Shown here piece by piece: positions 1-56,189 of a stretch of DNA of 56,189 nucleotides. The translations under genes were made by a program, and so were the position numbers. The stretch is from IMG/VR virus record IMGVR_UViG_3300027779_000014; one strand, 5' to 3'. The notes beneath the pieces were generated by a model that saw nothing but the letters and a program-made list of their open reading frames with translations, was not told the DNA's origin and did not search any database. Each line of letters begins with the position of its first letter. Position 1 is the first letter of the stretch. Source of the stretch: an uncultured virus (IMG/VR IMGVR_UViG_3300027779_000014) (lineage: Duplodnaviria > Heunggongvirae > Uroviricota > Caudoviricetes).

Positions 1-165
1 TATGTGGTCGCATTCAGAGCCGCAAAATTTGGTAGGCGCTATTTTCTTAACCACTCCAACTATGAAGGAATCAAACTTCCCAATCCGTCCGAAATCAAAT
101 GATTTTATTCTATCTCCGACTTTTAACTCGGATCTATTTTTCTCTGCTATCTCTGTTTCAGTCAT
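1..165 (-). CDS. hypothetical protein, runs off window edge
   Basis: ATG at 165 preceded by AAAACC; open to position 1 (MTETEIAEKNRSELKVGDRIK...). Confidence 0.6.
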   Translation of the reverse strand, partial: MTETEIAEKNRSELKVGDRIKSFDFGRIGKFDSFIVGVVKKIAPTKFCGSECDHI

Positions 166-175
166 GGTTTTGTCA

Positions 176-340
176 TTATACAATATAATGTTCACCTTCG
201 ATGTATATGGTCTTAACTCTACCATCTTCGTGCATCTTCAAGTAACATGCCTTACACAAATCACCAAACTCTGGTAGTGCATAGAAGTAAGGTTTTCCAC
301 ATTGATATTGTTCACATATTCTCTCTCTAGTTTCTGTCAT
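176..340 (-). CDS. small Cys-rich protein (54 aa)
   Basis: Motif-defined start; MTETRERICEQYQCGKP...CKAC; below ORF-track cutoff. Confidence 0.7.
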   Translation of the reverse strand: MTETRERICEQYQCGKPYFYALPEFGDLCKACYLKMHEDGRVKTIYIEGEHYIV

Positions 341-349
341 GGTCAGTTT

Positions 350-628
350 TTAGTACAATATCTCTTGTCTAGTTATTCCAACTGAATCACAGTGTTTGTG
401 AAACTCTAACTCAATATTATTCAAATATTTTAATTTAGATTTTATTTGACTGTAAGATAACTCGCCGTCACACGCAAGATTTTCTGGTGAAAGTCTGCTT
501 CCTAAATGATTGGCGATGTCCTTTGCCGTATTTTCATTAAGAGGGATCGTAATGTCGGTCCCTCCTGTTATGTTATTCCATCTGTTTATATCTTGGATGA
601 AATTTCTTAAATTTTCTATTTTTGTCAT
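350..628 (-). CDS. hypothetical phage protein (LSPENLxCDGE family)
   Basis: ORF with motif start; LSPENLACDGE motif recurrent in phage proteins. Confidence 0.8.
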   Translation of the reverse strand: MTKIENLRNFIQDINRWNNITGGTDITIPLNENTAKDIANHLGSRLSPENLACDGELSYSQIKSKLKYLNNIELEFHKHCDSVGITRQEILY

Positions 629-639
629 GGTCAGTCCTC

Positions 640-954
640 CTAATCGGAGAGTTTGCTTTCATAGAAGAGCGAATCCCATAACTCGCGGGGTTCCCCTAGT
701 TCTTCCCTAGCATGGAATGTCATGGTATCGTGATCCAGCATTTCATCAAGAAGGCAAATTAACCCATGCAAAGCCTCTAATTTATCTAAAAACAAAGGTG
801 CGTCTGCCATAAGTTGCCTATCTGTGTCACTAGCAGGTGTATCATCGTCCAGATAGATTGCTTTCAATCCATCGGCCCAAACTATTTCTTGCCATTTGCT
901 AGTAGGTGTGCGTCCGAGGTATCGTGCCTCGTCAATTTTTCTATGTTCTGTCAT
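640..954 (-). CDS. hypothetical protein
   Basis: Start moved to motif ATG at 954; LMADAP motif. Confidence 0.75.
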   Translation of the reverse strand: MTEHRKIDEARYLGRTPTSKWQEIVWADGLKAIYLDDDTPASDTDRQLMADAPLFLDKLEALHGLICLLDEMLDHDTMTFHAREELGEPRELWDSLFYESKLSD

Positions 955-978
955 GGTCAGTGGCAATTCTAGTTGCAT

Positions 979-1176
979 TTAATCTTGTTCTGGGCCTTCT
1001 AATTGGAAGGCTGCGAATGCTTTCTGCATCATTTCTAGCAGTTTTGATGTTCCTGCTTGGACTAGATAAGCGCCGTTTTGATTCCATTGTTCCCACATTT
1101 GTTCATCTATGTAAAATTTTATTTCTTTTCCATTGGACATATGTATTGTCCCTTTGATTTTTTCTATATCTGTCAT
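979..1176 (-). CDS. hypothetical protein
   Basis: Motif-started ORF. Confidence 0.75.
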   Translation of the reverse strand: MTDIEKIKGTIHMSNGKEIKFYIDEQMWEQWNQNGAYLVQAGTSKLLEMMQKAFAAFQLEGPEQD

Positions 1177-1185
1177 GGTCAGTAG

Positions 1186-1599
1186 TTAAGCAGCCCTCTG
1201 TAAGAGCTGCTTAATTTGTTCTGCGGTGAATTTGAATTTCTTCCCGTCATTTCTTGTAACGGAAATTGGATACTTTCTCCTTTTTCCGTTTAATCCTGAG
1301 ATCTTGAAGGTATGGTCGTTCTGCGTGAATTCCTTTCCTAGATCGTCTGGTGACAATCCATAATGGATAGCATTTGTCTTGAAATCTTTAACCTCTTTTG
1401 TCTCAATTGTTCCGTCATCGTTTGTTGCAGATACTTCAATTTTGAAGGTTATAGGAAATATGCTGTCACCTGTGTAACTGGCGTTTCCTAATTTTACCTG
1501 CAGTCCTTCATGGATGTTATCAAGAGAGCCATCATTGATTTTGGCTTCAATGGTTCTTCTTAACCTCATTATAACATCACTGGCTTTTTGCTTTGTCAT
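1186..1599 (-). CDS. hypothetical phage protein
   Basis: Motif-started ORF, 137 aa. Confidence 0.8.
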   Translation of the reverse strand: MTKQKASDVIMRLRRTIEAKINDGSLDNIHEGLQVKLGNASYTGDSIFPITFKIEVSATNDDGTIETKEVKDFKTNAIHYGLSPDDLGKEFTQNDHTFKISGLNGKRRKYPISVTRNDGKKFKFTAEQIKQLLQRAA

Positions 1600-1814
1600 G
1601 GTCAGTTTACCTTGTTAGGGCACCCTTCTTGATAGCATTCATCGGGATAATTTACCGCGAAATTTGCTTCTATAGGTTTGCCACATTTTGGGCAAGTATA
1701 ATATCTGCTTGGACTCAATGTATCACTCCGCAGCATCTATTACATGAGACTGGATGACTTCCTCTGTATCGAGGATGAGGTTCATCGCATTCACATTCTG
1801 AGCTAATTGTCATC

Positions 1815-2108
1815 TTATTCACCTAGTATTGGCTCCATTCGGCCTTCCTTCGGTTTTACTGTGATAGTATAACCCTTTCTAGTAACATCTGCATCCCAGG
1901 CTATTTCGGGGTTGGTTACTTTCCGAATCATAGGATCCAGAAGTTCGTCAGTCACTTCTTGTGCTATCTTTCTCGCAAGATAGTCGAAATCTTCTTTTCC
2001 ATCCAATATTAGGCTGAACCTCTTCCACACCATTCGGTGTAGCTTACGGTAACGCCTGGCTTGTTCCTCTATTTTGAGGGTGTTTGGATTTTGAATTTTT
2101 AGTTTCAT
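1815..2108 (-). CDS. hypothetical protein
   Basis: Motif-started ORF. Confidence 0.75.
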   Translation of the reverse strand: MKLKIQNPNTLKIEEQARRYRKLHRMVWKRFSLILDGKEDFDYLARKIAQEVTDELLDPMIRKVTNPEIAWDADVTRKGYTITVKPKEGRMEPILGE

Positions 2109-2119
2109 GGTCAGTCAGG

Positions 2120-2476
2120 TCAATTGTCCCAATTAATAAGAGTATTAGGCTTGGCCTTTCTTAGAGTTTTTTTAGCATTTTCAATTGCTTCCTTATCCTC
2201 AGAGTGTAGGTAATTTATCTTGTTAAATCTGGAAACCAATTTTATAATTGCTGCATACATCTCTGGTGCTGCTGAGATAAGTTCTGCTATTGCGAAACCC
2301 TCATCCCTTTCATTCAGTTCTCCTGCTTTGGCAAATCCAGTCTTGGACTTGCTTTGCGATTTGACAAGGGCGATGTTGTCGCCTAGTTCCGATTCTATCA
2401 TCCAGGGATAATTTCCTTGGATGATTCTAAGATCTATTTTGCTTGTTTTTGTCGTGGCTACGGTCCATCTATTCAA
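2120..2476 (-). CDS. hypothetical protein
   Basis: TTG start behind GGTGA SD; LISAAP motif. Confidence 0.65.
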   Translation of the reverse strand: MNRWTVATTKTSKIDLRIIQGNYPWMIESELGDNIALVKSQSKSKTGFAKAGELNERDEGFAIAELISAAPEMYAAIIKLVSRFNKINYLHSEDKEAIENAKKTLRKAKPNTLINWDN

Positions 2477-3011
2477 TATTTTCACCACTTAGGTGTTCGT
2501 ATTCTTCGATTTGGGCATCGAGCCATTTTGTTTGATCTTTCGCAGAAAGACTTCTAAAGAACAAATTCAATCTTAAGATTGTAACTATTTCTGTTCTCGA
2601 AAAGACTTTCGTCTTGATTTCGTACTGTGTCTTTTCTTCATCGTTTAATAAACAGTATCTTCTAAATTCTAAGTGTTCTCCATCTTTAGAAAGTGCGTAT
2701 CTTAATTCCTTCTTCATTGAAGGTTTACTGCCGTTGAGTGTAAAATCACTTAACGGATTACTTCCCATAGGGGAAAGAAATTCTTGTTTTCCTTCCCACT
2801 CGTCTATTATCTCTATTCTATGCATGTAACTGGATAGATATTCTTCTGCAAAGGCCTCTTGAGGCCTTATTCCTAGCATCAAGCAGTCTTTGTATAGGAT
2901 TGGTCCCATAACAATTGCTACTTTTTCTGCTAAATTAGCAATTATGTCACTTTCTCGTAGTTCTTTCCAATCCATTCCTTCATAGAATAGTATTTTTTGT
3001 TCTGTTGTCAT
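2469..3011 (-). CDS. hypothetical protein
   Basis: Motif start at 3011. Confidence 0.75.
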   Translation of the reverse strand: MTTEQKILFYEGMDWKELRESDIIANLAEKVAIVMGPILYKDCLMLGIRPQEAFAEEYLSSYMHRIEIIDEWEGKQEFLSPMGSNPLSDFTLNGSKPSMKKELRYALSKDGEHLEFRRYCLLNDEEKTQYEIKTKVFSRTEIVTILRLNLFFRSLSAKDQTKWLDAQIEEYEHLSGENIE

Positions 3012-3019
3012 GGTCAGTT

Positions 3020-3283
3020 TCACTGGAGAGCCGATAAAATTGCTTCGGCGAATGATTCTCTATCAAATGGCACAAGCGGCTTTATTATTGCTTGCTTCAT
3101 TACTTCTAATGGAATTATGCCCTCGTTACCAGGAAATTTTTCTGCTTTGACTAATTCGCATTTCCAAGTTGGCTTCATTACTGCCATCGTTGAAATTATG
3201 TCATTAGCGAATTTATATGATTTTTTTTCCACGATAAGAGCCATTTTTGGCTTTCTTGGTGGTTTTACATATAGTACATGCAT
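3020..3283 (-). CDS. hypothetical protein
   Basis: Motif start at 3283. Confidence 0.7.
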   Translation of the reverse strand: MHVLYVKPPRKPKMALIVEKKSYKFANDIISTMAVMKPTWKCELVKAEKFPGNEGIIPLEVMKQAIIKPLVPFDRESFAEAILSALQ

Positions 3284-3290
3284 GGTCAGT

Positions 3291-4034
3291 TTATTTCGGT
3301 ATCTTAATGAAAAAGATCCAGTATGTGCCATGTTGGGCACTTACGCTTTTCTTTGTTCTTGTACCGTGTAAAGGTGTTTCTGGAAATTGTCTTAACATTT
3401 CTGAAACGGAGATATGTAGATCGCACCACTTGAACACTAATGTTCCGTGTGGTTTCAATACTCTCCAAATTTCTTTGAATCCTCTTTGGACATCGTTTTT
3501 CCAATCGTGCCCTAGTTTCCCGTATTTCTGTAACATTATTCCGGCTCTAGCTTCTAGAATGTGCGGAATGTCCCACATTACATGGTGAAATGTTTCGTCT
3601 TTGAATACCATATCGCGATAATCGCCAATAATGTCCGGTTCAACCGACCATCCTGGTTGTAATGCAATTGTCCCTGGTAATTCTTCTCGAATATCCATGT
3701 AAATTGCATCAGTGTGTTTTTTATCGAACCATATTGATCGGCCTCCACAACATGCGTCTAGCAGCGTTTTGCCGTTTAGGTTTACTTGTATTCTCCAATA
3801 CCCCTTTTCTAATCCTGTTTTATGTACGCGCCCTTTTCCCTTTAGAGTTTGGAGTGCGTTTCTTACTTTATGTTGCCATTCAAGTGATTCTTTCCAACCA
3901 GTAGTGCAAATTACTTCATCGCATATGTTTGGAAATGCTTCTTGAACATAATCATATATCACTTCAATATGATGTAATCCATCAGGGACACATTTCATAT
4001 TGGTTTGTGTTAATTCTTTTTGTAAGCTAGTCAT
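3291..4034 (-). CDS. SAM-dependent (DNA) methyltransferase with N-terminal winged-helix-like domain
   Basis: LLDACCGGRSIWFDK motif I, WDIPH catalytic-like motif, WRVLKPHG; N-terminal WQHKVRNALQTLK. Confidence 0.75.
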   Translation of the reverse strand: MTSLQKELTQTNMKCVPDGLHHIEVIYDYVQEAFPNICDEVICTTGWKESLEWQHKVRNALQTLKGKGRVHKTGLEKGYWRIQVNLNGKTLLDACCGGRSIWFDKKHTDAIYMDIREELPGTIALQPGWSVEPDIIGDYRDMVFKDETFHHVMWDIPHILEARAGIMLQKYGKLGHDWKNDVQRGFKEIWRVLKPHGTLVFKWCDLHISVSEMLRQFPETPLHGTRTKKSVSAQHGTYWIFFIKIPK

Positions 4035-4050
4035 GGTCAGTATTAGATGT

Positions 4051-4248
4051 TCAAGGTTTCCAGTCTCCTGGCTCGTAGTTGTGAGAATTCAAACTATCTA
4101 GTATGATTTTCTCAAACAATGTTTTTTCAGAATGTCTATCGATTAGAAACCAACCAATAATACCTTCTGTTCCATTTTCATATACTTGACGGATTTCACT
4201 GAAACCTTCGGAGTCAGGTTCGTCCATTACAAATTTTCTTTTTGTCAT
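4051..4248 (-). CDS. hypothetical protein
   Basis: Motif start at 4248. Confidence 0.7.
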   Translation of the reverse strand: MTKRKFVMDEPDSEGFSEIRQVYENGTEGIIGWFLIDRHSEKTLFEKIILDSLNSHNYEPGDWKP

Positions 4249-4888
4249 GGTCAGTATCACTCTTTATCTTAATATAGATAATAGTCATGTTGTCATTGGT
4301 GCATGGTTCATTCAAGGTGCCGGTGGCAATCATATCGTCCATCCATTTGTCCAAAGTGGTATCATTCCAATCAAGTTCTGAATCATCAAACAAATTTGTG
4401 CCATTGTATTCTTCATATAGGCTCTCTTTTGTATGTATTTCAACGATTTCTGTTCCGTTCCAGGAGCATAAGAAATAATGTTCGTCTGCTAATTTTATTG
4501 CAACCCTTTTTCTATCTTCAGGAAGGACTTGAATATCCAAACTGTGTGTTTCACAGATTGGTAAACCCTTCAAGTAACTTGAAGAGTAGTCAGGGTGACA
4601 AATGCCTGGAAGAGAGAATGCTAGGCCGCTTAGAAATTCTAATGCGCCCATTTCTCGACCCATTTCGTCTATGAATTCTACATTCAGTTTGTCGAATAAT
4701 GGTTTCATTTCATCTTCCATCCACTTATCAACTATGTCTGCGGGTCCGTCTCCCCAAACCAATTCTGAGTCGGGTAGTGGTGCGTTTGTTGCTACCACAT
4801 TTACTATTCCTGGCATTTTGTTATCGTCATTATTGGATTTACCCCAATTTATTCCACCTGTTCTTATATTTAGAGGCCACCAGCCCAT
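4214..4888 (-). CDS. hypothetical protein
   Basis: 224-aa ORF; reads through the downstream motif. Confidence 0.7.
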   Translation of the reverse strand: MGWWPLNIRTGGINWGKSNNDDNKMPGIVNVVATNAPLPDSELVWGDGPADIVDKWMEDEMKPLFDKLNVEFIDEMGREMGALEFLSGLAFSLPGICHPDYSSSYLKGLPICETHSLDIQVLPEDRKRVAIKLADEHYFLCSWNGTEIVEIHTKESLYEEYNGTNLFDDSELDWNDTTLDKWMDDMIATGTLNEPCTNDNMTIIYIKIKSDTDHDKKKICNGRT

Positions 4889-4939
4889 TTAGGCTTGCCT
4901 CAGTTCATAAAATTTACTTATTGTCATGGTCAGTCAGGT

Positions 4940-5251
4940 TTAGCCCAAGAACCCTTTCGGATATTCTTCTTCATCTACCTGTGTCAATAGTGTTCTTATG
5001 TGACCTTTCCAATAATCTGCTATTTCGTCTATTAGTTGTCTCATTTCTTCTTCACTTTTTGTCACTGGATCTGCCCAAACGCTAGATTCATGCTCTTCTA
5101 TTGGGTATTTCTTCCACATTAGTTTACACATGAGGTCATAGTATTCGTTATGATACCAAGTATCATTTAGTATTATGTCCCAATGTCGATGCGGATCTTC
5201 CTCAAGAAGAGATGGCCCGCCGAGTTTTATTGTTGGTTCTTTATCTGTCAT
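4940..5251 (-). CDS. hypothetical protein
   Basis: Motif start at 5251. Confidence 0.75.
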   Translation of the reverse strand: MTDKEPTIKLGGPSLLEEDPHRHWDIILNDTWYHNEYYDLMCKLMWKKYPIEEHESSVWADPVTKSEEEMRQLIDEIADYWKGHIRTLLTQVDEEEYPKGFLG

Positions 5252-5270
5252 GGTCAGTTTATGTAGAGGA

Positions 5271-5606
5271 TTATTCCTCTTTACACATGATACATTCTGT
5301 GGCACCATCTACGAACTGCCAAGCATATTCGTCTTCTTTCATGAGATTATCTTCAAGACAGGCTTCACAAAAAGCATTGTCCTGAAACTCCCAAGGTCTA
5401 GCCGGCCCACAGGCCATACATTCGAGTATACATTCTGCTGGCTTTTCGCCGCAAAAAGCACACATGATTAGAAGGGGTTTGTGTTTTCCATTTCTCATAA
5501 TCCAAGGCAAATCATAAAATTCGCCTAGTATTATTTTATACACCCCAATTCGTTTCACCGTGTATTCTTCTTCTTTGATTCTATCATAGTTTACTATTTT
5601 AGTCAT
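5271..5606 (-). CDS. Cys-rich zinc-finger-like protein
   Basis: Four CxxC pairs; motif start. Confidence 0.75.
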   Translation of the reverse strand: MTKIVNYDRIKEEEYTVKRIGVYKIILGEFYDLPWIMRNGKHKPLLIMCAFCGEKPAECILECMACGPARPWEFQDNAFCEACLEDNLMKEDEYAWQFVDGATECIMCKEE

Positions 5607-5614
5607 GGTCAGTA

Positions 5615-5854
5615 TTAGTAGGTGGAGAGTGTGTTCTTTGGCCTTTTGAGCCGACTAAACTGTTCTTCGAGGATTTGCTCGTCTGTTTTCTGAGTTCCTT
5701 CTTGCTCCATCCTTTTTAGTGACGCTGGCGAATACATTGCACGCCTGCAACCATCGCAAGTTACGATCACTATGCCTGAACCCTTGTGAATGGGATTGTC
5801 AAACATTTGTTCACATATCTTGCACTTAATTCTTTTTGGTGCTCTACTTAGCAT
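5615..5854 (-). CDS. zinc-ribbon hypothetical protein
   Basis: CKIC...CDGC. Confidence 0.65.
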   Translation of the reverse strand: MLSRAPKRIKCKICEQMFDNPIHKGSGIVIVTCDGCRRAMYSPASLKRMEQEGTQKTDEQILEEQFSRLKRPKNTLSTY

Positions 5855-6086
5855 TGCTACCCTTCCTGGCTTTGTGTTCAGGGGGCAGCGACTTAATTAG
5901 TGATAGTTGCCTTTTTTCGAGTCTATCTTTTATCCTCGATGCTGCTTTAATCCAGCGATCATGGCTGTGTTCATCACTGCCCATTACCTTCTGTAATGGA
6001 TTTAAGTCTTTGAATTCCAAAAGGAATTGTATTATTTCATACTCTGCGTGATCTATATTTCGCGCTCTCGTTGGTTCCATGGTCAT
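5844..6086 (-). CDS. hypothetical protein
   Basis: GGAG SD; overlaps next gene. Confidence 0.65.
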   Translation of the reverse strand: MTMEPTRARNIDHAEYEIIQFLLEFKDLNPLQKVMGSDEHSHDRWIKAASRIKDRLEKRQLSLIKSLPPEHKARKGSNAK

Positions 6087-6184
6087 TTATCTCCATTATT
6101 CTGGTTTTGGTAGCCGTACAATATTTATAGCTATCCATAATAAGGTATTCTCGTAAAATACTCCTAATTTTTCTTTTAACATGA

Positions 6185-6568
6185 TTAGTATTGTGGTACT
6201 GTAGCTGGTGCTTGGGCTTGAGCCCATTTTGCTGTGGGATCATCCCATACCCATAATACACCTTCCCATTGAACATACCACTGCCCATGCATTTGAAATG
6301 GGTCTGAATTTGCCATCATCTGATTAGAAAACGGTGTTGGAGCATTGGGAAGTAAGTTTACTTCTTTTGCCCCTGGAGTTCTGATTAGTTGTGGGATCAT
6401 GCACCATGCTGTTAAAATTCCGTAACCTATCCAAAACACAGGTAATTCAAGTTGTTCAGGAAGATTTAGGCTTCCTAGATTAACTTCTGCTAATCTTGTG
6501 TACCAATAGGCTCCTGCTGCAATCATCAGTAGGACACCAATAAGTCTCCTCATAGTTACGGGCTGCAT
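6185..6568 (-). CDS. membrane protein
   Basis: Motif start at 6568; two hydrophobic segments. Confidence 0.7.
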   Translation of the reverse strand: MQPVTMRRLIGVLLMIAAGAYWYTRLAEVNLGSLNLPEQLELPVFWIGYGILTAWCMIPQLIRTPGAKEVNLLPNAPTPFSNQMMANSDPFQMHGQWYVQWEGVLWVWDDPTAKWAQAQAPATVPQY

Positions 6569-6592
6569 GGTCAGTGGAGAGGTCATAGTCGT

Positions 6593-6778
6593 TTAATTGT
6601 GCTCTAGCACTTGAAAGTGGTCGTCCCAACTGTAAACTGCTTCCATATGTGATGGAGATAGTTTGGAGTTGTCTCCGCCACACGGCATTGGAGGACCCTT
6701 TCTTAATTTTTCTAATTTCTTTCCTGTTTCTGATATTTCAGTGATAATTCCGCAGAATCTACACTTTATTGTTGTCAT
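6593..6778 (-). CDS. small zinc-binding protein
   Basis: CRFC motif. Confidence 0.55.
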   Translation of the reverse strand: MTTIKCRFCGIITEISETGKKLEKLRKGPPMPCGGDNSKLSPSHMEAVYSWDDHFQVLEHN

Positions 6779-7040
6779 TAGAATTTCCTTCTAATTTTTG
6801 TCTTTCTAAATCTGAAAGATTCCAAATGCAAATATCATATCTACCTGTAAAGGACCCAATTCTCTCTGTATTTAGTTTTACGATCTTGGAGTTTTTTGCT
6901 AGGATGTTACCCAATTGTTGCATTGTAGCTCCCCACCGTAGTTCATCATTCACATGTTCGTATATTTGTCTTGAGTTTTGTGGCCCTTTATTTAATAATA
7001 GTTTGACCACCGTTTCTCTTATGCGTTTTGTTCGAGCCAT
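6759..7040 (-). CDS. winged-helix DNA-binding protein (DUF3860-like)
   Basis: GPQNSRQIYEHVN...ATMQQLGNILAK pattern. Confidence 0.65.
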   Translation of the reverse strand: MARTKRIRETVVKLLLNKGPQNSRQIYEHVNDELRWGATMQQLGNILAKNSKIVKLNTERIGSFTGRYDICIWNLSDLERQKLEGNSNDNNKV

Positions 7041-7091
7041 AGGACTACTTCCTATAACCTTCAGTGTATAATACTTGTCTCATGGTCAGTA

Positions 7092-7412
7092 TTACTCATT
7101 ATATCTTTGCATCATTTTCATTTCTAGCCAATCGATTATATCCATTCGCGAGTCTGATGCGAGTATCAGATGTGTGAATCCAGATCTCCAATTGTAGTAT
7201 TGTTTATTCACCCAACTATCTTTGCTCCAGTGTTCATTGTTATCTGATGGAAGAAGTTCGTCTAGAACATCTTCTTCGTTGTCATAGAAAGGACTAGTGA
7301 TCTTTTTGCCGTCGTTGCCTTTCCAGCACAGGAACTCTGCGAAGCCGATGGCTCCGTTATTTTGTTCCCAAGTTTCTGCTATTTTTTTTAGCTGTCGCTT
7401 CATTTCTGTCAT
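7092..7412 (-). CDS. hypothetical protein
   Basis: Motif start at 7412. Confidence 0.75.
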   Translation of the reverse strand: MTEMKRQLKKIAETWEQNNGAIGFAEFLCWKGNDGKKITSPFYDNEEDVLDELLPSDNNEHWSKDSWVNKQYYNWRSGFTHLILASDSRMDIIDWLEMKMMQRYNE

Positions 7413-7419
7413 GGTCAGT

Positions 7420-7692
7420 TCATAGTGTTGGAAATATTTGTTCATTTCCGTCTTTGTGAAGGTGGACAATTACTCCACCGTCGTTTCCTTCGTCATCCAT
7501 TTGTACCAGTAGCGTAGAGCCGTCATCTAACATGATGAGCAGGCTTGCTTTGTACCAGCCGAAGTCCTCGGTCTCTGTGGGCGTAAGGTACCTGCACCCA
7601 GTTATTTTCTTACCTGTTAGGGCTTTATGTGCTTTCTGCGACCATTTTTTCCACAGGTCACTCTGATTGTCTATAGTTATTATAGTTGTCAT
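7420..7692 (-). CDS. hypothetical phage protein
   Basis: Motif start; DDEGNDGG motif. Confidence 0.8.
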   Translation of the reverse strand: MTTIITIDNQSDLWKKWSQKAHKALTGKKITGCRYLTPTETEDFGWYKASLLIMLDDGSTLLVQMDDEGNDGGVIVHLHKDGNEQIFPTL

Positions 7693-7701
7693 GGTCAGTA
7701 G

Positions 7702-8109
7702 TTATCCTATCCACTCTTTTGTGATGTTACCATCTTCGTCTTCTGTAATTAAAGTAGACTGAGGTTCATCAAACATAGATAGTCCTTCGGCGATTATACG
7801 AATGTGTTCTGGCGTATCTGTGTCGCCTCCTTCTCCGTCGCACCCTGCTAATACCATATCACCGTGAAGTGATAGAACATTAGAGATCGGTATTTGCTTC
7901 ATTTCTGCTACAAATTCTCTTGCTACTTGGTTCATTGGTAAGCCCATTAGCCTACCTTCTTCATTAGCCCATAGCGTGTAGTCATCTCCGCCAATACAGG
8001 CTTCGATTAAACCGCCAACTGCTTCTTTAAGTCCTTTATACCCATTTATTTCAATGGGCTCGACTTTTCCGTTTGTCCTGATAATCAGGTTTTTTCTTAT
8101 ATCTGTCAT
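7702..8109 (-). CDS. DUF3846-like protein
   Basis: LKEAVGGLIE...NEEGRLMGLPMN...GDMVLAG signature. Confidence 0.75.
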   Translation of the reverse strand: MTDIRKNLIIRTNGKVEPIEINGYKGLKEAVGGLIEACIGGDDYTLWANEEGRLMGLPMNQVAREFVAEMKQIPISNVLSLHGDMVLAGCDGEGGDTDTPEHIRIIAEGLSMFDEPQSTLITEDEDGNITKEWIG

Positions 8110-8116
8110 GGTCAGT

Positions 8117-8629
8117 TCACCCTTCTAGAGTGATTTGTGCTTTCTCATTCATATATTCCAGGGCATCGTATTGTAGCCCATCTGCTAATTCGTTTGTCCA
8201 AGAAACATATTCTTCTACGAGGTTAGTTAGCTGCTCTTCTTTTCTTAATGAGAGCATTAGCCTAGTAGATTCATTTTTCGCTTTTTTATCTTCCCCTGGA
8301 AGATTTCTTTCCAATTTCTTTAGTTCGTTATTGAGTTCCATGATTTTTACAATTTCTTGTTTAGGGTATTCTCCGATGTCTATATCGACATGAAGCCCGT
8401 TGTTTATTTTTTCAAATGGCCGAGATAGTAGGTATTCTGCTAGTGCAGTCGTCATCCCATAGGCGAATGCTGTACCCGCCATATTTTCTACTCTTCCATA
8501 TCTTTTGTAATCATTTACGGCCATTTCCCACATATTTCCTGAGAAAATTCCTATCTCAATGATAGTTAGCCCTTCTTCTTTTTCTTCATCTTGGCCGCCT
8601 TCGTGGCCTGAGATTCTTAATTTGGTCAT
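8117..8629 (-). CDS. hypothetical protein
   Basis: Motif start at 8629. Confidence 0.75.
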   Translation of the reverse strand: MTKLRISGHEGGQDEEKEEGLTIIEIGIFSGNMWEMAVNDYKRYGRVENMAGTAFAYGMTTALAEYLLSRPFEKINNGLHVDIDIGEYPKQEIVKIMELNNELKKLERNLPGEDKKAKNESTRLMLSLRKEEQLTNLVEEYVSWTNELADGLQYDALEYMNEKAQITLEG

Positions 8630-8641
8630 GGTCAGTGTCAT

Positions 8642-8782
8642 TCATTCTTCTTCAAAGAAGTTTCTGTCGCATATTAGACAAATGTCTAATCGCGGATCTT
8701 CGTTCTTAGGGTGTCCTTCCTTGTACTTCACTCGTCTGAGTGTAGCTCCGCATATACATTTCACAGAATAATTTCCTAACAT
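8642..8782 (-). CDS. small zinc-ribbon protein (46 aa)
   Basis: Variant motif ACTAATC|ATG; CICG...CLIC. Confidence 0.6.
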   Translation of the reverse strand: MLGNYSVKCICGATLRRVKYKEGHPKNEDPRLDICLICDRNFFEEE

Positions 8783-8784
8783 GA

Positions 8785-9132
8785 TTAGTTGGCTGATTCT
8801 TTATATTCAGCCCATAGTTTTGAAATCTCGGCAGTTGCTTTGCCTTTGTGTTTCGTTCTGAATTGAGGCCAGGATAGTCTTACTGGCTCAGGAATTGTTG
8901 AGATTTCTTCCACAGAATCCTCTACAGGTTCTTCTATGGGATTTTCTAATGCATTTGCTTGATTCATCTTGATTTTTTCATAGTTGATCAATCTTTTTCT
9001 TAATGCCTTGATTTCAGTAGTGAGTTTGCTCATCTTGTTTTTGTCTTTTTCTTCATCTGGTCCTCTACGCATTTGTGCTCTTTGCATCTTTAATGCTACC
9101 AATCTTGCATGGTCACTATCTCTCCAAGTCAT
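8785..9132 (-). CDS. hypothetical protein
   Basis: Motif-started ORF. Confidence 0.75.
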   Translation of the reverse strand: MTWRDSDHARLVALKMQRAQMRRGPDEEKDKNKMSKLTTEIKALRKRLINYEKIKMNQANALENPIEEPVEDSVEEISTIPEPVRLSWPQFRTKHKGKATAEISKLWAEYKESAN

Positions 9133-9142
9133 GGTCAGTTCA

Positions 9143-10381
9143 TTAGGTTGTAAGCGGCTTCGTCATTTGAAGATTGCTTAAACACCCTAGTATGAGTTTC
9201 TTGTATAAATCAGAGTTATCTGTAAACATTTGTTCAGAATACCAGTAATGTCCGAAAGAGTATTCCTCTATCATCCATAAGTCATGGTCTACTACTTGTT
9301 TCCATGTGTCGATAACATGGACTACTTTTCCTGCTGCATCGTAACATGCATAATAGTAGTAGTAGGCACTACACACAGGAAATAGCCAGGATATCCAATC
9401 TAATTGGAAAAACCCAAGACGGTTCATGTGTTTATTTTCTAGTGTATCGTTTCGCATATTATTCGATATTTGAGTCGGCATAATTAGATCGTCAGACAAA
9501 TGGCCGTGGATCTCTATATATTGCTCAAACACCTCCTCCCAATCTTTCAAGTCATATCGATATTTTTCGATATCCTCACTGGGAAACAAATGATTTAGGT
9601 CGTCATCTTCAGGATTTAACCATCCGATTTCATTAATGTAACCTTCCCATTCCCATCCCTCATTGCATGATTGGTAATGTTCCGCGAATGCCTCTTGGAA
9701 TGAACTATGCCATCCCATTTCTTTTGCATCTCTTGTGGATGGATATTCTGGTGGTGAGTAATTTCCATCACCATAGAGCATGTCCTTTACAGATAGTTTT
9801 CTAATATCTAATTTATCGTGTTTGTCGCCAAGATATCTTGTATCTTGGTCGGTCCAATGAACCTTCAAGTATTCATTTCTATCTTCGAAATACCCTGGGG
9901 TCGCTTCGTGTCTTTTCATAAACAAACTAGAACTAGGATTTAACATCACTAACATATTCCATTCTCCTACATCTTTCCCCTCGTATAAATTGTGAGGGAC
10001 ATATTTGTGAAGGTTTATCGAGTATTTCCGTAATTTTTCAATTTCGCTCAAGTCTGTCTCGTTTATATCTCGCCAATCATATGGCGGACTTTCATTTTGA
10101 ATCATCCATTTTTCGCTTCTCTCATCGTCTCTGTTTAGGATTATGATCATCTCTAAATCTAACTCTGTTGCGAGTTCGTCTAAGATAGTTTCACATTCCT
10201 GGAATTCAGGAATTATTGTGTAATTTATAATATGTCTTTTCTGACATGAACTACCTAATCCTATTGATTTAGCATAGTCATCTTTTAACACTTTACTACA
10301 ATCTGTGCAGTATTTGAAGTGAGATCCTATTGCTTTTGAGAACGCTTCCATATGGAGATTCTTAAATTCTTTCATTAACAT
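9143..10381 (-). CDS. acidic protein with N-terminal DUF6011-like zinc finger
   Basis: CTDCSKVLKDDYAKSIGLGSSC. Confidence 0.7.
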   Translation of the reverse strand: MLMKEFKNLHMEAFSKAIGSHFKYCTDCSKVLKDDYAKSIGLGSSCQKRHIINYTIIPEFQECETILDELATELDLEMIIILNRDDERSEKWMIQNESPPYDWRDINETDLSEIEKLRKYSINLHKYVPHNLYEGKDVGEWNMLVMLNPSSSLFMKRHEATPGYFEDRNEYLKVHWTDQDTRYLGDKHDKLDIRKLSVKDMLYGDGNYSPPEYPSTRDAKEMGWHSSFQEAFAEHYQSCNEGWEWEGYINEIGWLNPEDDDLNHLFPSEDIEKYRYDLKDWEEVFEQYIEIHGHLSDDLIMPTQISNNMRNDTLENKHMNRLGFFQLDWISWLFPVCSAYYYYYACYDAAGKVVHVIDTWKQVVDHDLWMIEEYSFGHYWYSEQMFTDNSDLYKKLILGCLSNLQMTKPLTT

Positions 10382-10673
10382 GGTCAGTTACTTCAGGCCA
10401 ATACCTTGTCATAGGTAAGGCACAGTGTTTACAATATCCGTGTCCATCTGCCATTACTTCTTCTCTCCACTTCTTCGCTTGTGGTTTGAATTTGTCCCAG
10501 CAAGAACATCTTTTTACTGTACTTTGGTTCATCATTTCTTCCTCCTCCTCAACTCCAACAATTTTTTCATTAATGTCGGATTAGTATGTGTTTCCATAGC
10601 GAGCCATGGATTCAATTTGTTTGGAATTTTAATCTTCATTCTCTCCCTCCTGCTGATTTCCTTGGCGTTACCG

Positions 10674-10934
10674 TCATTTGATAGTTTCCTTTTCGTGTTT
10701 AATGGTTTTTTCATCCCAATTGTCCCAAGATTCATTTGAATCTTCTGGATCTTCTTCTATCTTTTCAATCATATTAAGAGATGAAATGATATCCCATGCT
10801 TCTAATTCTTCCGGATGGAACATTAGTACATGCAACATTTCTCCTAAAATATCTATTTGTTTGGTTAGGTGTATTTGGTAGTAGATTTGAGCAATAATTA
10901 ATCCTACCATTGTACCTATAATGTATTCATACAT
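10674..10934 (-). CDS. small membrane-anchored protein
   Basis: Motif start; N-terminal hydrophobic helix. Confidence 0.7.
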   Translation of the reverse strand: MYEYIIGTMVGLIIAQIYYQIHLTKQIDILGEMLHVLMFHPEELEAWDIISSLNMIEKIEEDPEDSNESWDNWDEKTIKHEKETIK

Positions 10935-10948
10935 GGTCAGTGGAAATT

Positions 10949-11725
10949 CTAGTTCCCATTTAATCTCGGAGCTAAGATGAATCTAATCTCTGCTCCATCT
11001 CTTAGAGTCCAATAAGCGTCTAAAGGCATCCTATTTCCTATATTCATAGTTATCTTCTCAACTTTGGCGGCATTTACATGTCCCGCTAGTCTTTTAATCT
11101 GATTTAAGTCTAAAATTGTTGATGGGAAATTATCCTTGCTTCCAAATGTTTTGCCATGTTTCCATTCGTATTCCCAAACTTCCTTTTGAGCCAAATCTGC
11201 GGCTTTAATTATCAATGATTCATCATTTACAATGAACTCAGCAAGATTGGTTTTACGACCAATCCCATTTATGGCTTCCTTGAACCATTTTACAGGTGCT
11301 TCGACTTCCATCATTTTCAATCCTGAAAAATCTGGTAATTTTGGGCCCTGCGATGGGTTCTCATATGGCTTAATATTTGTTTTTTGATAATCCGTATGAA
11401 TATGGAGCCCTAAATCGTCGTATTTTAATACGACTAAGTCATTGAGCCCTACTGTCTTCATAGAGTGAATTATATCATTTCCATCTGCAATTGTAAACCT
11501 GTTCCAGTCGTCCATAGCGTATTGTTCGAATGCGCTATTAGGCCAAAACAAAGTCATCATAGATGTGTGTTGTCCATTGACAACCTCAACTCTTATTCCG
11601 TCTTCTTTAACTTGGAGTGTGATTTCTTCATTTAATGAAGTTAAATGCTTAAACACATTTTCCACTTGTCTCCTAGTTGCTTTAATTTCCCAGAGTATCT
11701 CTGGTGTATTTTTTTGTATTGTCAT
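10949..11725 (-). CDS. pcn: PCNA-like DNA sliding clamp
   Basis: 258 aa; EEITLQVKEDGIRVEVVNGQHTSMMTL and C-terminal IRFILAPR typical of PCNA. Confidence 0.85.
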   Translation of the reverse strand: MTIQKNTPEILWEIKATRRQVENVFKHLTSLNEEITLQVKEDGIRVEVVNGQHTSMMTLFWPNSAFEQYAMDDWNRFTIADGNDIIHSMKTVGLNDLVVLKYDDLGLHIHTDYQKTNIKPYENPSQGPKLPDFSGLKMMEVEAPVKWFKEAINGIGRKTNLAEFIVNDESLIIKAADLAQKEVWEYEWKHGKTFGSKDNFPSTILDLNQIKRLAGHVNAAKVEKITMNIGNRMPLDAYWTLRDGAEIRFILAPRLNGN

Positions 11726-11732
11726 GGTCAGT

Positions 11733-12830
11733 TCACTCGTTTTCTGTATCTTTCAATATTTTACGGGCGATGTGCTCTTTGATTGTTTTTCTAATCGTTC
11801 CTTTAGCGTGTGGCTGTTTTCCTTCATTCGGATATCTGATCTGAATTAGGGTTGCCTGGCCGTGTTTGTTGTGGTCTGAACATTCAGGATGTTCGCAATA
11901 ACCAGTAGCGTAGGGCTGCCGGTGATGGCCTGCGAAGCAACCTCCTCCTTTGTTCAAAGGTTTGCCTGCTTCATGCCATAATGCGTGTTTATCTTGTTTA
12001 TAGAAGCCTTGTTCTATTGTTAGAGCTTCTATTAATCCCTTGCTAAATCCACCTTCTGCTTCAATTAGCCTATCCACTTCCCATTCTTTTGAGAATGGGC
12101 ACCACATACAGGAACTTTTCTGAACTTGTGTTCCATCACCCCGATAGTCCCAACCAAGGTGGCTGAGGATATCAAGAAGGTCTACTCGATTCATTTTGAG
12201 TGCCATTAGCGGGTAGTGGTACTCGTGACCGAGTATTTTCTTACCTTTACTGTCAGATTTCTTACGGTTTGCTGTGAAACGATCTGAACGGCCTTCTTCT
12301 TCGGCTTCTATACCTAAATACCAATTTTTTGTGCATGTTTCATGTGTTCCAAATGTTTCATCGGCCCACTTTTGCATAACTTCTCCCTTGAATCTCATAC
12401 TGCAGACATGTCCGCCTCCAGGCATAAGTGGGAATGCGCGGCTATCTCTAAGCCACTCAAAAATTGTATAGGGTTCTTTTCGTTTCTCATAGTCTTCTCG
12501 TTCCGATTCGGGAAGGAGAAGCCATTCTTTTCGCCGTAAAGCATCTCCCGTTACATTGTGAAAGTAACGGTTGTAGTGATGCCTGACTACTGCTAGTTCT
12601 ACGCCTTTTTCGGCGCATCTTTTCTTAGCGTACTCAATATTTTCATATGTTTCCGGCCATTCGCTACCTGGATCGGAGAATACTGCCGCAGCAAAGGGAG
12701 GGAATGCTTCATCGAGTTGTATTCGACTGATTCCCAAATATGCTGCTGCCTTATCTCTTTCTAGGTGCATTGCCAGTAGTGCGGAAGAATCCACACCGCC
12801 GCCAAAGGCCAGTAAGTTTATTTCGTTCAT
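11733..12830 (-). CDS. PAPS-reductase-like adenine nucleotide alpha-hydrolase family protein
   Basis: AFGGGVDSSA PP-loop, FSDPGSEWPETY, KSSCMWCPF. Confidence 0.75.
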   Translation of the reverse strand: MNEINLLAFGGGVDSSALLAMHLERDKAAAYLGISRIQLDEAFPPFAAAVFSDPGSEWPETYENIEYAKKRCAEKGVELAVVRHHYNRYFHNVTGDALRRKEWLLLPESEREDYEKRKEPYTIFEWLRDSRAFPLMPGGGHVCSMRFKGEVMQKWADETFGTHETCTKNWYLGIEAEEEGRSDRFTANRKKSDSKGKKILGHEYHYPLMALKMNRVDLLDILSHLGWDYRGDGTQVQKSSCMWCPFSKEWEVDRLIEAEGGFSKGLIEALTIEQGFYKQDKHALWHEAGKPLNKGGGCFAGHHRQPYATGYCEHPECSDHNKHGQATLIQIRYPNEGKQPHAKGTIRKTIKEHIARKILKDTENE

Positions 12831-12838
12831 GGTCAGTT

Positions 12839-13432
12839 TTACCTTTGATATAGGTATGTGGCATCATTTACTTCGACTTTTTGGTAATTATACATTTGAT
12901 TTTGTGCATAATGCTCCCAGTCGATGTATGATTCCCAAATATCGCCATCTTTGATGTCTCCTAGCATGTAGGCTTCTTCCATAAAGTGGTCCTTGAGGGA
13001 TAGATCCCCTACATGGTAGAGGTCTTCTGCGATTTCTCTGGCTTTTTCACACATTTCTGCTACACTGTGTTCGCCAACATTATAATTGTCGTGATATATC
13101 TTGTAGGCAGCAATGTAGAGTTCTTCTTCATCGTCGTCTCTCTCGATATTTTTCATCATAGCTACCAGTTTTGAAATGCTTGGATTTTCTCCAAGATTCA
13201 TCGAAGAGATAGCACCATCATAGTCTGCTATGTGCCATTCTTCGTGTATTACTGGAAATACTCTGTCTCCTATTTTCATAGTGGGTTCAGCCTTACAAAC
13301 AACTTTTGTCAAGCCATCGTAACCTTTGCTGTACGCCTCTTCTATCTTTTCTGCGTTCATCCACTTGAATGCTAACACTCCTTCGTTGTAGCACCCAAGA
13401 CATTGAACACAGGCTCTTTGTTCATTAGTCAT
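12839..13432 (-). CDS. ardA: ArdA-like antirestriction protein
   Basis: CLGCYNEGVLAFKW, EEWHIADYD, YIDWEHYA; acidic. Confidence 0.65.
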   Translation of the reverse strand: MTNEQRACVQCLGCYNEGVLAFKWMNAEKIEEAYSKGYDGLTKVVCKAEPTMKIGDRVFPVIHEEWHIADYDGAISSMNLGENPSISKLVAMMKNIERDDDEEELYIAAYKIYHDNYNVGEHSVAEMCEKAREIAEDLYHVGDLSLKDHFMEEAYMLGDIKDGDIWESYIDWEHYAQNQMYNYQKVEVNDATYLYQR

Positions 13433-13440
13433 GGTCAGTG

Positions 13441-13656
13441 TTAATCTAGTTTAAGATTTTCAAGGTTAATATCGATTTGTTCTCCAGCAAAGGATCCCAC
13501 TAATGGTTTCACTAATGCTTCAAATGAGCCACATCTAATGACTCTACAAACCGTATTCCTTTGTAATGCACCTTGACTTTCCCTTATTCTAACTATTACG
13601 CCAGATTGAAAGGGAGGTGGTGCTACTGGTCTTTTCCTTGTCTTAAGGCCGACCAT
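13441..13656 (-). CDS. small SH3/KOW-like hypothetical protein
   Basis: GGTGA SD; TAATG overlap with upstream stop. Confidence 0.6.
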   Translation of the reverse strand: MVGLKTRKRPVAPPPFQSGVIVRIRESQGALQRNTVCRVIRCGSFEALVKPLVGSFAGEQIDINLENLKLD

Positions 13657-13868
13657 TACTCTTTCACCTCGATTCTATCATCGATAGTTAATTTGCCGCC
13701 GTCAATCGTGCGGTCAAGAGTAGCATTATCTTTTGCTACTTCTACGGCAAACTCTTCGTTAGATAAATCTTGATCTATCCACTCGTATTCTTTTCTTAAT
13801 TTTTTAGTTACTTCTACTATTTCATCCCAATATACTGTTTGGGACATTAATATTCTGTATTGTGTCAT
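13656..13868 (-). CDS. hypothetical protein
   Basis: Motif-started ORF. Confidence 0.7.
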   Translation of the reverse strand: MTQYRILMSQTVYWDEIVEVTKKLRKEYEWIDQDLSNEEFAVEVAKDNATLDRTIDGGKLTIDDRIEVKE

Positions 13869-13875
13869 GGTCAGT

Positions 13876-14121
13876 TTAGATTGTGTAAATACAATTCATT
13901 TTTATCGGATGCTTTCTTGTTTTACCCGAATTGGTTTTGGGTTTTCCAACCATTGTTACTTGGAAGGCGAACTCTGTGCCGCCTCCGAATGTATTTCGCT
14001 TAATTTGCTTTAAGGTAAGAATTTCCCATTTACATCTGGATTTGGCGTGTTGGTGCCAAGCAGGGAATACTCCCTCTTTCTTTAATTGATTACCAGTATA
14101 TTTTTGTCCAATCTTAATCAT
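13876..14121 (-). CDS. basic hypothetical protein
   Basis: Motif-started ORF. Confidence 0.7.
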   Translation of the reverse strand: MIKIGQKYTGNQLKKEGVFPAWHQHAKSRCKWEILTLKQIKRNTFGGGTEFAFQVTMVGKPKTNSGKTRKHPIKMNCIYTI

Positions 14122-14130
14122 GGTCAGTAT

Positions 14131-14565
14131 CTACTCATCTTCTTCGGGGATCTTAGCATTAGAACGCTGGAGTTTTCCAGAATCCAATAACTTCTCCGCT
14201 TCGCTCATTTTCATGCCTTTTACAGTATGTCTTGGTACTCGAGACTCATCCTTTGCGGATTGAATCGTGTGGCGTAGCTTCATGTCTGGATCTGCTTTCC
14301 AGTTTTCTTTTCTCTTTTGTTGATCCCTTTCCACTCTAAGAGAGTGTTCGAGTGTTCCTGGTACATATTTCCGGCGAGCGTTCTTCTCTCTTTGCTTTTT
14401 TCGAGATTCTTCGTTCACCCAATAATGTACCATGCCTCTTGAGAGAGGGATTTCTTCGACAAGCAATTTCCAAATGGCTGCTTGACTCATTCCCCTTTCA
14501 CTAAGTTCTTGCATTCTTTTCACATCGTCTGCTGTGACTTTGTATCTTTGGTCTTTTGCTGGCAT
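14131..14565 (-). CDS. HTH-containing protein
   Basis: Motif start at 14565; GMSQAAIWK...LSRGMVHYW. Confidence 0.65.
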   Translation of the reverse strand: MPAKDQRYKVTADDVKRMQELSERGMSQAAIWKLLVEEIPLSRGMVHYWVNEESRKKQREKNARRKYVPGTLEHSLRVERDQQKRKENWKADPDMKLRHTIQSAKDESRVPRHTVKGMKMSEAEKLLDSGKLQRSNAKIPEEDE

Positions 14566-14572
14566 GGTCAGT

Positions 14573-15052
14573 TCATTCTTCTGCAGGTTCATACTCTGCT
14601 TTGAATGTAGATAGATCTTGCACGCTTTTACCATCCCAATACTTTCCAGTAATTTTGAATTGTATATCTTCAACTTTGAAGTGTTCTGGGAGTTCCTGTA
14701 AAACTACAAGGGCGTGTAAAGCCATGTTTTCGTTGATGGCTATTTGCCAAATCTTGTTTCTATACATTATTATCGTATCGTAACTTTCGTGAATACTATC
14801 TTCACGATATGGTAGTCTATCGGTGCTTGTGAAATGCATACTATTGAATGTTCCATTCCAGCCATAATATAAGACTAGGAATTTTTCTTCTGTATCTATT
14901 TCATCATTACCGAATTGCCAGGGAATCAACTCATCGTATTCTTCCCCATACCAACTCCATTCGTTGGTTTCATAATATTCTTCACTATATCCTGTTCTTG
15001 GAGGATAATATTTGTCAAGAAGTTCTTCTTCTTGTTTGTTGAATTTAGTCAT
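14573..15052 (-). CDS. hypothetical protein
   Basis: Motif start at 15052. Confidence 0.75.
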   Translation of the reverse strand: MTKFNKQEEELLDKYYPPRTGYSEEYYETNEWSWYGEEYDELIPWQFGNDEIDTEEKFLVLYYGWNGTFNSMHFTSTDRLPYREDSIHESYDTIIMYRNKIWQIAINENMALHALVVLQELPEHFKVEDIQFKITGKYWDGKSVQDLSTFKAEYEPAEE

Positions 15053-15060
15053 GGTCAGTC

Positions 15061-15366
15061 TCAATCCTCGACATAGCACAGATTTAACTCTGGCTGCCTG
15101 TCATCAGTTTTGTTATTATTGAACACTAGGATTTTGGATCCACCAGGGATCACTATATCTTCATCCGATTTTGTTCTTCCTTCATATGCAACTTTCGAAC
15201 TTCTTTCGTTGGGCCATAGCCCAGAAATTCCAACAATTGCTTCTTTTTTATTTTTCGTGAGTTCTGCTGTCGCTTTGATTACAGTACCAATATCCAAGTC
15301 CCCGTGTGAGTCGTTGAATTCTCCTGCCTCAATTCGATTTTGAATCTCGTCTTCAATAGATGTCAT
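15061..15366 (-). CDS. hypothetical protein, possible OB-fold ssDNA-binding (DUF736-like)
   Basis: GLW...LVFNNNKTDDRQPE pattern. Confidence 0.5.
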   Translation of the reverse strand: MTSIEDEIQNRIEAGEFNDSHGDLDIGTVIKATAELTKNKKEAIVGISGLWPNERSSKVAYEGRTKSDEDIVIPGGSKILVFNNNKTDDRQPELNLCYVED

Positions 15367-15373
15367 GGTCAGT

Positions 15374-15961
15374 TCAGGCGTTGCCTGTTGTTTGTAGGTT
15401 TCGTAACCTCCAGACTGCGGCAGTACCTTTTGGCTCTACGCCAATGGCGCGATGCCTTGCTTTGGAAGAAGCAGTTGGCCTCTTCTCATTGGTCTTGATT
15501 ATGTAATCTGCTTTGTCAAGAATGCCTCGTATGCTCCTTGTTCGATTTGCCCAACCTTTACGGAGGGTTTCTTTGGAGACAGTCGGTTTAGCCCTAAAAT
15601 CGTAGGCTTGCGCGTGAACGCAGCGGTCTGCTAGTTCTTCATCGGTTAATCCTTTCATGCCAGCATCTTCGAATGCTTTCATTACGAATTGATAGTGTTT
15701 GTTGTTGTCTATCTTTTCACCGATACTAGCTTGTTTTGCTGTTATCATTTCTTGTTGTTCGATTCTTAATCTTTCTAAGAGTTCGATGTTTGTTGGATGA
15801 TTACTTAGGTTCTCTAGGCTGATTTGCCACGGCCCCCAAATATCTCTCAATTCTCTTTTCCCTAAGACGGATAAGAGATCGTACTCTGTGCTTGTTAATT
15901 CGATAGTCAGGGCTAAAACCCCATCTTTGTCTATCAGTTTCATTGTACCTGGTATTGGCAT
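15374..15961 (-). CDS. putative winged-helix protein
   Basis: GLTDEELA...RPTASS...AAVWRL. Confidence 0.65.
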   Translation of the reverse strand: MPIPGTMKLIDKDGVLALTIELTSTEYDLLSVLGKRELRDIWGPWQISLENLSNHPTNIELLERLRIEQQEMITAKQASIGEKIDNNKHYQFVMKAFEDAGMKGLTDEELADRCVHAQAYDFRAKPTVSKETLRKGWANRTRSIRGILDKADYIIKTNEKRPTASSKARHRAIGVEPKGTAAVWRLRNLQTTGNA

Positions 15962-15967
15962 GGTCAG

Positions 15968-16150
15968 TTATTCGTCTTTGAGGAGGCTTGTAATCCTATC
16001 TCTCAAGGTTTTCTTTTTGGGAAAAAGAAGATCTGTCACGCTGATTGGTTCTTTCCAATCGAGGCCTGCACCACATACGGGTCCAAATCCTCTTTTTCGT
16101 GAAGTTTCATCTTTTAATTTTTTTCCACATTTTCTGCAATGGCTTTCCAT
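15968..16150 (-). CDS. DUF6011-like zinc-finger protein
   Basis: CRKCGKKLKDETSRKRGFGPVC. Confidence 0.8.
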   Translation of the reverse strand: MESHCRKCGKKLKDETSRKRGFGPVCGAGLDWKEPISVTDLLFPKKKTLRDRITSLLKDE

Positions 16151-16257
16151 GGTCAGTGCGAACTATCAAATGACAGTTACGCTTCCGTGTTTCATGCCAA
16201 CCGAAAATAATTCCGGTGGTATTTTTTTCCGATTCAAACTTAGTAGCGTTAATCAGA

Positions 16258-17628
16258 CTACTCTTTCTCAACATTGTGAGAATTCATCTCTCTGAGTAAT
16301 GTATCAGTAATTAAGGGGATAGCTTTACTCCTACTACCCCAAAACATCTCGCCGCATTCTTCTATAAAAAGTTTGAAGGCTAATCCTTCATCAGTATGTT
16401 CTCCGTGGAGTTCATACGCCGCTTTATACGGGTTTTCAGAAGACAACTTATATCCTTGATTGAGAACACACATTCCGTAGACGGGATTAATCTCTCCTTC
16501 TACTCGTAGTGCTCCTTCTGCCTTCGCTTCGTAATAATCTTCAATACTGTGTCCTAAGAACCAATTTGGTTGATCTGCATAAGCAGCCCTCGTTACTTCA
16601 CTAAACATTTTAATGAATGTATCTGCTGCCCAATCCCCACCAACCTCATAGATTAGCAGGTATAAATTATGTCCCAATTGCCCTTGTAAAGAAGGGTCGC
16701 CGCTTAGGTTGGATATTGAATCATAAAAACTCTGATACATAGGGTTATCATACTCCCCATTTCTAAGTGTTTTTCCTTCGAAAGAACCCTGGAACATAAT
16801 TGTCCAGTCTGGTTCTTCAATAATTTGATGCGTTTTTGTTAAACAATCATCTGAAGTCCATTCGCTTTCGTCTAAGTCTGTATTCCATATTATTCCCCAT
16901 TTGGAGCCAAAATTTCTTAGGGCATCTAAATCAATCTCCTGAACTATCGGTTCATCTGCAATTAATTTTTGATAATAGGGTGGAGAATCTATCGGATAGT
17001 ATATTTCATCCGATTGGATATCTCTCTCGTCGGTTTCAAAATATCCTTTGCTGTGATGCACTAAGTCAAACTTTTCCAATAATAATAATATATCATTATC
17101 ATCAATACGCTCTGACTTTATTGCGACCACTTTCATTGAGAATTTTTTGAAACATGTGTTTCCAATGCCCCTTTCTCTTGAGGGAGCATCAGTTAATTCT
17201 TTATTACATAGTTTGCAGAACATTTGTTCTAGCTTCTCCGTAATAGGCAAATCATCTCCGTCCATGAAGTTTAAGCATTTACACGCTTCTTCCCATGTTT
17301 TATAGTTTTCACCCTCATTTCTGAATTGTGAAATTCCTGTTGCTTGGCAGGATACTTCATAGCACCCGCAGTTGCACATCTCTCCATCTTCAAGTAATTC
17401 ACATCCGCATATTTCCATTTCGTCACCTGATGGGTGTTCATAGAATTCTTCGCAGAAATACATCCCACATACGCCCTCACTATAGTCGTGAGGTATGTCG
17501 TGGTTGTGCTTTACTTTCAAAAGAGATCCACATTCGTCACATTCATTTATTGTTTCCACTTCTGGGAAACTATGTTCAGAGGATGGTTCTTTGCCATTTC
17601 TTTCTTGAATTGAATTGTTTTCATTCAT
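16258..17628 (-). CDS. Cys-rich protein with DUF6011-like finger
   Basis: CKLCNKELTDAPSRERGIGNTC; variant motif ACTGACCATAATG. Confidence 0.75.
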   Translation of the reverse strand: MNENNSIQERNGKEPSSEHSFPEVETINECDECGSLLKVKHNHDIPHDYSEGVCGMYFCEEFYEHPSGDEMEICGCELLEDGEMCNCGCYEVSCQATGISQFRNEGENYKTWEEACKCLNFMDGDDLPITEKLEQMFCKLCNKELTDAPSRERGIGNTCFKKFSMKVVAIKSERIDDNDILLLLEKFDLVHHSKGYFETDERDIQSDEIYYPIDSPPYYQKLIADEPIVQEIDLDALRNFGSKWGIIWNTDLDESEWTSDDCLTKTHQIIEEPDWTIMFQGSFEGKTLRNGEYDNPMYQSFYDSISNLSGDPSLQGQLGHNLYLLIYEVGGDWAADTFIKMFSEVTRAAYADQPNWFLGHSIEDYYEAKAEGALRVEGEINPVYGMCVLNQGYKLSSENPYKAAYELHGEHTDEGLAFKLFIEECGEMFWGSRSKAIPLITDTLLREMNSHNVEKE

Positions 17629-17640
17629 TATGGTCAGTGC

Positions 17641-18465
17641 CTATTCAAGTTTCTCGAACAGGGCTGAAATTTGTCTTATACCATTTGTATCGATTTCGCT
17701 ATGAAGCGACATCAACATAGTATCTAACAGATCTCTTTTGCTGGTAATTAGTTTCTTGTTGTGTAAATTAATCAGAACATTAGGGAGGCCAATTAAGCCT
17801 TCACTTGTTTCTGACATGGTTACCATTTCGAGATACCAAGTCCAGTTTAGTAATCCAGTACCAATTTGGTATGGTAGTAGTGAATCTGCAATTTCAAACA
17901 CCTCTGTAAGATCTGTTTCTTCCACTACGGGTTCTTCCACTACGGTTTCTTCCACTACGGTTTCTTCCACTACGAGTTCTTCCACTACGGTTTCTTCCAC
18001 TACGGTTTCTTCCACTACGGTTTCTTCCACTACGGGTTCTTCCACTACGGTTTCTTCCACTACGGTTTCTTCCACTACGGTTTCTTCCACTACGGTTTCT
18101 TCCACTAATGCTTTTTCATAAATCTTTAGGTTTTCACCCTCATTCTGTTGATTAAGTTCTTCAAGGGGAAAGATTTCTTTTGGGTTCCAATGAAATGAAT
18201 AGAGTTTTTCTATTCCATGCTCTTCCATAATATCGTTTTTTAGATGGTCCATAATTTCTCCCCATGCTTCCTTTATCTTTTCATCAAGTTTTTCAGGTTT
18301 AATTGTGCTACTTTGTGTAAGTAATTCCAATGTGCGATCTATGAGGCCCTTTTTTAGACCCTCTTCAATATCGCACCCATATTCTTCCAATGCGTGTAGC
18401 ATACGGAAGTACGGCCTTAATTCTTTTATCATTGCCAATTGCTTGGCATTGCGTTCTGTAGTCAT
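17641..18465 (-). CDS. acidic protein with (VVEET)n repeat
   Basis: Motif start; 13 pentapeptide repeats. Confidence 0.8.
   Translation of the reverse strand: MTTERNAKQLAMIKELRPYFRMLHALEEYGCDIEEGLKKGLIDRTLELLTQSSTIKPEKLDEKIKEAWGEIMDHLKNDIMEEHGIEKLYSFHWNPKEIFPLEELNQQNEGENLKIYEKALVEETVVEETVVEETVVEETVVEEPVVEETVVEETVVEETVVEELVVEETVVEETVVEEPVVEETDLTEVFEIADSLLPYQIGTGLLNWTWYLEMVTMSETSEGLIGLPNVLINLHNKKLITSKRDLLDTMLMSLHSEIDTNGIRQISALFEKLE
17915..18107. repeat. 15-bp coding tandem repeat, ~13 copies
   Basis: gtttcttccactacg unit. Confidence 0.95.
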
Positions 18466-18474
18466 GGTCAGTAA

Positions 18475-19551
18475 TCACAAGAAGTGAAGTCTTTTCCTCC
18501 AGTTTGAATCTGTTTCGGCCATATTGAGAGCTAACTCAAGTGTCCGTATATCGAACTGGGTTCGTGTCAGGCTTTCTGTCCCTGCGATTTTGTTCAATTC
18601 TAGATCTTCCTCATGTTGCGTTTTGAGGGCGTTTAGGACTTCTTCTTTGATGAATATGTCCATGTGAGGTTTAATTTGTTCTAGAATATTTCTCATGTGC
18701 TCTATTTTCTCCGATTCTGTTAGGAAAAGTGGAACTGTTATGCTTCTGCTTAGATATGCTTCATCAAAGAAACTTTCAGGCAAGTTTGTTATTACAATTA
18801 ATCTGCCTTGAAACCCAAACATTGTTGGGATTTTATTATCCTTGCTTCCTTGCTGCTTTAGGAACTTTTCTGCTTCATCGGGGCTGCCGACTAACTTCAT
18901 GTTAGAACCTTTAGTAGTTGAGGATACAGTTCTCACCGAGTAAGTGTCGGTCATGGCTTTCACCAATTCCCACATATCCTTACCTGTAGTCCCTTTTGCG
19001 AAATTAACATCGTCTAGTATAATTATATTTCCTGGGTGTCGGTATCTTAGTGCTGTTTCGTATAAAGCGGATGGTGTACATTTGCTTGTGAGTAAAGTCC
19101 AATCTTTTCCCTCAATCAGATTGTGTTGTTTAAGGGCCGTCTTGACTGTGTGAGTTTTGCCTATTCCTGCAGTTCCATAAAGGACTACTGAGGTTAGGTT
19201 TCCCTTACACACATCTTGAACGGTTTCGTGCATGTCGTTGAAACGATCTTTTACACTTTTTTCTAGGACTTTCACAGTTCTGATTCCGAATTGTTCTTTC
19301 GGTTTCTTATGTGAGGCGAATATTTGCATCGCCGAACCCATAGCTTTTCTACGGCTTTCCGCCTTTGCGTTGAACAAAGGTGTATGTTTCGGTGTATGAG
19401 AGATTTTACTGTTAGTTCGATCCCTCGGGCCGTCGTCGTTCATTACTTCGGTTTCTTTTGACTTCGTGCCTGCCGTTTTTGTTGCAGATTCCCATAGGGC
19501 TTCTGCACCCACTTCATTTTGTTTTTTCTTTCTGAAAAATGGTATTTTCAT
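18475..19551 (-). CDS. P-loop AAA+/SF3-like ATPase
   Basis: Walker A GTAGIGKT, Walker B IIILDD, IVITN, LSRS. Confidence 0.85.
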   Translation of the reverse strand: MKIPFFRKKKQNEVGAEALWESATKTAGTKSKETEVMNDDGPRDRTNSKISHTPKHTPLFNAKAESRRKAMGSAMQIFASHKKPKEQFGIRTVKVLEKSVKDRFNDMHETVQDVCKGNLTSVVLYGTAGIGKTHTVKTALKQHNLIEGKDWTLLTSKCTPSALYETALRYRHPGNIIILDDVNFAKGTTGKDMWELVKAMTDTYSVRTVSSTTKGSNMKLVGSPDEAEKFLKQQGSKDNKIPTMFGFQGRLIVITNLPESFFDEAYLSRSITVPLFLTESEKIEHMRNILEQIKPHMDIFIKEEVLNALKTQHEEDLELNKIAGTESLTRTQFDIRTLELALNMAETDSNWRKRLHFL

Positions 19552-19562
19552 GGTCAGTGAGT

Positions 19563-20438
19563 TCAATCCATTGAATAGGATTGGCCTCTGATTTCATCAT
19601 CTGGATCATCAATTGTTGATTGATAATCTACATATTCAGTTGTTCTGAATTGCATTATTGGTGTTTTTTTGTAATCTGGATTGGGTACAAGAACATCGTC
19701 CTTCAGAATTTCTTTCTTTAGGTCCCATTCTATATATCCATCAACACTTGGAAAACCGTTAAAATCAAATTTATCATAGATACCATCTAACAATGGATTA
19801 TCTTCTTTGATATGATATTTCCGTAAGTGGATGTATTTATCTTGATTTTGCTGATTTTCAATCGAGAAGAAAGGGTCAGCCCCAGTAGGAGTTTTACCCT
19901 CTATACAATTTTTCGTATACTTTTCAATCATTGATTCTACATCGTAATGTCCCGTCTTCTGAATTGAAGTAGTCTCTGATTCATAATCAATTTCATCGAT
20001 CCCGCCAGAATCATGCCCTCCGCTAAAAGATATACGGCACCATGCCCAACCTAGTTCTTTCATAAGCAAAAATCCTTTTTCAGATTGTTTTTTGTCGCTA
20101 GTGAAAAATGTATTGTTGGGGAATGCCGTACTAAATCTTTTAATTTCTCCTTTTAGTGTCAAAAGGGCATTTTCATTAGAGTTTGAATCTTTTTCTCCCT
20201 CTAATTGTAGCCTAAGATATGACTTTGATTCCCATTCTCGGGCCTCATTGTATTCTGGATAGGTCGATTCTTTCAGTCTTTTCTCGGCTCTTTCCAATCT
20301 TAGTATTTTGTCTTTTGTCATGTATTCAAGTGAAATTCCATAACTTTTAGTTTTCATTAATTCATCATCGTTCATATTGTTCCATTCAGGGAGAGTCTTA
20401 GACTCTACGAGAACTATATTTTCTTTGTATGCTGTCAT
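19563..20438 (-). CDS. hypothetical protein with FSGGHDSG (DUF6878-like) domain
   Basis: Shares FSGGHDSG and PSVxG with 24959..25816. Confidence 0.7.
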   Translation of the reverse strand: MTAYKENIVLVESKTLPEWNNMNDDELMKTKSYGISLEYMTKDKILRLERAEKRLKESTYPEYNEAREWESKSYLRLQLEGEKDSNSNENALLTLKGEIKRFSTAFPNNTFFTSDKKQSEKGFLLMKELGWAWCRISFSGGHDSGGIDEIDYESETTSIQKTGHYDVESMIEKYTKNCIEGKTPTGADPFFSIENQQNQDKYIHLRKYHIKEDNPLLDGIYDKFDFNGFPSVDGYIEWDLKKEILKDDVLVPNPDYKKTPIMQFRTTEYVDYQSTIDDPDDEIRGQSYSMD

Positions 20439-20447
20439 GGTCAGTAA

Positions 20448-20753
20448 TTACAAATGTAAGTTGGCGTAGCCAGCCTTTACAAATTTGGTAATTATTTTGA
20501 TTGCTTCCTTATTGGGATTTGCTGCTGCAGATAATTGGTTTTTCCAATGTAACGGAAATTCTTTATCTTGTATTTCCATTCCGAATAGTTCGTATCGTGC
20601 TTTACGCTGCGCTTGCCATAGTGCAATATATGTTTCAATCGCAATATTCGCTATATTTTCGTTTGTATCGGGAAGCATCTGGAATAATGCAGAGGCCTTT
20701 CGGCGCAATACATCTAGTTCTTCTCCTTTCTTTCTAATAAGTGCTGGTCTCAT
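20448..20753 (-). CDS. hypothetical protein
   Basis: Motif start at 20753. Confidence 0.7.
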   Translation of the reverse strand: MRPALIRKKGEELDVLRRKASALFQMLPDTNENIANIAIETYIALWQAQRKARYELFGMEIQDKEFPLHWKNQLSAAANPNKEAIKIITKFVKAGYANLHL

Positions 20754-20766
20754 GGTCAGTATTAGC

Positions 20767-21027
20767 CTAAAAAGGCAAGTCAAGTGCAATCTTCATGCTG
20801 TGGTCTGGATTTGACTTTACAATTTCATCCCAAAACGGAGATTCAATTATTGCTGATTTGCCACCTGTTTTGTTATAGGTCAAGTCCGTAACTCCATCTA
20901 CGATTAGCCAAGCCTGTAGAAAAAAACCAAAGGTGGGGCTTCTTTCGCCCAATAATCCTCCAGTATCAAATCCGTAAATCACATCAAAGTAATCGTCGTT
21001 TTCAACTTGTATCGTGTATCTGCTCAT
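20767..21027 (-). CDS. hypothetical protein
   Basis: GGTGATTAAATG archaeal SD. Confidence 0.7.
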   Translation of the reverse strand: MSRYTIQVENDDYFDVIYGFDTGGLLGERSPTFGFFLQAWLIVDGVTDLTYNKTGGKSAIIESPFWDEIVKSNPDHSMKIALDLPF

Positions 21028-21037
21028 TTAATCACCC

Positions 21038-21292
21038 TTATGTTTCTATTAGTCCACAGTCATTACAAACCATACCTATCATAGTATCGCTATAATTTAA
21101 GTGTGAACATATCTCGTCTTTCAAGTAATTGTCCCTCTCCTCTTCAGTTAAGAAGTAGTATTCGTCATCTGCGAATCCTAATCCTTTGTTTATGTCGGAG
21201 ATGATTTGTTCAACGGTGATTTCAATTTTCACACCTGCTGATATTCCATACAGTTTGTGTAGGCCTTTGTGGCCGTATGTTTTTTCTGTCAT
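21038..21292 (-). CDS. hypothetical protein
   Basis: Motif start at 21292. Confidence 0.7.
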   Translation of the reverse strand: MTEKTYGHKGLHKLYGISAGVKIEITVEQIISDINKGLGFADDEYYFLTEEERDNYLKDEICSHLNYSDTMIGMVCNDCGLIET

Positions 21293-21299
21293 GGTCAGT

Positions 21300-21401
21300 T
21301 TATTCGTCATCTAAATCCCATAATTCGAAGATGTATTCATCTTTTATTATTCGGAATCTCAATACTCCGAGGTCATCGGTTGGTTCAAACATTGCTTTCA
21401 T
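21300..21401 (-). CDS. small protein (33 aa)
   Basis: Fills exactly the space between two motifs: MKAMFEPTDDLG...DLDDE. Confidence 0.6.
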   Translation of the reverse strand: MKAMFEPTDDLGVLRFRIIKDEYIFELWDLDDE

Positions 21402-21411
21402 GGTCAGTTTC

Positions 21412-22302
21412 TCAATCATCGAAGCGCGTAAGGCCTGTTTGAATGTTCTCCATATCTAGTTCGATACAGACGGCATTTCGACCCGTTTTCAAACAAGCCT
21501 CGGCTAATCCAAGGCCGCCTGCGAATGGGTCGAGGACTATGTCGCCCTCGTCTGTACTGAATTGGAGCATATCTGCCAGTATTTCTATTGGCTTCTCTGT
21601 TTGATGCTTCTTTTTACTGTGACTTGGTCTAGTTGCTACTAGAACATCGTGAACATAGTGCTGTGGATTCGGCTTTCGCTTGAATCCACCCATGTTGTAT
21701 GGTTTTCCTTTGGAGTAGAAGAAGATGAGTTCGTGCCTCGCTCTTCCATAATACCCCATACCAATTTGCACCTTATCCCAAATCCAAGTCCTATTATATC
21801 TGAATCCAGCACCCATTGTTAATTGGCGCTGTTGTTCATTATAATCTGCTGTATCTCCGTACATTGATTGTCCGGCAGCAGGCATGAACACAAACATGTG
21901 TCCACTTGGCTTTAGCACTCTGAATAATTCATTTAGCAAATCTTCGTCAAGATCTCTTGTTTGGAAATCCCAACCACCTCTTCTGTTTCGTTCTCTAGCT
22001 GTTCCTGTTTGCATTTGCTTGTCTAAAGCAGAATACGGGGGATCAGTAATTATCGCATCAAAGTGATTATCGGGGAATGTTGGTAATGTTTCCCATGCGT
22101 CTCCTTCAAGAATGAGGGCTTGATTATCACCACAATGGGCAATATATACACCTCTTTCTATTCTTTGGAAGCACTTTCCTATATTTTCATTTAACCTTCC
22201 ACGAATAGTGGTAGGTAATTCTTCTCCGAAGTTTTGGTAGATCACTTGAAGCGGTTTAGGGTGCTCCAAGAATTCCATTAATCTTTTTCGTAGGCTTATC
22301 AT
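21412..22302 (-). CDS. DNA methyltransferase (N6-A/N4-C, beta class)
   Basis: ITDPPY, HQTEKP, GDIVLDPFAG. Confidence 0.9.
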   Translation of the reverse strand: MISLRKRLMEFLEHPKPLQVIYQNFGEELPTTIRGRLNENIGKCFQRIERGVYIAHCGDNQALILEGDAWETLPTFPDNHFDAIITDPPYSALDKQMQTGTARERNRRGGWDFQTRDLDEDLLNELFRVLKPSGHMFVFMPAAGQSMYGDTADYNEQQRQLTMGAGFRYNRTWIWDKVQIGMGYYGRARHELIFFYSKGKPYNMGGFKRKPNPQHYVHDVLVATRPSHSKKKHQTEKPIEILADMLQFSTDEGDIVLDPFAGGLGLAEACLKTGRNAVCIELDMENIQTGLTRFDD

Positions 22303-22309
22303 GGTCAGT

Positions 22310-22801
22310 TTACTCGAATCCTGATGTAACGGCTACGAAAGCAGCCTTAGCATCTTTTTCATTGAGTATTTCTTTTACAAATTCATATCCCGATGGAACA
22401 CCATCCCAGGCTCCTTCTGCCCATTCTTGTGCGTCACCGTCGCTAGAAATTGTAATTTCATCTCCTAAGTGGTGTTTGGCGAGCAACAAAGTTGCTGTAA
22501 CCAATCCGTCGTATTCCTTTCTCGCAGTCTTGCAGAAATTGAATACCATATCTTCGTCTTTTCTCCAACTACTTTGAATCGGTTTCCTTTCTAAGACGAA
22601 TGTTTCGTGTCCACCGTCGAAACGGATTTCATTATCCGTAATTGTAGGGTCGTTCCAGTGTTCGTATTGATTGTTTTGTTTAGCTCTTTCAATTATTGGG
22701 CTTTCTTCAAGCAGTTGCTTGGCATCCCTTGTCATATTATTCCATTTTTTATCGGACACTTTCTTGTCCTTTTTCATATACCAATAGTGTGTATATCCCA
22801 T
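22310..22801 (-). CDS. conserved phage hypothetical protein
   Basis: MGYTHYW...FCKTARKEYD...ISSDG. Confidence 0.8.
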   Translation of the reverse strand: MGYTHYWYMKKDKKVSDKKWNNMTRDAKQLLEESPIIERAKQNNQYEHWNDPTITDNEIRFDGGHETFVLERKPIQSSWRKDEDMVFNFCKTARKEYDGLVTATLLLAKHHLGDEITISSDGDAQEWAEGAWDGVPSGYEFVKEILNEKDAKAAFVAVTSGFE

Positions 22802-22810
22802 GGTCAGTTT

Positions 22811-23098
22811 TTATTCGTCTTCGTCCCGAGCGACTGGTTCTTTGCCGTCTGAGAACTTTGATTTGTCCCAAGACCATAATGCCTCGAATGCAAGATCGTC
22901 CTTTTGGTCGGGTTCTCCGATGTTAGGACAATACTCCAATAAAGTTTTGATTATTGTCATGGTGTAGCTTCTATCGAAAGCGATTGCTACGCCTTCGTGG
23001 TACCATTTCCCATGGTATTCTCCTAAATATGTAGCCTTATCATCATAATTTTGCCGCGCTTCGTCGATGGCGGCTTTCAACTGTTTTGTTGTTGTCAT
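22811..23098 (-). CDS. hypothetical protein
   Basis: Motif start at 23098. Confidence 0.7.
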   Translation of the reverse strand: MTTTKQLKAAIDEARQNYDDKATYLGEYHGKWYHEGVAIAFDRSYTMTIIKTLLEYCPNIGEPDQKDDLAFEALWSWDKSKFSDGKEPVARDEDE

Positions 23099-23106
23099 GG
23101 TCAGTC

Positions 23107-24162
23107 TTACATCATAAGAGCATGAAATGTTCTTTGTGTGCTTGTAGTGCTTGTCGAACCGCATTGGTTTGGACAAGGCCCACAGTCTGTTACACAACCT
23201 ATTACATGTGCATCTGCTTCTGTAAGTGCGTCTTTATCGTTAAAGTATTTTGGACCACCATAGACCCACCCTGTTTTGAGTTTTGTATTGCCATCTTCAT
23301 CTTTTAAGCCGTACTTTTTGGCTTTGTAAGATTTTGGATGTATCAATATGTCTTTGTCTATGTGTTCCATTCTAGGATCACTCCTTCTCATTTGCCAAGG
23401 GGTTTCAATTATTCTAATTCCTTCTTTTATAGTTAGATTGTAGAAAGCGTCTTGACCATGCCATAGGATATCTCCCATACCTTCTTCGATTGGTTGGTTC
23501 TTTTTCCAGGGGAATGTACATAGCCGCATGAATATCGATTCTTGCGGAGTCATTTTTTTGTATCTCCTGATAATGTCTATAATCACTGGAACTCGGGAAT
23601 TCGGATCGAATTCTCTAGTCCAGTCATACCCTGCTATGACGCTCCAATGTAGGATTGCGCCAGAAAGTGCTAACCTCCCTAGTTGTGATGGACTAGGTGT
23701 ATGCCAAAACTTGGTGATAATCACCATTCTTGAACCAGCCATGCTGACTGTTTCTGCTGCTTTGACTGTTAGATCCCAGTCATATGAGGGATCTCCCATT
23801 ACTCCGTTTCTAACCCATTCCTTCGGAATATCTGTTGTGCTTTTACTACACCTTTCTAAGTGTTTTAGCACATCAGTTTGAAGTTTTACGGGTTCGAGTA
23901 TTTGAGATTGTGGACTGTCGAACTTAATGGCCTGGAATGTGACTCCCATGGAGGATTCGGCATAACAACCGAAACATCCACCTTTGCAGCCTTTTACTGT
24001 GTCCATTATATTCTTGTCTGTTTTATTATTCTCATATAGTCTAATCACTTTGTTAGGGAAAGGCGTTAGTACCGTTCCAGAACCATTTACTTTTTGTGAT
24101 GTCTGCTTTGGTAGAACGGGTAATTCCCATTCTACTTGCAGTTTCATATTTTTTAGTATCAT
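23107..24162 (-). CDS. radical-SAM-like / gp88-like Fe-S protein
   Basis: CKGGCFGCYA (CxxxCxxC), RNGVMGDP, C-terminal CxxxCxxCxxxC. Confidence 0.6.
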   Translation of the reverse strand: MILKNMKLQVEWELPVLPKQTSQKVNGSGTVLTPFPNKVIRLYENNKTDKNIMDTVKGCKGGCFGCYAESSMGVTFQAIKFDSPQSQILEPVKLQTDVLKHLERCSKSTTDIPKEWVRNGVMGDPSYDWDLTVKAAETVSMAGSRMVIITKFWHTPSPSQLGRLALSGAILHWSVIAGYDWTREFDPNSRVPVIIDIIRRYKKMTPQESIFMRLCTFPWKKNQPIEEGMGDILWHGQDAFYNLTIKEGIRIIETPWQMRRSDPRMEHIDKDILIHPKSYKAKKYGLKDEDGNTKLKTGWVYGGPKYFNDKDALTEADAHVIGCVTDCGPCPNQCGSTSTTSTQRTFHALMM

Positions 24163-24177
24163 GGTCAGTTGGTTCAT

Positions 24178-24543
24178 TCATGTTAAGCACCTTCCTTCTC
24201 GGTGCCTATACAATACTTCATCGGATGTATCGCAATACACCCTAAGACAATGCTCGCAGTAGTCTGTCCCATTCTCCCTCAATGCTTCGCCCATTACTTC
24301 GTATGCTTTACGCAACTTCTTGTATTCTGCTAGAATAAGTGGTGCGTCTGCCATCAGGCATCCGTTTATTTGCAATTGTTCTGGTGATTGGTTGTGTTCG
24401 TGCATTTTGCATATACTCTTCCCTTCTGGTTCTGGGATCATTATTTGTGGCGCGTAAATATACGCTTCATCTCCCCAGAGTTCGAGGTCCCAAGGCCCTT
24501 TTGTGTGGCCTTCATATTTACTCAAGTTTATTCTAATTGTCAT
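24178..24543 (-). CDS. hypothetical phage protein
   Basis: HTKGPW...LMADAP; motif start at 24543. Confidence 0.75.
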   Translation of the reverse strand: MTIRINLSKYEGHTKGPWDLELWGDEAYIYAPQIMIPEPEGKSICKMHEHNQSPEQLQINGCLMADAPLILAEYKKLRKAYEVMGEALRENGTDYCEHCLRVYCDTSDEVLYRHREGRCLT

Positions 24544-24706
24544 GGTCAGTTGTGGAGTCTTCTTCAACTCCATCATGGTCTATTTCTAGTAAAGCCATGC
24601 CCATGAAAATTATATTTTCTATGAATTGCCAGTCCTCAACGCCACCGCCTAATATCTTAGCGTGGCTGATCAAGTCTTCCACTATCTCTTCTCTCGTTTT
24701 TGTCAT
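24533..24706 (-). CDS. small hypothetical protein (57 aa)
   Basis: Motif start at 24706. Confidence 0.6.
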   Translation of the reverse strand: MTKTREEIVEDLISHAKILGGGVEDWQFIENIIFMGMALLEIDHDGVEEDSTTDHDN

Positions 24707-24714
24707 GGTCAGTC

Positions 24715-24948
24715 TTATGTTCCAATTATTGCTATTTGAGAATCATCGTCGTGTAGGTATTTGTGCTGGGCCAGAAATCCTCCGCAAGCAGAGATTGTTC
24801 CTATCATGTGCCCATCGCAGTGAGAACAGTATCTTTCTGTTACTGCTTCTGTCCTTTTACCTGTTTTATCTGTTATTGTTACGAGTTTTCCAATTAGTTT
24901 ATGTGTGTATTCTTCGAATACTTCACCTGTTTCGGTAATAATCTTCAT
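24715..24948 (-). CDS. small zinc-binding protein
   Basis: Motif start; CSHC...HKYLH. Confidence 0.7.
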   Translation of the reverse strand: MKIITETGEVFEEYTHKLIGKLVTITDKTGKRTEAVTERYCSHCDGHMIGTISACGGFLAQHKYLHDDDSQIAIIGT

Positions 24949-24958
24949 GGTCAGTTAT

Positions 24959-25816
24959 TCAGTAACTTCTTCCATATACTGAATATTCTATATCATATGG
25001 TTCCCAGGGGTCATCTGGATCTTCATCTTCATCTTCCGAAGGTTCCGCATAGTAGGTCACTACCCCATTAACTGAGGGGTGATTAGCGAAACTTCCAAAG
25101 TTTTCAGTTAGAGATCTGTTCAAAGGGCTATACATACTTATGTATCTAGCATTCATTAAAGTTGCAAGATTGAGTATTTTTCCTTTGGTTTCCCAACCGG
25201 ATGGAGTTAGAGTATGGTTGTCAAATCGACAACTATAAACTTCTAATTCGTTTATATTTAATGGGTGTTTAATGCCCTCCATATCTCCTTTCTTTGTATA
25301 AGTAACTGATTCAAAATAACCTGAATCATGTCCTCCTGAAAACGCGGCTTCGATGTTTTGCCATTCGTTTCTCTTTACAAATTCTCTCATTGCTTTATGA
25401 GGTTCGTCTCCATCTTGTTTCCATAGGGCAAGAACGCTTTCTTTTGCTATTTCCCACTCTTTTTGATTTAGAAATCCTTCTCCTGGATACACTGTTTGAT
25501 TCTTAATGGTCAGAAGGGCTTCTTCTGTCCTTCTGTCATTTACTTCTGAGGTAGTCAAAGTTTCGAACTTTTCTATCTCTTTCTTGTAACCTTCTATCAA
25601 TGGCTGTTGCCACTCGGAAGGTTTTGGATTGTTTACTGCATTTCTAAGCCGTTCCATATCCCTGTTTGTTTTATCATTTAATGAAGAAATAATATCCGCG
25701 AATGATTGAGTATTTTTCAATTCTTCATCGGAAAGGGCTCTCCATTGTTTTTCAGTCATATTTTCAATAGTGAATTTTGTTAATTCAATACCGAGTATTT
25801 CACTTAATAGTGTCAT
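24959..25816 (-). CDS. hypothetical protein with FSGGHDSG (DUF6878-like) domain
   Basis: Motif start; paralogous motif. Confidence 0.7.
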   Translation of the reverse strand: MTLLSEILGIELTKFTIENMTEKQWRALSDEELKNTQSFADIISSLNDKTNRDMERLRNAVNNPKPSEWQQPLIEGYKKEIEKFETLTTSEVNDRRTEEALLTIKNQTVYPGEGFLNQKEWEIAKESVLALWKQDGDEPHKAMREFVKRNEWQNIEAAFSGGHDSGYFESVTYTKKGDMEGIKHPLNINELEVYSCRFDNHTLTPSGWETKGKILNLATLMNARYISMYSPLNRSLTENFGSFANHPSVNGVVTYYAEPSEDEDEDPDDPWEPYDIEYSVYGRSY

Positions 25817-25825
25817 GGTCAGTAG

Positions 25826-26074
25826 TCATGGTTTTTTTTTCCATGATTGTTTTATTACAACTGCTTTCATTTCGATGTAAGCGAAATATCCACATATTGA
25901 ACATAAGGCTTCATATTCACGCCCCCAGCGATCGTAATTTGTGCAATTGAATCCTTCTTCGTCTTCCGAATCTTCGAACCATGGAGCTTCACATGCTGGG
26001 CATGATGAGCCGTGTCCTACTTCGTTGAAATCATCCCCTTCTTTATACGGGAACTTCTTTACTTCTTCTGTCAT
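25826..26074 (-). CDS. zinc-ribbon protein
   Basis: CPAC...CSIC. Confidence 0.7.
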   Translation of the reverse strand: MTEEVKKFPYKEGDDFNEVGHGSSCPACEAPWFEDSEDEEGFNCTNYDRWGREYEALCSICGYFAYIEMKAVVIKQSWKKKP

Positions 26075-26083
26075 GGTCAGTAT

Positions 26084-26419
26084 TTAATCATATTTTTGAT
26101 TAGGAAATTCATCCCTATATTCCTTTATACTTACAATGAAATGTAAGTAGGGTTTCCAACTTCCGTAAGGAAAAATGATGAAATCTACATTATCACCTAT
26201 GATGGCATCTTCTAGTAGAATTGCACCCCATGATTCATCATCGTATGGTGTGTGTGGTGTGTGTAGTTCATCGATTACTCCCTCTGCTTCCTTCTGCGCT
26301 TCCTCTTGAGTGGCGTATGTGCGTAGGAGGCCGTCAATAACATCACAAGCACACCATCCAAACAATTGGTTTTCTGCTACGACCCAAACTTTTGCTGGGT
26401 CTAATTTTTTTATACTCAT
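26084..26419 (-). CDS. hypothetical protein
   Basis: Motif-started ORF. Confidence 0.75.
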   Translation of the reverse strand: MSIKKLDPAKVWVVAENQLFGWCACDVIDGLLRTYATQEEAQKEAEGVIDELHTPHTPYDDESWGAILLEDAIIGDNVDFIIFPYGSWKPYLHFIVSIKEYRDEFPNQKYD

Positions 26420-26425
26420 GGTCAG

Positions 26426-26743
26426 TTATCTGCAATGTTCGCAGTAATCTTGTTTTTGTTCGCTTTGGTAATCGCGGTCTGAGGGACTAAGCATACTAAC
26501 TTCTTCCCAACAATCTTCGCAACAAAGGAATGCTGAACCTTCACCACCCATGTAACCAACAATTGCTTTTTCACCGCAATTGTCGCACATGAAATGAATA
26601 TCGCATTCATCATTTGCACAAGTATTGTTTGCGCCGCTATTCATTGTAGCGTCGACGCATTTTTCGCATACTCCGCCGTCAGGCGTTAATCTTTCACATA
26701 CCCATACTTCGCATTGTATGGGAATCTCTGATAATTTTATCAT
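26426..26743 (-). CDS. Cys-rich protein
   Basis: Motif start; multiple CxxC. Confidence 0.7.
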   Translation of the reverse strand: MIKLSEIPIQCEVWVCERLTPDGGVCEKCVDATMNSGANNTCANDECDIHFMCDNCGEKAIVGYMGGEGSAFLCCEDCWEEVSMLSPSDRDYQSEQKQDYCEHCR

Positions 26744-26758
26744 GGTCAGTAGGTGAAA

Positions 26759-26983
26759 TCACTCTATTAAGTGTGATAACACATAATCAAGGGGCATCCA
26801 TCTGTCGCCGCATTCGTTTAGGAACATATGCTCTTCAAACGGTCCGTCTGTGAAAGTACCCACATCTCCTGCCCAAAGGATAGAATGTATAATGAATATA
26901 TCATTAGGTAGATCGTCTCCGTAGTCTACAACCCATTCTACTTTTTTTCCTAAGTGTTTTTTATATTTTTCAATATCTGTCAT
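26759..26983 (-). CDS. hypothetical protein
   Basis: Motif-started ORF. Confidence 0.7.
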   Translation of the reverse strand: MTDIEKYKKHLGKKVEWVVDYGDDLPNDIFIIHSILWAGDVGTFTDGPFEEHMFLNECGDRWMPLDYVLSHLIE

Positions 26984-26991
26984 GGTCAGTA

Positions 26992-27348
26992 TTAGGCTTC
27001 AAGGCCTAATTCTTTGGCGGTTTTACCGCCTCGTATCATCCAATCTGCTGGTTTGATAGTTTTCATCCAATCTGCTGGAGTCGGAACAAATCCGAAATCT
27101 TCCATAAGATGCTGTTCTCCTATCCATCTTGTTGGTACTTCTTTTCCTGTGCTTTTCACAGTCCACATTGAGCCAAAGACTTGTTCGCAGATTGTGATTC
27201 CTAGTGTGTGATGTAGTATCGATCTATGGGTGAAATTCCATCCATGTTCTTTTGATTGGTCGAACCATTCGTGTATGGACATATAATCTTCCGGCTTTCC
27301 GCCCCATTTCTTAACTGAACTCATCGCATGATGTATTGCTGTACTCAT
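26992..27348 (-). CDS. DUF6915-like protein
   Basis: HHAMSSVKKWGGKPEDY..IHEWFD.SK...HRSILHH...GEQH.MED; variant motif ACTTATC|ATG. Confidence 0.75.
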   Translation of the reverse strand: MSTAIHHAMSSVKKWGGKPEDYMSIHEWFDQSKEHGWNFTHRSILHHTLGITICEQVFGSMWTVKSTGKEVPTRWIGEQHLMEDFGFVPTPADWMKTIKPADWMIRGGKTAKELGLEA

Positions 27349-27366
27349 GATAAGTTCGGATTGACC

Positions 27367-27404
27367 AAAAAAAAGTGCCGAGACACCCATATTGGTGCCT
27401 CGGC
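27367..27404 (-). terminator. stem-loop plus U-tract, putative terminator
   Basis: GCCGAGGCACC-AATATG-GGTGTCTCGGC then ACTTTTTTTT on minus strand. Confidence 0.65.
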
Positions 27405-27414
27405 TTTATTTTAG

Positions 27415-27687
27415 TCATTGGCTCAATTCATCCCATAATTCGAGATTGATTGTGCCGTGGTAACTATCTGCCCAATTGGCAGAATAGTATTTTTCATCAT
27501 TTGTTATTGGATCATCATAAGGACTGCTTTGGTCTAGTTCCCATAATAGAATCTGTTCCTTTACATTCTTTGATGCCCTTTTCTTTTGGTATTCATTACC
27601 AAATTTAATGTCTTGTTCTAGTTTTTTGAAGTACCTTGACTTGGTACTTATGTCTGTTGCTGCTGTTGCTGCTTTTCGATTCGACAT
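27415..27687 (-). CDS. hypothetical protein
   Basis: Variant ACTGACCA|ATG. Confidence 0.7.
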   Translation of the reverse strand: MSNRKAATAATDISTKSRYFKKLEQDIKFGNEYQKKRASKNVKEQILLWELDQSSPYDDPITNDEKYYSANWADSYHGTINLELWDELSQ

Positions 27688-27696
27688 TGGTCAGTA

Positions 27697-28119
27697 TCAC
27701 TTGTAAATTATTTTATTAAGTGCAGAAAGCGGAACAATTTTTTCAACAAATAATTTGGAATTTTTGTGTTCCCATGGCTGAAAATTGTATTGTTCTGTTT
27801 CTCTGTCCCATATTCCTACGCTTAGATTTAGCCCTAGTTTGACACAGGCGTTTACTGTCCCGAATAGGGCAGAAGTAAGGCCTGATGCGTAAAGAGCTAC
27901 TTGTAAATCGTGAAATATGGTTGGATCTTCCTCATAAATTGATTGAATCCTTTTTGTTGCTTTAGCATAGTAAGAATCCGGATTTTTTGGATCTAACTTG
28001 TTAGGATGAACGGGGTCCTTGACCTTACTCTCGTCGAAAACGAGATAGTCAATTGGTGTTCCGTCATTCTTGTTTGGTTGATGCCCTGGTCGGGGCATTA
28101 ACAATATGTGCAATGTCAT
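27697..28119 (-). CDS. hypothetical Rossmann-like protein (possibly CARF/Csx3-like)
   Basis: ACTTACC start at 28119; LYASGLTSAL...WDRETEQY. Confidence 0.6.
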   Translation of the reverse strand: MTLHILLMPRPGHQPNKNDGTPIDYLVFDESKVKDPVHPNKLDPKNPDSYYAKATKRIQSIYEEDPTIFHDLQVALYASGLTSALFGTVNACVKLGLNLSVGIWDRETEQYNFQPWEHKNSKLFVEKIVPLSALNKIIYK

Positions 28120-28202
28120 GGTAAGTAGGCACATAGGTAGTGGTGTGCCTTCCACTGCCCCGAAGGGTCTTGCTTTTTGCCAATTAAGGCTAACGAATTT
28201 GA

Positions 28203-29249
28203 TTATTCGGCTTCCAGTACAAGGTAGTCAACATTTGACTTTTCTCTTACTTTCTGGGTCATATTCTTGGAGATTATCTCAGAAAGGTGTTGTTCCCCTT
28301 TCTTGAGCAATTCTGCTGCGGCTTCTTGATTTATTTTTATGTTGTTTGAGAGCCATTGCTTCTCCGATTTGTCCCAGTCACCTGGATTGCTTGATAAATC
28401 GTTTTTGCAAACATCTGATTCGATGCGTGGTTGCTGTTTTTTCCGATAAAATCTTGTTCTTCTTTGAGGAGGGGCGTGCGAAAGTGATCTTTTAACCCTA
28501 TTAGAATGTTTAACATTTCCTTCTAGGATTGATTCACAAAGTTCACACTTGCCTCTACGGGTGCCCATGATTTCAGAATTCCTTTTCCTGATGTGGCAAC
28601 CTTTCTCTTTAGTAACTTTTTTCAAATGCAGTTTTTCGTCATTCAAACGAGCCTTTGCTCTGCGTGTACGAGAAGATTCTAATTTCTTGGACCTTCTCTG
28701 CATAGCATCTACCCAATTATAGGGTACTTGCGGCGTTCTCGTAGAAGTAGCCATGGCTTCCGCTTTGGGCGGGGCTTCGGATTTGACAACCATCGTGGTT
28801 GCTGTGAATCGTACTGGCTTGAATCTTCCATCGAGTTTCCCTTGTTTATTTGTAGGGATCTCTTCGTTCCATTCTACTTTGCATTTTGCCAATTGTATAA
28901 CTTTTTCAGTCACATGACCGTCATTAGATGCGTCATAAAACAAATTCAATGCATAGTTAATTTTTTGTACTAACACATTCGGTGTCAGCATCTTAGCATT
29001 TTTATTCAGTATTACTACATCTTCTTCTTCGGTAGTGAGGTTATCCAAGTATGGCTTTATTATCGAAATCAATATTTTTAGGTAAGATGCTCTTCTTAGA
29101 GCACTTTTGCCTGCACCGGAATTACGCTTACTTATTTTCATAGCGCGTTTCCTTATGGCGGCTTCTCTTTCAGTTAGAGAAGAGATGCGGCCATTTTGGC
29201 TTGCAATTTCGTTCATTATTGGTTCATTATTCGTGCATTTATCTTGCAT
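28203..29249 (-). CDS. basic hypothetical protein (348 aa)
   Basis: Motif start; K/R-rich. Confidence 0.75.
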   Translation of the reverse strand: MQDKCTNNEPIMNEIASQNGRISSLTEREAAIRKRAMKISKRNSGAGKSALRRASYLKILISIIKPYLDNLTTEEEDVVILNKNAKMLTPNVLVQKINYALNLFYDASNDGHVTEKVIQLAKCKVEWNEEIPTNKQGKLDGRFKPVRFTATTMVVKSEAPPKAEAMATSTRTPQVPYNWVDAMQRRSKKLESSRTRRAKARLNDEKLHLKKVTKEKGCHIRKRNSEIMGTRRGKCELCESILEGNVKHSNRVKRSLSHAPPQRRTRFYRKKQQPRIESDVCKNDLSSNPGDWDKSEKQWLSNNIKINQEAAAELLKKGEQHLSEIISKNMTQKVREKSNVDYLVLEAE

Positions 29250-29684
29250 GGTCAGTTACGGGATTTGTTCACTCGCCACCTATCCCGTATCGGTGGGTCA
29301 TTGTGTCTAGTTGCCCCGAAGGGGCGTAAACCTCGTTCATTATTCACTTGGCCATTCTTTTTTCTAAAAACATTTTAAGTTCATTAGATGGTCCCCAACT
29401 TCCTAACACTTGACGAATAGTCAAGGGAAAGTTGTAACCTATGGCGGCTGATAAATCTAGATCCGTAATATTGTAGACTGTTGGTATTCCGGACATGGAA
29501 GCGAACTTGACTTTTATTTCGTCATTTTCCTTCCATGCAGTTCCGTAACCGGTCTTTATTATTAGTTTTCTTTCGTTCATTGGTTCATTATTCGTGCGTT
29601 TATCTTGCATGGTCAGTTACGGGATTTGTTCACTCGCCACCTATCCCGTATCGGTGGGTCATTGTGTCTAGTTGCCCCGAAGGG
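29207..29684. repeat. ~115-bp direct repeat (29207-29323 and 29571-29684) covering leader structure, motif and first codons
   Basis: Near-identical sequence; both genes begin MQDK.TNNEP. Confidence 0.95.
29344..29610 (-). CDS. hypothetical protein
   Basis: Motif-started ORF. Confidence 0.7.
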   Translation of the reverse strand: MQDKRTNNEPMNERKLIIKTGYGTAWKENDEIKVKFASMSGIPTVYNITDLDLSAAIGYNFPLTIRQVLGSWGPSNELKMFLEKRMAK

Positions 29685-29685
29685 C

Positions 29686-31419
29686 TCAACGCTGCTGTTT
29701 TCGAGCAGGCTTGCGTGTTGGTTTTTTGCTTTGCTTGGCTCGGTGATCGTAAGCATCCTTGGTTAGAGGCACTGCTTTTACTCCGATGACTGTTCTGCCA
29801 CCGATTGTCACCATTGCCGGAGTCAATTGAGACCTATTTCTCCCAATTTTTCCGTTTAAGCCGACTTTTTGCTCTCCTTTAGAACCATTGCTCTTTCCAG
29901 ATAGTTGGGCGTTCTCAAAGCCGAAAGGCCAGAATACGCTATTATCCTTTAATTGTTGCAATGCTTTTACAGTGGACTTATCCTTTTTATTTGCTTTATC
30001 GCCTATTTTTAGTAGGTAAGCGATGTTGGATAATACCCCAGTTGGCTCATAGCCGTGTTGGGCTGTCCTAGACTCAGAAGCTAAGATATTCATAATCGAA
30101 GCTGCTTTGCCTTGTCCTAAAACTTGTTGAAAGTAAAGTTCTGCCAACTTGGCTCCCTTCTTAATATCAGATACATCCCGTGGTTCAAGAGTTTTTCGTC
30201 CTCTCTTATCACAAGACTTTTCTGCTTTCGAACCTCTCATGAAGATTGAACTGTGAACTTCTATGCTATAACCTAGTTTTTGTAGAACTTTGGTTTTCAT
30301 TTCTAGCAGTTGAGACACAATTTCCCAATCAAGGAAGCGAGCGTTCTTGCTCGGATTTCGAGCGAGTTTCAGTGTACCCAAGTTCGGGTCATCTCGATCT
30401 ATTCCGTGATTGATTTGTAAATCTTTAAGGTTTCCAGTCTTAGGTAGTATGGTTTGTCCATACGGAGTTGCAAGTCTGATTAGGTTAAACCTACTCAGTG
30501 CGTTGACGCGATATACCAATATGTCTGCGTACTTTTGATTCTCTTGGCTCAGGTATTGATCCAAGTTAATGCCAAGTAATTCTTGTGCAGTTGGGTTTCT
30601 CTCAGTTATACGAGGTACGCCTTTGCCGACTTTGAACATACCAGGGGTATATTGTGGCGTTACATCATAAATAATCATAGACGCGAATTCTTTGTCGTCT
30701 GTTTCTGCGATGTAGCGCACACTTGTGCCCGCTGGTGCTAGTAACTGGAGGTCTTTTACTAATGAATCAGCATCATCTCGGCTGATTAATCCTGATGTTT
30801 TGGCTGTCTTGCCGTCATCAGATAGTAAATTGGACATCAAGGCATGAACGCTAGGATCTATTCCTATATTACCGAATGACATGGAACCTGACAATAAATT
30901 GCCAGCCACCATATTTCGGCCTTCTTGCGTTGTAGCTCCTTGTGTATCTGCTGCCTCTATAAGAGCGTGGGAAACCCACACTTCTTTATTAGGGACATTA
31001 AATGTTCCATTAGGACCTGTTTTCTCAGTTCTTTCATTTTCTTCTAGGTCTGCAAAGACTTGTTTCTTTGATTGTGCGTGCTCTTTCCCATACAATAAAA
31101 TCTCAACTTTAGAATCTCCTATAAAGAAAGTTCCGTCATTTTCTGATTTTGCATGTTCAAAAGATCTTACACACTCGATAAACTGGTCTGTTGCGTCGTT
31201 TTGCTTTGCGTTGTTTTTTATTTCTTGTGAAATAATTTTTAATGTATCTACGATAGGGCTTTTAGCATTCTTTGGCGTTGCATTTGCAATTTGCTCAAAT
31301 TGAGGCAATTTGCTAATAGCAGCCAAATCTGCTTTTAGACCCTTTAGGGTAAATTCAGTCATTATTTCATCTTTTGTCATATCAGCGTAGATTTCTACGC
31401 TTGCATTTTTCATGTGCAT
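29686..31419 (-). CDS. large hypothetical protein (577 aa)
   Basis: ACTTACC start; long ORF with no family I recognise. Confidence 0.85.
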   Translation of the reverse strand: MHMKNASVEIYADMTKDEIMTEFTLKGLKADLAAISKLPQFEQIANATPKNAKSPIVDTLKIISQEIKNNAKQNDATDQFIECVRSFEHAKSENDGTFFIGDSKVEILLYGKEHAQSKKQVFADLEENERTEKTGPNGTFNVPNKEVWVSHALIEAADTQGATTQEGRNMVAGNLLSGSMSFGNIGIDPSVHALMSNLLSDDGKTAKTSGLISRDDADSLVKDLQLLAPAGTSVRYIAETDDKEFASMIIYDVTPQYTPGMFKVGKGVPRITERNPTAQELLGINLDQYLSQENQKYADILVYRVNALSRFNLIRLATPYGQTILPKTGNLKDLQINHGIDRDDPNLGTLKLARNPSKNARFLDWEIVSQLLEMKTKVLQKLGYSIEVHSSIFMRGSKAEKSCDKRGRKTLEPRDVSDIKKGAKLAELYFQQVLGQGKAASIMNILASESRTAQHGYEPTGVLSNIAYLLKIGDKANKKDKSTVKALQQLKDNSVFWPFGFENAQLSGKSNGSKGEQKVGLNGKIGRNRSQLTPAMVTIGGRTVIGVKAVPLTKDAYDHRAKQSKKPTRKPARKQQR

Positions 31420-31439
31420 GGTAAGTATTTATGATAAGT

Positions 31440-31660
31440 AAGCAAGATTGTGGCATACTTGCTCTCTGCGGTGTCATTGAGAGTCCACCATCCTTTTGTC
31501 CTAAGTCGAGGGTTAGCACGACCAGACTTGGGATCCTTTGTTCGTCAAAGTTTTTTCTCGGCATGTTCGCTGAACCGCAGTAAAAATTGCTGCTTAGATG
31601 CTTCACCAAACCAATTATAGGTTCACCCTTTAATGGTCTGACTTATTCCACACAATATTT
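31440..31660 (-). ncRNA. putative structured ncRNA (~220 nt)
   Basis: Bounded by motif variants; stems agcaag/cttgct, tcctaagtc/gacttggga, ctgcgg/ccgcag. Confidence 0.45.
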
Positions 31661-31683
31661 TATGATAAGTATTTATGGTCAGT

Positions 31684-32100
31684 AGTTCCGTTGAGTAGTG
31701 GAAATTGAGCTTATCATTGACGCCGACCTTTTACAGTCGTCACTCAGTCATTTTCAATCTGCAGATTGTCCATGACTTGCCTTTGAATTTTTACGGCTCA
31801 TAGGTAGTAACCGGATTGATGATTTTTAGTCATCTATCCATTTCTACCCCTGTTGCTCTTTCGAGCATTTTGTGGCCTTTCGGCCTAATGGCATCATTTT
31901 ATCCTCTGGTAGAGGACTGGACTCAATTATCGGATTTCCATTCATCCGACCATTATTTATTGTTGTTGCTCTTTCGAGCGTTGCAAGGTTTCGCTTGCTC
32001 CGAACACCTCTGCAGGGTCGGTGTAGTTATGCTGTATCAACACTCCTCGAACTCTGATCGAGGACTTGTCACACACTCTTGGCTGTGTGAGCGTTTTTTA
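31684..32100 (-). ncRNA. putative structured ncRNA (~415 nt)
   Basis: Bounded by motifs; minus-strand GAAA tetraloop hairpins GCTC-GAAA-GAGC (x2) and GGCC-GAAA-GGCC; further stems. Confidence 0.6.
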
Positions 32101-32375
32101 CATGGTAAGTGCAGTTTGCGCGTACTGCTAGACGCATTATTTTTGGTGTTTGGCAATCTAAGTGTTGCCCATACTGTATATTTGCGTTTTAGTCCATATT
32201 ATCGCGGCCTAAATATACCGACCAAATAATAGTCTGCATATTGATGAATCCCTTTTTCTTTTCTTCTGGGTATTCAACCTCAATCATCTGCCTAATTTGC
32301 TTTCTGGAAAAATTTCGCATGGTAAGTGCAGTTTTGCGCGTACTGCTAGACGCATTATTTTTGGTGTTTGGCAAT
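32101..32375. repeat. ~57-bp direct repeat (32101-32157, 32318-32375) with pseudoknot and ACTTACC motif
   Basis: catggtaagtgcagttt(t)gcgcgtactgctagacgcattatttttggtgtttggcaat. Confidence 0.95.
32189..32320 (-). CDS. small hypothetical protein
   Basis: ACTTACC start at 32320. Confidence 0.55.
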   Translation of the reverse strand: MRNFSRKQIRQMIEVEYPEEKKKGFINMQTIIWSVYLGRDNMD

Positions 32376-32405
32376 TAGGGTTTGCCCAACCCATAAGATG
32401 CGGAT

Positions 32406-32510
32406 TTAGATTCTGCAATTCATTGTGCCGCACTCGCAGATTTTCCATTCTGGGTGCATTGGCAAATCATCATCGTATTCTATTCCGCATGAACATGTAT
32501 GTGTGTACAT
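32406..32510 (-). CDS. small zinc-ribbon protein (34 aa)
   Basis: ACTTACC start; CSCG...CECG. Confidence 0.6.
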   Translation of the reverse strand: MYTHTCSCGIEYDDDLPMHPEWKICECGTMNCRI

Positions 32511-32521
32511 GGTAAGTAAGT

Positions 32522-32848
32522 GTTCCAGGGCAAATTCTTTGGTCTGAAATGAGTGGGGGTCAGCACACTCATTCTCGTTGCCGATCATTACATCTCTGGA
32601 ACGGTAAGTGCCGCCACCTCCAATTAAGGAGGGCGTTAAGCCCGCATTCTCATCTGTCTGGTATAAGAGAGGAGTCCTAGGCGGATTCTGGCGACGGTAA
32701 GTGAGCCTTTTATAGATAATTACCGCGTTCTTGCTCAGGATTCCGCTTGGTAATCATAGACCTCTCATTTGACCGTAGAGAGGCTGGTGAAGGATCCACA
32801 CCCAATTCCCTCTTGCGTTATTAGGAGGGAGGTTTGGTAGATATGGAT
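32522..32848 (-). ncRNA. three motif-delimited small structured RNAs (32522-32602, 32610-32695, 32703-32848)
   Basis: Each begins right after ACTTACC with a paired 5' end (GTTCCAG/CTGGAAC; GTCGCCA/TGGCGGC; ATCCATATC/GGTGTGGAT). Confidence 0.55.
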
Positions 32849-33033
32849 GGTAAGTGCAGTTTGTGGTCATTTTCACTGCGAGACCAGGGTCAACACTGCT
32901 CTTAACTACCGAATTCATCGAGACGGCGCGTGTGCTTGTGTTGAAAATGGGATTTGGTCACTCGCCACCTTATCCCATATCAGGTGGGTCATAGTTCGTA
33001 ATTCAAGAATAAAGAGCTTGTATTTACTGCGGA

Positions 33034-33282
33034 TTAAGAAAACCTTCGATTCATTATTGCTTCTTGAATCAAATATTCTACATCTTTTTCGGCAGTCTTT
33101 AGTGCTTCGCGAGTATCTTTCAATTGTCTCAAGGCATTCCGAAATTTATTTTCGGAAATTTGGCCATTCATAAACAATCGCATTAACTGTTGCTCTAACT
33201 GCGGTTTATTCTTGTTGTTGGTCCTAACTTTACGGTGAGGTACAACCGACCCATCTCTGGGATTTGCCTGCTTATTTTGCAT
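33034..33282 (-). CDS. hypothetical coiled-coil protein
   Basis: ACTTACC motif 3 nt after tRNA CCA; start at 33282. Confidence 0.7.
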   Translation of the reverse strand: MQNKQANPRDGSVVPHRKVRTNNKNKPQLEQQLMRLFMNGQISENKFRNALRQLKDTREALKTAEKDVEYLIQEAIMNRRFS

Positions 33283-33292
33283 GGTAAGTATT

Positions 33293-33369
33293 TGGCGGGT
33301 CATACAGGGTTCGAACCTGTGGCCTTCCGGTTAAGAGCCGGACGCTCTACCTGACTAAGCTAATGACCC
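33293..33369 (-). tRNA. tRNA-Lys(CTT), CCA encoded
   Basis: GGGTCAT/ATGACCC acceptor stem, TCCGG-CTCTTAA-CCGGA anticodon arm, GGTTCGAACCC T arm, GCCA end. Confidence 0.95.
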
Positions 33370-33374
33370 GTTGT

Positions 33375-34098
33375 TCCCTCTACTGAGGGATAGTCGTATT
33401 ACCTTTTTTTAGAGTGGAAAGGTTCCACTTTGCTTTTTTTTATGTTAAGTACCGGCCTAAGCCGGTTATTTTTTCTAACATATCGCACATTTTTGGTTCA
33501 GCACCGTTATTGAACTTCCTCGAACCCACGCCACCCCGAAGGGTTTCCTAGCGTGAAATTCGCGCAAACATCCCTACCCTCGCCCTAAGCGTTAGGTGTA
33601 GTTCATAGCCCAATTTCTGTTCACCACCTTATCTCAAAGAGAAAGATGGTGTGTTGCATATCTAACGAGAGTAAGCGTCCACTGGAAATCCTGTTATTCA
33701 ACTTGAAGTCACCTTAAGGTAATCCTCTTGTTGCAGGGCCAATGTAGCCGTCAGTCTTTCGATTATTCTCTCCATACCGCTGCTGTTGTGTGATATTTCT
33801 GCATTAAGGTACATCTGCTCTATGATGTACCCCGTGTGACTTACTGTTTCCAGATATACGAGCCTCGGGAAAACTATCCTAAGGTGCATCTCGTATTAGG
33901 CTGGTTTGCTGCCAGCCCGTTTGTCATTTAACTTCTACAGGACAAGAAGACGCTAGTCTTCAAAGCATTTGTGGATCCTGTAGGTTTTCAGCCGGTAGAG
34001 TTTGCATCCCTGGTTTTCTCGACGCTTTGCAGGCATCGCTATTCAGGGAACTCCGTGAAGCCCCTTGAGGCAACCGGCTTGTGAGGATTGTCTCCTCA
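33375..34098 (-). ncRNA. putative large structured ncRNA (~700 nt) upstream of tRNA
   Basis: No credible ORF; dense inverted repeats (ggtacatc/gatgtacc, ctacagga/tcctgtag, agccggt/accggct, tacgag/ctcgta, gaagac/gtcttc, accggc/gccggt). Strand inferred from context. Confidence 0.5.
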
Positions 34099-34579
34099 TT
34101 ACATAGGCCACCGGCCCTCTAGGAGAGGGTCTGCGGCTAATATTTGGTAAGTTTTGGACCTGTTAAGGCCTCTTACATTATATAGGCCACCGGCTCTCTA
34201 GGAGAGAGACAGTTTATACTATACAATATGTATTCTAGTACCTATGCCACCGGCATTCATAAAGAAAGCCCTAAAGAGCAATTCTCAAGCTACTGCTTGG
34301 GATCACTCTGGGGTTTTTTGAGCCAGGAGCATCTGTTCCTAGGAACATTATCCTCTGGCAGATCTGTTCCTAGGAACATAATCTTAATGAGTTGGTGGTA
34401 TAAAGCACTTATTCTAGTACCTATGCCACCGGCATTCATAAAGAAAGCCCTAAAGAGCAATTCTCAAGCTACTGCTTGGATCACTCTGGGGTTTTTTGAG
34501 CCAGGAAGATCGTTCCTGGAACATAATTCTTAATGAGTTGGTGGTATAAAGCACTTATTCTAGTACCTATGCCACCGGC
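34097..34579. repeat. Repeat-rich divergent control region: 2x ~35-bp hairpin repeat and 179/146-bp tandem repeat with TGTTCCTAGGAACA palindromes
   Basis: Units at 34097 and 34177; tandem copies start 34231, 34410, 34556; palindromes 34334-34347 and 34365-34378. Confidence 0.9.
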
Positions 34580-34609
34580 TTTTATGATGGGAGCCCCTCT
34601 CCGCAACTC

Positions 34610-35530
34610 ATGAGCGACGCGCTGTCCCTAGGATCTCGGGCTTTCGAGGAATTGTTCTGCGAGTCAGGAGAACCTTCTGGATGTGCCAAGAAAGGAGGGC
34701 AGATAATTTATGAAAATGGGAAATCTGAATGCGCTTTCTGCGGATTAACGACTAAATTCGATTTCGATACATCTCCTACATTCAATAATGATAAAATGGA
34801 AAAGAGGTTCAGTTTAAGCGAAACAGGAGCTAAAAGAGGGAAGAAGCGAGCATTTAACAAATTGTTTGGCGATTCAACATATGTTGCGGCACATGAAGAT
34901 TTTTCAGGAGGCTACAAAGTCACTGACATTGGGCTTGTGAAGAAATTCAAATTGTCTGCTAACGCGGCTGCTGAAACTGAGAGAGTGTTTTATGAGATGC
35001 TGGAGAAGAATTACCAATTAGGAGGCAAGGGGTTGGATGCTGTAGTATATGCTGCTGCATTCCATGGATGTCAATTCGATTACAATTTCGTTCCAATAGA
35101 AAAGATAGTGAGAGACTCTAGTTCTATAAAGAAAGCAAATAGTCTAATCAAAAGAGCTAGGCAAGATGGCATCATTAAACTAGTGCAAAAAGATCCTGTT
35201 GCGATTTTAGAGTCGGCCCTATCAAAGCATGCATCGAGTAATTCTGTTCAAGAATTAGCAATTAAATTCGCAAAGATCTATATTCCTAACTTACGACCAG
35301 ATATTCACGCATCTGGAGCATTATACAAATCTATGAAAATTACGGGAAATAGTTCTGAAAAGAGAATTTCACAGGAAGAAATCGGAAAAAGATTCCATGT
35401 GAGTAGGAAACATGTGGGACAGGGGTATAGAGCAATTAACGAGGCTCTGACGCCTAAATCCAACCCTGGTCATTTGCCAAACATAGGTATTACTGGCGAA
35501 CAGTTGAAACTTTTGAGGGCTTTACGCTAA
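34610..35530 (+). CDS. tfb: TFIIB/TFB-like transcription initiation factor
   Basis: N-terminal Zn ribbon (C...CAFCG), cyclin-like repeats GKGLDAVVYAAAF and RPDIHASGALY, C-terminal ISQEEIGKRFHVS HTH. Confidence 0.75.
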   Translation: MSDALSLGSRAFEELFCESGEPSGCAKKGGQIIYENGKSECAFCGLTTKFDFDTSPTFNNDKMEKRFSLSETGAKRGKKRAFNKLFGDSTYVAAHEDFSGGYKVTDIGLVKKFKLSANAAAETERVFYEMLEKNYQLGGKGLDAVVYAAAFHGCQFDYNFVPIEKIVRDSSSIKKANSLIKRARQDGIIKLVQKDPVAILESALSKHASSNSVQELAIKFAKIYIPNLRPDIHASGALYKSMKITGNSSEKRISQEEIGKRFHVSRKHVGQGYRAINEALTPKSNPGHLPNIGITGEQLKLLRALR

Positions 35531-35945
35531 TTTTGTCTTTTCTCAGATGGTGCATGATATAGTGAACTTCTCGCCTGGAGAATTTACCATTTTCTTTCCT
35601 TTTTGCAGAGATCCACTTATACCTCATTTCAGAACCATCACATAGTTCAGATAAAATTTCATCACTGAACCCATACAATTCCATGATTTGCTCATCATCT
35701 ATTTCATGTTCCGGTATTAACTTCCAGATAGTTGATTTATTGGAATTGCTTGTTACATAGTCGAATGTTCTTATTTGACCTGCTTTGGTAAAAACCCCAG
35801 GATAACTAGATAGCACCCCTGCTATAGCAGAAGGGCCTCCTCCTACATGATCTGCAATAGTGCCAAATTTCAGTTCTTCGGCACCTAATTTATCATAAAG
35901 ACTGATTATTTTTGTGACTAAAGGACTTTTGAATTTCCTTCCCAC
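35490..35945 (-). CDS. putative winged-helix protein
   Basis: AIAGVLSSYPGVFTKAG...TIWKL. Confidence 0.6.
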   Translation of the reverse strand: MGRKFKSPLVTKIISLYDKLGAEELKFGTIADHVGGGPSAIAGVLSSYPGVFTKAGQIRTFDYVTSNSNKSTIWKLIPEHEIDDEQIMELYGFSDEILSELCDGSEMRYKWISAKRKENGKFSRREVHYIMHHLRKDKISVKPSKVSTVRQ

Positions 35946-35947
35946 GC

Positions 35948-36154
35948 TCAGTCCTCCGTTGACATGATGTCTTGCGCCACTACATCGTTCAAACTTTCGA
36001 TTTCGATTTCAAGTTTCATGATTTGCTTAGTCTGAGTTATCTCGGACTCCATGACGCGGTTTATTACTTGGTCAAAGGTTTCTCCTTTCCGGCCTCTTTC
36101 CAGTAATTTTTGATGTGTACCTAATCCAACTGATATGACTTTCTTCTGACTCAA
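35948..36154 (-). CDS. ribbon-helix-helix / archaeal antitoxin-like regulator
   Basis: ISVGLGTHQKLLERGRKGETFDQVINRVM; GGTGA SD. Confidence 0.65.
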   Translation of the reverse strand: MSQKKVISVGLGTHQKLLERGRKGETFDQVINRVMESEITQTKQIMKLEIEIESLNDVVAQDIMSTED

Positions 36155-36257
36155 CTCGTATTCACCGAATGCAGGCTGTTATAGTTGTCGTATAAAGGAT
36201 ATGACTATGATGTAGCCAATAGTAATCGTTTTAGTCCACCCCCCCTTCCACTGGAGC

Positions 36258-36470
36258 GTGGAAAACGAAGGCGATGAATGGCAGCCGGTAATTATGAGAT
36301 GTCTTTCGCGTGTCCGCGATAGTGAATTTGCTGTTGAAGAAGCCTTTAATCTACGAAACGAAATTAAGAAGAGAGGGTTAAACCCAGGTGCTATTGCTTT
36401 ACTACTCCTACAATTAGAGGATGCTGATCCATCCGTGGGGCAAAATAATGAAATTGATGGCTATTGCTAG
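36258..36470 (+). CDS. hypothetical protein
   Basis: 70-aa ORF. Confidence 0.5.
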   Translation: MENEGDEWQPVIMRCLSRVRDSEFAVEEAFNLRNEIKKRGLNPGAIALLLLQLEDADPSVGQNNEIDGYC

Positions 36471-36630
36471 TTGCCCTCGTTGTGGATCTAATCAAGTATC
36501 AATAGAGCATTCCTTGTCTCATTGCATAGTCTGTTCTGAAGCATGGCCCAACAGGGTGATTCTATGAATACTATTTGTGAATTAGTAAATTGCATCCATA
36601 AAGAGAGAGATTTGCAGTATTTCCCTGTTC

Positions 36631-39330
36631 TTGCCGCTGTTGTATCTTCGTGTCAAAACTGTGGACACTCAACGCTACGGCTATACGACAGATACTCTTG
36701 CTAGGGCTGTGAAAGTTGGATTCGCCATATTAGGAAACCCTCCATTTTATCCTACGGGATATGGAACTCAATGCAGGCTGTTAGGTGAAAAACTTGTAGC
36801 TGATGGCTTTGATGTTTGCCATATCTCTGATTGGGAATATTCGGGCCCGATAATGAATTGGAATGGGATTTCAATATATCCTGTAAGTGAATACCCTGGT
36901 ACTTTGACTAGTAGTGATGTCCAAGAAAAGATTGCACACTTCTGCGCTGAAAGAGACTTAGATGATATTATCTGTATATTCCTCGGCGATATTTGGAAAT
37001 GGAATGAGATGGGAACTTACTTACCTAATTCTTTAATCATTTGTCCAGTAGATGGTTCTGGACTGAATCCAAGAGAAGTGATGGCAATGGGATCTTTCAA
37101 ACATATTGCTGCTATGTCTGAACATGGAGTTGATGTAATTGAAGAACATACTGGAATGCGACCTCTTTACTTACCTCATGGATTTGATCCTGAAATTAAT
37201 AATTCAGTATTGAATGACTCTGTTCGAGCAATTAGGTCAAGATGGGTGGACTTGTATGGTAAGTCAGCACGACCACCATCCAAAGGAGATGATTTGTTCA
37301 TTGTCGGATTCTTCGGCGATATGTCAGTGAGGAAAGAACCTGAGATTAACTTGATGGGTTTTAGAAAGTTTGTCGAGAGTTTGGAGCCAGAAGAACAACA
37401 CCTCATCCGACTTTACTTGAAAAGTAAGCCAGATCACGCGCAAGGTCAAGATTTATCCGTCTACCAGAAAGTAGGCATACCTCAACAGTTAGTATTGACT
37501 GTACCCGAAACTACATCTAAACTAGGATTGAATAAACAACAGATGGGCAGATTGCTCAAAGGAGTTGATGTATTACTACATTGTAGTAGCCAGGAAGGAT
37601 TTGGAATTTTCCAGATTGAAGCACAATCCGTTGGTACGCCTGTAATTAATACTGATTTTGGTCCAATGAAGAAACTTAATGCTTGTCAAGATTTGATTTC
37701 ACCTTTGAAATCTCACAGAACTTTCCATTCCACTAATTATGGGCAGACAAGTCCAGAAGAGATTGCAAAAAGATTGCATATCCTATTTAATGAATGGAAA
37801 GATGAATTGTTATGGAAGAGTCGCTGCCAGGTCGTTAGAGATTGGGCTTTGGATTGGACTTATGATGAAGTTTATTCAAAATTCATATCTCCTCAGTTAG
37901 AATCAATCGTACAGGGACTCAAAGCACCCAGAATTGTAATTAGAAAACCTACTGAATCAATTGCCCATATTTGTTTTGTCTCCACATATGGAACAGAATG
38001 TGGGATTGCAACATATACCAAAATGCTTTCCCATGCATTAATTGATGCTGGTTTCAAAGTAAGCATATTAGCAGAGATTACTGCAGAACATCCAGCCTCG
38101 GATGAAATAGAAGAAGACGAACATGGAGTTGAGGTGTACCGTTGTTGGTCTAGAACTGTTCCTCGATGGGTGATGGCCGAGGAAATATTAGAAAAACTTT
38201 CACCAGATATTATTCATGCACAACATGAATGGACTATGATAGGAGATTCTGCACCTGCGTTAAGGTATTTGATAGCCGCATGCAAGGGTGGAAGAGTAAT
38301 CACTTGGCATACTCCAGATTTCCCTGCGAATCCAAGGGCAATGTCTGAATTCATGCTTTATGATTCGATTTGTGATTTGCATGTCCTCCATAACCGTTCC
38401 AAAGTGCCGATTATAGCTAGTCAATGCGTAAATGGAGTAACACATATTGATCATGGCATTCTACCCATGGGTAGGAACCCCGATGCAAGAAGTATTGTTG
38501 GCGTGGCAGAACGGGCACCTATGATATTCACCTATGGTTTCCTCACTGGAGGGAAAGGAGTGCATACTCTATTGAAGGCTGCTGTAGAAGCAGTAAAGCA
38601 AGCACCTTACTTTGAACTTGTTGCGTATGGTGGTGCTCATCCAAAATACCCAACTCATCCAGACTTGCTGAAAGAGTGCCATGATTTAGCATCCAAGTCC
38701 GAACAAATCCACTTTATTCCTGAATTGTTATCCGAGGAAGATATAGATTTACATTGTCAAGCAGCAGATTACTTGGCTTTCCCTTATGAGGGCGAGTTAA
38801 TGACAGGTAGTTCTATTTCCAGTTCATCTGGCGCAGTTTTCCGTGTCCTCGGATCGGGTAAGCCAGTAATTGCTAGTGATGAAGGCCGCTTGAGAGACAT
38901 AATAGGAGGCATACATGGGTGGAAAGTTGCTCAAGGAGATGTCCCCTCCTTAACTAAGGCTATAGTTAATGCAGTAAATACAAGAGTAGATGATGTAAAC
39001 AGATACAGGCAAATGCGCTACGAAGTAACTTTGTTAGCAGATAGTTTGTCTTGGCCTAAAATCGCCGTGAGGCATTCAAATGCATATGAGAAATTAGGAT
39101 CTTTGTGGGGTGTCTATTCCAAAGATGCTACGGGCTCATTTACTGGCATTACTGGAGAAGGTATTGATTTCATGTCGGATTCTAAAATTCAATCATCTAC
39201 TGGAATAGATGAATTATCAGATATTGCTGATGATTTGAAGGAATTACCGATACCCCCTACGCCAGATGAGTTCAAAAGAATGAATATGATTAATCACATA
39301 GATAGTTTAGGTGATGAAAAAGATGCTTGA
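36631..39330 (+). CDS. double GT-B (GT4-like) glycosyltransferase
   Basis: Two GT4-like halves: EGFGIFQIEAQSVGTPVI and GFLTGGKG...SGAVFRVLGSGKPVIASD; true start probably GTG near 36709. Confidence 0.85.
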   Translation: MPLLYLRVKTVDTQRYGYTTDTLARAVKVGFAILGNPPFYPTGYGTQCRLLGEKLVADGFDVCHISDWEYSGPIMNWNGISIYPVSEYPGTLTSSDVQEKIAHFCAERDLDDIICIFLGDIWKWNEMGTYLPNSLIICPVDGSGLNPREVMAMGSFKHIAAMSEHGVDVIEEHTGMRPLYLPHGFDPEINNSVLNDSVRAIRSRWVDLYGKSARPPSKGDDLFIVGFFGDMSVRKEPEINLMGFRKFVESLEPEEQHLIRLYLKSKPDHAQGQDLSVYQKVGIPQQLVLTVPETTSKLGLNKQQMGRLLKGVDVLLHCSSQEGFGIFQIEAQSVGTPVINTDFGPMKKLNACQDLISPLKSHRTFHSTNYGQTSPEEIAKRLHILFNEWKDELLWKSRCQVVRDWALDWTYDEVYSKFISPQLESIVQGLKAPRIVIRKPTESIAHICFVSTYGTECGIATYTKMLSHALIDAGFKVSILAEITAEHPASDEIEEDEHGVEVYRCWSRTVPRWVMAEEILEKLSPDIIHAQHEWTMIGDSAPALRYLIAACKGGRVITWHTPDFPANPRAMSEFMLYDSICDLHVLHNRSKVPIIASQCVNGVTHIDHGILPMGRNPDARSIVGVAERAPMIFTYGFLTGGKGVHTLLKAAVEAVKQAPYFELVAYGGAHPKYPTHPDLLKECHDLASKSEQIHFIPELLSEEDIDLHCQAADYLAFPYEGELMTGSSISSSSGAVFRVLGSGKPVIASDEGRLRDIIGGIHGWKVAQGDVPSLTKAIVNAVNTRVDDVNRYRQMRYEVTLLADSLSWPKIAVRHSNAYEKLGSLWGVYSKDATGSFTGITGEGIDFMSDSKIQSSTGIDELSDIADDLKELPIPPTPDEFKRMNMINHIDSLGDEKDA

Positions 39331-39658
39331 TGAGAAAGAGTTAGATGAAGATCTTGCGGCAGAGCAACAGATGATTAATGACTTGAAGAAGTTTTTGAAT
39401 AGAGACCGTACAGGTAATTCTTGGTTAGATATTAATGGAGATGGAGTAGTTGATCTTGATGATTTACGAGATAGTCTATTGAGGTTTGAATGGATTATGC
39501 TTAGTGGCCTACTTCTCGTCATACTGCCTTTGTTGAATTATTTTAACTTCACCGATATTGACGGAGATTTGTTTTGGTCCCTTGCAGGTTTTTGCCTATT
39601 GATAGAAGGGCTGATTTCTGTATATCAAATAAGAGTATTACGGAGGAAGTATAAATGA
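39311..39658 (+). CDS. membrane protein with EF-hand/dockerin-like loop
   Basis: DINGDGVVDLDDL plus two hydrophobic helices. Confidence 0.7.
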   Translation: MMKKMLDEKELDEDLAAEQQMINDLKKFLNRDRTGNSWLDINGDGVVDLDDLRDSLLRFEWIMLSGLLLVILPLLNYFNFTDIDGDLFWSLAGFCLLIEGLISVYQIRVLRRKYK

Positions 39659-40452
39659 AAGTAAGTATTGTATGTATTACTGCTAGAAATAAACCAGGAT
39701 TAGGGAGATTGTTGGATTCATTAAAGGAACAAACAGTAGAAGATAATAATTTTGATTTTGAATTGGTTTATGGAGATCGTCTGTGGGAAGATAGAGAAGA
39801 GGCAGTTATTTCTTTACTGAAAGAATCTGGTATCCCTTACAAGTATGTCAGAGATACACCCACTCAACCAGGGCCTTGTCCTGCTGGAGCTAGAAATGCG
39901 TGTATAGAAGTTGCTAGTGGTGAATATATCATCAGTATCGATGATTTGACATTCCTAGATAAAGGTACTATCGAGGGACATTATGAATTATTCCGCAGGG
40001 GCTTTGATGCTGTAGCAGGTTCATACCTAACAGAAGATCTTGATGTGGCTGAATTTGGAGATGGATTTATCTGCGAAGATACTAGATTAACTAATGAAGG
40101 AGGCATTGTCACTCCCACAGATCATTCGGTCTGGATGGCATGGTGGGGCATGCACACAGGATTTTCTAAGGCAGCTTGGGAGAATATCAATGGATATGAT
40201 GAAACTTTTGATGGAGTGTACGGAATGGAAGATATTGATTTTGGTCATCGCCTGAAAATGTCAGGTTGTGCTATGGCATGGGAACCTAGTCTATTGGTGA
40301 AATGCGATAGAGGTACGAACCATAATGATACACACGCACAACTTGTCCCGAATAATGCACCAACAAGTTGGACTAGGGGTAGCCTCAAGTGGCGGAATGA
40401 CAAGTTAATAGACTTCTGTCGGGCCATGAACATTGTAAGAGGGAAAAGGTGA
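39655..40452 (+). CDS. GT2 family glycosyltransferase
   Basis: VSIVCIT, ARNACI...SIDD, GYDETF...YGMEDIDF. Confidence 0.9.
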   Translation: MKVSIVCITARNKPGLGRLLDSLKEQTVEDNNFDFELVYGDRLWEDREEAVISLLKESGIPYKYVRDTPTQPGPCPAGARNACIEVASGEYIISIDDLTFLDKGTIEGHYELFRRGFDAVAGSYLTEDLDVAEFGDGFICEDTRLTNEGGIVTPTDHSVWMAWWGMHTGFSKAAWENINGYDETFDGVYGMEDIDFGHRLKMSGCAMAWEPSLLVKCDRGTNHNDTHAQLVPNNAPTSWTRGSLKWRNDKLIDFCRAMNIVRGKR

Positions 40453-40456
40453 GAAT

Positions 40457-40621
40457 ATGAAATTTAGAACAAAAGCAGGGATGACGGAATTCAACAGAGA
40501 ACACATTGCGGCGTGGACCGAACATGGAGAAGGAACTGATGTCCATTTGCTGTGTGGAAGTATATTCACAGTAGATAGAATGGAAAGAGAACTTTTTAGC
40601 GAATGGGTTGGGAAAGCATGA
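40457..40621 (+). CDS. small hypothetical protein (54 aa)
   Basis: GGTGA SD; ATGA overlap with next gene. Confidence 0.55.
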   Translation: MKFRTKAGMTEFNREHIAAWTEHGEGTDVHLLCGSIFTVDRMERELFSEWVGKA

Positions 40622-40848
40622 GCGATAAGAAAGATACGGAGAAGGAGAAAAAGGCTGCTAAACAGCGTAAATATAGTATGGATAATAGAGATAAAGAAAC
40701 TATTCGTTTGCAAAAATGGCGCAAGGATAACCCTGAAAAGAGGGCAGCGCAAAGTAAACGATATCGAGAGGCGAATCGAGAGATTTTAGCGGCCAAAGAA
40801 AGAGAAAGAAAGAAGAGGAAAAAAGAAGAAGGTGAAGGTAATGAGTGA
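40618..40848 (+). CDS. basic coiled-coil protein
   Basis: WRKDNPEK...RYREANRE repeats. Confidence 0.6.
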   Translation: MSDKKDTEKEKKAAKQRKYSMDNRDKETIRLQKWRKDNPEKRAAQSKRYREANREILAAKERERKKRKKEEGEGNE

Positions 40849-41461
40849 TACTAGACTTAATGTTGATTCTTGGGATGCTCACTGCCCTATTTGTAAAGAG
40901 ATAATCGAAAATGAATCATGGCCTAGACATTTGAAAGAGGCTAGACCCGATTCAGAAGTCCCACCGCCACCTTGTCCATTTTGTGAATCAGATGAACTTG
41001 AGTATAATTGGTTAACTGTCCCAAACAAGGCTATGAGAGGTATGACACACAATATGATGTTGTCTTGCCCTTCTTGTGGTAGCGGGCATTTCTATGAAGG
41101 AGTTGATGTAATTACTAACAGATCTAAAGTTACACTTAGAATGCCTCCAGAATATGATTTCAAGGCTGCCCAGAAAGAGATTGATAGTGCATCCGATGAT
41201 GAAAGCAAGCAAAGAGCTAAAGAACATGCTCAAGAGTGCCTACGATTGTCTGCTTTCTTTAGAATACAGAACTTCCCTTGTTTAGATGATGGATGGGATG
41301 CTATGGGATATGGCGTGAGGCCATTGGAAAGAACGGAGATCATGAAGAAATTTTACATCTGGACTAATAAAGAAGCAGTAGGAGAAGCGACCTTGGCTGA
41401 TAACCCCTTAAATAAAGCGAAAAAGAGTAAGAATAAGAAGGGTAAGAATACCTGGTGGTAA
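40841..41461 (+). CDS. zinc-ribbon hypothetical protein
   Basis: Three CxxC motifs; GGTGAAGG SD. Confidence 0.7.
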   Translation: MSDTRLNVDSWDAHCPICKEIIENESWPRHLKEARPDSEVPPPPCPFCESDELEYNWLTVPNKAMRGMTHNMMLSCPSCGSGHFYEGVDVITNRSKVTLRMPPEYDFKAAQKEIDSASDDESKQRAKEHAQECLRLSAFFRIQNFPCLDDGWDAMGYGVRPLERTEIMKKFYIWTNKEAVGEATLADNPLNKAKKSKNKKGKNTWW

Positions 41462-41685
41462 ATCTCAACGCTTATACGACAAAGCCGGTTGCTTTGGTTT
41501 ATGCGTGAACCATACATAAAATTAGCACTGAACTTTACAGATGCAGACGGAAACCCTGGTGTAATCCAGACGGAGTGCGCTCCGAATATCGTTGATCAAG
41601 CATGGGCAGAACTTGTCGATGCTGCTGCAGCTCTAAAGAATAAGGAATAAGTAAAGCCTAAACGGCCACCCCCTCTGCGACCACT

Positions 41686-41979
41686 ATGAGTGGACGACTT
41701 AGTGGGCATTGTATGATGCCTACCTTCTTTCTTTTAGAAGAAGAAGAAGTTAACAACCACCCTATATTGGCTGAACTTGAACCAAGACAGTTACCTAAAA
41801 TATCTATTGATGATCCTGCTGTACTGAGCATAAGACAAGAATTTAATATGTCAGCAGAGGACATTACTGGAAGAGTTATCAAATTCCTTCGACGCTCGTT
41901 GAATGCTGGAACATCTAATTATTACAGGATAGTAGTAGATACGCCAATTGGAGCGAAGACATGGAGTGCGCTAATATGA
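41686..41979 (+). CDS. hypothetical protein
   Basis: ORF in co-oriented cluster. Confidence 0.55.
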   Translation: MSGRLSGHCMMPTFFLLEEEEVNNHPILAELEPRQLPKISIDDPAVLSIRQEFNMSAEDITGRVIKFLRRSLNAGTSNYYRIVVDTPIGAKTWSALI

Positions 41980-42407
41980 TACCCGTTTCAACAGTAAATG
42001 CTTCGAACTACCACCTATTAGGGAATCAACTCAAAGGAGAGAGTCATGCAAAGCGTATGAAGCGAGTTCATGCTGCTGCAAATCTGAATGCCATGCCATC
42101 GACATTACAACCATTGGGCGCTATGGCAGATTCTATCAATCAAATTAGCGGACCGCTTTTCTTGGCGGTAGTTGCAGGTGCAGTTGTTGGGAAAATTCGG
42201 CCAGGTGGAAATGGAAGGAAAAGTTTGTTGTTTTCTGCTGCCGCTGGCGGTATTGCTGGCGCTGTTTTGACGGCAATCCATCCAGAATTCAATTCCAGCC
42301 AGGGTGACAATTTAGGTCAATTAGTGGTATTGGGTGTTTTGGGTAGTGTCGCTGCTTCAGTGTCGCATGGGTTATCGCGAGGCTCAAAAAATTGGCTCAA
42401 AATATAA
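41976..42407 (+). CDS. membrane protein with glycine-zipper helices
   Basis: Three G/A-rich hydrophobic segments. Confidence 0.65.
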   Translation: MIPVSTVNASNYHLLGNQLKGESHAKRMKRVHAAANLNAMPSTLQPLGAMADSINQISGPLFLAVVAGAVVGKIRPGGNGRKSLLFSAAAGGIAGAVLTAIHPEFNSSQGDNLGQLVVLGVLGSVAASVSHGLSRGSKNWLKI

Positions 42408-42660
42408 TAAGCACCTTCAAACGGCAATGACCCTTCCAAAGATTATACTCCAAGTGAGTTGGGTTTTGAATAAATAATAAATTGCAGCATTTCGGCCATA
42501 GTAACATTCTAGGCCTGTGGTGGGTCGAGCAATTTCCCCAACTACTCACACCCTCAATATGTTCCTAGGAACAGATCCATCTGGGAATTATGTTCCTAGG
42601 AACAGATAGAAGACGACTTAAAATAGAATAAGCACCTTCAAACGGCAATGACTCTTCCAA
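42399..42660. repeat. 41-bp direct repeats enclosing two TGTTCCTAGGAACA palindromes
   Basis: 42399-42439 vs 42620-42660; palindromes 42560-42573 and 42591-42604. Confidence 0.9.
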
Positions 42661-43151
42661 GGGACGATAATATGGCAAAACAATCGTTGAATGAAGGAGA
42701 TCAACTAACGCTGAGAATATTCACCCTATTATTGGTGAACTCTTTTTTAATTGGGTCTGCTGTAGCAATCCACGCACAAGGGATATGGTTTCCCACGGAA
42801 GGAGCATGGCCCAAACTAGGTGGATTATGGATGATGGCTGCTACTTTTGTCCAGATGATTGCATTCATGCTTTACAAAGTATTTTTCCAGGAGAGATTAG
42901 AAGATCAATCATATATTCAGAACCTCATGACGCAAACAAGGCGTAATACAAAGAGGATGAACGCTGAATTGCAACGATTCTCCTTATCATTAGAAATGGA
43001 ACAAAAAGAAAGAGAGATGAAAAGAATCATGGAAGCTAAGAAGCATCAGATACTTTCAGAAAGTCCTCAGATGCCAATTCAACAAACATTCCAAGAAGAA
43101 CATATTCCAGTTGTCAGCCTTTCACCTGAAATTAGAAATGATTTGAGGTGA
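42648..43151 (+). CDS. two-TM membrane protein with coiled coil
   Basis: Hydrophobic segments then charged helix. Confidence 0.75.
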   Translation: MTLPRDDNMAKQSLNEGDQLTLRIFTLLLVNSFLIGSAVAIHAQGIWFPTEGAWPKLGGLWMMAATFVQMIAFMLYKVFFQERLEDQSYIQNLMTQTRRNTKRMNAELQRFSLSLEMEQKEREMKRIMEAKKHQILSESPQMPIQQTFQEEHIPVVSLSPEIRNDLR

Positions 43152-43155
43152 ATTC

Positions 43156-43374
43156 GTGGGTGTCTTGGACAGCAGATTATTTCCTGACGATGGCGATCTG
43201 CGAATGTCTCATATGGCTGACGCTTATTCATTTCGTTCATTATGGGATTTAAGAATCTATACTTTGAAACTTTGGTTGTATGTTAGTGGCACTGCAATAG
43301 GTGGAGTCATGGGGACTTCGGCCATTGAATGGTTTTTTGATAAATCGTTAGTCGGATGGCTACTAGGCCTGTAA
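43156..43374 (+). CDS. small membrane protein
   Basis: GAGGTGA SD; C-terminal TM. Confidence 0.7.
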   Translation: MGVLDSRLFPDDGDLRMSHMADAYSFRSLWDLRIYTLKLWLYVSGTAIGGVMGTSAIEWFFDKSLVGWLLGL

Positions 43375-43406
43375 GTTCATACGGCAATAACCTTTAGCAA
43401 TAGTCA

Positions 43407-44207
43407 ATGACAATGACTGCATTTCTACCCTTTGACCGTAAACCACAGAAGACCATAGCTTCAATGCTATGTAAATATAGCAATATGGTGGCTAAACCCA
43501 CCACTGGAGCAGAGTGGATGTTCCAGGGTCCCGTCAAAGGAGGCCGAGGTGCTATGATTGTACAGATTGTCGATTTTAGAGACTACATGGTTACTTCTGA
43601 GAGAGAATGGGCAGATGATGTAGGGTGGACTTCTAATTGGGCTATCGCTATCAGCGTATCTCATAAAAGGCGTAGTGACGAAGAATACGCATTCTGGCAC
43701 GCATTTACTTGCGTAATGATGAATGCCTACGAAGGTAATGGCCTGGCATCTAACGAAGTCTGGCTTTCTTCTGATGAAGATGGTTTCCCAACCACTCCAT
43801 TTACAATTGGAGAATTGCTTCCAGATTTAATTTCAAGTGATGCAGAAGATGTGGCGATGAGAGAGGATGAACCGATCATTGAAAGTGAACCTGAATTATT
43901 ACCGCCGCCTCCAAGAATGAGGGCTCAACCTGAACCTGAACCTGAACCTGAACCTGAACCTGAACCTGAACCTGAACCTGAACCTGAAGAAGTTCCAAGG
44001 TTGCGCCTTGTTTCTTTTGATGAAGAGGATGAAGCAGAAGAAGAGGATGAAGCAGAAGAAGAGGATGAAGCAGAAGAAGAGGATGAAGCAGAAGAAGAGG
44101 ATGAAGATTCTTGGTGGGAAGAAGAGGACGATGAAGCAGAAGAAGAGGACGATGAAGCAGAAGAGGACGACGAAGAAGAAGTTTCAGATGCTATCACCGA
44201 CTGGTAG
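43407..44207 (+). CDS. protein with (EP)n linker and very acidic tail
   Basis: 6-bp repeat 43927-43989, 18-bp EEEDEA repeats ~44020-44180. Confidence 0.75.
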   Translation: MTMTAFLPFDRKPQKTIASMLCKYSNMVAKPTTGAEWMFQGPVKGGRGAMIVQIVDFRDYMVTSEREWADDVGWTSNWAIAISVSHKRRSDEEYAFWHAFTCVMMNAYEGNGLASNEVWLSSDEDGFPTTPFTIGELLPDLISSDAEDVAMREDEPIIESEPELLPPPPRMRAQPEPEPEPEPEPEPEPEPEPEEVPRLRLVSFDEEDEAEEEDEAEEEDEAEEEDEAEEEDEDSWWEEEDDEAEEEDDEAEEDDEEEVSDAITDW

Positions 44208-44212
44208 TTAGA

Positions 44213-44962
44213 ATGGTCGGTGAAGTACAGGTTGCTTATGGGGGCATTATTTGGCTTCGACATTTGTGGGCATCCTGGCGCAAACATCGCGTAGGGATAT
44301 ACGGTTATTGGGGTACAGGTAAAACTACTTTGAATAGACAAATCTCCACTACAGGAGAGTTAGAAGTAATAGAAAATGATGACCATGAAACTAGCACCTA
44401 TCACGCATATAATCAAAAACAAAAAAAGTATGTCTTACCTCAACCATCCACTAAACGAGTAAGATTAACTGCTAATGAATTAGTTAGTGCCTCTAGAACT
44501 CTCTCTACTACTGATATAGGAGGCCATGAAGAATACTTTGAGTTATGGCTAGAAGATATGGTTACTAGAAATGTTCAGATTGTAATTTTTTTAATTGACC
44601 ACAGACACATTATCGATCCAACTAATCAAAAGCAACAAGAGACATTCAAGAAGTTTGTTGATGTATTGATTAGTGGTAAATACCCATTCAGATCTAGAAA
44701 GTTGAGGAAAATGGCTAAGAATTACAAACCTAAAATAGTAGGTATTGTTGCTAATAAGGCAGATTTATGGGTTGAGGGTGACTGGTTGGCACACTATCAA
44801 ACTCCGCGTATAGGAGACCACCCTATATTTGGACCATTCAGAGGAGATTTAGTTCGTTTACAAAGATATTTGATGATTCCTACACTCAAAAGAGCGTGTT
44901 CTGCGCTGAGGAATTGGAATGTTGAAAGAGTTATTTGGGATCTTTTACAGTCCAAATCCTAA
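44213..44962 (+). CDS. small Ras/Arf-like GTPase
   Basis: G1 GYWGTGKTT, G3 DIGG, G4 NKAD, G5-like CSA. Confidence 0.8.
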   Translation: MVGEVQVAYGGIIWLRHLWASWRKHRVGIYGYWGTGKTTLNRQISTTGELEVIENDDHETSTYHAYNQKQKKYVLPQPSTKRVRLTANELVSASRTLSTTDIGGHEEYFELWLEDMVTRNVQIVIFLIDHRHIIDPTNQKQQETFKKFVDVLISGKYPFRSRKLRKMAKNYKPKIVGIVANKADLWVEGDWLAHYQTPRIGDHPIFGPFRGDLVRLQRYLMIPTLKRACSALRNWNVERVIWDLLQSKS

Positions 44963-45001
44963 TCCGCCACGCTTAACCGACAAAGACGCTTCCGTGTACT
45001 G

Positions 45002-45718
45002 ATGGCGACTACTTCTGTGTACTACCCTCAAGTTAATTTTGAGTTTGATAATGATCCTGATCCTGTCTTGAGAAGAGAAAAAAATATTAAGAATGCAAGA
45101 AGGGTTTTGATGCCTGCCAGGAGATGGGGGTTGATGGGCACAGGGCCAAAATATAACGAGTACGGACAATGTTGCGTCACAGGGGTTCAACTTACAGGAT
45201 TAGGAGCTGATGCTTTTTCTAAACCGCTACTAGATTCAGATACACTCACCCCATTAGATGATGGCAGGACTTTGTTTACTGAGTTCTTTGCAGATGGGCG
45301 AACTGGAAGGCCTAAAGCATTTATAGCATTAATGGGAGTAGATTCAGGAAGTCCTTTGCGTTCATCATATTGCCCAGAACTTCTGCAACTTTATTGGCTA
45401 TTTAGTCAATGGAAGTCTCAGAAAGAAGAAGAAAGTCTTAATGAAAGGAGTTCGTTCCTTTGGAAGAAGAAGAGGATCAAGATGGTTCCTAAACAAATTG
45501 ACAATACAGTAAAGAAAACTCCTGGAATAGTAAAAGAGTTTGAACCGTTTTTTCAACTTGCTTTGAAATATGAAGGAAAGGGAATTGGAATTAATCAATT
45601 CATTAATACTACTACGGGAGAAGTCGATTTAACAACTATTACTTTAGATTTGAGAGAATTTAGAAGGCAAGAATCATCAACAGGATTAACCGACACAGCG
45701 CCTTCGGAGGTTCGATAA
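45002..45718 (+). CDS. hypothetical protein
   Basis: 238-aa ORF. Confidence 0.75.
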   Translation: MATTSVYYPQVNFEFDNDPDPVLRREKNIKNARRVLMPARRWGLMGTGPKYNEYGQCCVTGVQLTGLGADAFSKPLLDSDTLTPLDDGRTLFTEFFADGRTGRPKAFIALMGVDSGSPLRSSYCPELLQLYWLFSQWKSQKEEESLNERSSFLWKKKRIKMVPKQIDNTVKKTPGIVKEFEPFFQLALKYEGKGIGINQFINTTTGEVDLTTITLDLREFRRQESSTGLTDTAPSEVR

Positions 45719-45719
45719 C

Positions 45720-46472
45720 ATGACTTCCGGATACAACAATTACCTTACTAGTGCTTCACCTGTGGCCGCAGCATCACCCTGGGGCGCGGCTGCTCCAGCG
45801 CAAGCGCCTATGCAGGTTCCTATGCAAATGAGTGGCGCAATGCCACAAATGGGTGGTGCAAACCCCTATTTGACCCCTGATATGTTATATCAGCAATTAG
45901 GGTATTATACCCAGCCTACGGAAGTCGATATTGATGCAGATCTCCTGCAGAATTATAATCCAATGGCCGCATTCCTATCAGAGCAACAAGGATTATTGAT
46001 TATGGCTCAGTTAATTTCCACAGTAGTTGATCATCGCCTTAAGTCATTTTTTGAGAGTTATCACATTAATTTAATGGAAGCAGAAGATGGTTCAGGAATG
46101 TTCCTTAAACCTAAGTTGGAGCAACTTACAGATGAAGGTACTAGATTAAAGGGACTCACCCATACTACAGTACAAGCAGAGATTAACGGACTTGCTGAAC
46201 ACCTTAAGACTTCTTTCGTGGAACCAGGTAAAGCAGTCATCAGCGCACATAAGCAAGCTGCAGCATTGACGGCACAATCTACAGGCATCGCAGGTTTGTT
46301 AGAATCTGCTGCTGGAGGAGATCCATCACAAGGAGGCCCTGGAGCATTATCGAACATAATGAATTGGGGACTTCATGTAGGCACAGGAGGATTAGTTCCG
46401 AGAATTCCTGTAATGCCACCAGGATATGCACCCATGGGTGTGCCACCCATGACTCCACCACCAAGCGTATAA
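45720..46472 (+). CDS. Pro/Met/Ala-rich hypothetical protein
   Basis: 250-aa ORF, GGAGG SD. Confidence 0.75.
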   Translation: MTSGYNNYLTSASPVAAASPWGAAAPAQAPMQVPMQMSGAMPQMGGANPYLTPDMLYQQLGYYTQPTEVDIDADLLQNYNPMAAFLSEQQGLLIMAQLISTVVDHRLKSFFESYHINLMEAEDGSGMFLKPKLEQLTDEGTRLKGLTHTTVQAEINGLAEHLKTSFVEPGKAVISAHKQAAALTAQSTGIAGLLESAAGGDPSQGGPGALSNIMNWGLHVGTGGLVPRIPVMPPGYAPMGVPPMTPPPSV

Positions 46473-46482
46473 GGTGAGTTAA

Positions 46483-46764
46483 ATGACAAATAAAGATGAA
46501 ATTGAAGATATGATGAAGTCATTATTGACTTCTAATGACCCGCAGACGAATATATCAGTACAATCGATGATGGAAGATTGGTTTAACCCTAAGCCAGAAG
46601 TTATGAGACATGTTATTGTAATTCAGTTGATTGCTTGTATGATGGTCGCTACATTCCTCTTAGCTACTGCTTCTTCAACTTTAGAGGCAGATGATATGAT
46701 GTTTGCAATATTTGGATTCTTTATGTTTGTAGGATTGGCAGTAGGCGTCTACGGGCGACTGTAG
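46483..46764 (+). CDS. two-TM membrane protein
   Basis: GGTGA SD; two hydrophobic helices. Confidence 0.7.
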   Translation: MTNKDEIEDMMKSLLTSNDPQTNISVQSMMEDWFNPKPEVMRHVIVIQLIACMMVATFLLATASSTLEADDMMFAIFGFFMFVGLAVGVYGRL

Positions 46765-46817
46765 ACCGTAACGCCGTAACGGGTCGAGTTTATTCCCAAT
46801 AGCCCCTTCGGCTTACT

Positions 46818-47150
46818 ATGATCTCTCCAGTTCGGGACAAAACTAGGAGCGTAATTAATCGAGCAAAACGATCTGGATTAGGCAGTTCTAGACCATTAGG
46901 CGTAGTTGTGAACCGAAGAGTGAGAGATATTGCCTCTGATACATTAGTGAATAAGAGGGCCTATGGCCTTAAGTGGGGAGAAAATAAGCCGCTTGATTTG
47001 ACTATGTTAGTTTTGGGAACTTATGCCCTTGCTCAACTGGGAGCGAGAAGCAGAGTTAACCAGAAAGAAGAACTTTATTCCGATATTGCTTCCGTTGCAA
47101 TAGTAGCAGGGACTATCATGTATCTTATCCCAGCGACTTTGACAATATAG
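46818..47150 (+). CDS. membrane protein
   Basis: Two C-terminal hydrophobic segments. Confidence 0.65.
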   Translation: MISPVRDKTRSVINRAKRSGLGSSRPLGVVVNRRVRDIASDTLVNKRAYGLKWGENKPLDLTMLVLGTYALAQLGARSRVNQKEELYSDIASVAIVAGTIMYLIPATLTI

Positions 47151-47159
47151 GGTGATTGA

Positions 47160-47420
47160 ATGTACGATGTAGGACAAGGACCAGTTGTATTCGAAAAGAG
47201 TTTTGCTCAAGTTCCAAAACCTCCTACACCTGGACTTGGTAATACTGGAACTTATGTACCAGGCAAAGGTATGTTTGCGGGTGCTGTTGCGATTGCTGTA
47301 GCTGCTGCTGTGGCTGCAGTTTTGAAGGGAGAAAAGGCGGACCGTCCAAAAAATGCTAAATTATTAGCAATCACTACTGCTTTTGGCGTAATTATATTAG
47401 TTCCTAGCTTGCTTAAATAG
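47160..47420 (+). CDS. membrane protein
   Basis: GGTGA SD; two TM. Confidence 0.65.
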   Translation: MYDVGQGPVVFEKSFAQVPKPPTPGLGNTGTYVPGKGMFAGAVAIAVAAAVAAVLKGEKADRPKNAKLLAITTAFGVIILVPSLLK

Positions 47421-48008
47421 ATTTTTTACCATTTTAGCAGTAATCTTTTTCTTATCATGGAAGTGATCTGAATTTCTCCAGTGAGCCCATGTCCAAGATA
47501 ATTCATCCACAACTGCTCCGTTACCTCTTGTTCTATCAACTTGTAAGTGTAGAAGTTTTGCATGTGCGTAATCATTATCCTGATTACGGCTGAAATAATC
47601 ACTAATATAATCTAGGGCCATAGGGAGATCCGTTGTTACGGCTTCTATCCCCCAATTTATTCCCTCTCTCCTGGTAGGGCAAGCCTTTTTTGGACACCAT
47701 ACTGGAAGATTGTGATTGAATACTACGAATACATCTTTGTATCTTCTAGTTAATCTTGACCAAAGAGATGGTTTTGATACTAAATCACCTTCCATACCCA
47801 TAAGTAAGGACTGCATTTCCTTAGCATGGTGATCTTTTATTTTTCTAATTTGCTCTTCGTATTTATCTGCAACTACTTGCGTTGCCTTTTGGAAAGCCAT
47901 TTCATCTCCTAAATTAACTAAAGGTGCGGATTTTTCAGCCTGGGGCAACGCTCTTTTTGCACTTGCTCTAGATCTTGATGAATTACTACCTTTTGTTTTC
48001 TTACTCAT
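47397..48008 (-). CDS. hypothetical protein
   Basis: GGAGG SD before MSKKTK. Confidence 0.7.
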   Translation of the reverse strand: MSKKTKGSNSSRSRASAKRALPQAEKSAPLVNLGDEMAFQKATQVVADKYEEQIRKIKDHHAKEMQSLLMGMEGDLVSKPSLWSRLTRRYKDVFVVFNHNLPVWCPKKACPTRREGINWGIEAVTTDLPMALDYISDYFSRNQDNDYAHAKLLHLQVDRTRGNGAVVDELSWTWAHWRNSDHFHDKKKITAKMVKNLFKQARN

Positions 48009-48183
48009 TGTTAAAATTCCTCCAAGATGCTGTTGCTTTGTCATATGACGCTAATAAGACTATTACTATACCAAATGCAATAGGTATGGGGGCTACATTG
48101 GGGCTAATAAGCCCCATCCCAACTAATATTAAACCAATTAGTAGGGCTCTATATTTTATGCTTTCAGATGCTTCACGGATCAT
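48001..48183 (-). CDS. small membrane protein
   Basis: Two TM; overlapping neighbours. Confidence 0.6.
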   Translation of the reverse strand: MIREASESIKYRALLIGLILVGMGLISPNVAPIPIAFGIVIVLLASYDKATASWRNFNNE

Positions 48184-48701
48184 AATTCGTCATCCCAATC
48201 TTTTATCTGTTGAGTAGGCACATATTTTTCACCATTAGATTTACAGTTTCCACAACTACCTTTGAATGGCTGGGAATGTTCGCATTTTTTACACCAATAT
48301 ACTCTGGGAACTTGATAATTTGGTTCGAGATATTCTTCCCATATCATAGGTAAAGTACCGTATGCCCATACATGACCCTTCCAGTCCTTTCCCTGCTCAT
48401 TGAGGATAGAGGGTATCATGTAGGACGCTAATTTTTTATTTTCAAATGGCCCAAACGCCTGCTCTCTTTGGTTCATTATACCAATTGGTGTGAATTCGAA
48501 TGCATTTCCTTGACGGAGAAGTTCTATTGTTTCTGAAATAGCATCTTTCGTATATTCTATACATTCTTCATATTCTTCTTTTGCGGCCTTTGTTGCATTA
48601 ACGATAAAGATCGCTTTGGAAATTTTACTCTTGGCTTTAGTTTGCGGTACAACATTTTCTTTCATTGAAAATTTGCGAGAGTCTTTTTGCTGATTATTCA
48701 T
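48180..48701 (-). CDS. zinc-ribbon hypothetical protein
   Basis: CKKC...CGNC. Confidence 0.7.
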   Translation of the reverse strand: MNNQQKDSRKFSMKENVVPQTKAKSKISKAIFIVNATKAAKEEYEECIEYTKDAISETIELLRQGNAFEFTPIGIMNQREQAFGPFENKKLASYMIPSILNEQGKDWKGHVWAYGTLPMIWEEYLEPNYQVPRVYWCKKCEHSQPFKGSCGNCKSNGEKYVPTQQIKDWDDEL

Positions 48702-48960
48702 TTCTGCCTACCTCATTATCCCCATCCAGGTCTTTTCCTGATAATGTCTCTAGTTCATTTACCCACAGTCCACCCGAAGTTAATCTTTCAAGTTCTTTTT
48801 TGTATTTCCCGACACCTAGCATGTCAATACCCAATAAAATTGTACATATTACCATTAAGGCTACACCGGCTGATTGGATAATACTGTTACCTGACAGTAA
48901 AGACACCGTTAGGATCAGTGTCCCAGCTCCAACAGATATTGTAGCCTCATTCACAATCAT
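48694..48960 (-). CDS. membrane protein
   Basis: Two TM. Confidence 0.65.
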   Translation of the reverse strand: MIVNEATISVGAGTLILTVSLLSGNSIIQSAGVALMVICTILLGIDMLGVGKYKKELERLTSGGLWVNELETLSGKDLDGDNEVGRNE

Positions 48961-49307
48961 TCCTCTTCTGCAGGGGTGATGAATTGCTGCTTGATTGGGT
49001 CAAGGGCCTCAGGGAATGTTTGGAAGAATTCAATCAATTTATCATTGACTTCTTTTCTTGTCGCCCTTATTGTTTGTTTGATTAATAGTTGCGTGAATTC
49101 CCATGATTCATTCATTATTTGAATGCGCTGTTCATTTTCATTCATCCTATCAATGGAAAGACCAGAAGACATCATAGTAATTCCTATGGCGTTTAGTTCG
49201 TCAACTGAGATACTTGGCTTAGTTGGTTCAACCGGATAGTGTTCTTCTTTTTCCGTTGGCGTGCTTTCGTTGGTTTTTTTAGATTTTTTTGATTTTTTTG
49301 ATTTCAT
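48957..49307 (-). CDS. hypothetical protein
   Basis: GAGGAGG SD. Confidence 0.7.
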   Translation of the reverse strand: MKSKKSKKSKKTNESTPTEKEEHYPVEPTKPSISVDELNAIGITMMSSGLSIDRMNENEQRIQIMNESWEFTQLLIKQTIRATRKEVNDKLIEFFQTFPEALDPIKQQFITPAEEE

Positions 49308-49309
49308 CT

Positions 49310-50290
49310 TTATTCCTCCTCTTCGGTTCTGTATGTCCTTCTGACGATTGAATTGTCGTTTAATTGGTTCGTATGTCTAAGCGTCTCCCATACATAATCT
49401 ATGTGAGAAGTAGGGGAGTTCGACACTTCTAATAATTTTGAAGAAATTTCTTCATATTCGTGAGCCAAAAACACTTCTCTTCCCTTTAAGGCCATACCAA
49501 CCCCATAAATTGTTGGCTGTTGTAAAGCCTTACCAAACAAAAAGTCTGAATCTTGAAATTCATCAGTTAGCCCAATGGCTCCGGCTAAATATAATTGACT
49601 ACGATCTAATACCGCCTTGATTGTACTCCTATTCCAGACTAGACTACCACTCCTAGTATAATTTCTGTTCTCAATCAAGTTTGTGATTATTTGGGATGTC
49701 TTGTAACCTCTAACATGCATTTTTAATATTTCATGTACTACCTTTGCTTCTTCTATGTGGGGAATTAAAGAGCCAGGGTTCAACCTTGTACCTTGGGGGG
49801 TATAGTTGTCATCCATTTTATACCCTAGTGGTGGAACTCCAATCCACCTTCCGCTTCTCCTAGCTCCTTCTAGCCCCATTTTAACTCTAGTAGATATGGT
49901 TTCACGCTCCATTTCAGCGAATGCGCCCATTACCTGAATGAAGAATCTTCCTTGGGCTGTTGAGGTATCTACTCTTTCTTCTGTTGAAATGAAATCACAT
50001 TCCTTGGTTCGAAGGTCGTCTAACCATAGGACCATGTTTCGTAAGTTTCTGTGAATCCTATCTAATTTGTATATTACTACTATACGCCATTCTGTACCTG
50101 CTTTGGACATCATTTCTAGATACCCTGGCCTATGCTCGAATGCTGAACCTGATCCTGTGTCGTGATAGTGACCTACGATTTCATGCCCTTCCAATTCAGC
50201 ATATTGATTACATCTTCTTAGCTGTTCCTCTGGAGAATGTCCGTCTTCCTGGTATTCTGTTGATATTCTAGTATATACTACTGCTTTCAC
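49310..50290 (-). CDS. serine recombinase (resolvase catalytic domain plus recombinase domain)
   Basis: YTRIST, DTGSG, YKLDRIHRN, DTSTAQGRF, AEMERETISTRVKMG, PPLGY. Confidence 0.92.
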   Translation of the reverse strand: MKAVVYTRISTEYQEDGHSPEEQLRRCNQYAELEGHEIVGHYHDTGSGSAFEHRPGYLEMMSKAGTEWRIVVIYKLDRIHRNLRNMVLWLDDLRTKECDFISTEERVDTSTAQGRFFIQVMGAFAEMERETISTRVKMGLEGARRSGRWIGVPPLGYKMDDNYTPQGTRLNPGSLIPHIEEAKVVHEILKMHVRGYKTSQIITNLIENRNYTRSGSLVWNRSTIKAVLDRSQLYLAGAIGLTDEFQDSDFLFGKALQQPTIYGVGMALKGREVFLAHEYEEISSKLLEVSNSPTSHIDYVWETLRHTNQLNDNSIVRRTYRTEEEE

Positions 50291-50712
50291 TTTATAGCAC
50301 TCCTGAATGTATGGAAGGATGAGTAAGGTACTTCATCATCATTTTTATCTATAATTTTATTCAATTTTTCAGTAATTTTTCCCATGCGGTAGTAGTATTC
50401 ATCGGTTGGGTTGTCCAACACCTCATTCAAATTGATTAGTAATTCGTGAACAGAAGTTGATTTGGTGTATTCTAGCATCTTTTGGATTTGCTTTTCTTCA
50501 GGATGGACACCCTCAAGCATAGCAAATCTGTCTATAAGACTGCACAGCCATTCAATAGCGAAATATGAATGTCTCAAAATATTGTTCTGAAGCATTAGTT
50601 CTTCTAAAGGCGATAAAGATGTCAATTTAATTAATTCGTTTAGTTCCTTTTCTTCTTCTTCTTTCATTTCATCCTCACTTTCCCGTCTGGTTCGCCAGTA
50701 CCCAGACATCTC
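50287..50712 (-). CDS. hypothetical protein
   Basis: ORF overlapping recombinase start. Confidence 0.65.
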   Translation of the reverse strand, partial: EMSGYWRTRRESEDEMKEEEEKELNELIKLTSLSPLEELMLQNNILRHSYFAIEWLCSLIDRFAMLEGVHPEEKQIQKMLEYTKSTSVHELLINLNEVLDNPTDEYYYRMGKITEKLNKIIDKNDDEVPYSSFHTFRSAIK

Positions 50713-51034
50713 CATAATCACTCATGATCAATTTCTTATCATGTGAAATATAGCCAAAAACCTTTCTTCCGCCTCCCATACCTGGCTCTCTAATCTCCAA
50801 TCTATCGAGTTTGGTTGATACTTTCCCCTTTCCAGGCCATAAGCCTGAAATAGCGATTAGAGCAGTTTCTTGTTTCTGAACGAGGTGTGATTTACAAGTT
50901 GGGCATAGTTCTTTCATTGAACCATGGCAGGTGAAATTGTCATATAATATCTGTGGTGAATTAACATAGGTAGGTTCATGCACATTGAACCCTTTAGGAA
51001 TAAATATCTGATACATACGAACCATGTGGTTCAT
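50675..51034 (-). CDS. hypothetical protein
   Basis: 119-aa ORF; ISGLWP also in 15061..15366. Confidence 0.55.
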   Translation of the reverse strand: MNHMVRMYQIFIPKGFNVHEPTYVNSPQILYDNFTCHGSMKELCPTCKSHLVQKQETALIAISGLWPGKGKVSTKLDRLEIREPGMGGGRKVFGYISHDKKLIMSDYGDVWVLANQTGK

Positions 51035-51417
51035 CTATGGGGCATCCGAGGTTCACCCTCAAAATAGAACAATTCCTATACCTACAACTATCAATTAGAG
51101 GTTAGCACTATTGGTTATAGTTGCAGTAAGTTTTTGGTTATGCAACTATTAACTATGGTTGCCCACTCTATACTCAACCATAGAACCATAAAGACTTTTG
51201 ACTAACTCATGTTTATAGTAATGCTTAATTGCCTTATCTACTCGTATCAATCCTATGTCAGCAGTAGATTTTGGATTTGAACTTCTTTTTATCCTTTTTT
51301 TAGTTCTGGTAAGTATTTTAGGAATCACCATCCTAGGAGCATTCGTAGCAAGTTTATTTTTTGGAATAGTAGCTTTCTCAGGCTGGATTTTCACATTAAC
51401 AGATGGAGGCGGCATAA

Positions 51418-51684
51418 TTGATTAAGGCTAAGAAACGAAATTCTAGGAAAAAACGGTACCTAAAGGAAGCTGCAACTAACTATATAGTAAAGAACGGGCC
51501 TAGTACCGCAGTAGATATTTGTTACTATGGAGTCACTAATGCAGGAACTATGCTCAAAGATCAAAGAAGAGGTGGAGGCGTACACCACGCACAGGCTTTT
51601 GCATGGTTGAGAGTAGATCCAGACTTCCATAGATTGTCTGATAATAGATTTAGAATAAAGAAAGGAGTCCAGGAGGAAGAATAA
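51418..51684 (+). CDS. basic winged-helix-like protein
   Basis: GGAGG SD; NGPSTAVDI. Confidence 0.55.
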   Translation: MIKAKKRNSRKKRYLKEAATNYIVKNGPSTAVDICYYGVTNAGTMLKDQRRGGGVHHAQAFAWLRVDPDFHRLSDNRFRIKKGVQEEE

Positions 51685-51951
51685 TGACATCTAGAGATAA
51701 TATGATAGAATCATTACCTTGTTTTTGTGATAAAGAAAAGAGGCATCCCCTTTGTTCATCGATGACTTGGTATTGCCTATCTTGCGGGCATTTTTATCCA
51801 TTCGAGGGGCTTACTGCATGAATAGTAAAGAATGTCTCGATTGTGGTTTGAAGGCTTCTTTATTTGAAGTTCTAGAAACTGATATACAAGGAAGAAGGAA
51901 GAATCGCTACCTTTGTAAATGCGGGATCCCGATGGATGTTTGGGAATAAAT

Positions 51952-52206
51952 TTAGATGTTTTTATCTATATGCTCTTCATACCACTGGTAGAAGGGTATT
52001 AACCAAAATATTGAACAAAGAGCAAGTGGTAATGCGACGCCTTGATAGTAGAACATTGGATCATCTGTAAACAAATATAAGAAGCTCAAAACTAATGGTT
52101 GATTGGCTGCCCAACCGAATAATGGCCGCAGGGCGACCTTAGTAGTTAGGAGCACAATTTCCGGCTCGCTAATTAGGTTCCTTAAGTACTTTTCATCAGT
52201 TACCAT
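51952..52206 (-). CDS. membrane protein
   Basis: Hydrophobic segments. Confidence 0.55.
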   Translation of the reverse strand: MVTDEKYLRNLISEPEIVLLTTKVALRPLFGWAANQPLVLSFLYLFTDDPMFYYQGVALPLALCSIFWLIPFYQWYEEHIDKNI

Positions 52207-52655
52207 TTCTTCTTTCTTTTCTTTTTTCTTCTAAATAGCAACGACCACATAGCGCCCCCAATCGACCATTACTGCTTGACGATCTTGGCCTTTGAGATTT
52301 ACAATTAAAACAAGCCCAATTTTTTCGAGGGTGACTCATTTTTTATACCTCTCAGTTACTAATGTCCGACCATCATTAAAGTCAGATATTACTTGTAAGA
52401 ACTTGGTATAGTAAGAACTAAAGTAAAAAAATATCAACATAGTTACTATGAATAGTATTAAACTCAAAGCCAAAACAATAAGCAATGTAGTGGCTATAAG
52501 ATCCATACTAGTTAGTCCCTATTATTTGCGTCTATCTCTTGTAATGCATAATCTAGTGGAATTGATTCTCCACAGGTTTCACATCTTAGTGTTATGGAGT
52601 TCCATCCACTTCTGCCCTCACAACGACAGGAGGTGGAGAACATGTTTAGATTTCC

Positions 52656-52838
52656 TTACCTGTTATTCTTATCATCGCTGACCTTTGAACGCACGCTTTG
52701 AGCGTGGTTCTTGGTAGCTTGCATTGCCTTCCTGACGCGCGTACCCGCGCTAGAGTTACCCTTATCGTGCTTTGCTGCATCGACCAAGGTTGCGTTCAAT
52801 AATTCTATCATCTCAGTTACTATTCCCTCTACGGACAT
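52656..52838 (-). CDS. histone H1-like (Hc1-like) small basic protein
   Basis: DAAKHDKGNSSAGTRVRKAMQ; GGTGGTGA SD. Confidence 0.7.
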   Translation of the reverse strand: MSVEGIVTEMIELLNATLVDAAKHDKGNSSAGTRVRKAMQATKNHAQSVRSKVSDDKNNR

Positions 52839-52868
52839 GTTAATCACCACCTATTATTGTCGTATAAT

Positions 52869-53315
52869 CTATTCCCTGCGAAAAAGTGCTATTGGAGTAC
52901 CATAAGGTGAATCTTTGAATACCGATAACCCCTTATGTTCAATTATTCCACCCTGGCCCATTTTAGAATGCCATATATCCCTATCTGGATATTGCTTATT
53001 TCTTTTGGCAGCATGAGTGACATTGTAACCCTCTCCTTTCTTAATTGCGAATAGGGCCACATCTGCTAATTTTTCACTAGAGGTTGGGGTATATCCATGT
53101 TTTCCATAGAATTGAATGAATTCGCTGAGGCTCGATGTACCATCTAAATTAGAATCTATTTCATTCCATACCCAGCGATCAGTTATCCCTATTGACCAGG
53201 CTATACAATTGAATCCTTTGTTGAATCCAGAAATTGTTGCGACCTCTAGATGGGGGAATTCTTCCATATATGTTTGCCATAACATTGGTCTTGAACTAAT
53301 GCCTGCTATTTTCAT
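52869..53315 (-). CDS. papain-like fold protein (DUF7689-like)
   Basis: FNCIAWS, THAA, WHSKMG. Confidence 0.6.
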   Translation of the reverse strand: MKIAGISSRPMLWQTYMEEFPHLEVATISGFNKGFNCIAWSIGITDRWVWNEIDSNLDGTSSLSEFIQFYGKHGYTPTSSEKLADVALFAIKKGEGYNVTHAAKRNKQYPDRDIWHSKMGQGGIIEHKGLSVFKDSPYGTPIALFRRE

Positions 53316-53503
53316 TCCAATTCATCCATTTTTTCGAGGACACCTGGAGCTACTGCTATTTCGTAGTAACAAAGGTCGCATACGATCCAACCTCCATAGT
53401 TGTTCATAGTAACTTCTTCATCGCACTCTCTACAGGTTTCCTCTGAGGTTGGAGCATCGGAAACGAGTTTCCATTTGCCTCCTTCTTTCTTGACTTCATA
53501 CCT
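53312..53503 (-). CDS. small zinc-ribbon protein
   Basis: CREC...CDLC; start uncertain. Confidence 0.5.
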   Translation of the reverse strand, partial: RYEVKKEGGKWKLVSDAPTSEETCRECDEEVTMNNYGGWIVCDLCYYEIAVAPGVLEKMDELE

Positions 53504-53553
53504 CATTTTTTCTATGATTTTTTCACATCCTTCAGAAATTGACATCAATTTTC

Positions 53554-53937
53554 TCATTCCCCCTCTGGCTGCTGCCATTCCATTATAACTTCATTCCATA
53601 CATAACGATTTCCATTATCAGGCATATCTACAGGGGGTTCCCATGAATATGTGGTCTCATTCAATAACCAAGATTCGAAAGGCCTGGGTGTTAAGAATGC
53701 GTCTAATTCTTTATTGTAGGTGTAACCTACGCCTGCGAATCTGACCCTCAAAGTACCATTGTATGATGTTTGATACCAGGTTTTATTTTCTGAATTTTCA
53801 TTCTTGAATATTTTTCGTAAATAAGTCTGCCCTAATAACTCATTGTGCCTTCCATCAGCATCTCTAAGCACATCATCATCCACCACTACTACTCGTAATA
53901 CTTTGTCGTTCTGATCTACTTCTGCGAAATGTGCCAT
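53554..53937 (-). CDS. conserved phage tail-region protein
   Basis: MAHFAE...WYQTSYN...FAGVGYTY...DAF..PRPFESW...WEPPV. Confidence 0.8.
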   Translation of the reverse strand: MAHFAEVDQNDKVLRVVVVDDDVLRDADGRHNELLGQTYLRKIFKNENSENKTWYQTSYNGTLRVRFAGVGYTYNKELDAFLTPRPFESWLLNETTYSWEPPVDMPDNGNRYVWNEVIMEWQQPEGE

Positions 53938-53946
53938 TTATACCCC

Positions 53947-55293
53947 TCATATTATTCTATACTTGATTATTACTGTTCCTGAACCACCATTACCGCCATT
54001 GCCTCTACCAGATGAGCCGCCGCCGCCGCCGCCACCAGAATATTGTCCACCGGCTCCTGCATCACTTCCTCCAGAAGTAGTACTTGTATTAGTTGAAGAT
54101 GAGCCTGCGGAACCTGCATTTGTAGCATCACCGCCACCTAAGCCACCAGTAGATGAACCTCGATTAGAAGCGCCGCCACCGCCGCCGCCTTGCCCTCCAT
54201 CTCCGGCGGAACCACCAGTACCGTAGCCAGAGGATGATGATTCTCCTGCACCTCCGCCACCGCCGCCGTATGACACATGAGAATTTATGAATTTCAATTG
54301 TATTCCTTTGCCACCATGCCCTTGGGGGCCATCAGAGCCGTTGGATGCTGAACCAGCTCCACCTCCTCCAGATCTTGAAGAAGAAACATTTCCATGGTCG
54401 CCGCCTTTGAAACCATCATACGGAATTGTTCTGTGGCCGGTGTTGAAACTGCCGTGTCTGTATGCTGAAACTCCTTGCGCCCCAGTACCAGGGTCAGGTT
54501 GTCCACCACCGCCACCATTTGCAGGTGAACCATCTCCTATATCTTCTGGAGCCGAGGAAGGTCTATCTCCCGTTTCTCCTCCACCGCCGCCGCCTCCAAA
54601 TTTTGCTATCTCTTTGAAAGGGAAACCTAATTCGGGCCAAGTACCTGCTAGGTCTGCTTGTTGGACTACAGAAGAATTAGTCGCTTTTGTTCCTTGCACA
54701 AATGGGTATTCTGCACCTGCTCCGCCAGCCCCTATTATTATCTGATATGGTTCGGCTGAAAATAGTCGTCTTTTCATCAACATAACACCACCTCCGCCGG
54801 CGCCGCCGCCGCCATCAGCGCCGCCACCGCCTCCTCCTCCTACAAGGAGGACATCAGCCCATCCTTCGGCTGTCACATCAAAAATAGTAACTCCGGTGAA
54901 TGTGTGTACTCTATATTGCACTCCGTTTTCTTGGGCGTATGTTGTGATATTCCCGCCTGTTACTTCTATTTCGCTAACTGGCGGATCTTCCAAATGATAT
55001 CCGCCACCTATGACATGCACTTTTTGATTAGCCGTTGGAGATACTGCATACATTAATGCTGTTTCTGAAACAACCATCCCCATTCTCGCATTTTTCTTTA
55101 GTGGAAAACCGGAAGAAGTAGTGACTGTCGAGTTTCCGATATAAACAACATCTGTGTTTTCCGAATCTGCTATAATTTCACTATATTCCACTGGTGCGGC
55201 AGACTCTAGAGGTTGACTTATATTTGCTTCTTCAATAATGTTTGTGAATTTTATTAACTCGTTGGCTAGATCTGCGCCAAATACGAATTCCAT
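53947..55293 (-). CDS. glycine-rich virion/tail-associated protein
   Basis: YRVHTFT, LLVGGGGGGG, GGSGTVIIKY glycine-rich domain. Confidence 0.8.
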   Translation of the reverse strand: MEFVFGADLANELIKFTNIIEEANISQPLESAAPVEYSEIIADSENTDVVYIGNSTVTTSSGFPLKKNARMGMVVSETALMYAVSPTANQKVHVIGGGYHLEDPPVSEIEVTGGNITTYAQENGVQYRVHTFTGVTIFDVTAEGWADVLLVGGGGGGGADGGGGAGGGGVMLMKRRLFSAEPYQIIIGAGGAGAEYPFVQGTKATNSSVVQQADLAGTWPELGFPFKEIAKFGGGGGGGETGDRPSSAPEDIGDGSPANGGGGGQPDPGTGAQGVSAYRHGSFNTGHRTIPYDGFKGGDHGNVSSSRSGGGGAGSASNGSDGPQGHGGKGIQLKFINSHVSYGGGGGGAGESSSSGYGTGGSAGDGGQGGGGGGASNRGSSTGGLGGGDATNAGSAGSSSTNTSTTSGGSDAGAGGQYSGGGGGGGSSGRGNGGNGGSGTVIIKYRII

Positions 55294-55296
55294 CTA

Positions 55297-55506
55297 TCAA
55301 TCCATCCATGTTGGTTTTGTCGGTATGTTAGCATATGCTAATTCCGGTGTTTCGTAGTCTTGGGGTAGTGTTAATAAATCTGTTCTGTATTGTTCTAGTT
55401 CTGTTTTTTGTGTATCTGTTAAGTTATTGTAAGGGATAACCAATTGGTATATATCCATCTGTTTTAGCATTCCTTGTCTAATTCCCCTTAATTCATCCCA
55501 TTCCAT
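55297..55506 (-). CDS. phage tail fibre assembly chaperone-like protein
   Basis: WDELRGIR...YRTDLLTLPQ...PTKP. Confidence 0.75.
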   Translation of the reverse strand: MEWDELRGIRQGMLKQMDIYQLVIPYNNLTDTQKTELEQYRTDLLTLPQDYETPELAYANIPTKPTWMD

Positions 55507-55515
55507 TTAATCACC

Positions 55516-56189
55516 TCAGAAGTTAAACTGGACCCATACTATTGCTTGTGCATTGTTCAAACTTGTTCCACTAGCAGTTCTTTTAAGTTGTACATGGTCG
55601 CCAGCATTGAAAGTTAATCCCACTGATGAGCCAGTTACTACCTTAGTGTATGCAGTACCGTTAGGGTTTGTTAAAGAATTAGATGCCCATGAAAAATCTG
55701 TACCGCTTGCTGCACCGTTTGTTCTCAATCTCCAAGTGTTATTAGTACTATTTGAGGTGATACTTCCACCTGCGAATAAGAAACTTACAGCCATTACTGT
55801 ACCAGCAAACGGCATTGGATAACCATTAGGATTAGCAGAAGAACTTTGAACTGTTGGCACTCTCATATCTACTGTTGTAGTATTTAAGCCAGATCTCTCA
55901 TAGAATAGCGGTGTTAATGTACCTAGTACAACTCCGTCATTATTGCCTTCAACTAAAGTGTTTGCATCGACATACGCCTTGATTGATTGTTGGGAAGCTA
56001 TGGCTGTTGCACTATTCGAACTCATGTTATCTTCATCAACAAAACTTTTACCGTCTAGGATATTGAGTTCTGCAGTGGTAGCGGTTACACCGTCTATCAA
56101 ATTCAGTTCTGCAGTGGTAGCGGTTACACCGTCTAGTTTGTTGAGTTCTGCTGCGGTTGCTGTTACTCCATCGAGAATGTTCAATTCTG
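55516..56189 (-). CDS. tail fibre-like protein, 5' partial, with ELNxLDGVTAT repeats
   Basis: 33-bp repeats at 56050-56189; SQQSIKAYVD motif. Confidence 0.75.
   Translation of the reverse strand, partial: ELNILDGVTATAAELNKLDGVTATTAELNLIDGVTATTAELNILDGKSFVDEDNMSSNSATAIASQQSIKAYVDANTLVEGNNDGVVLGTLTPLFYERSGLNTTTVDMRVPTVQSSSANPNGYPMPFAGTVMAVSFLFAGGSITSNSTNNTWRLRTNGAASGTDFSWASNSLTNPNGTAYTKVVTGSSVGLTFNAGDHVQLKRTASGTSLNNAQAIVWVQFNF

Follow-up and report, generated by a model that had tools for sequence, protein, structure and literature searches.

A seven-nucleotide word that abuts start codons and bounds structured non-coding segments in a gene module of an uncultured tailed phage

What does a short word mark when it stands directly before start codons and also directly before folded segments that hold no gene? 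The question is raised by a stretch of 56,189 nucleotides from an uncultured virus of the Caudoviricetes, analysed here as a whole and called the window. The word ACTTACC occurs in it 14 times against 4.33 expected, a number reached by none of 100 dinucleotide shuffles. The minus strand holds 12 of the 14 copies, and 10 of these lie between 28120 and 34152, six of them with ATG immediately after the word. Three copies, at 32849-32855, 32696-32702 and 32603-32609, are followed by ATC, GTC and GTT instead. The initial annotation had reported these three copies without ATG, and our count confirms them at the same positions.

A search allowing one mismatch showed that ACTTACC belongs to a more general word, ACT[G/T]ACC, that is much commoner. 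The window contains 55 copies of ACTGACC on the minus strand (341..31683) and none on the plus strand, whereas a Markov model predicts 1.0-1.6 copies of each word. Any avoidance of the word within the module genes has to be read against the same figure, since only 1.0-1.6 copies would be expected there. ATG stands directly after 52 of the 55 copies, and two further copies are separated from it by a spacer of 1 or 3 nt. The sole copy that is not at a gene start, at 31677, forms the boundary of a large RNA described below (big2); the others are at gene starts between 341 and 29617. The form ACTTACC is restricted to an upstream, RNA-rich 6 kb and, apart from 31677, ACTGACC makes up the gene array. 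In nearly all copies, the next base is a purine (A or G). Folding predictions place the word in unpaired positions far more frequently than 7-mers in general (medians of 0.23 and 0.11, against 0.029 overall), although start regions are open in general.

In total, 58 starts consist of the word and ATG (52 with ACTGACC and six with ACTTACC), and ATG is invariant in all 58. The next three bases are usually ACA (A in 43, C in 33 and A in 42 of the sites), and none of the bases upstream of -7 is conserved. In 48 of these 58 starts, the upstream gene has its stop codon at or before the word; the distance is mostly 0-3 nt, and in five cases the stop is the TGA within the word. At the remaining 10 sites, no upstream ORF of at least 40 codons was found, and among the 58 sites there is no upstream ORF that runs past the word. 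The intergenic distance in the array is 7-10 nt, corresponding to the word alone. The word itself contains neither GGAG nor AGGA. It is absent from the plus-strand genes at 34-47 kb and the minus-strand genes at 47-56 kb, which have GGAG-type sites. Two initiation signals appear to coexist in one phage, the word in the module and GGAG-type ribosome sites outside it.

The module genes to which a name could be given code for DNA methyltransferases, ArdA, DUF3846, a PAPS-reductase-like protein, a PCNA-like clamp and an AAA ATPase. We read this as an anti-restriction and replication module, presumably expressed early. Most of the module proteins have no match in Pfam and PHROGs, and no nuclease was found by these searches. 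The conserved first gene of the module codes for a protein of 577 amino acids with no Pfam or PHROG match and no lead in the protein atlas; its AlphaFold model (pLDDT 48.7) is useless.

The three copies without ATG bound three small units on the minus strand, here called A, B and C. The word at 32849..32855 is preceded by a short hairpin and AAACTGC, as are the copies at 32104 and 32321, and is followed by unit A (32703..32848; 146 nt, non-coding), which consists of a 55-nt hairpin and then two more hairpins. The copy at 32696..32702, included in the word count above, separates it from unit B (32610..32695; 86 nt), which has a 7-bp end-to-end stem and a four-way junction. The next counted copy, at 32603..32609, separates unit B from unit C (32522..32602; 81 nt), which is composed of a 7-bp end-to-end stem, a second 5-bp stem and a central 9-bp hairpin. 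The proposal that the word delimits these units holds for the bounds of the 146, 86 and 81 nt, with one deviation: unit C is followed by ACTT before the full ACTTACC (partial tandem at 32511..32521, minus strand), which abuts the ATG of a 34-codon ORF (32406-32510).

Terminal stems had been proposed for all three units, and in units B and C they do run from end to end. Unit B starts with GTCGCCA and ends with TGGCGGC (one G.U pair), the next word following directly; in unit C, the initial GTTCCAG pairs with the final CTGGAAC. Two random 7-mers of this composition pair at 7/7 positions (G.U allowed) with a probability of 0.0006. In unit A, the stem is internal: the first nine bases, ATCCATATC, pair with GGTGTGGAT about 40 nt downstream, and this is the 55-nt hairpin. 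Unit B also has an inner hairpin, in which CCUCC pairs with GGAGG, and a T-like hairpin with a 6-nt loop. Folding each unit, as the initial annotation had suggested, separates unit C (z -3.24; 1/200 shuffles as good) and unit A (MFE -40.6, z -2.30; 3/200) from shuffled sequences more clearly than unit B (MFE -29.0, z -1.90; 11/200). A tRNA identity was considered and rejected, as ARAGORN and Rfam RF00005 call no tRNA in the units (31900-34400, E up to 10). The Rfam 15 families match nothing but tRNA in the whole window at the gathering score and, over 31900-34400 with E up to 10, give chance-level matches only, all outside the units.

The same word frames larger RNAs in this upstream region, where a hairpin stands directly before most of its copies. 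The first ACTTACC (34146..34152, minus strand, like all features in this paragraph) precedes big1 (33451..34145; z -4.66), a large structured non-coding RNA of about 660-695 nt that is followed by the variant ACTTAAC at 33444-33450. A tRNA-Lys(CTT) identified by both ARAGORN and Rfam (33293..33369) has an encoded CCA, followed by AAT and then by the word (33283..33289), which abuts the ATG of an 82-codon ORF (33034-33282). Downstream of the small units, the copy at 32321..32327 is placed at zero spacing before the ATG of a 43-codon ORF (32189-32320). At 32104..32110 the word is followed by ATG TAA, with no gene, and there begins big2 (31685..32103; z -7.42), a second structured non-coding RNA of about 420 nt. 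Its 3' end is marked by the tandem variants ACTGACC + ACTTATC (31664..31683); in its predicted fold, the last bases before the word are unpaired and no terminator hairpin is evident. Another tandem, ACTTATC + ACTTACC (31420..31439), abuts with its second word the ATG of the 577-codon gene (29686-31419). The last ACTTACC (28120..28126), with a hairpin before it, abuts the ATG of a 140-codon gene. Neither big1 nor big2 has a match in Rfam.

Part of the region is present in six metatranscriptome runs as assembled contigs, and four of these, from seawater, were compared over 27800-34700. Such contigs give no exact ends, strand or 5' chemistry, and the four runs may belong to one campaign. The deepest contigs correspond to big1 (33485-34132; depth 229, 60, 38 and 7) and to big2 (31685-32089 or 32144; depth 179, 77, 43 and 8). 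Upper contig ends, which are 5' on the minus strand, fall 8-22 nt below a predicted first base in 12 of 28 cases against 0.9 expected, for an interval picked after the data were seen. These ends match seven of the 15 predicted sites (34145, 33282, 32103, 31663, 31419, 29249 and 28119), of which 29249 is confounded by a 106-nt repeat. X9 and X10 contigs end at 34127 and 34132, just inside big1, an X8 contig ends at 33272, contigs of three of the four runs stop at 32087-32089, and in X7 the contigs break off at 28102 and start again at 28151.

Breaks are also seen at the two tandems. At the word at 31677-31683, the contigs of big2 extend as far as 31678 and 31685, and coverage starts again at 31633-31649, with X7 depths of 179 and 37 on either side. 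Around 31419, contigs of three runs end at 31399-31405 and the upstream ones begin at 31450-31463. Some contigs cross the word: an X7 contig of depth 11 (32559-33180) spans all three copies around units A-C, and another (31698-32144) spans the copy at 32104-32110. Cleavage at the word, if real, is therefore incomplete, or else the library contains DNA. The contigs of the four runs include none of the units A-C as a separate species; three of these runs have no coverage there, and libraries of this type tend to lose small RNAs.

A two-motif pattern search led to a relative, G002, a complete viral contig of 128,784 bp with terminal repeats. It carries 67 copies of ACTGACC, all on one strand, of which 62 are located within 73.4-113.9 kb and 60 precede ATG. 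Outside the module, G002 is collinear with the window, which places the window within a related marine phage genome of about 130 kb. Inside the module, only 22 of the 54 window ORFs have a homologue in G002, and their order is scrambled. The G002 module contains at least nine DNA methyltransferases, and a Shine-Dalgarno-like sequence, defined by a loose pattern, precedes 36 of 60 of its non-module genes. At word copies inside genes outside the module of G002, the next base is a purine in two of 10 sense copies and in nine of 13 antisense copies (Fisher p 0.036). G002 also codes, 1.3 kb beyond the module, for an 839-aa protein with an RNA_pol_Rpb1_5 domain (Pfam E 3.3e-19; 69.8 bits against a cut-off of 28.5), whose best solved match is archaeal Rpo1C (E 3e-15). 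This beta-prime-like domain covers about 100 of the 839 residues, and no other RNA polymerase subunit was detected in G002 at E up to 1. The window contig ends inside the module, and the beta-prime gene is seen only in this relative.

A pattern combining the 3' half of tRNA-Lys with the word retrieved 26 metagenome loci. The junction of tRNA-CCA, AAA or AAT, and the word is present in 12 of them, so that the word follows tRNA-Lys in all 12 related loci found; among viral contigs, the pattern occurs in G002 only. The upstream form of the word is ACTTACC in the window and in locus L035, and ACTAACC or ACTAATC in the others, which have ACTGACC in the array. Both large RNAs are partly conserved in all relatives, and a copy of the word precedes big2 in every one of them even though the first bases of big2 differ. 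No close isolate was found among GenBank phages. Locus L004, a relative in DUF6915, lacks the word and has GGAGG sites instead.

The small units have a narrower distribution. The only contigs with units A and B match the window throughout except for an 8-nt indel, and the two units have no diverged relatives. Unit C has three tandem homologues in L035 (170, 115 and 84 nt) with conserved ends and different centres. The terminal stem of unit C is identical in all four copies and shows no covariation, and its second stem is kept in three of the four. A pattern search for unit C in viral contigs gave 77 matches, the only genuine one being the contig of the window itself. Unit C does not qualify as a miniature inverted-repeat element, since its other copies are confined to a tandem at the corresponding locus of L035, and G002 has none elsewhere. 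Units B and C do show inverted 7-nt ends flanked by direct copies of the word.

Other relatives carry a second family of units, 79-110 nt long and bounded by the word. In all six copies, nucleotides 1-9, which include the AUG after the word, are paired to a stretch some 16 nt further downstream, and the intervening loop forms with the 3' end a stem that leaves over the last 1 nt of the unit; the topology is that of a pseudoknot. One pair per stem changes from G-C through G.U to A-U across the copies. The word or a close variant stands directly after the unit in five of the six, the exception being L033b.

Taken with the gene starts, these data make it most likely that the word defines the ends of RNA molecules and does more than signal protein synthesis. 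Any account of it has to cover the zero spacing to AUG, the use of AUG alone, the lack of ribosome-binding sites, the self-contained cassettes and the structured RNAs bounded by the word. Our leading account is cleavage at this specific sequence, freeing mRNAs without leaders as well as structured RNAs, and we put its likelihood slightly below even. Transcription of the module would give one long RNA or a small number of them, with ACU[G/U]ACC (ACUAACC in some relatives) as punctuation, and a putative sequence-specific endoribonuclease, of the phage or the host, would cut directly after the word on its 3' side. In front of a gene, the cut would yield a leaderless mRNA starting with AUG, which would account for the lack of Shine-Dalgarno sequences and for AUG as the only start codon; elsewhere it would yield a discrete structured RNA. 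Units A, B and C, big1, big2 and the tRNA-Lys precursor would all be released by such cleavage, and end-to-end or near-terminal stems may protect the new RNA ends. We favour cleavage because both ends of the small units are set by flanking words, because no upstream ORF crosses the word, because the coverage of big2 enters the word and then breaks without an evident terminator, and because the word is predicted to be unpaired. The difference in the next base between sense and antisense copies in G002, a small sample, points the same way and fits selection on RNA. That the contig breaks reflect cleavage rather than initiation is what we infer from this pattern, together with the position of the cut, the leaderless translation and the enzyme. 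Against cleavage, five related loci have ACTAACC followed by G on the sense strand inside a conserved gene of the 560-aa class.

Several elements of this scheme have known counterparts. Mitochondrial polycistronic transcripts are punctuated by tRNAs that are cut out by RNase P and RNase Z, and animal mitochondrial mRNAs have little or no leader. In phage T4, small stable RNAs are co-transcribed with tRNAs. The window resembles both in that long precursors would be cut at fixed marks and RNAs lie beside tRNA genes, but here 7 nt of linear sequence would serve as the mark, and neither unit B nor unit C is a tRNA by ARAGORN or the Rfam model. The RegB nuclease of T4 cuts at GGAG and inactivates mRNAs, and enzymes of the MazF family recognize sites of 3-7 nt and have been proposed to create leaderless mRNAs; like the cleavage favoured here, these cuts are made in single-stranded RNA at a short word near start codons. 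No homologue of the RegB or MazF families was detected among the proteins searched (Pfam/PHROGs). We know of no counterpart for the punctuation of every gene in a module of 35-40 kb. The literature that we covered, which leaves most subscription journals outside, contains no description of the word or of phage motifs abutting starts.

The purine after the word fits transcription initiation as well as cleavage, and the beta-prime-domain protein beside the module in G002 likewise counts against cleavage. The word could instead be the core of a start-abutting promoter for a phage-encoded RNA polymerase, each gene or RNA forming its own unit and the hairpins and terminal stems upstream of the word acting as terminators. 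We consider this unlikely, yet it has a precedent in the late promoter of the phiKZ non-virion RNA polymerase, which is described as a 4-nt TATG immediately upstream of the start point, ending at +1 (PMC4666361). As in that case, the word is very short and has no conserved upstream elements, although initiation at the word is a proposal only. The sequences differ, and phiKZ transcripts have leaders; none was found to be leaderless early in infection (PMC8244752). The phage phiKZ carries its own multisubunit polymerase, whereas a single beta-prime-like domain was found in the lineage of the window, and only in G002. A promoter would account for the hairpins directly before most upstream-region copies and for the G versus T or A variants, which in all relatives separate the upstream region from the array in the manner of promoter classes. 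It does not set 3' ends, and it leaves unexplained that stems end 0-1 nt before the next word and that no upstream ORF overlaps it. Contigs of big2 enter the word and stop without an evident terminator hairpin. Finally, avoidance in antisense should be at least as strong as in sense if the word were a promoter, and the opposite is seen, in small numbers.

That the word acts in translation only, as a start or termination-reinitiation signal recognized by a component of the ribosome or by a factor of the phage, with the copies beside non-coding units being leftovers, the units being decayed genes or spacers and the RNA ends lying elsewhere, appears very unlikely. The zero spacing to ATG and the upstream stops mostly 0-3 nt before the word would suit such a role, and 10 TGACC|ATG starts, four with the full word, in an unrelated viral contig of 59% GC (L011) hint at a factor that is not specific to this phage. 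In a comparison by eye, no complementarity of the word to the 3' end of E. coli 16S rRNA was seen, and the RNAs of the upstream region offer no complementary guide. There is also a phage precedent in the start-associated sequences (SAS) of Cluster K mycobacteriophages. These are 13 bp long with an AGGAG core, lie 3-7 bp upstream of the start and number 11-19 copies; their function is unknown and a role in translation has been proposed (PMC3203893). SAS share with the word a single orientation, an association with non-structural genes, a position before starts, a preference for ATG and the nature of a short asymmetric word (PMC3203893). Unlike SAS as described there, the word of the window has 7 nt (10-13 with ATGACA) and no Shine-Dalgarno core, abuts the start at zero spacing, numbers about 60 copies and also bounds non-coding RNAs. 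Against a role in translation only, non-coding units bounded by the word are conserved and covarying in relatives, the word stands before big2 in all relatives despite differing first bases, and RNA contigs break at it. The initial annotation argued against a pure translation signal, and this view is upheld on these grounds: the word bounds folded non-coding segments, stems of the sister family covary and the RNA contigs break there.

It is just as doubtful that the word is a junction at the DNA level where cassettes, be they genes or RNA units, are exchanged, its copies at units B and C being junction or target-site duplications around small elements with inverted ends. The module is indeed shuffled (22 of 54 ORFs shared with G002 in scrambled order, with collinearity outside), units are present or absent between relatives, scar-like arrangements exist (ACTT+ACTTACC in the window, ACTTACC-AT-ACTTACC in L035), and units B and C have the order direct repeat of 7 bp, inverted end, matching inverted end, direct repeat. 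Yet about 60 identical 10-13-nt words may give rise to the shuffling as a side effect, with no need of a dedicated function, and recombination at these words probably drives it. The G.U intermediates and compensatory pairs of the second family point to pairing in RNA, and a junction leaves unexplained the zero spacing to ATG, the strand bias and the breaks between contigs. A small serine enzyme of the invertase type, beside the tail-fibre genes, is the one recombinase that was found. An integron cassette array, with its attC hairpins and integrase, does not fit intergenic distances made up of the word alone, and no tyrosine integrase was found among the proteins searched.

Some further candidates were tried and rejected. 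A sigma-70 promoter at each word does not agree with the lack of a conserved -10 or -35 upstream, and the number of promoter-like sites, 18, is not raised over the expected 13.5 +/- 3.7. The reading of GGTAAGT on the plus strand as a eukaryotic 5' splice site was rejected, since those minus-strand ORFs that have full-length homologues begin exactly where the word ends. As for a trans-acting guide complementary to the word, GGUNAGU is missing from the upstream-region RNAs of the window; the sole 6/7 match, at 33844, is not conserved in the five relatives checked.

If the word defines RNA ends, this lineage would express its early genes through a system apart, in which ribosome-binding sites are missing, each message opens with AUG and a single invariant word recurs; its late genes use ordinary Shine-Dalgarno sites. 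Such a system would allow a direct test of the ways in which a virus could promote the leaderless translation of its own messages. The word would also explain how a hypervariable anti-restriction array can be reshuffled without loss of expression. In its boldest form, which we hold to be rather unlikely, the word would be a private 7-nt code: a dedicated nuclease would cut after every ACU[G/U/A]ACC and turn one precursor into about 60 leaderless mRNAs, scaffolded small RNAs with conserved paired ends and variable centres, and large structured RNAs, in an early counter-defence module of 35-40 kb. Its cassettes, coding or non-coding, would each be complete between two identical words and could for that reason be freely swapped between phages. 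The region would, in addition, add several undescribed RNAs to those of phages: two large structured ones that dominate its metatranscriptome signal, and small ones whose ends are conserved and whose centres vary. For annotation, the word gives the exact start codons of about 60 genes, some of which a naive ORF listing extends to earlier in-frame starts.

The minus-strand gene array of the window (341-29617) contains 52 gene starts placed directly after the word ACTGACC, and six more starts directly follow its variant ACTTACC. The start codon of these motif-abutting genes is invariably ATG, usually followed by ACA, and no Shine-Dalgarno sequence was found at the motif-abutting starts of 341-29617. 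A naive listing of ORFs puts the start of some of the motif-preceded genes too far upstream, at an in-frame start codon that comes earlier (8641 rather than 8629 in one case, minus strand). Similar starts occur in a viral contig of 59% GC (IMGVR_UViG_3300009408_000004, 41714-62158), in which TGACC precedes 10 gene starts, four of them with the full ACTGACC. This contig is unrelated, no similarity having been found for it by tblastx.

A second family of small units is present in related metagenome loci: L044 (3535-3643 and 5008-5109), L022 (2000-2105), L032 (3892-3970) and, on the minus strand, L033 (1534-1643 and 1439-1526). The first base of these units lies immediately 3' of a motif copy, and a motif copy or close variant directly follows five of the six, the exception being one L033 unit (L033b). 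They share a pseudoknot of two stems, with compensatory changes among the copies, and differ in their centres. Each opens with AUG, giving ORFs of 5-36 codons. In the window, a 34-codon ORF (32406-32510, minus strand) lies downstream of the small non-coding unit C; its peptide carries two CxC-type cysteine pairs and is possibly a small zinc ribbon, with no match to any family.

Two large, strongly folded non-coding RNAs are encoded on the minus strand, big1 (33451-34145, z -4.7) and big2 (31685-32103, z -7.4), the latter with many short hairpins whose loops read CGAAAG. No Rfam family matches either of them. Both are at least partly conserved across all relatives, and in four metatranscriptomes no other contigs of the region reach their abundance.

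In the divergent region (34097-34625) that separates the plus-strand genes from the minus-strand module holding this array, a 31-nt element that includes GCCACCGG occurs five times in direct orientation. Three longer repeats, of 90 nt, and two perfect palindromes of the sequence TGTTCCTAGGAACA lie there too, and all of these look like iterons or operators. A 106-nt repeat in two copies, 99% identical (29218-29323 and 29579-29684), extends from upstream of two genes into their first codons. The repeat has a 22-nt core that folds into a CCACC/GGTGG hairpin some 25 nt ahead of ACTGACC; this core recurs upstream of the small unit A (32949-32970) and is also present in the related complete contig G002.

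Of the 54 module ORFs, 22 are common to the G002 module (73.4-114 kb, L017-L019), in scrambled order; outside the module the two sequences are collinear. The module's behaviour is that of a hypervariable array of cassettes. Tandem repeats of 15 nt, at 17916-18106 inside a 274-codon gene, were detected as staggered BLAST matches to G002 97479-97593. The 839-aa product of a G002 gene at 69544-72063 (plus strand; L017:9544-12063) contains a region assigned to RNA polymerase Rpb1 domain 5 (beta-prime C-terminal); no other RNA polymerase subunits were detected in a search of this contig. Other G002 products are a Cpn60 chaperonin and a protein of 2086 aa that includes a guanylate kinase domain.

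Follow-up and report, generated by a model that had tools for sequence, protein, structure and literature searches.

An uncultured virus encodes a structured non-coding RNA of about 650 nt (RNA-1), whose 3' ~315 nt very probably contain a circularly permuted catalytic core descended from RNase P RNA. Judging from sequence and covariation, the core comprises CR-IV, P2, P19, CR-V, P1, P3, CR-I and the P4 pseudoknot. RNA-1 is encoded on the minus strand of the 56,189-nt stretch of DNA analysed here (the window), between an intact tRNA-Lys gene and a divergent TFB-like gene (Table 1). The strand is assigned from motifs and folding, not from RNA contigs. Our results support the first-pass annotation, which had seen a large, structured and non-coding RNA next to a tRNA in this region. 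The spacer contains a conserved leader hairpin that stops 4-7 nt before the tRNA-Lys. The TFB-like gene beside RNA-1 is syntenic in both viral records. A single-sequence search with the TFB protein gave zero matches, and an alignment search returned just the two known viral records.

Table 1. Coordinates of RNA-1, its structural elements and neighbouring features in the window.
Feature	Position	Strand	Remarks
RNA-2, probable non-coding RNA	31678-32110	-	Hairpin chain with repeated GAAA-type loops; starts at ACTTACC-ATG-TAA
tRNA-Lys(CTT)	33293-33369	-	CCA encoded; Rfam tRNA match
Spacer between RNA-1 and tRNA	33370-33483	-	Three hairpins; ACTTAAC at 33444-33450
RNA-1, structured non-coding RNA, ~650 nt	33484-34132	-	Bounds are metatranscriptome contig ends
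CR-I and 5' strand of P4 (33509-33516)	33509-33521	-	P4 pairs without the bulged U
P3 hairpin	33521-33562	-	Shrunk to a short stem in L043
P2	33563-33658	-	33653-33658 with 33563-33569; encloses P19, CR-V and P1
P1, closed hairpin	33574-33601	-	Joins native 5' and 3' ends; 11 pairs, 3 with two-sided change
CR-V and 3' strand of P4 (33607-33614)	33606-33621	-	
P19 hairpin	33622-33651	-	Variable length
CR-IV-like joiner AGAUAU	33658-33663	-	Invariant in 10/10; two bases shorter than cellular AG-4nt-AU
Long arm at P15 position	33667-33772	-	CR-III-like motif at 33677-33682
Helices X and Y, 5' strands	33778-33794	-	Pair with 33482-33506; P5/P7 position; close the core
5' domain, ~330 nt	33800-34132	-	No known counterpart; covarying
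GAAA-tetraloop hairpin in four-way junction	33844-33853	-	GGAAAC in 10/10 aligned; covarying stem
ACTTACC motif	34146-34152	-	14-19 nt upstream of RNA-1 contig starts; also precedes short ORFs and RNA-2
TFB/TFIIB-like gene	34610-35530	+	Divergent from RNA-1; TFIIB match, E 8e-6

Fifteen RNA runs from ten studies contain part of the window. We examined assembled contigs of four of these runs, which are seawater metatranscriptomes from four studies. Single contigs span 33484-34132 (X2), 33485-34127 (X3) and 33485-34051 (X1), and the fourth run (X5) covers 33485-34086 in pieces. All four share a contig end at 33484-33485, which is the end of the last long-range helix. Loose letters at both ends of the X1 contig resemble Illumina adapter. 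The contigs hint at a bounded RNA of ~650 nt, short of proof: RNA libraries can contain DNA, and lack of coverage over the tRNA and the flanks is not proof of absence. No circular joints occur in the contigs of the four runs, which are unable to exclude a circle. The RNA coverage by which the first-pass annotation proposed to check the region thus exists as bounded contigs from four studies, which give no strand, start or level. That annotation had placed the RNA at 33375-34098; the structured RNA is real, but the contigs begin further upstream (34127-34132) and end at 33484-33485. All nine stem pairs it named are present between 33441 and 34079, although two of them (tatgtta/taacata and accggc/gccggt, 33441-33482) belong to the spacer outside the covered RNA. 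The ACTTACC it described as lying just upstream is correctly placed for a minus-strand RNA.

The region folds well. Over 33375-34140, z is -8.2 on the minus and -6.1 on the plus strand, with 0 of 20 shuffles as good on either, and over 33484-34132 it is -4.4 (0 of 60). Folding that beats shuffles had been proposed as a check and is found, but six control stretches of the window fold at z -0.4 to -6.0, and because of this overlap we dropped folding energy as proof. RNA-1 is singled out instead by covariation and by RNA contigs confined to the region. Coding controls on the minus strand fold below their shuffles at 17000-17650 (z -6.0), 23200-23850 (z -4.0) and 10000-10650 (z -3.7; 12 shuffles each).

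Just two ORFs of at least 40 aa lie inside the region, of 45 aa (+) and 63 aa (-). Across the span of the latter, the start codon is absent in seven of nine aligned homologues, the other two have an early stop, and differences in length shift the frame. A protein-coding region is rejected, as the reading frame is not conserved among the nine, and the earlier description of the region as ORF-free holds in the sense that a conserved reading frame is absent.

GOLLD, ROOL and OLE are large ornate RNAs found beside tRNA in viruses, and their families are part of Rfam. The first-pass annotation had raised the first two without assigning RNA-1 to either. Rfam matched tRNA alone in the whole window, the region, each of its halves and five homologous loci. 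GOLLD, ROOL and OLE gave no match at the gathering threshold or at E up to 10 in the window and up to 3 in the five loci, which speaks against these families; unlike them, RNA-1 has an archaeal carrier and an RNase P core. Nothing matched RNase P or group I/II introns either. The RNase P result is empty because the catalytic core is in rotated order. An intron is rejected: the RNA lies between intact tRNA and TFB genes, and the contigs have no joints. The suggestion of a new class stands insofar as RNA-1 is outside all Rfam families, but about half of it is recognisably an RNase P catalytic core, rotated.

Helix names in RNA-1 are assigned by position. On the minus strand the two core motifs appear in reversed order, with ACAGAA-3nt-GGGCUA (CR-V) ~85 nt ahead of GAGGAAGUUC (CR-I). 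CR-V precedes CR-I in 13 of 13 records, and the normal CR-I-to-CR-V order with free ends at P1 is absent from them. From 5' to 3' the core runs through the 5' strands of helices Y and X, the long arm, AGAUAU, a P2 strand, P19, and CR-V with its P4 strand, and continues through the P1 hairpin, the second P2 strand, the P3 hairpin, CR-I with its P4 strand and the partners of X and Y. P4 crosses P2, forming a pseudoknot. Set against cellular RNase P RNAs, the connectivity is the same as in their catalytic domain, except that the native ends are fused at P1 and new ends open beyond the P5/P7 position. Helix X (7 pairs) is 100% paired, with two-sided change at 2 pairs; helix Y (8 pairs) is 92% paired with zero two-sided changes, and P2 (6 pairs) is 100% paired with one-sided changes only. 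The internal loop CCUAA of P1 is invariant among the aligned sequences.

We collected 13 RNA-1 records, which fall into five clades with cores 56-85% identical; independent lineages are these five clades only, and one record (L024) is identical to the window and not independent. A search for the reversed CR-V/CR-I pattern returned 16 viral loci, of which one was a true homologue, and 20 metagenome loci, of which 11 were (nhmmer E below 1e-70); a tRNA pattern search added L043. Chance loci discarded in the four pattern scans numbered 15 of 16, 1 of 2, 2 of 3 and 9 of 20. As most homologues were selected by this pattern, their motif content is partly circular evidence, from which the window and L043 are exempt.

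The tRNA-Lys follows RNA-1 in nine of the 13 records, and a tenth record is cut inside the tRNA. In the clade of L028, L029 and L038, RNA-1 is kept and a short ORF replaces the tRNA-Lys. The tRNA adjacency noted earlier is thus real in the window but not obligatory, an ORF standing there in 3 of 13 related records. No RNA-1 homologue was found beside 33 cellular tRNA-Lys loci, in fragment G001, or in 150 genomes of the likely host's class (a search without positive control). In L007 (2740-2800) a tandem repeat of 5-/10-nt units lies right behind the tRNA, and L040 is likewise.

The core structure was evaluated on eight sequences. Of 685 cells, 96.4% are paired, against 36-42% when the structure is slid along the alignment, and no shuffle of 500 matches the values for pairing and covariation, a test that relatedness of the sequences inflates. 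The covariation proposed as a check in the first-pass annotation is present, with both sides changing in 26 of 86 pairs of this manual structure and in 89 of 165 RNAalifold pairs. P1, P2, P3 and P19 are paired in 92-100% of cells, and P1, P3 and P19 contain two-sided changes. P4, anchored on invariant motifs and gap-free, forms all 8 of its pairs in four clades and 7 of the 8 in the fifth; it covaries at its four variable pairs across the five clades. Two-sided change is absent from P2 and the inner five P4 pairs in the eight sequences. A model built from eight sequences without L043 detects L043 at 157 bits; this record retains 57 of 67 pairs and shows 21 two-sided changes.

The bases that are at least 95% conserved in the cellular RNase P RNA set were compared with the viral sequences. 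CR-I positions 1-6 and 9 and CR-V positions 1-4, 6, 7, 12, 15 and 16 are identical in 8/8, while core identity between clades is 56-85%. Exceptions are CR-I position 11, which differs in 6/8 (C in 40/40 cellular RNAs), CR-V position 9, which differs in 3/8, and single changes in L043, including one CR-V base.

Weight matrices were derived from cellular RNase P RNAs alone (40 CR-I and 43 CR-V sequences). They rank the RNA-1 site first in the 56-kb window at 20.3 bits, with the next site at 9.8 and 0 of 3000 shuffles equal. In 1.19 Mb of other DNA, from which homologues and 41 pattern-selected loci were excluded, the best chance match with P4 pairing scores 14.0 bits; three matches score higher, all of them built on a genuine cellular CR-V. 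The matrices miss L043 and, without the P4 filter, give 18.7 bits to an unrelated site in G068, the record that contains it. The sole RF00373 match in G067 covers CR-IV/P19/CR-V, at E 0.034 and 9.7 bits against a gathering threshold of 84. Sequence HMMs of cellular RNase P RNA gave at best 2.4 bits on viral sequences and 2.4-6.4 bits on the best shuffles, and the viral RNA-1 model found 0 of 13 cellular RNase P loci.

Major departures from cellular RNase P RNA can be observed. The bulged U of P4 binds a catalytic metal. It is absent in RNA-1: the viral P4 forms 7-8 of 8 pairs unbulged and 4-6 of 8 bulged, whereas 40 cellular RNase P RNAs average 7.95 pairs with the bulge and 7.1 without. The conserved U itself is retained but stands opposite an extra G, which results in two U-G pairs. 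The CR-IV-like joiner is at its expected place before the 3' strand of P2 but is two bases short. A P7-P9 junction connecting CR-I and CR-III is missing from the RNA-1 structure, and no canonical specificity domain (P7-P12, CR-II, CR-III via P5/P7) is recognisable in RNA-1. In five of eight sequences the top CR-III site is the CR-III-like motif in the arm that occupies the P15 position. The arm is weakly similar to the P12/CR-III part of the S domain, best in L031 (3 of 500 shuffles) and not significantly in most, and may possibly be a P10/11-P12-derived module. RNA-1 is below the Rfam gathering threshold for RF00373 and is not a member of that family, because order, bulge and S domain fail.

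The 5' domain consists of a branched long helix (33990-34079), a helix (33935-33983), a four-way junction (33838-33925) and a hairpin (33808-33831). Over alignment columns 1-378, 42 of 76 predicted pairs show two-sided change, and covariation is as strong as in the core. The GAAA hairpin is a possible docking partner of the CCUAA loop of P1. We infer this from known tetraloop-receptor and L9-P1 contacts, the latter described for RNase P RNA (PMC3579882).

The carrier of RNA-1 is related to a larger record. L043 belongs to the complete relative G068, whose 128,784 bp carry direct terminal repeats and include dozens of genes shared with the window. It contains tail-fibre-like genes as well as archaeal-type PCNA, thermosome, TFB and RNA polymerase A''-like and H-like genes, and may represent an undescribed group of archaeal viruses. 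Capsid, terminase and DNA polymerase were not recognised among its 134 proteins in a comparison with Pfam. One 839-aa protein has an RNA polymerase A''-like N-terminal part, encoded alongside a subunit H-like protein, TFB and thermosome; the gene loci are L114:9544-12060, L117:3241-3534, L116:16184-17077 and L112:8245-9627.

The tRNA-Lys differs at 7 of 77 positions from its nearest cellular copies (the nearest 13 of 33), which are mostly from Poseidoniales/Thalassarchaeaceae records, so the host is likely a member of the marine group II archaea. A normal RNase P RNA is present in 59 of 61 genomes of this order, and Rpp29 and Rpp21 in all three genomes tested, while Pop5 (PF01900) and Rpp30 (PF01876) were found in 0 of 61. 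The RNase P of marine group II archaea may be either reduced or very diverged; Pop5 and Rpp30 may be too diverged for detection, which PMC4919917 says of Thermoplasma. G067 and G068 yielded no RNase P protein, in a Pfam comparison of the 134 G068 proteins and in four family searches.

We give even chances to RNA-1 being a permuted viral endonuclease of RNase P type that acts on the 5' leaders of pre-tRNAs. Descended from an archaeal RNase P RNA, virus-encoded and circularly permuted, it would be transcribed from near ACTTACC and trimmed back to helix Y, and the permuted chain would fold into the RNase P active site. It would cleave RNA in a Mg-dependent manner at pre-tRNA 5' leaders, the precursor of the adjacent tRNA-Lys being one likely substrate. 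The 5' domain may brace the core by its GAAA loop on the CCUAA loop of P1, replacing S-domain contacts or proteins. We keep a chemical role because the active-site bases are invariant while the helices drift and compensate; the missing bulge and S domain lead us to predict lower activity, but not none. Self-cleavage by a tethered M. jannaschii catalytic domain is just 12-fold slower without the S domain (PMC2475606), and losing or replacing the conserved U lowers activity ~13-20-fold (PMC3488217). Type T RNase P RNAs do without most of the S domain (PMC3579882). Against an RNase P-type role, the host already has a normal RNase P RNA, and the virus has no obvious need for another.

Possible, if unlikely, is a re-targeting as in RNase MRP, where the core would cut substrates other than pre-tRNA, selected by the 5' domain. 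Targets could be a viral multi-gene precursor (RNA-2, tRNA and short mRNAs near ACUUACCA) or host RNAs. The unrecognisable S domain and altered P4 would fit such a change, as would the retention of RNA-1 in three records without an adjacent tRNA and the ACTTACC ahead of RNA-1, RNA-2 and several ORFs, often with ACCA as at a tRNA 3' end. However, no guide covaries, as GUAAG-like stretches vary without matching changes in ACTTACC, and of the 20 minus-strand copies of this motif 6 stand immediately ahead of an ATG, which a start signal fits equally. The longest perfect complement between RNA-1 and RNA-2 is 9 nt. Guide pairing of RNA-1 to ACTTACC and pairing between RNA-1 and RNA-2 are both unsupported. 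A virus-rebuilt RNase P, in which an RNA domain would replace Pop5/Rpp30, seemingly missing from the host, and which would process the viral tRNA/RNA-2/short-mRNA precursor, possibly in cis, is unlikely in our judgement.

We doubt somewhat more that RNA-1 is a mimic with little or no catalytic activity, which would bind tRNAs or the RNase P proteins of the host and so dampen or redirect host tRNA maturation. The absent bulged U, the short CR-IV and the lack of a recognisable viral RNase P protein would agree with this, and the virus encodes proteins resembling the RNA polymerase subunits, TFB, PCNA and thermosome of the host. Camelpox virus provides a precedent, with an RNA that resembles RNase P RNA but is inactive (PMC3001073). 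The invariance of the active-site bases amid drifting helices speaks against a mimic, and a decoy is less attractive because Pop5 and Rpp30, the binders of the catalytic domain, were not found in 61 genomes of the likely host order, where they are maybe too diverged.

It is very unlikely that RNA-1 is a natural enzyme-substrate conjugate. RNA-1 would then be co-transcribed with the tRNA and release it in cis, and the permutation would put the free 3' end where the pre-tRNA can enter the active site. The tRNA does lie on the RNA-1 strand 109-152 nt past CR-I in 10 of 13 records, the leader hairpin is conserved, and engineered tethered RNase P conjugates are active (PMC2475606). Yet the tRNA is absent from 3 of 13 records, none of the contigs of the four RNA runs bridges RNA-1 and the tRNA, the spacer ACTTAAC may give the tRNA its own start, and the engineered tethers have 3-5 nt at L15 compared with ~100 nt beyond P5/P7 here. 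That RNA-1 is an unrelated structured RNA with a coincidental likeness to RNase P is barely credible: HMM and Rfam matches are not significant and over half of the RNA lacks an equivalent in RNase P, but two long conserved motifs pair as a covarying pseudoknot with the correct flanking helices and connectivity.

RNase P RNA is among the few universal ribozymes, and the order of its parts and the bulged U are treated as fixed. RNA-1 shares CR-I, CR-V, a CR-IV-like joiner, P1, P2, P3, P19 and the P4 pseudoknot across P2 with the archaeal types A and M (RF00373). It differs from them in being viral, rotated and ~650 instead of ~300 nt long with an extra ~330-nt 5' domain, in its loop-closed P1, and in having neither a bulged U nor a P7-P9 junction to connect CR-I with CR-III. 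Among 27 RNase P RNAs of one order in the likely host's phylum, 5 share its CR-I/CR-V variant (GAGGAAGUUC with GGGCUA), and the CR-V 16-mer of L031 is identical to that of this order. The likely host's own variant is GAGGAAAGUCC in 32 of 32, unlike RNA-1.

Type T of the Thermoproteaceae likewise keeps the catalytic domain, has largely lost the S domain and is missed by the standard Rfam model; it is short and cellular, with normal order and a 3-bp P2 (PMC3579882), whereas RNA-1 is ~650 nt, permuted and viral with a 6-pair P2. The camelpox virus RNA is also a viral RNA resembling RNase P RNA. It is described in PMC3001073 as having 'some secondary structure similarity', ~98% identity among orthopoxviruses and no activity; RNA-1, by contrast, is permuted, and its core motifs and helices covary across 56-85% identity. 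Domains rearranged around new ends are also found in a rearranged large ribozyme of another class, and the tethered RNase P conjugates were engineered in the laboratory, with their opening at L15.

We could not find the permuted form described, and it is apparently new: the literature searched, which excluded subscription journals, yielded neither a naturally permuted RNase P RNA nor one from an archaeal virus. The term 'RNase P' occurs 0 times in the available parts of PMC11706807 and PMC10690425, and tables of candidate RNAs such as that of PMC10690425 could contain parts of RNA-1 unnamed. As a natural permuted viral RNase P RNA is invisible to Rfam, such RNAs may be systematically overlooked. 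RNA-1 would provide a natural test of which core features are needed for catalysis and, if the proposed role is true, a new route by which an archaeal virus could gain control of tRNA maturation. Because it can be produced in vitro, direct assays need no culture of either virus or host.

A second probable non-coding RNA, RNA-2, is encoded on the same strand. A block at ~31678-32144 is covered in all four RNA runs; RNA-2 folds at z -7.6, with no Rfam match above threshold. Homologues with a conserved core are found in L028, L029, L043, L007, L022 and L040. X3 and X5 contain a diverged 64-nt piece of RNA-2 (window 31889-31954) with unrelated flanks, which is either a further relative or a mobile hairpin module.

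The ACTTACC motif occurs 14 times against 4.3 expected, in the stretch 28120-34152 on the minus strand and often directly before the ATG of short ORFs; its counterparts in G068 are ACTAACC/ACTCACC. It may mark start sites or serve as a signal for translation or processing. Between RNA-1 and the TFB gene, direct repeats at 34097-34625 comprise five 31-nt units and three 90-nt units with palindromes, a possible promoter, operator or origin region. The first repeat unit falls within the RNA-1 contigs, and similar upstream repeats are present in homologues.
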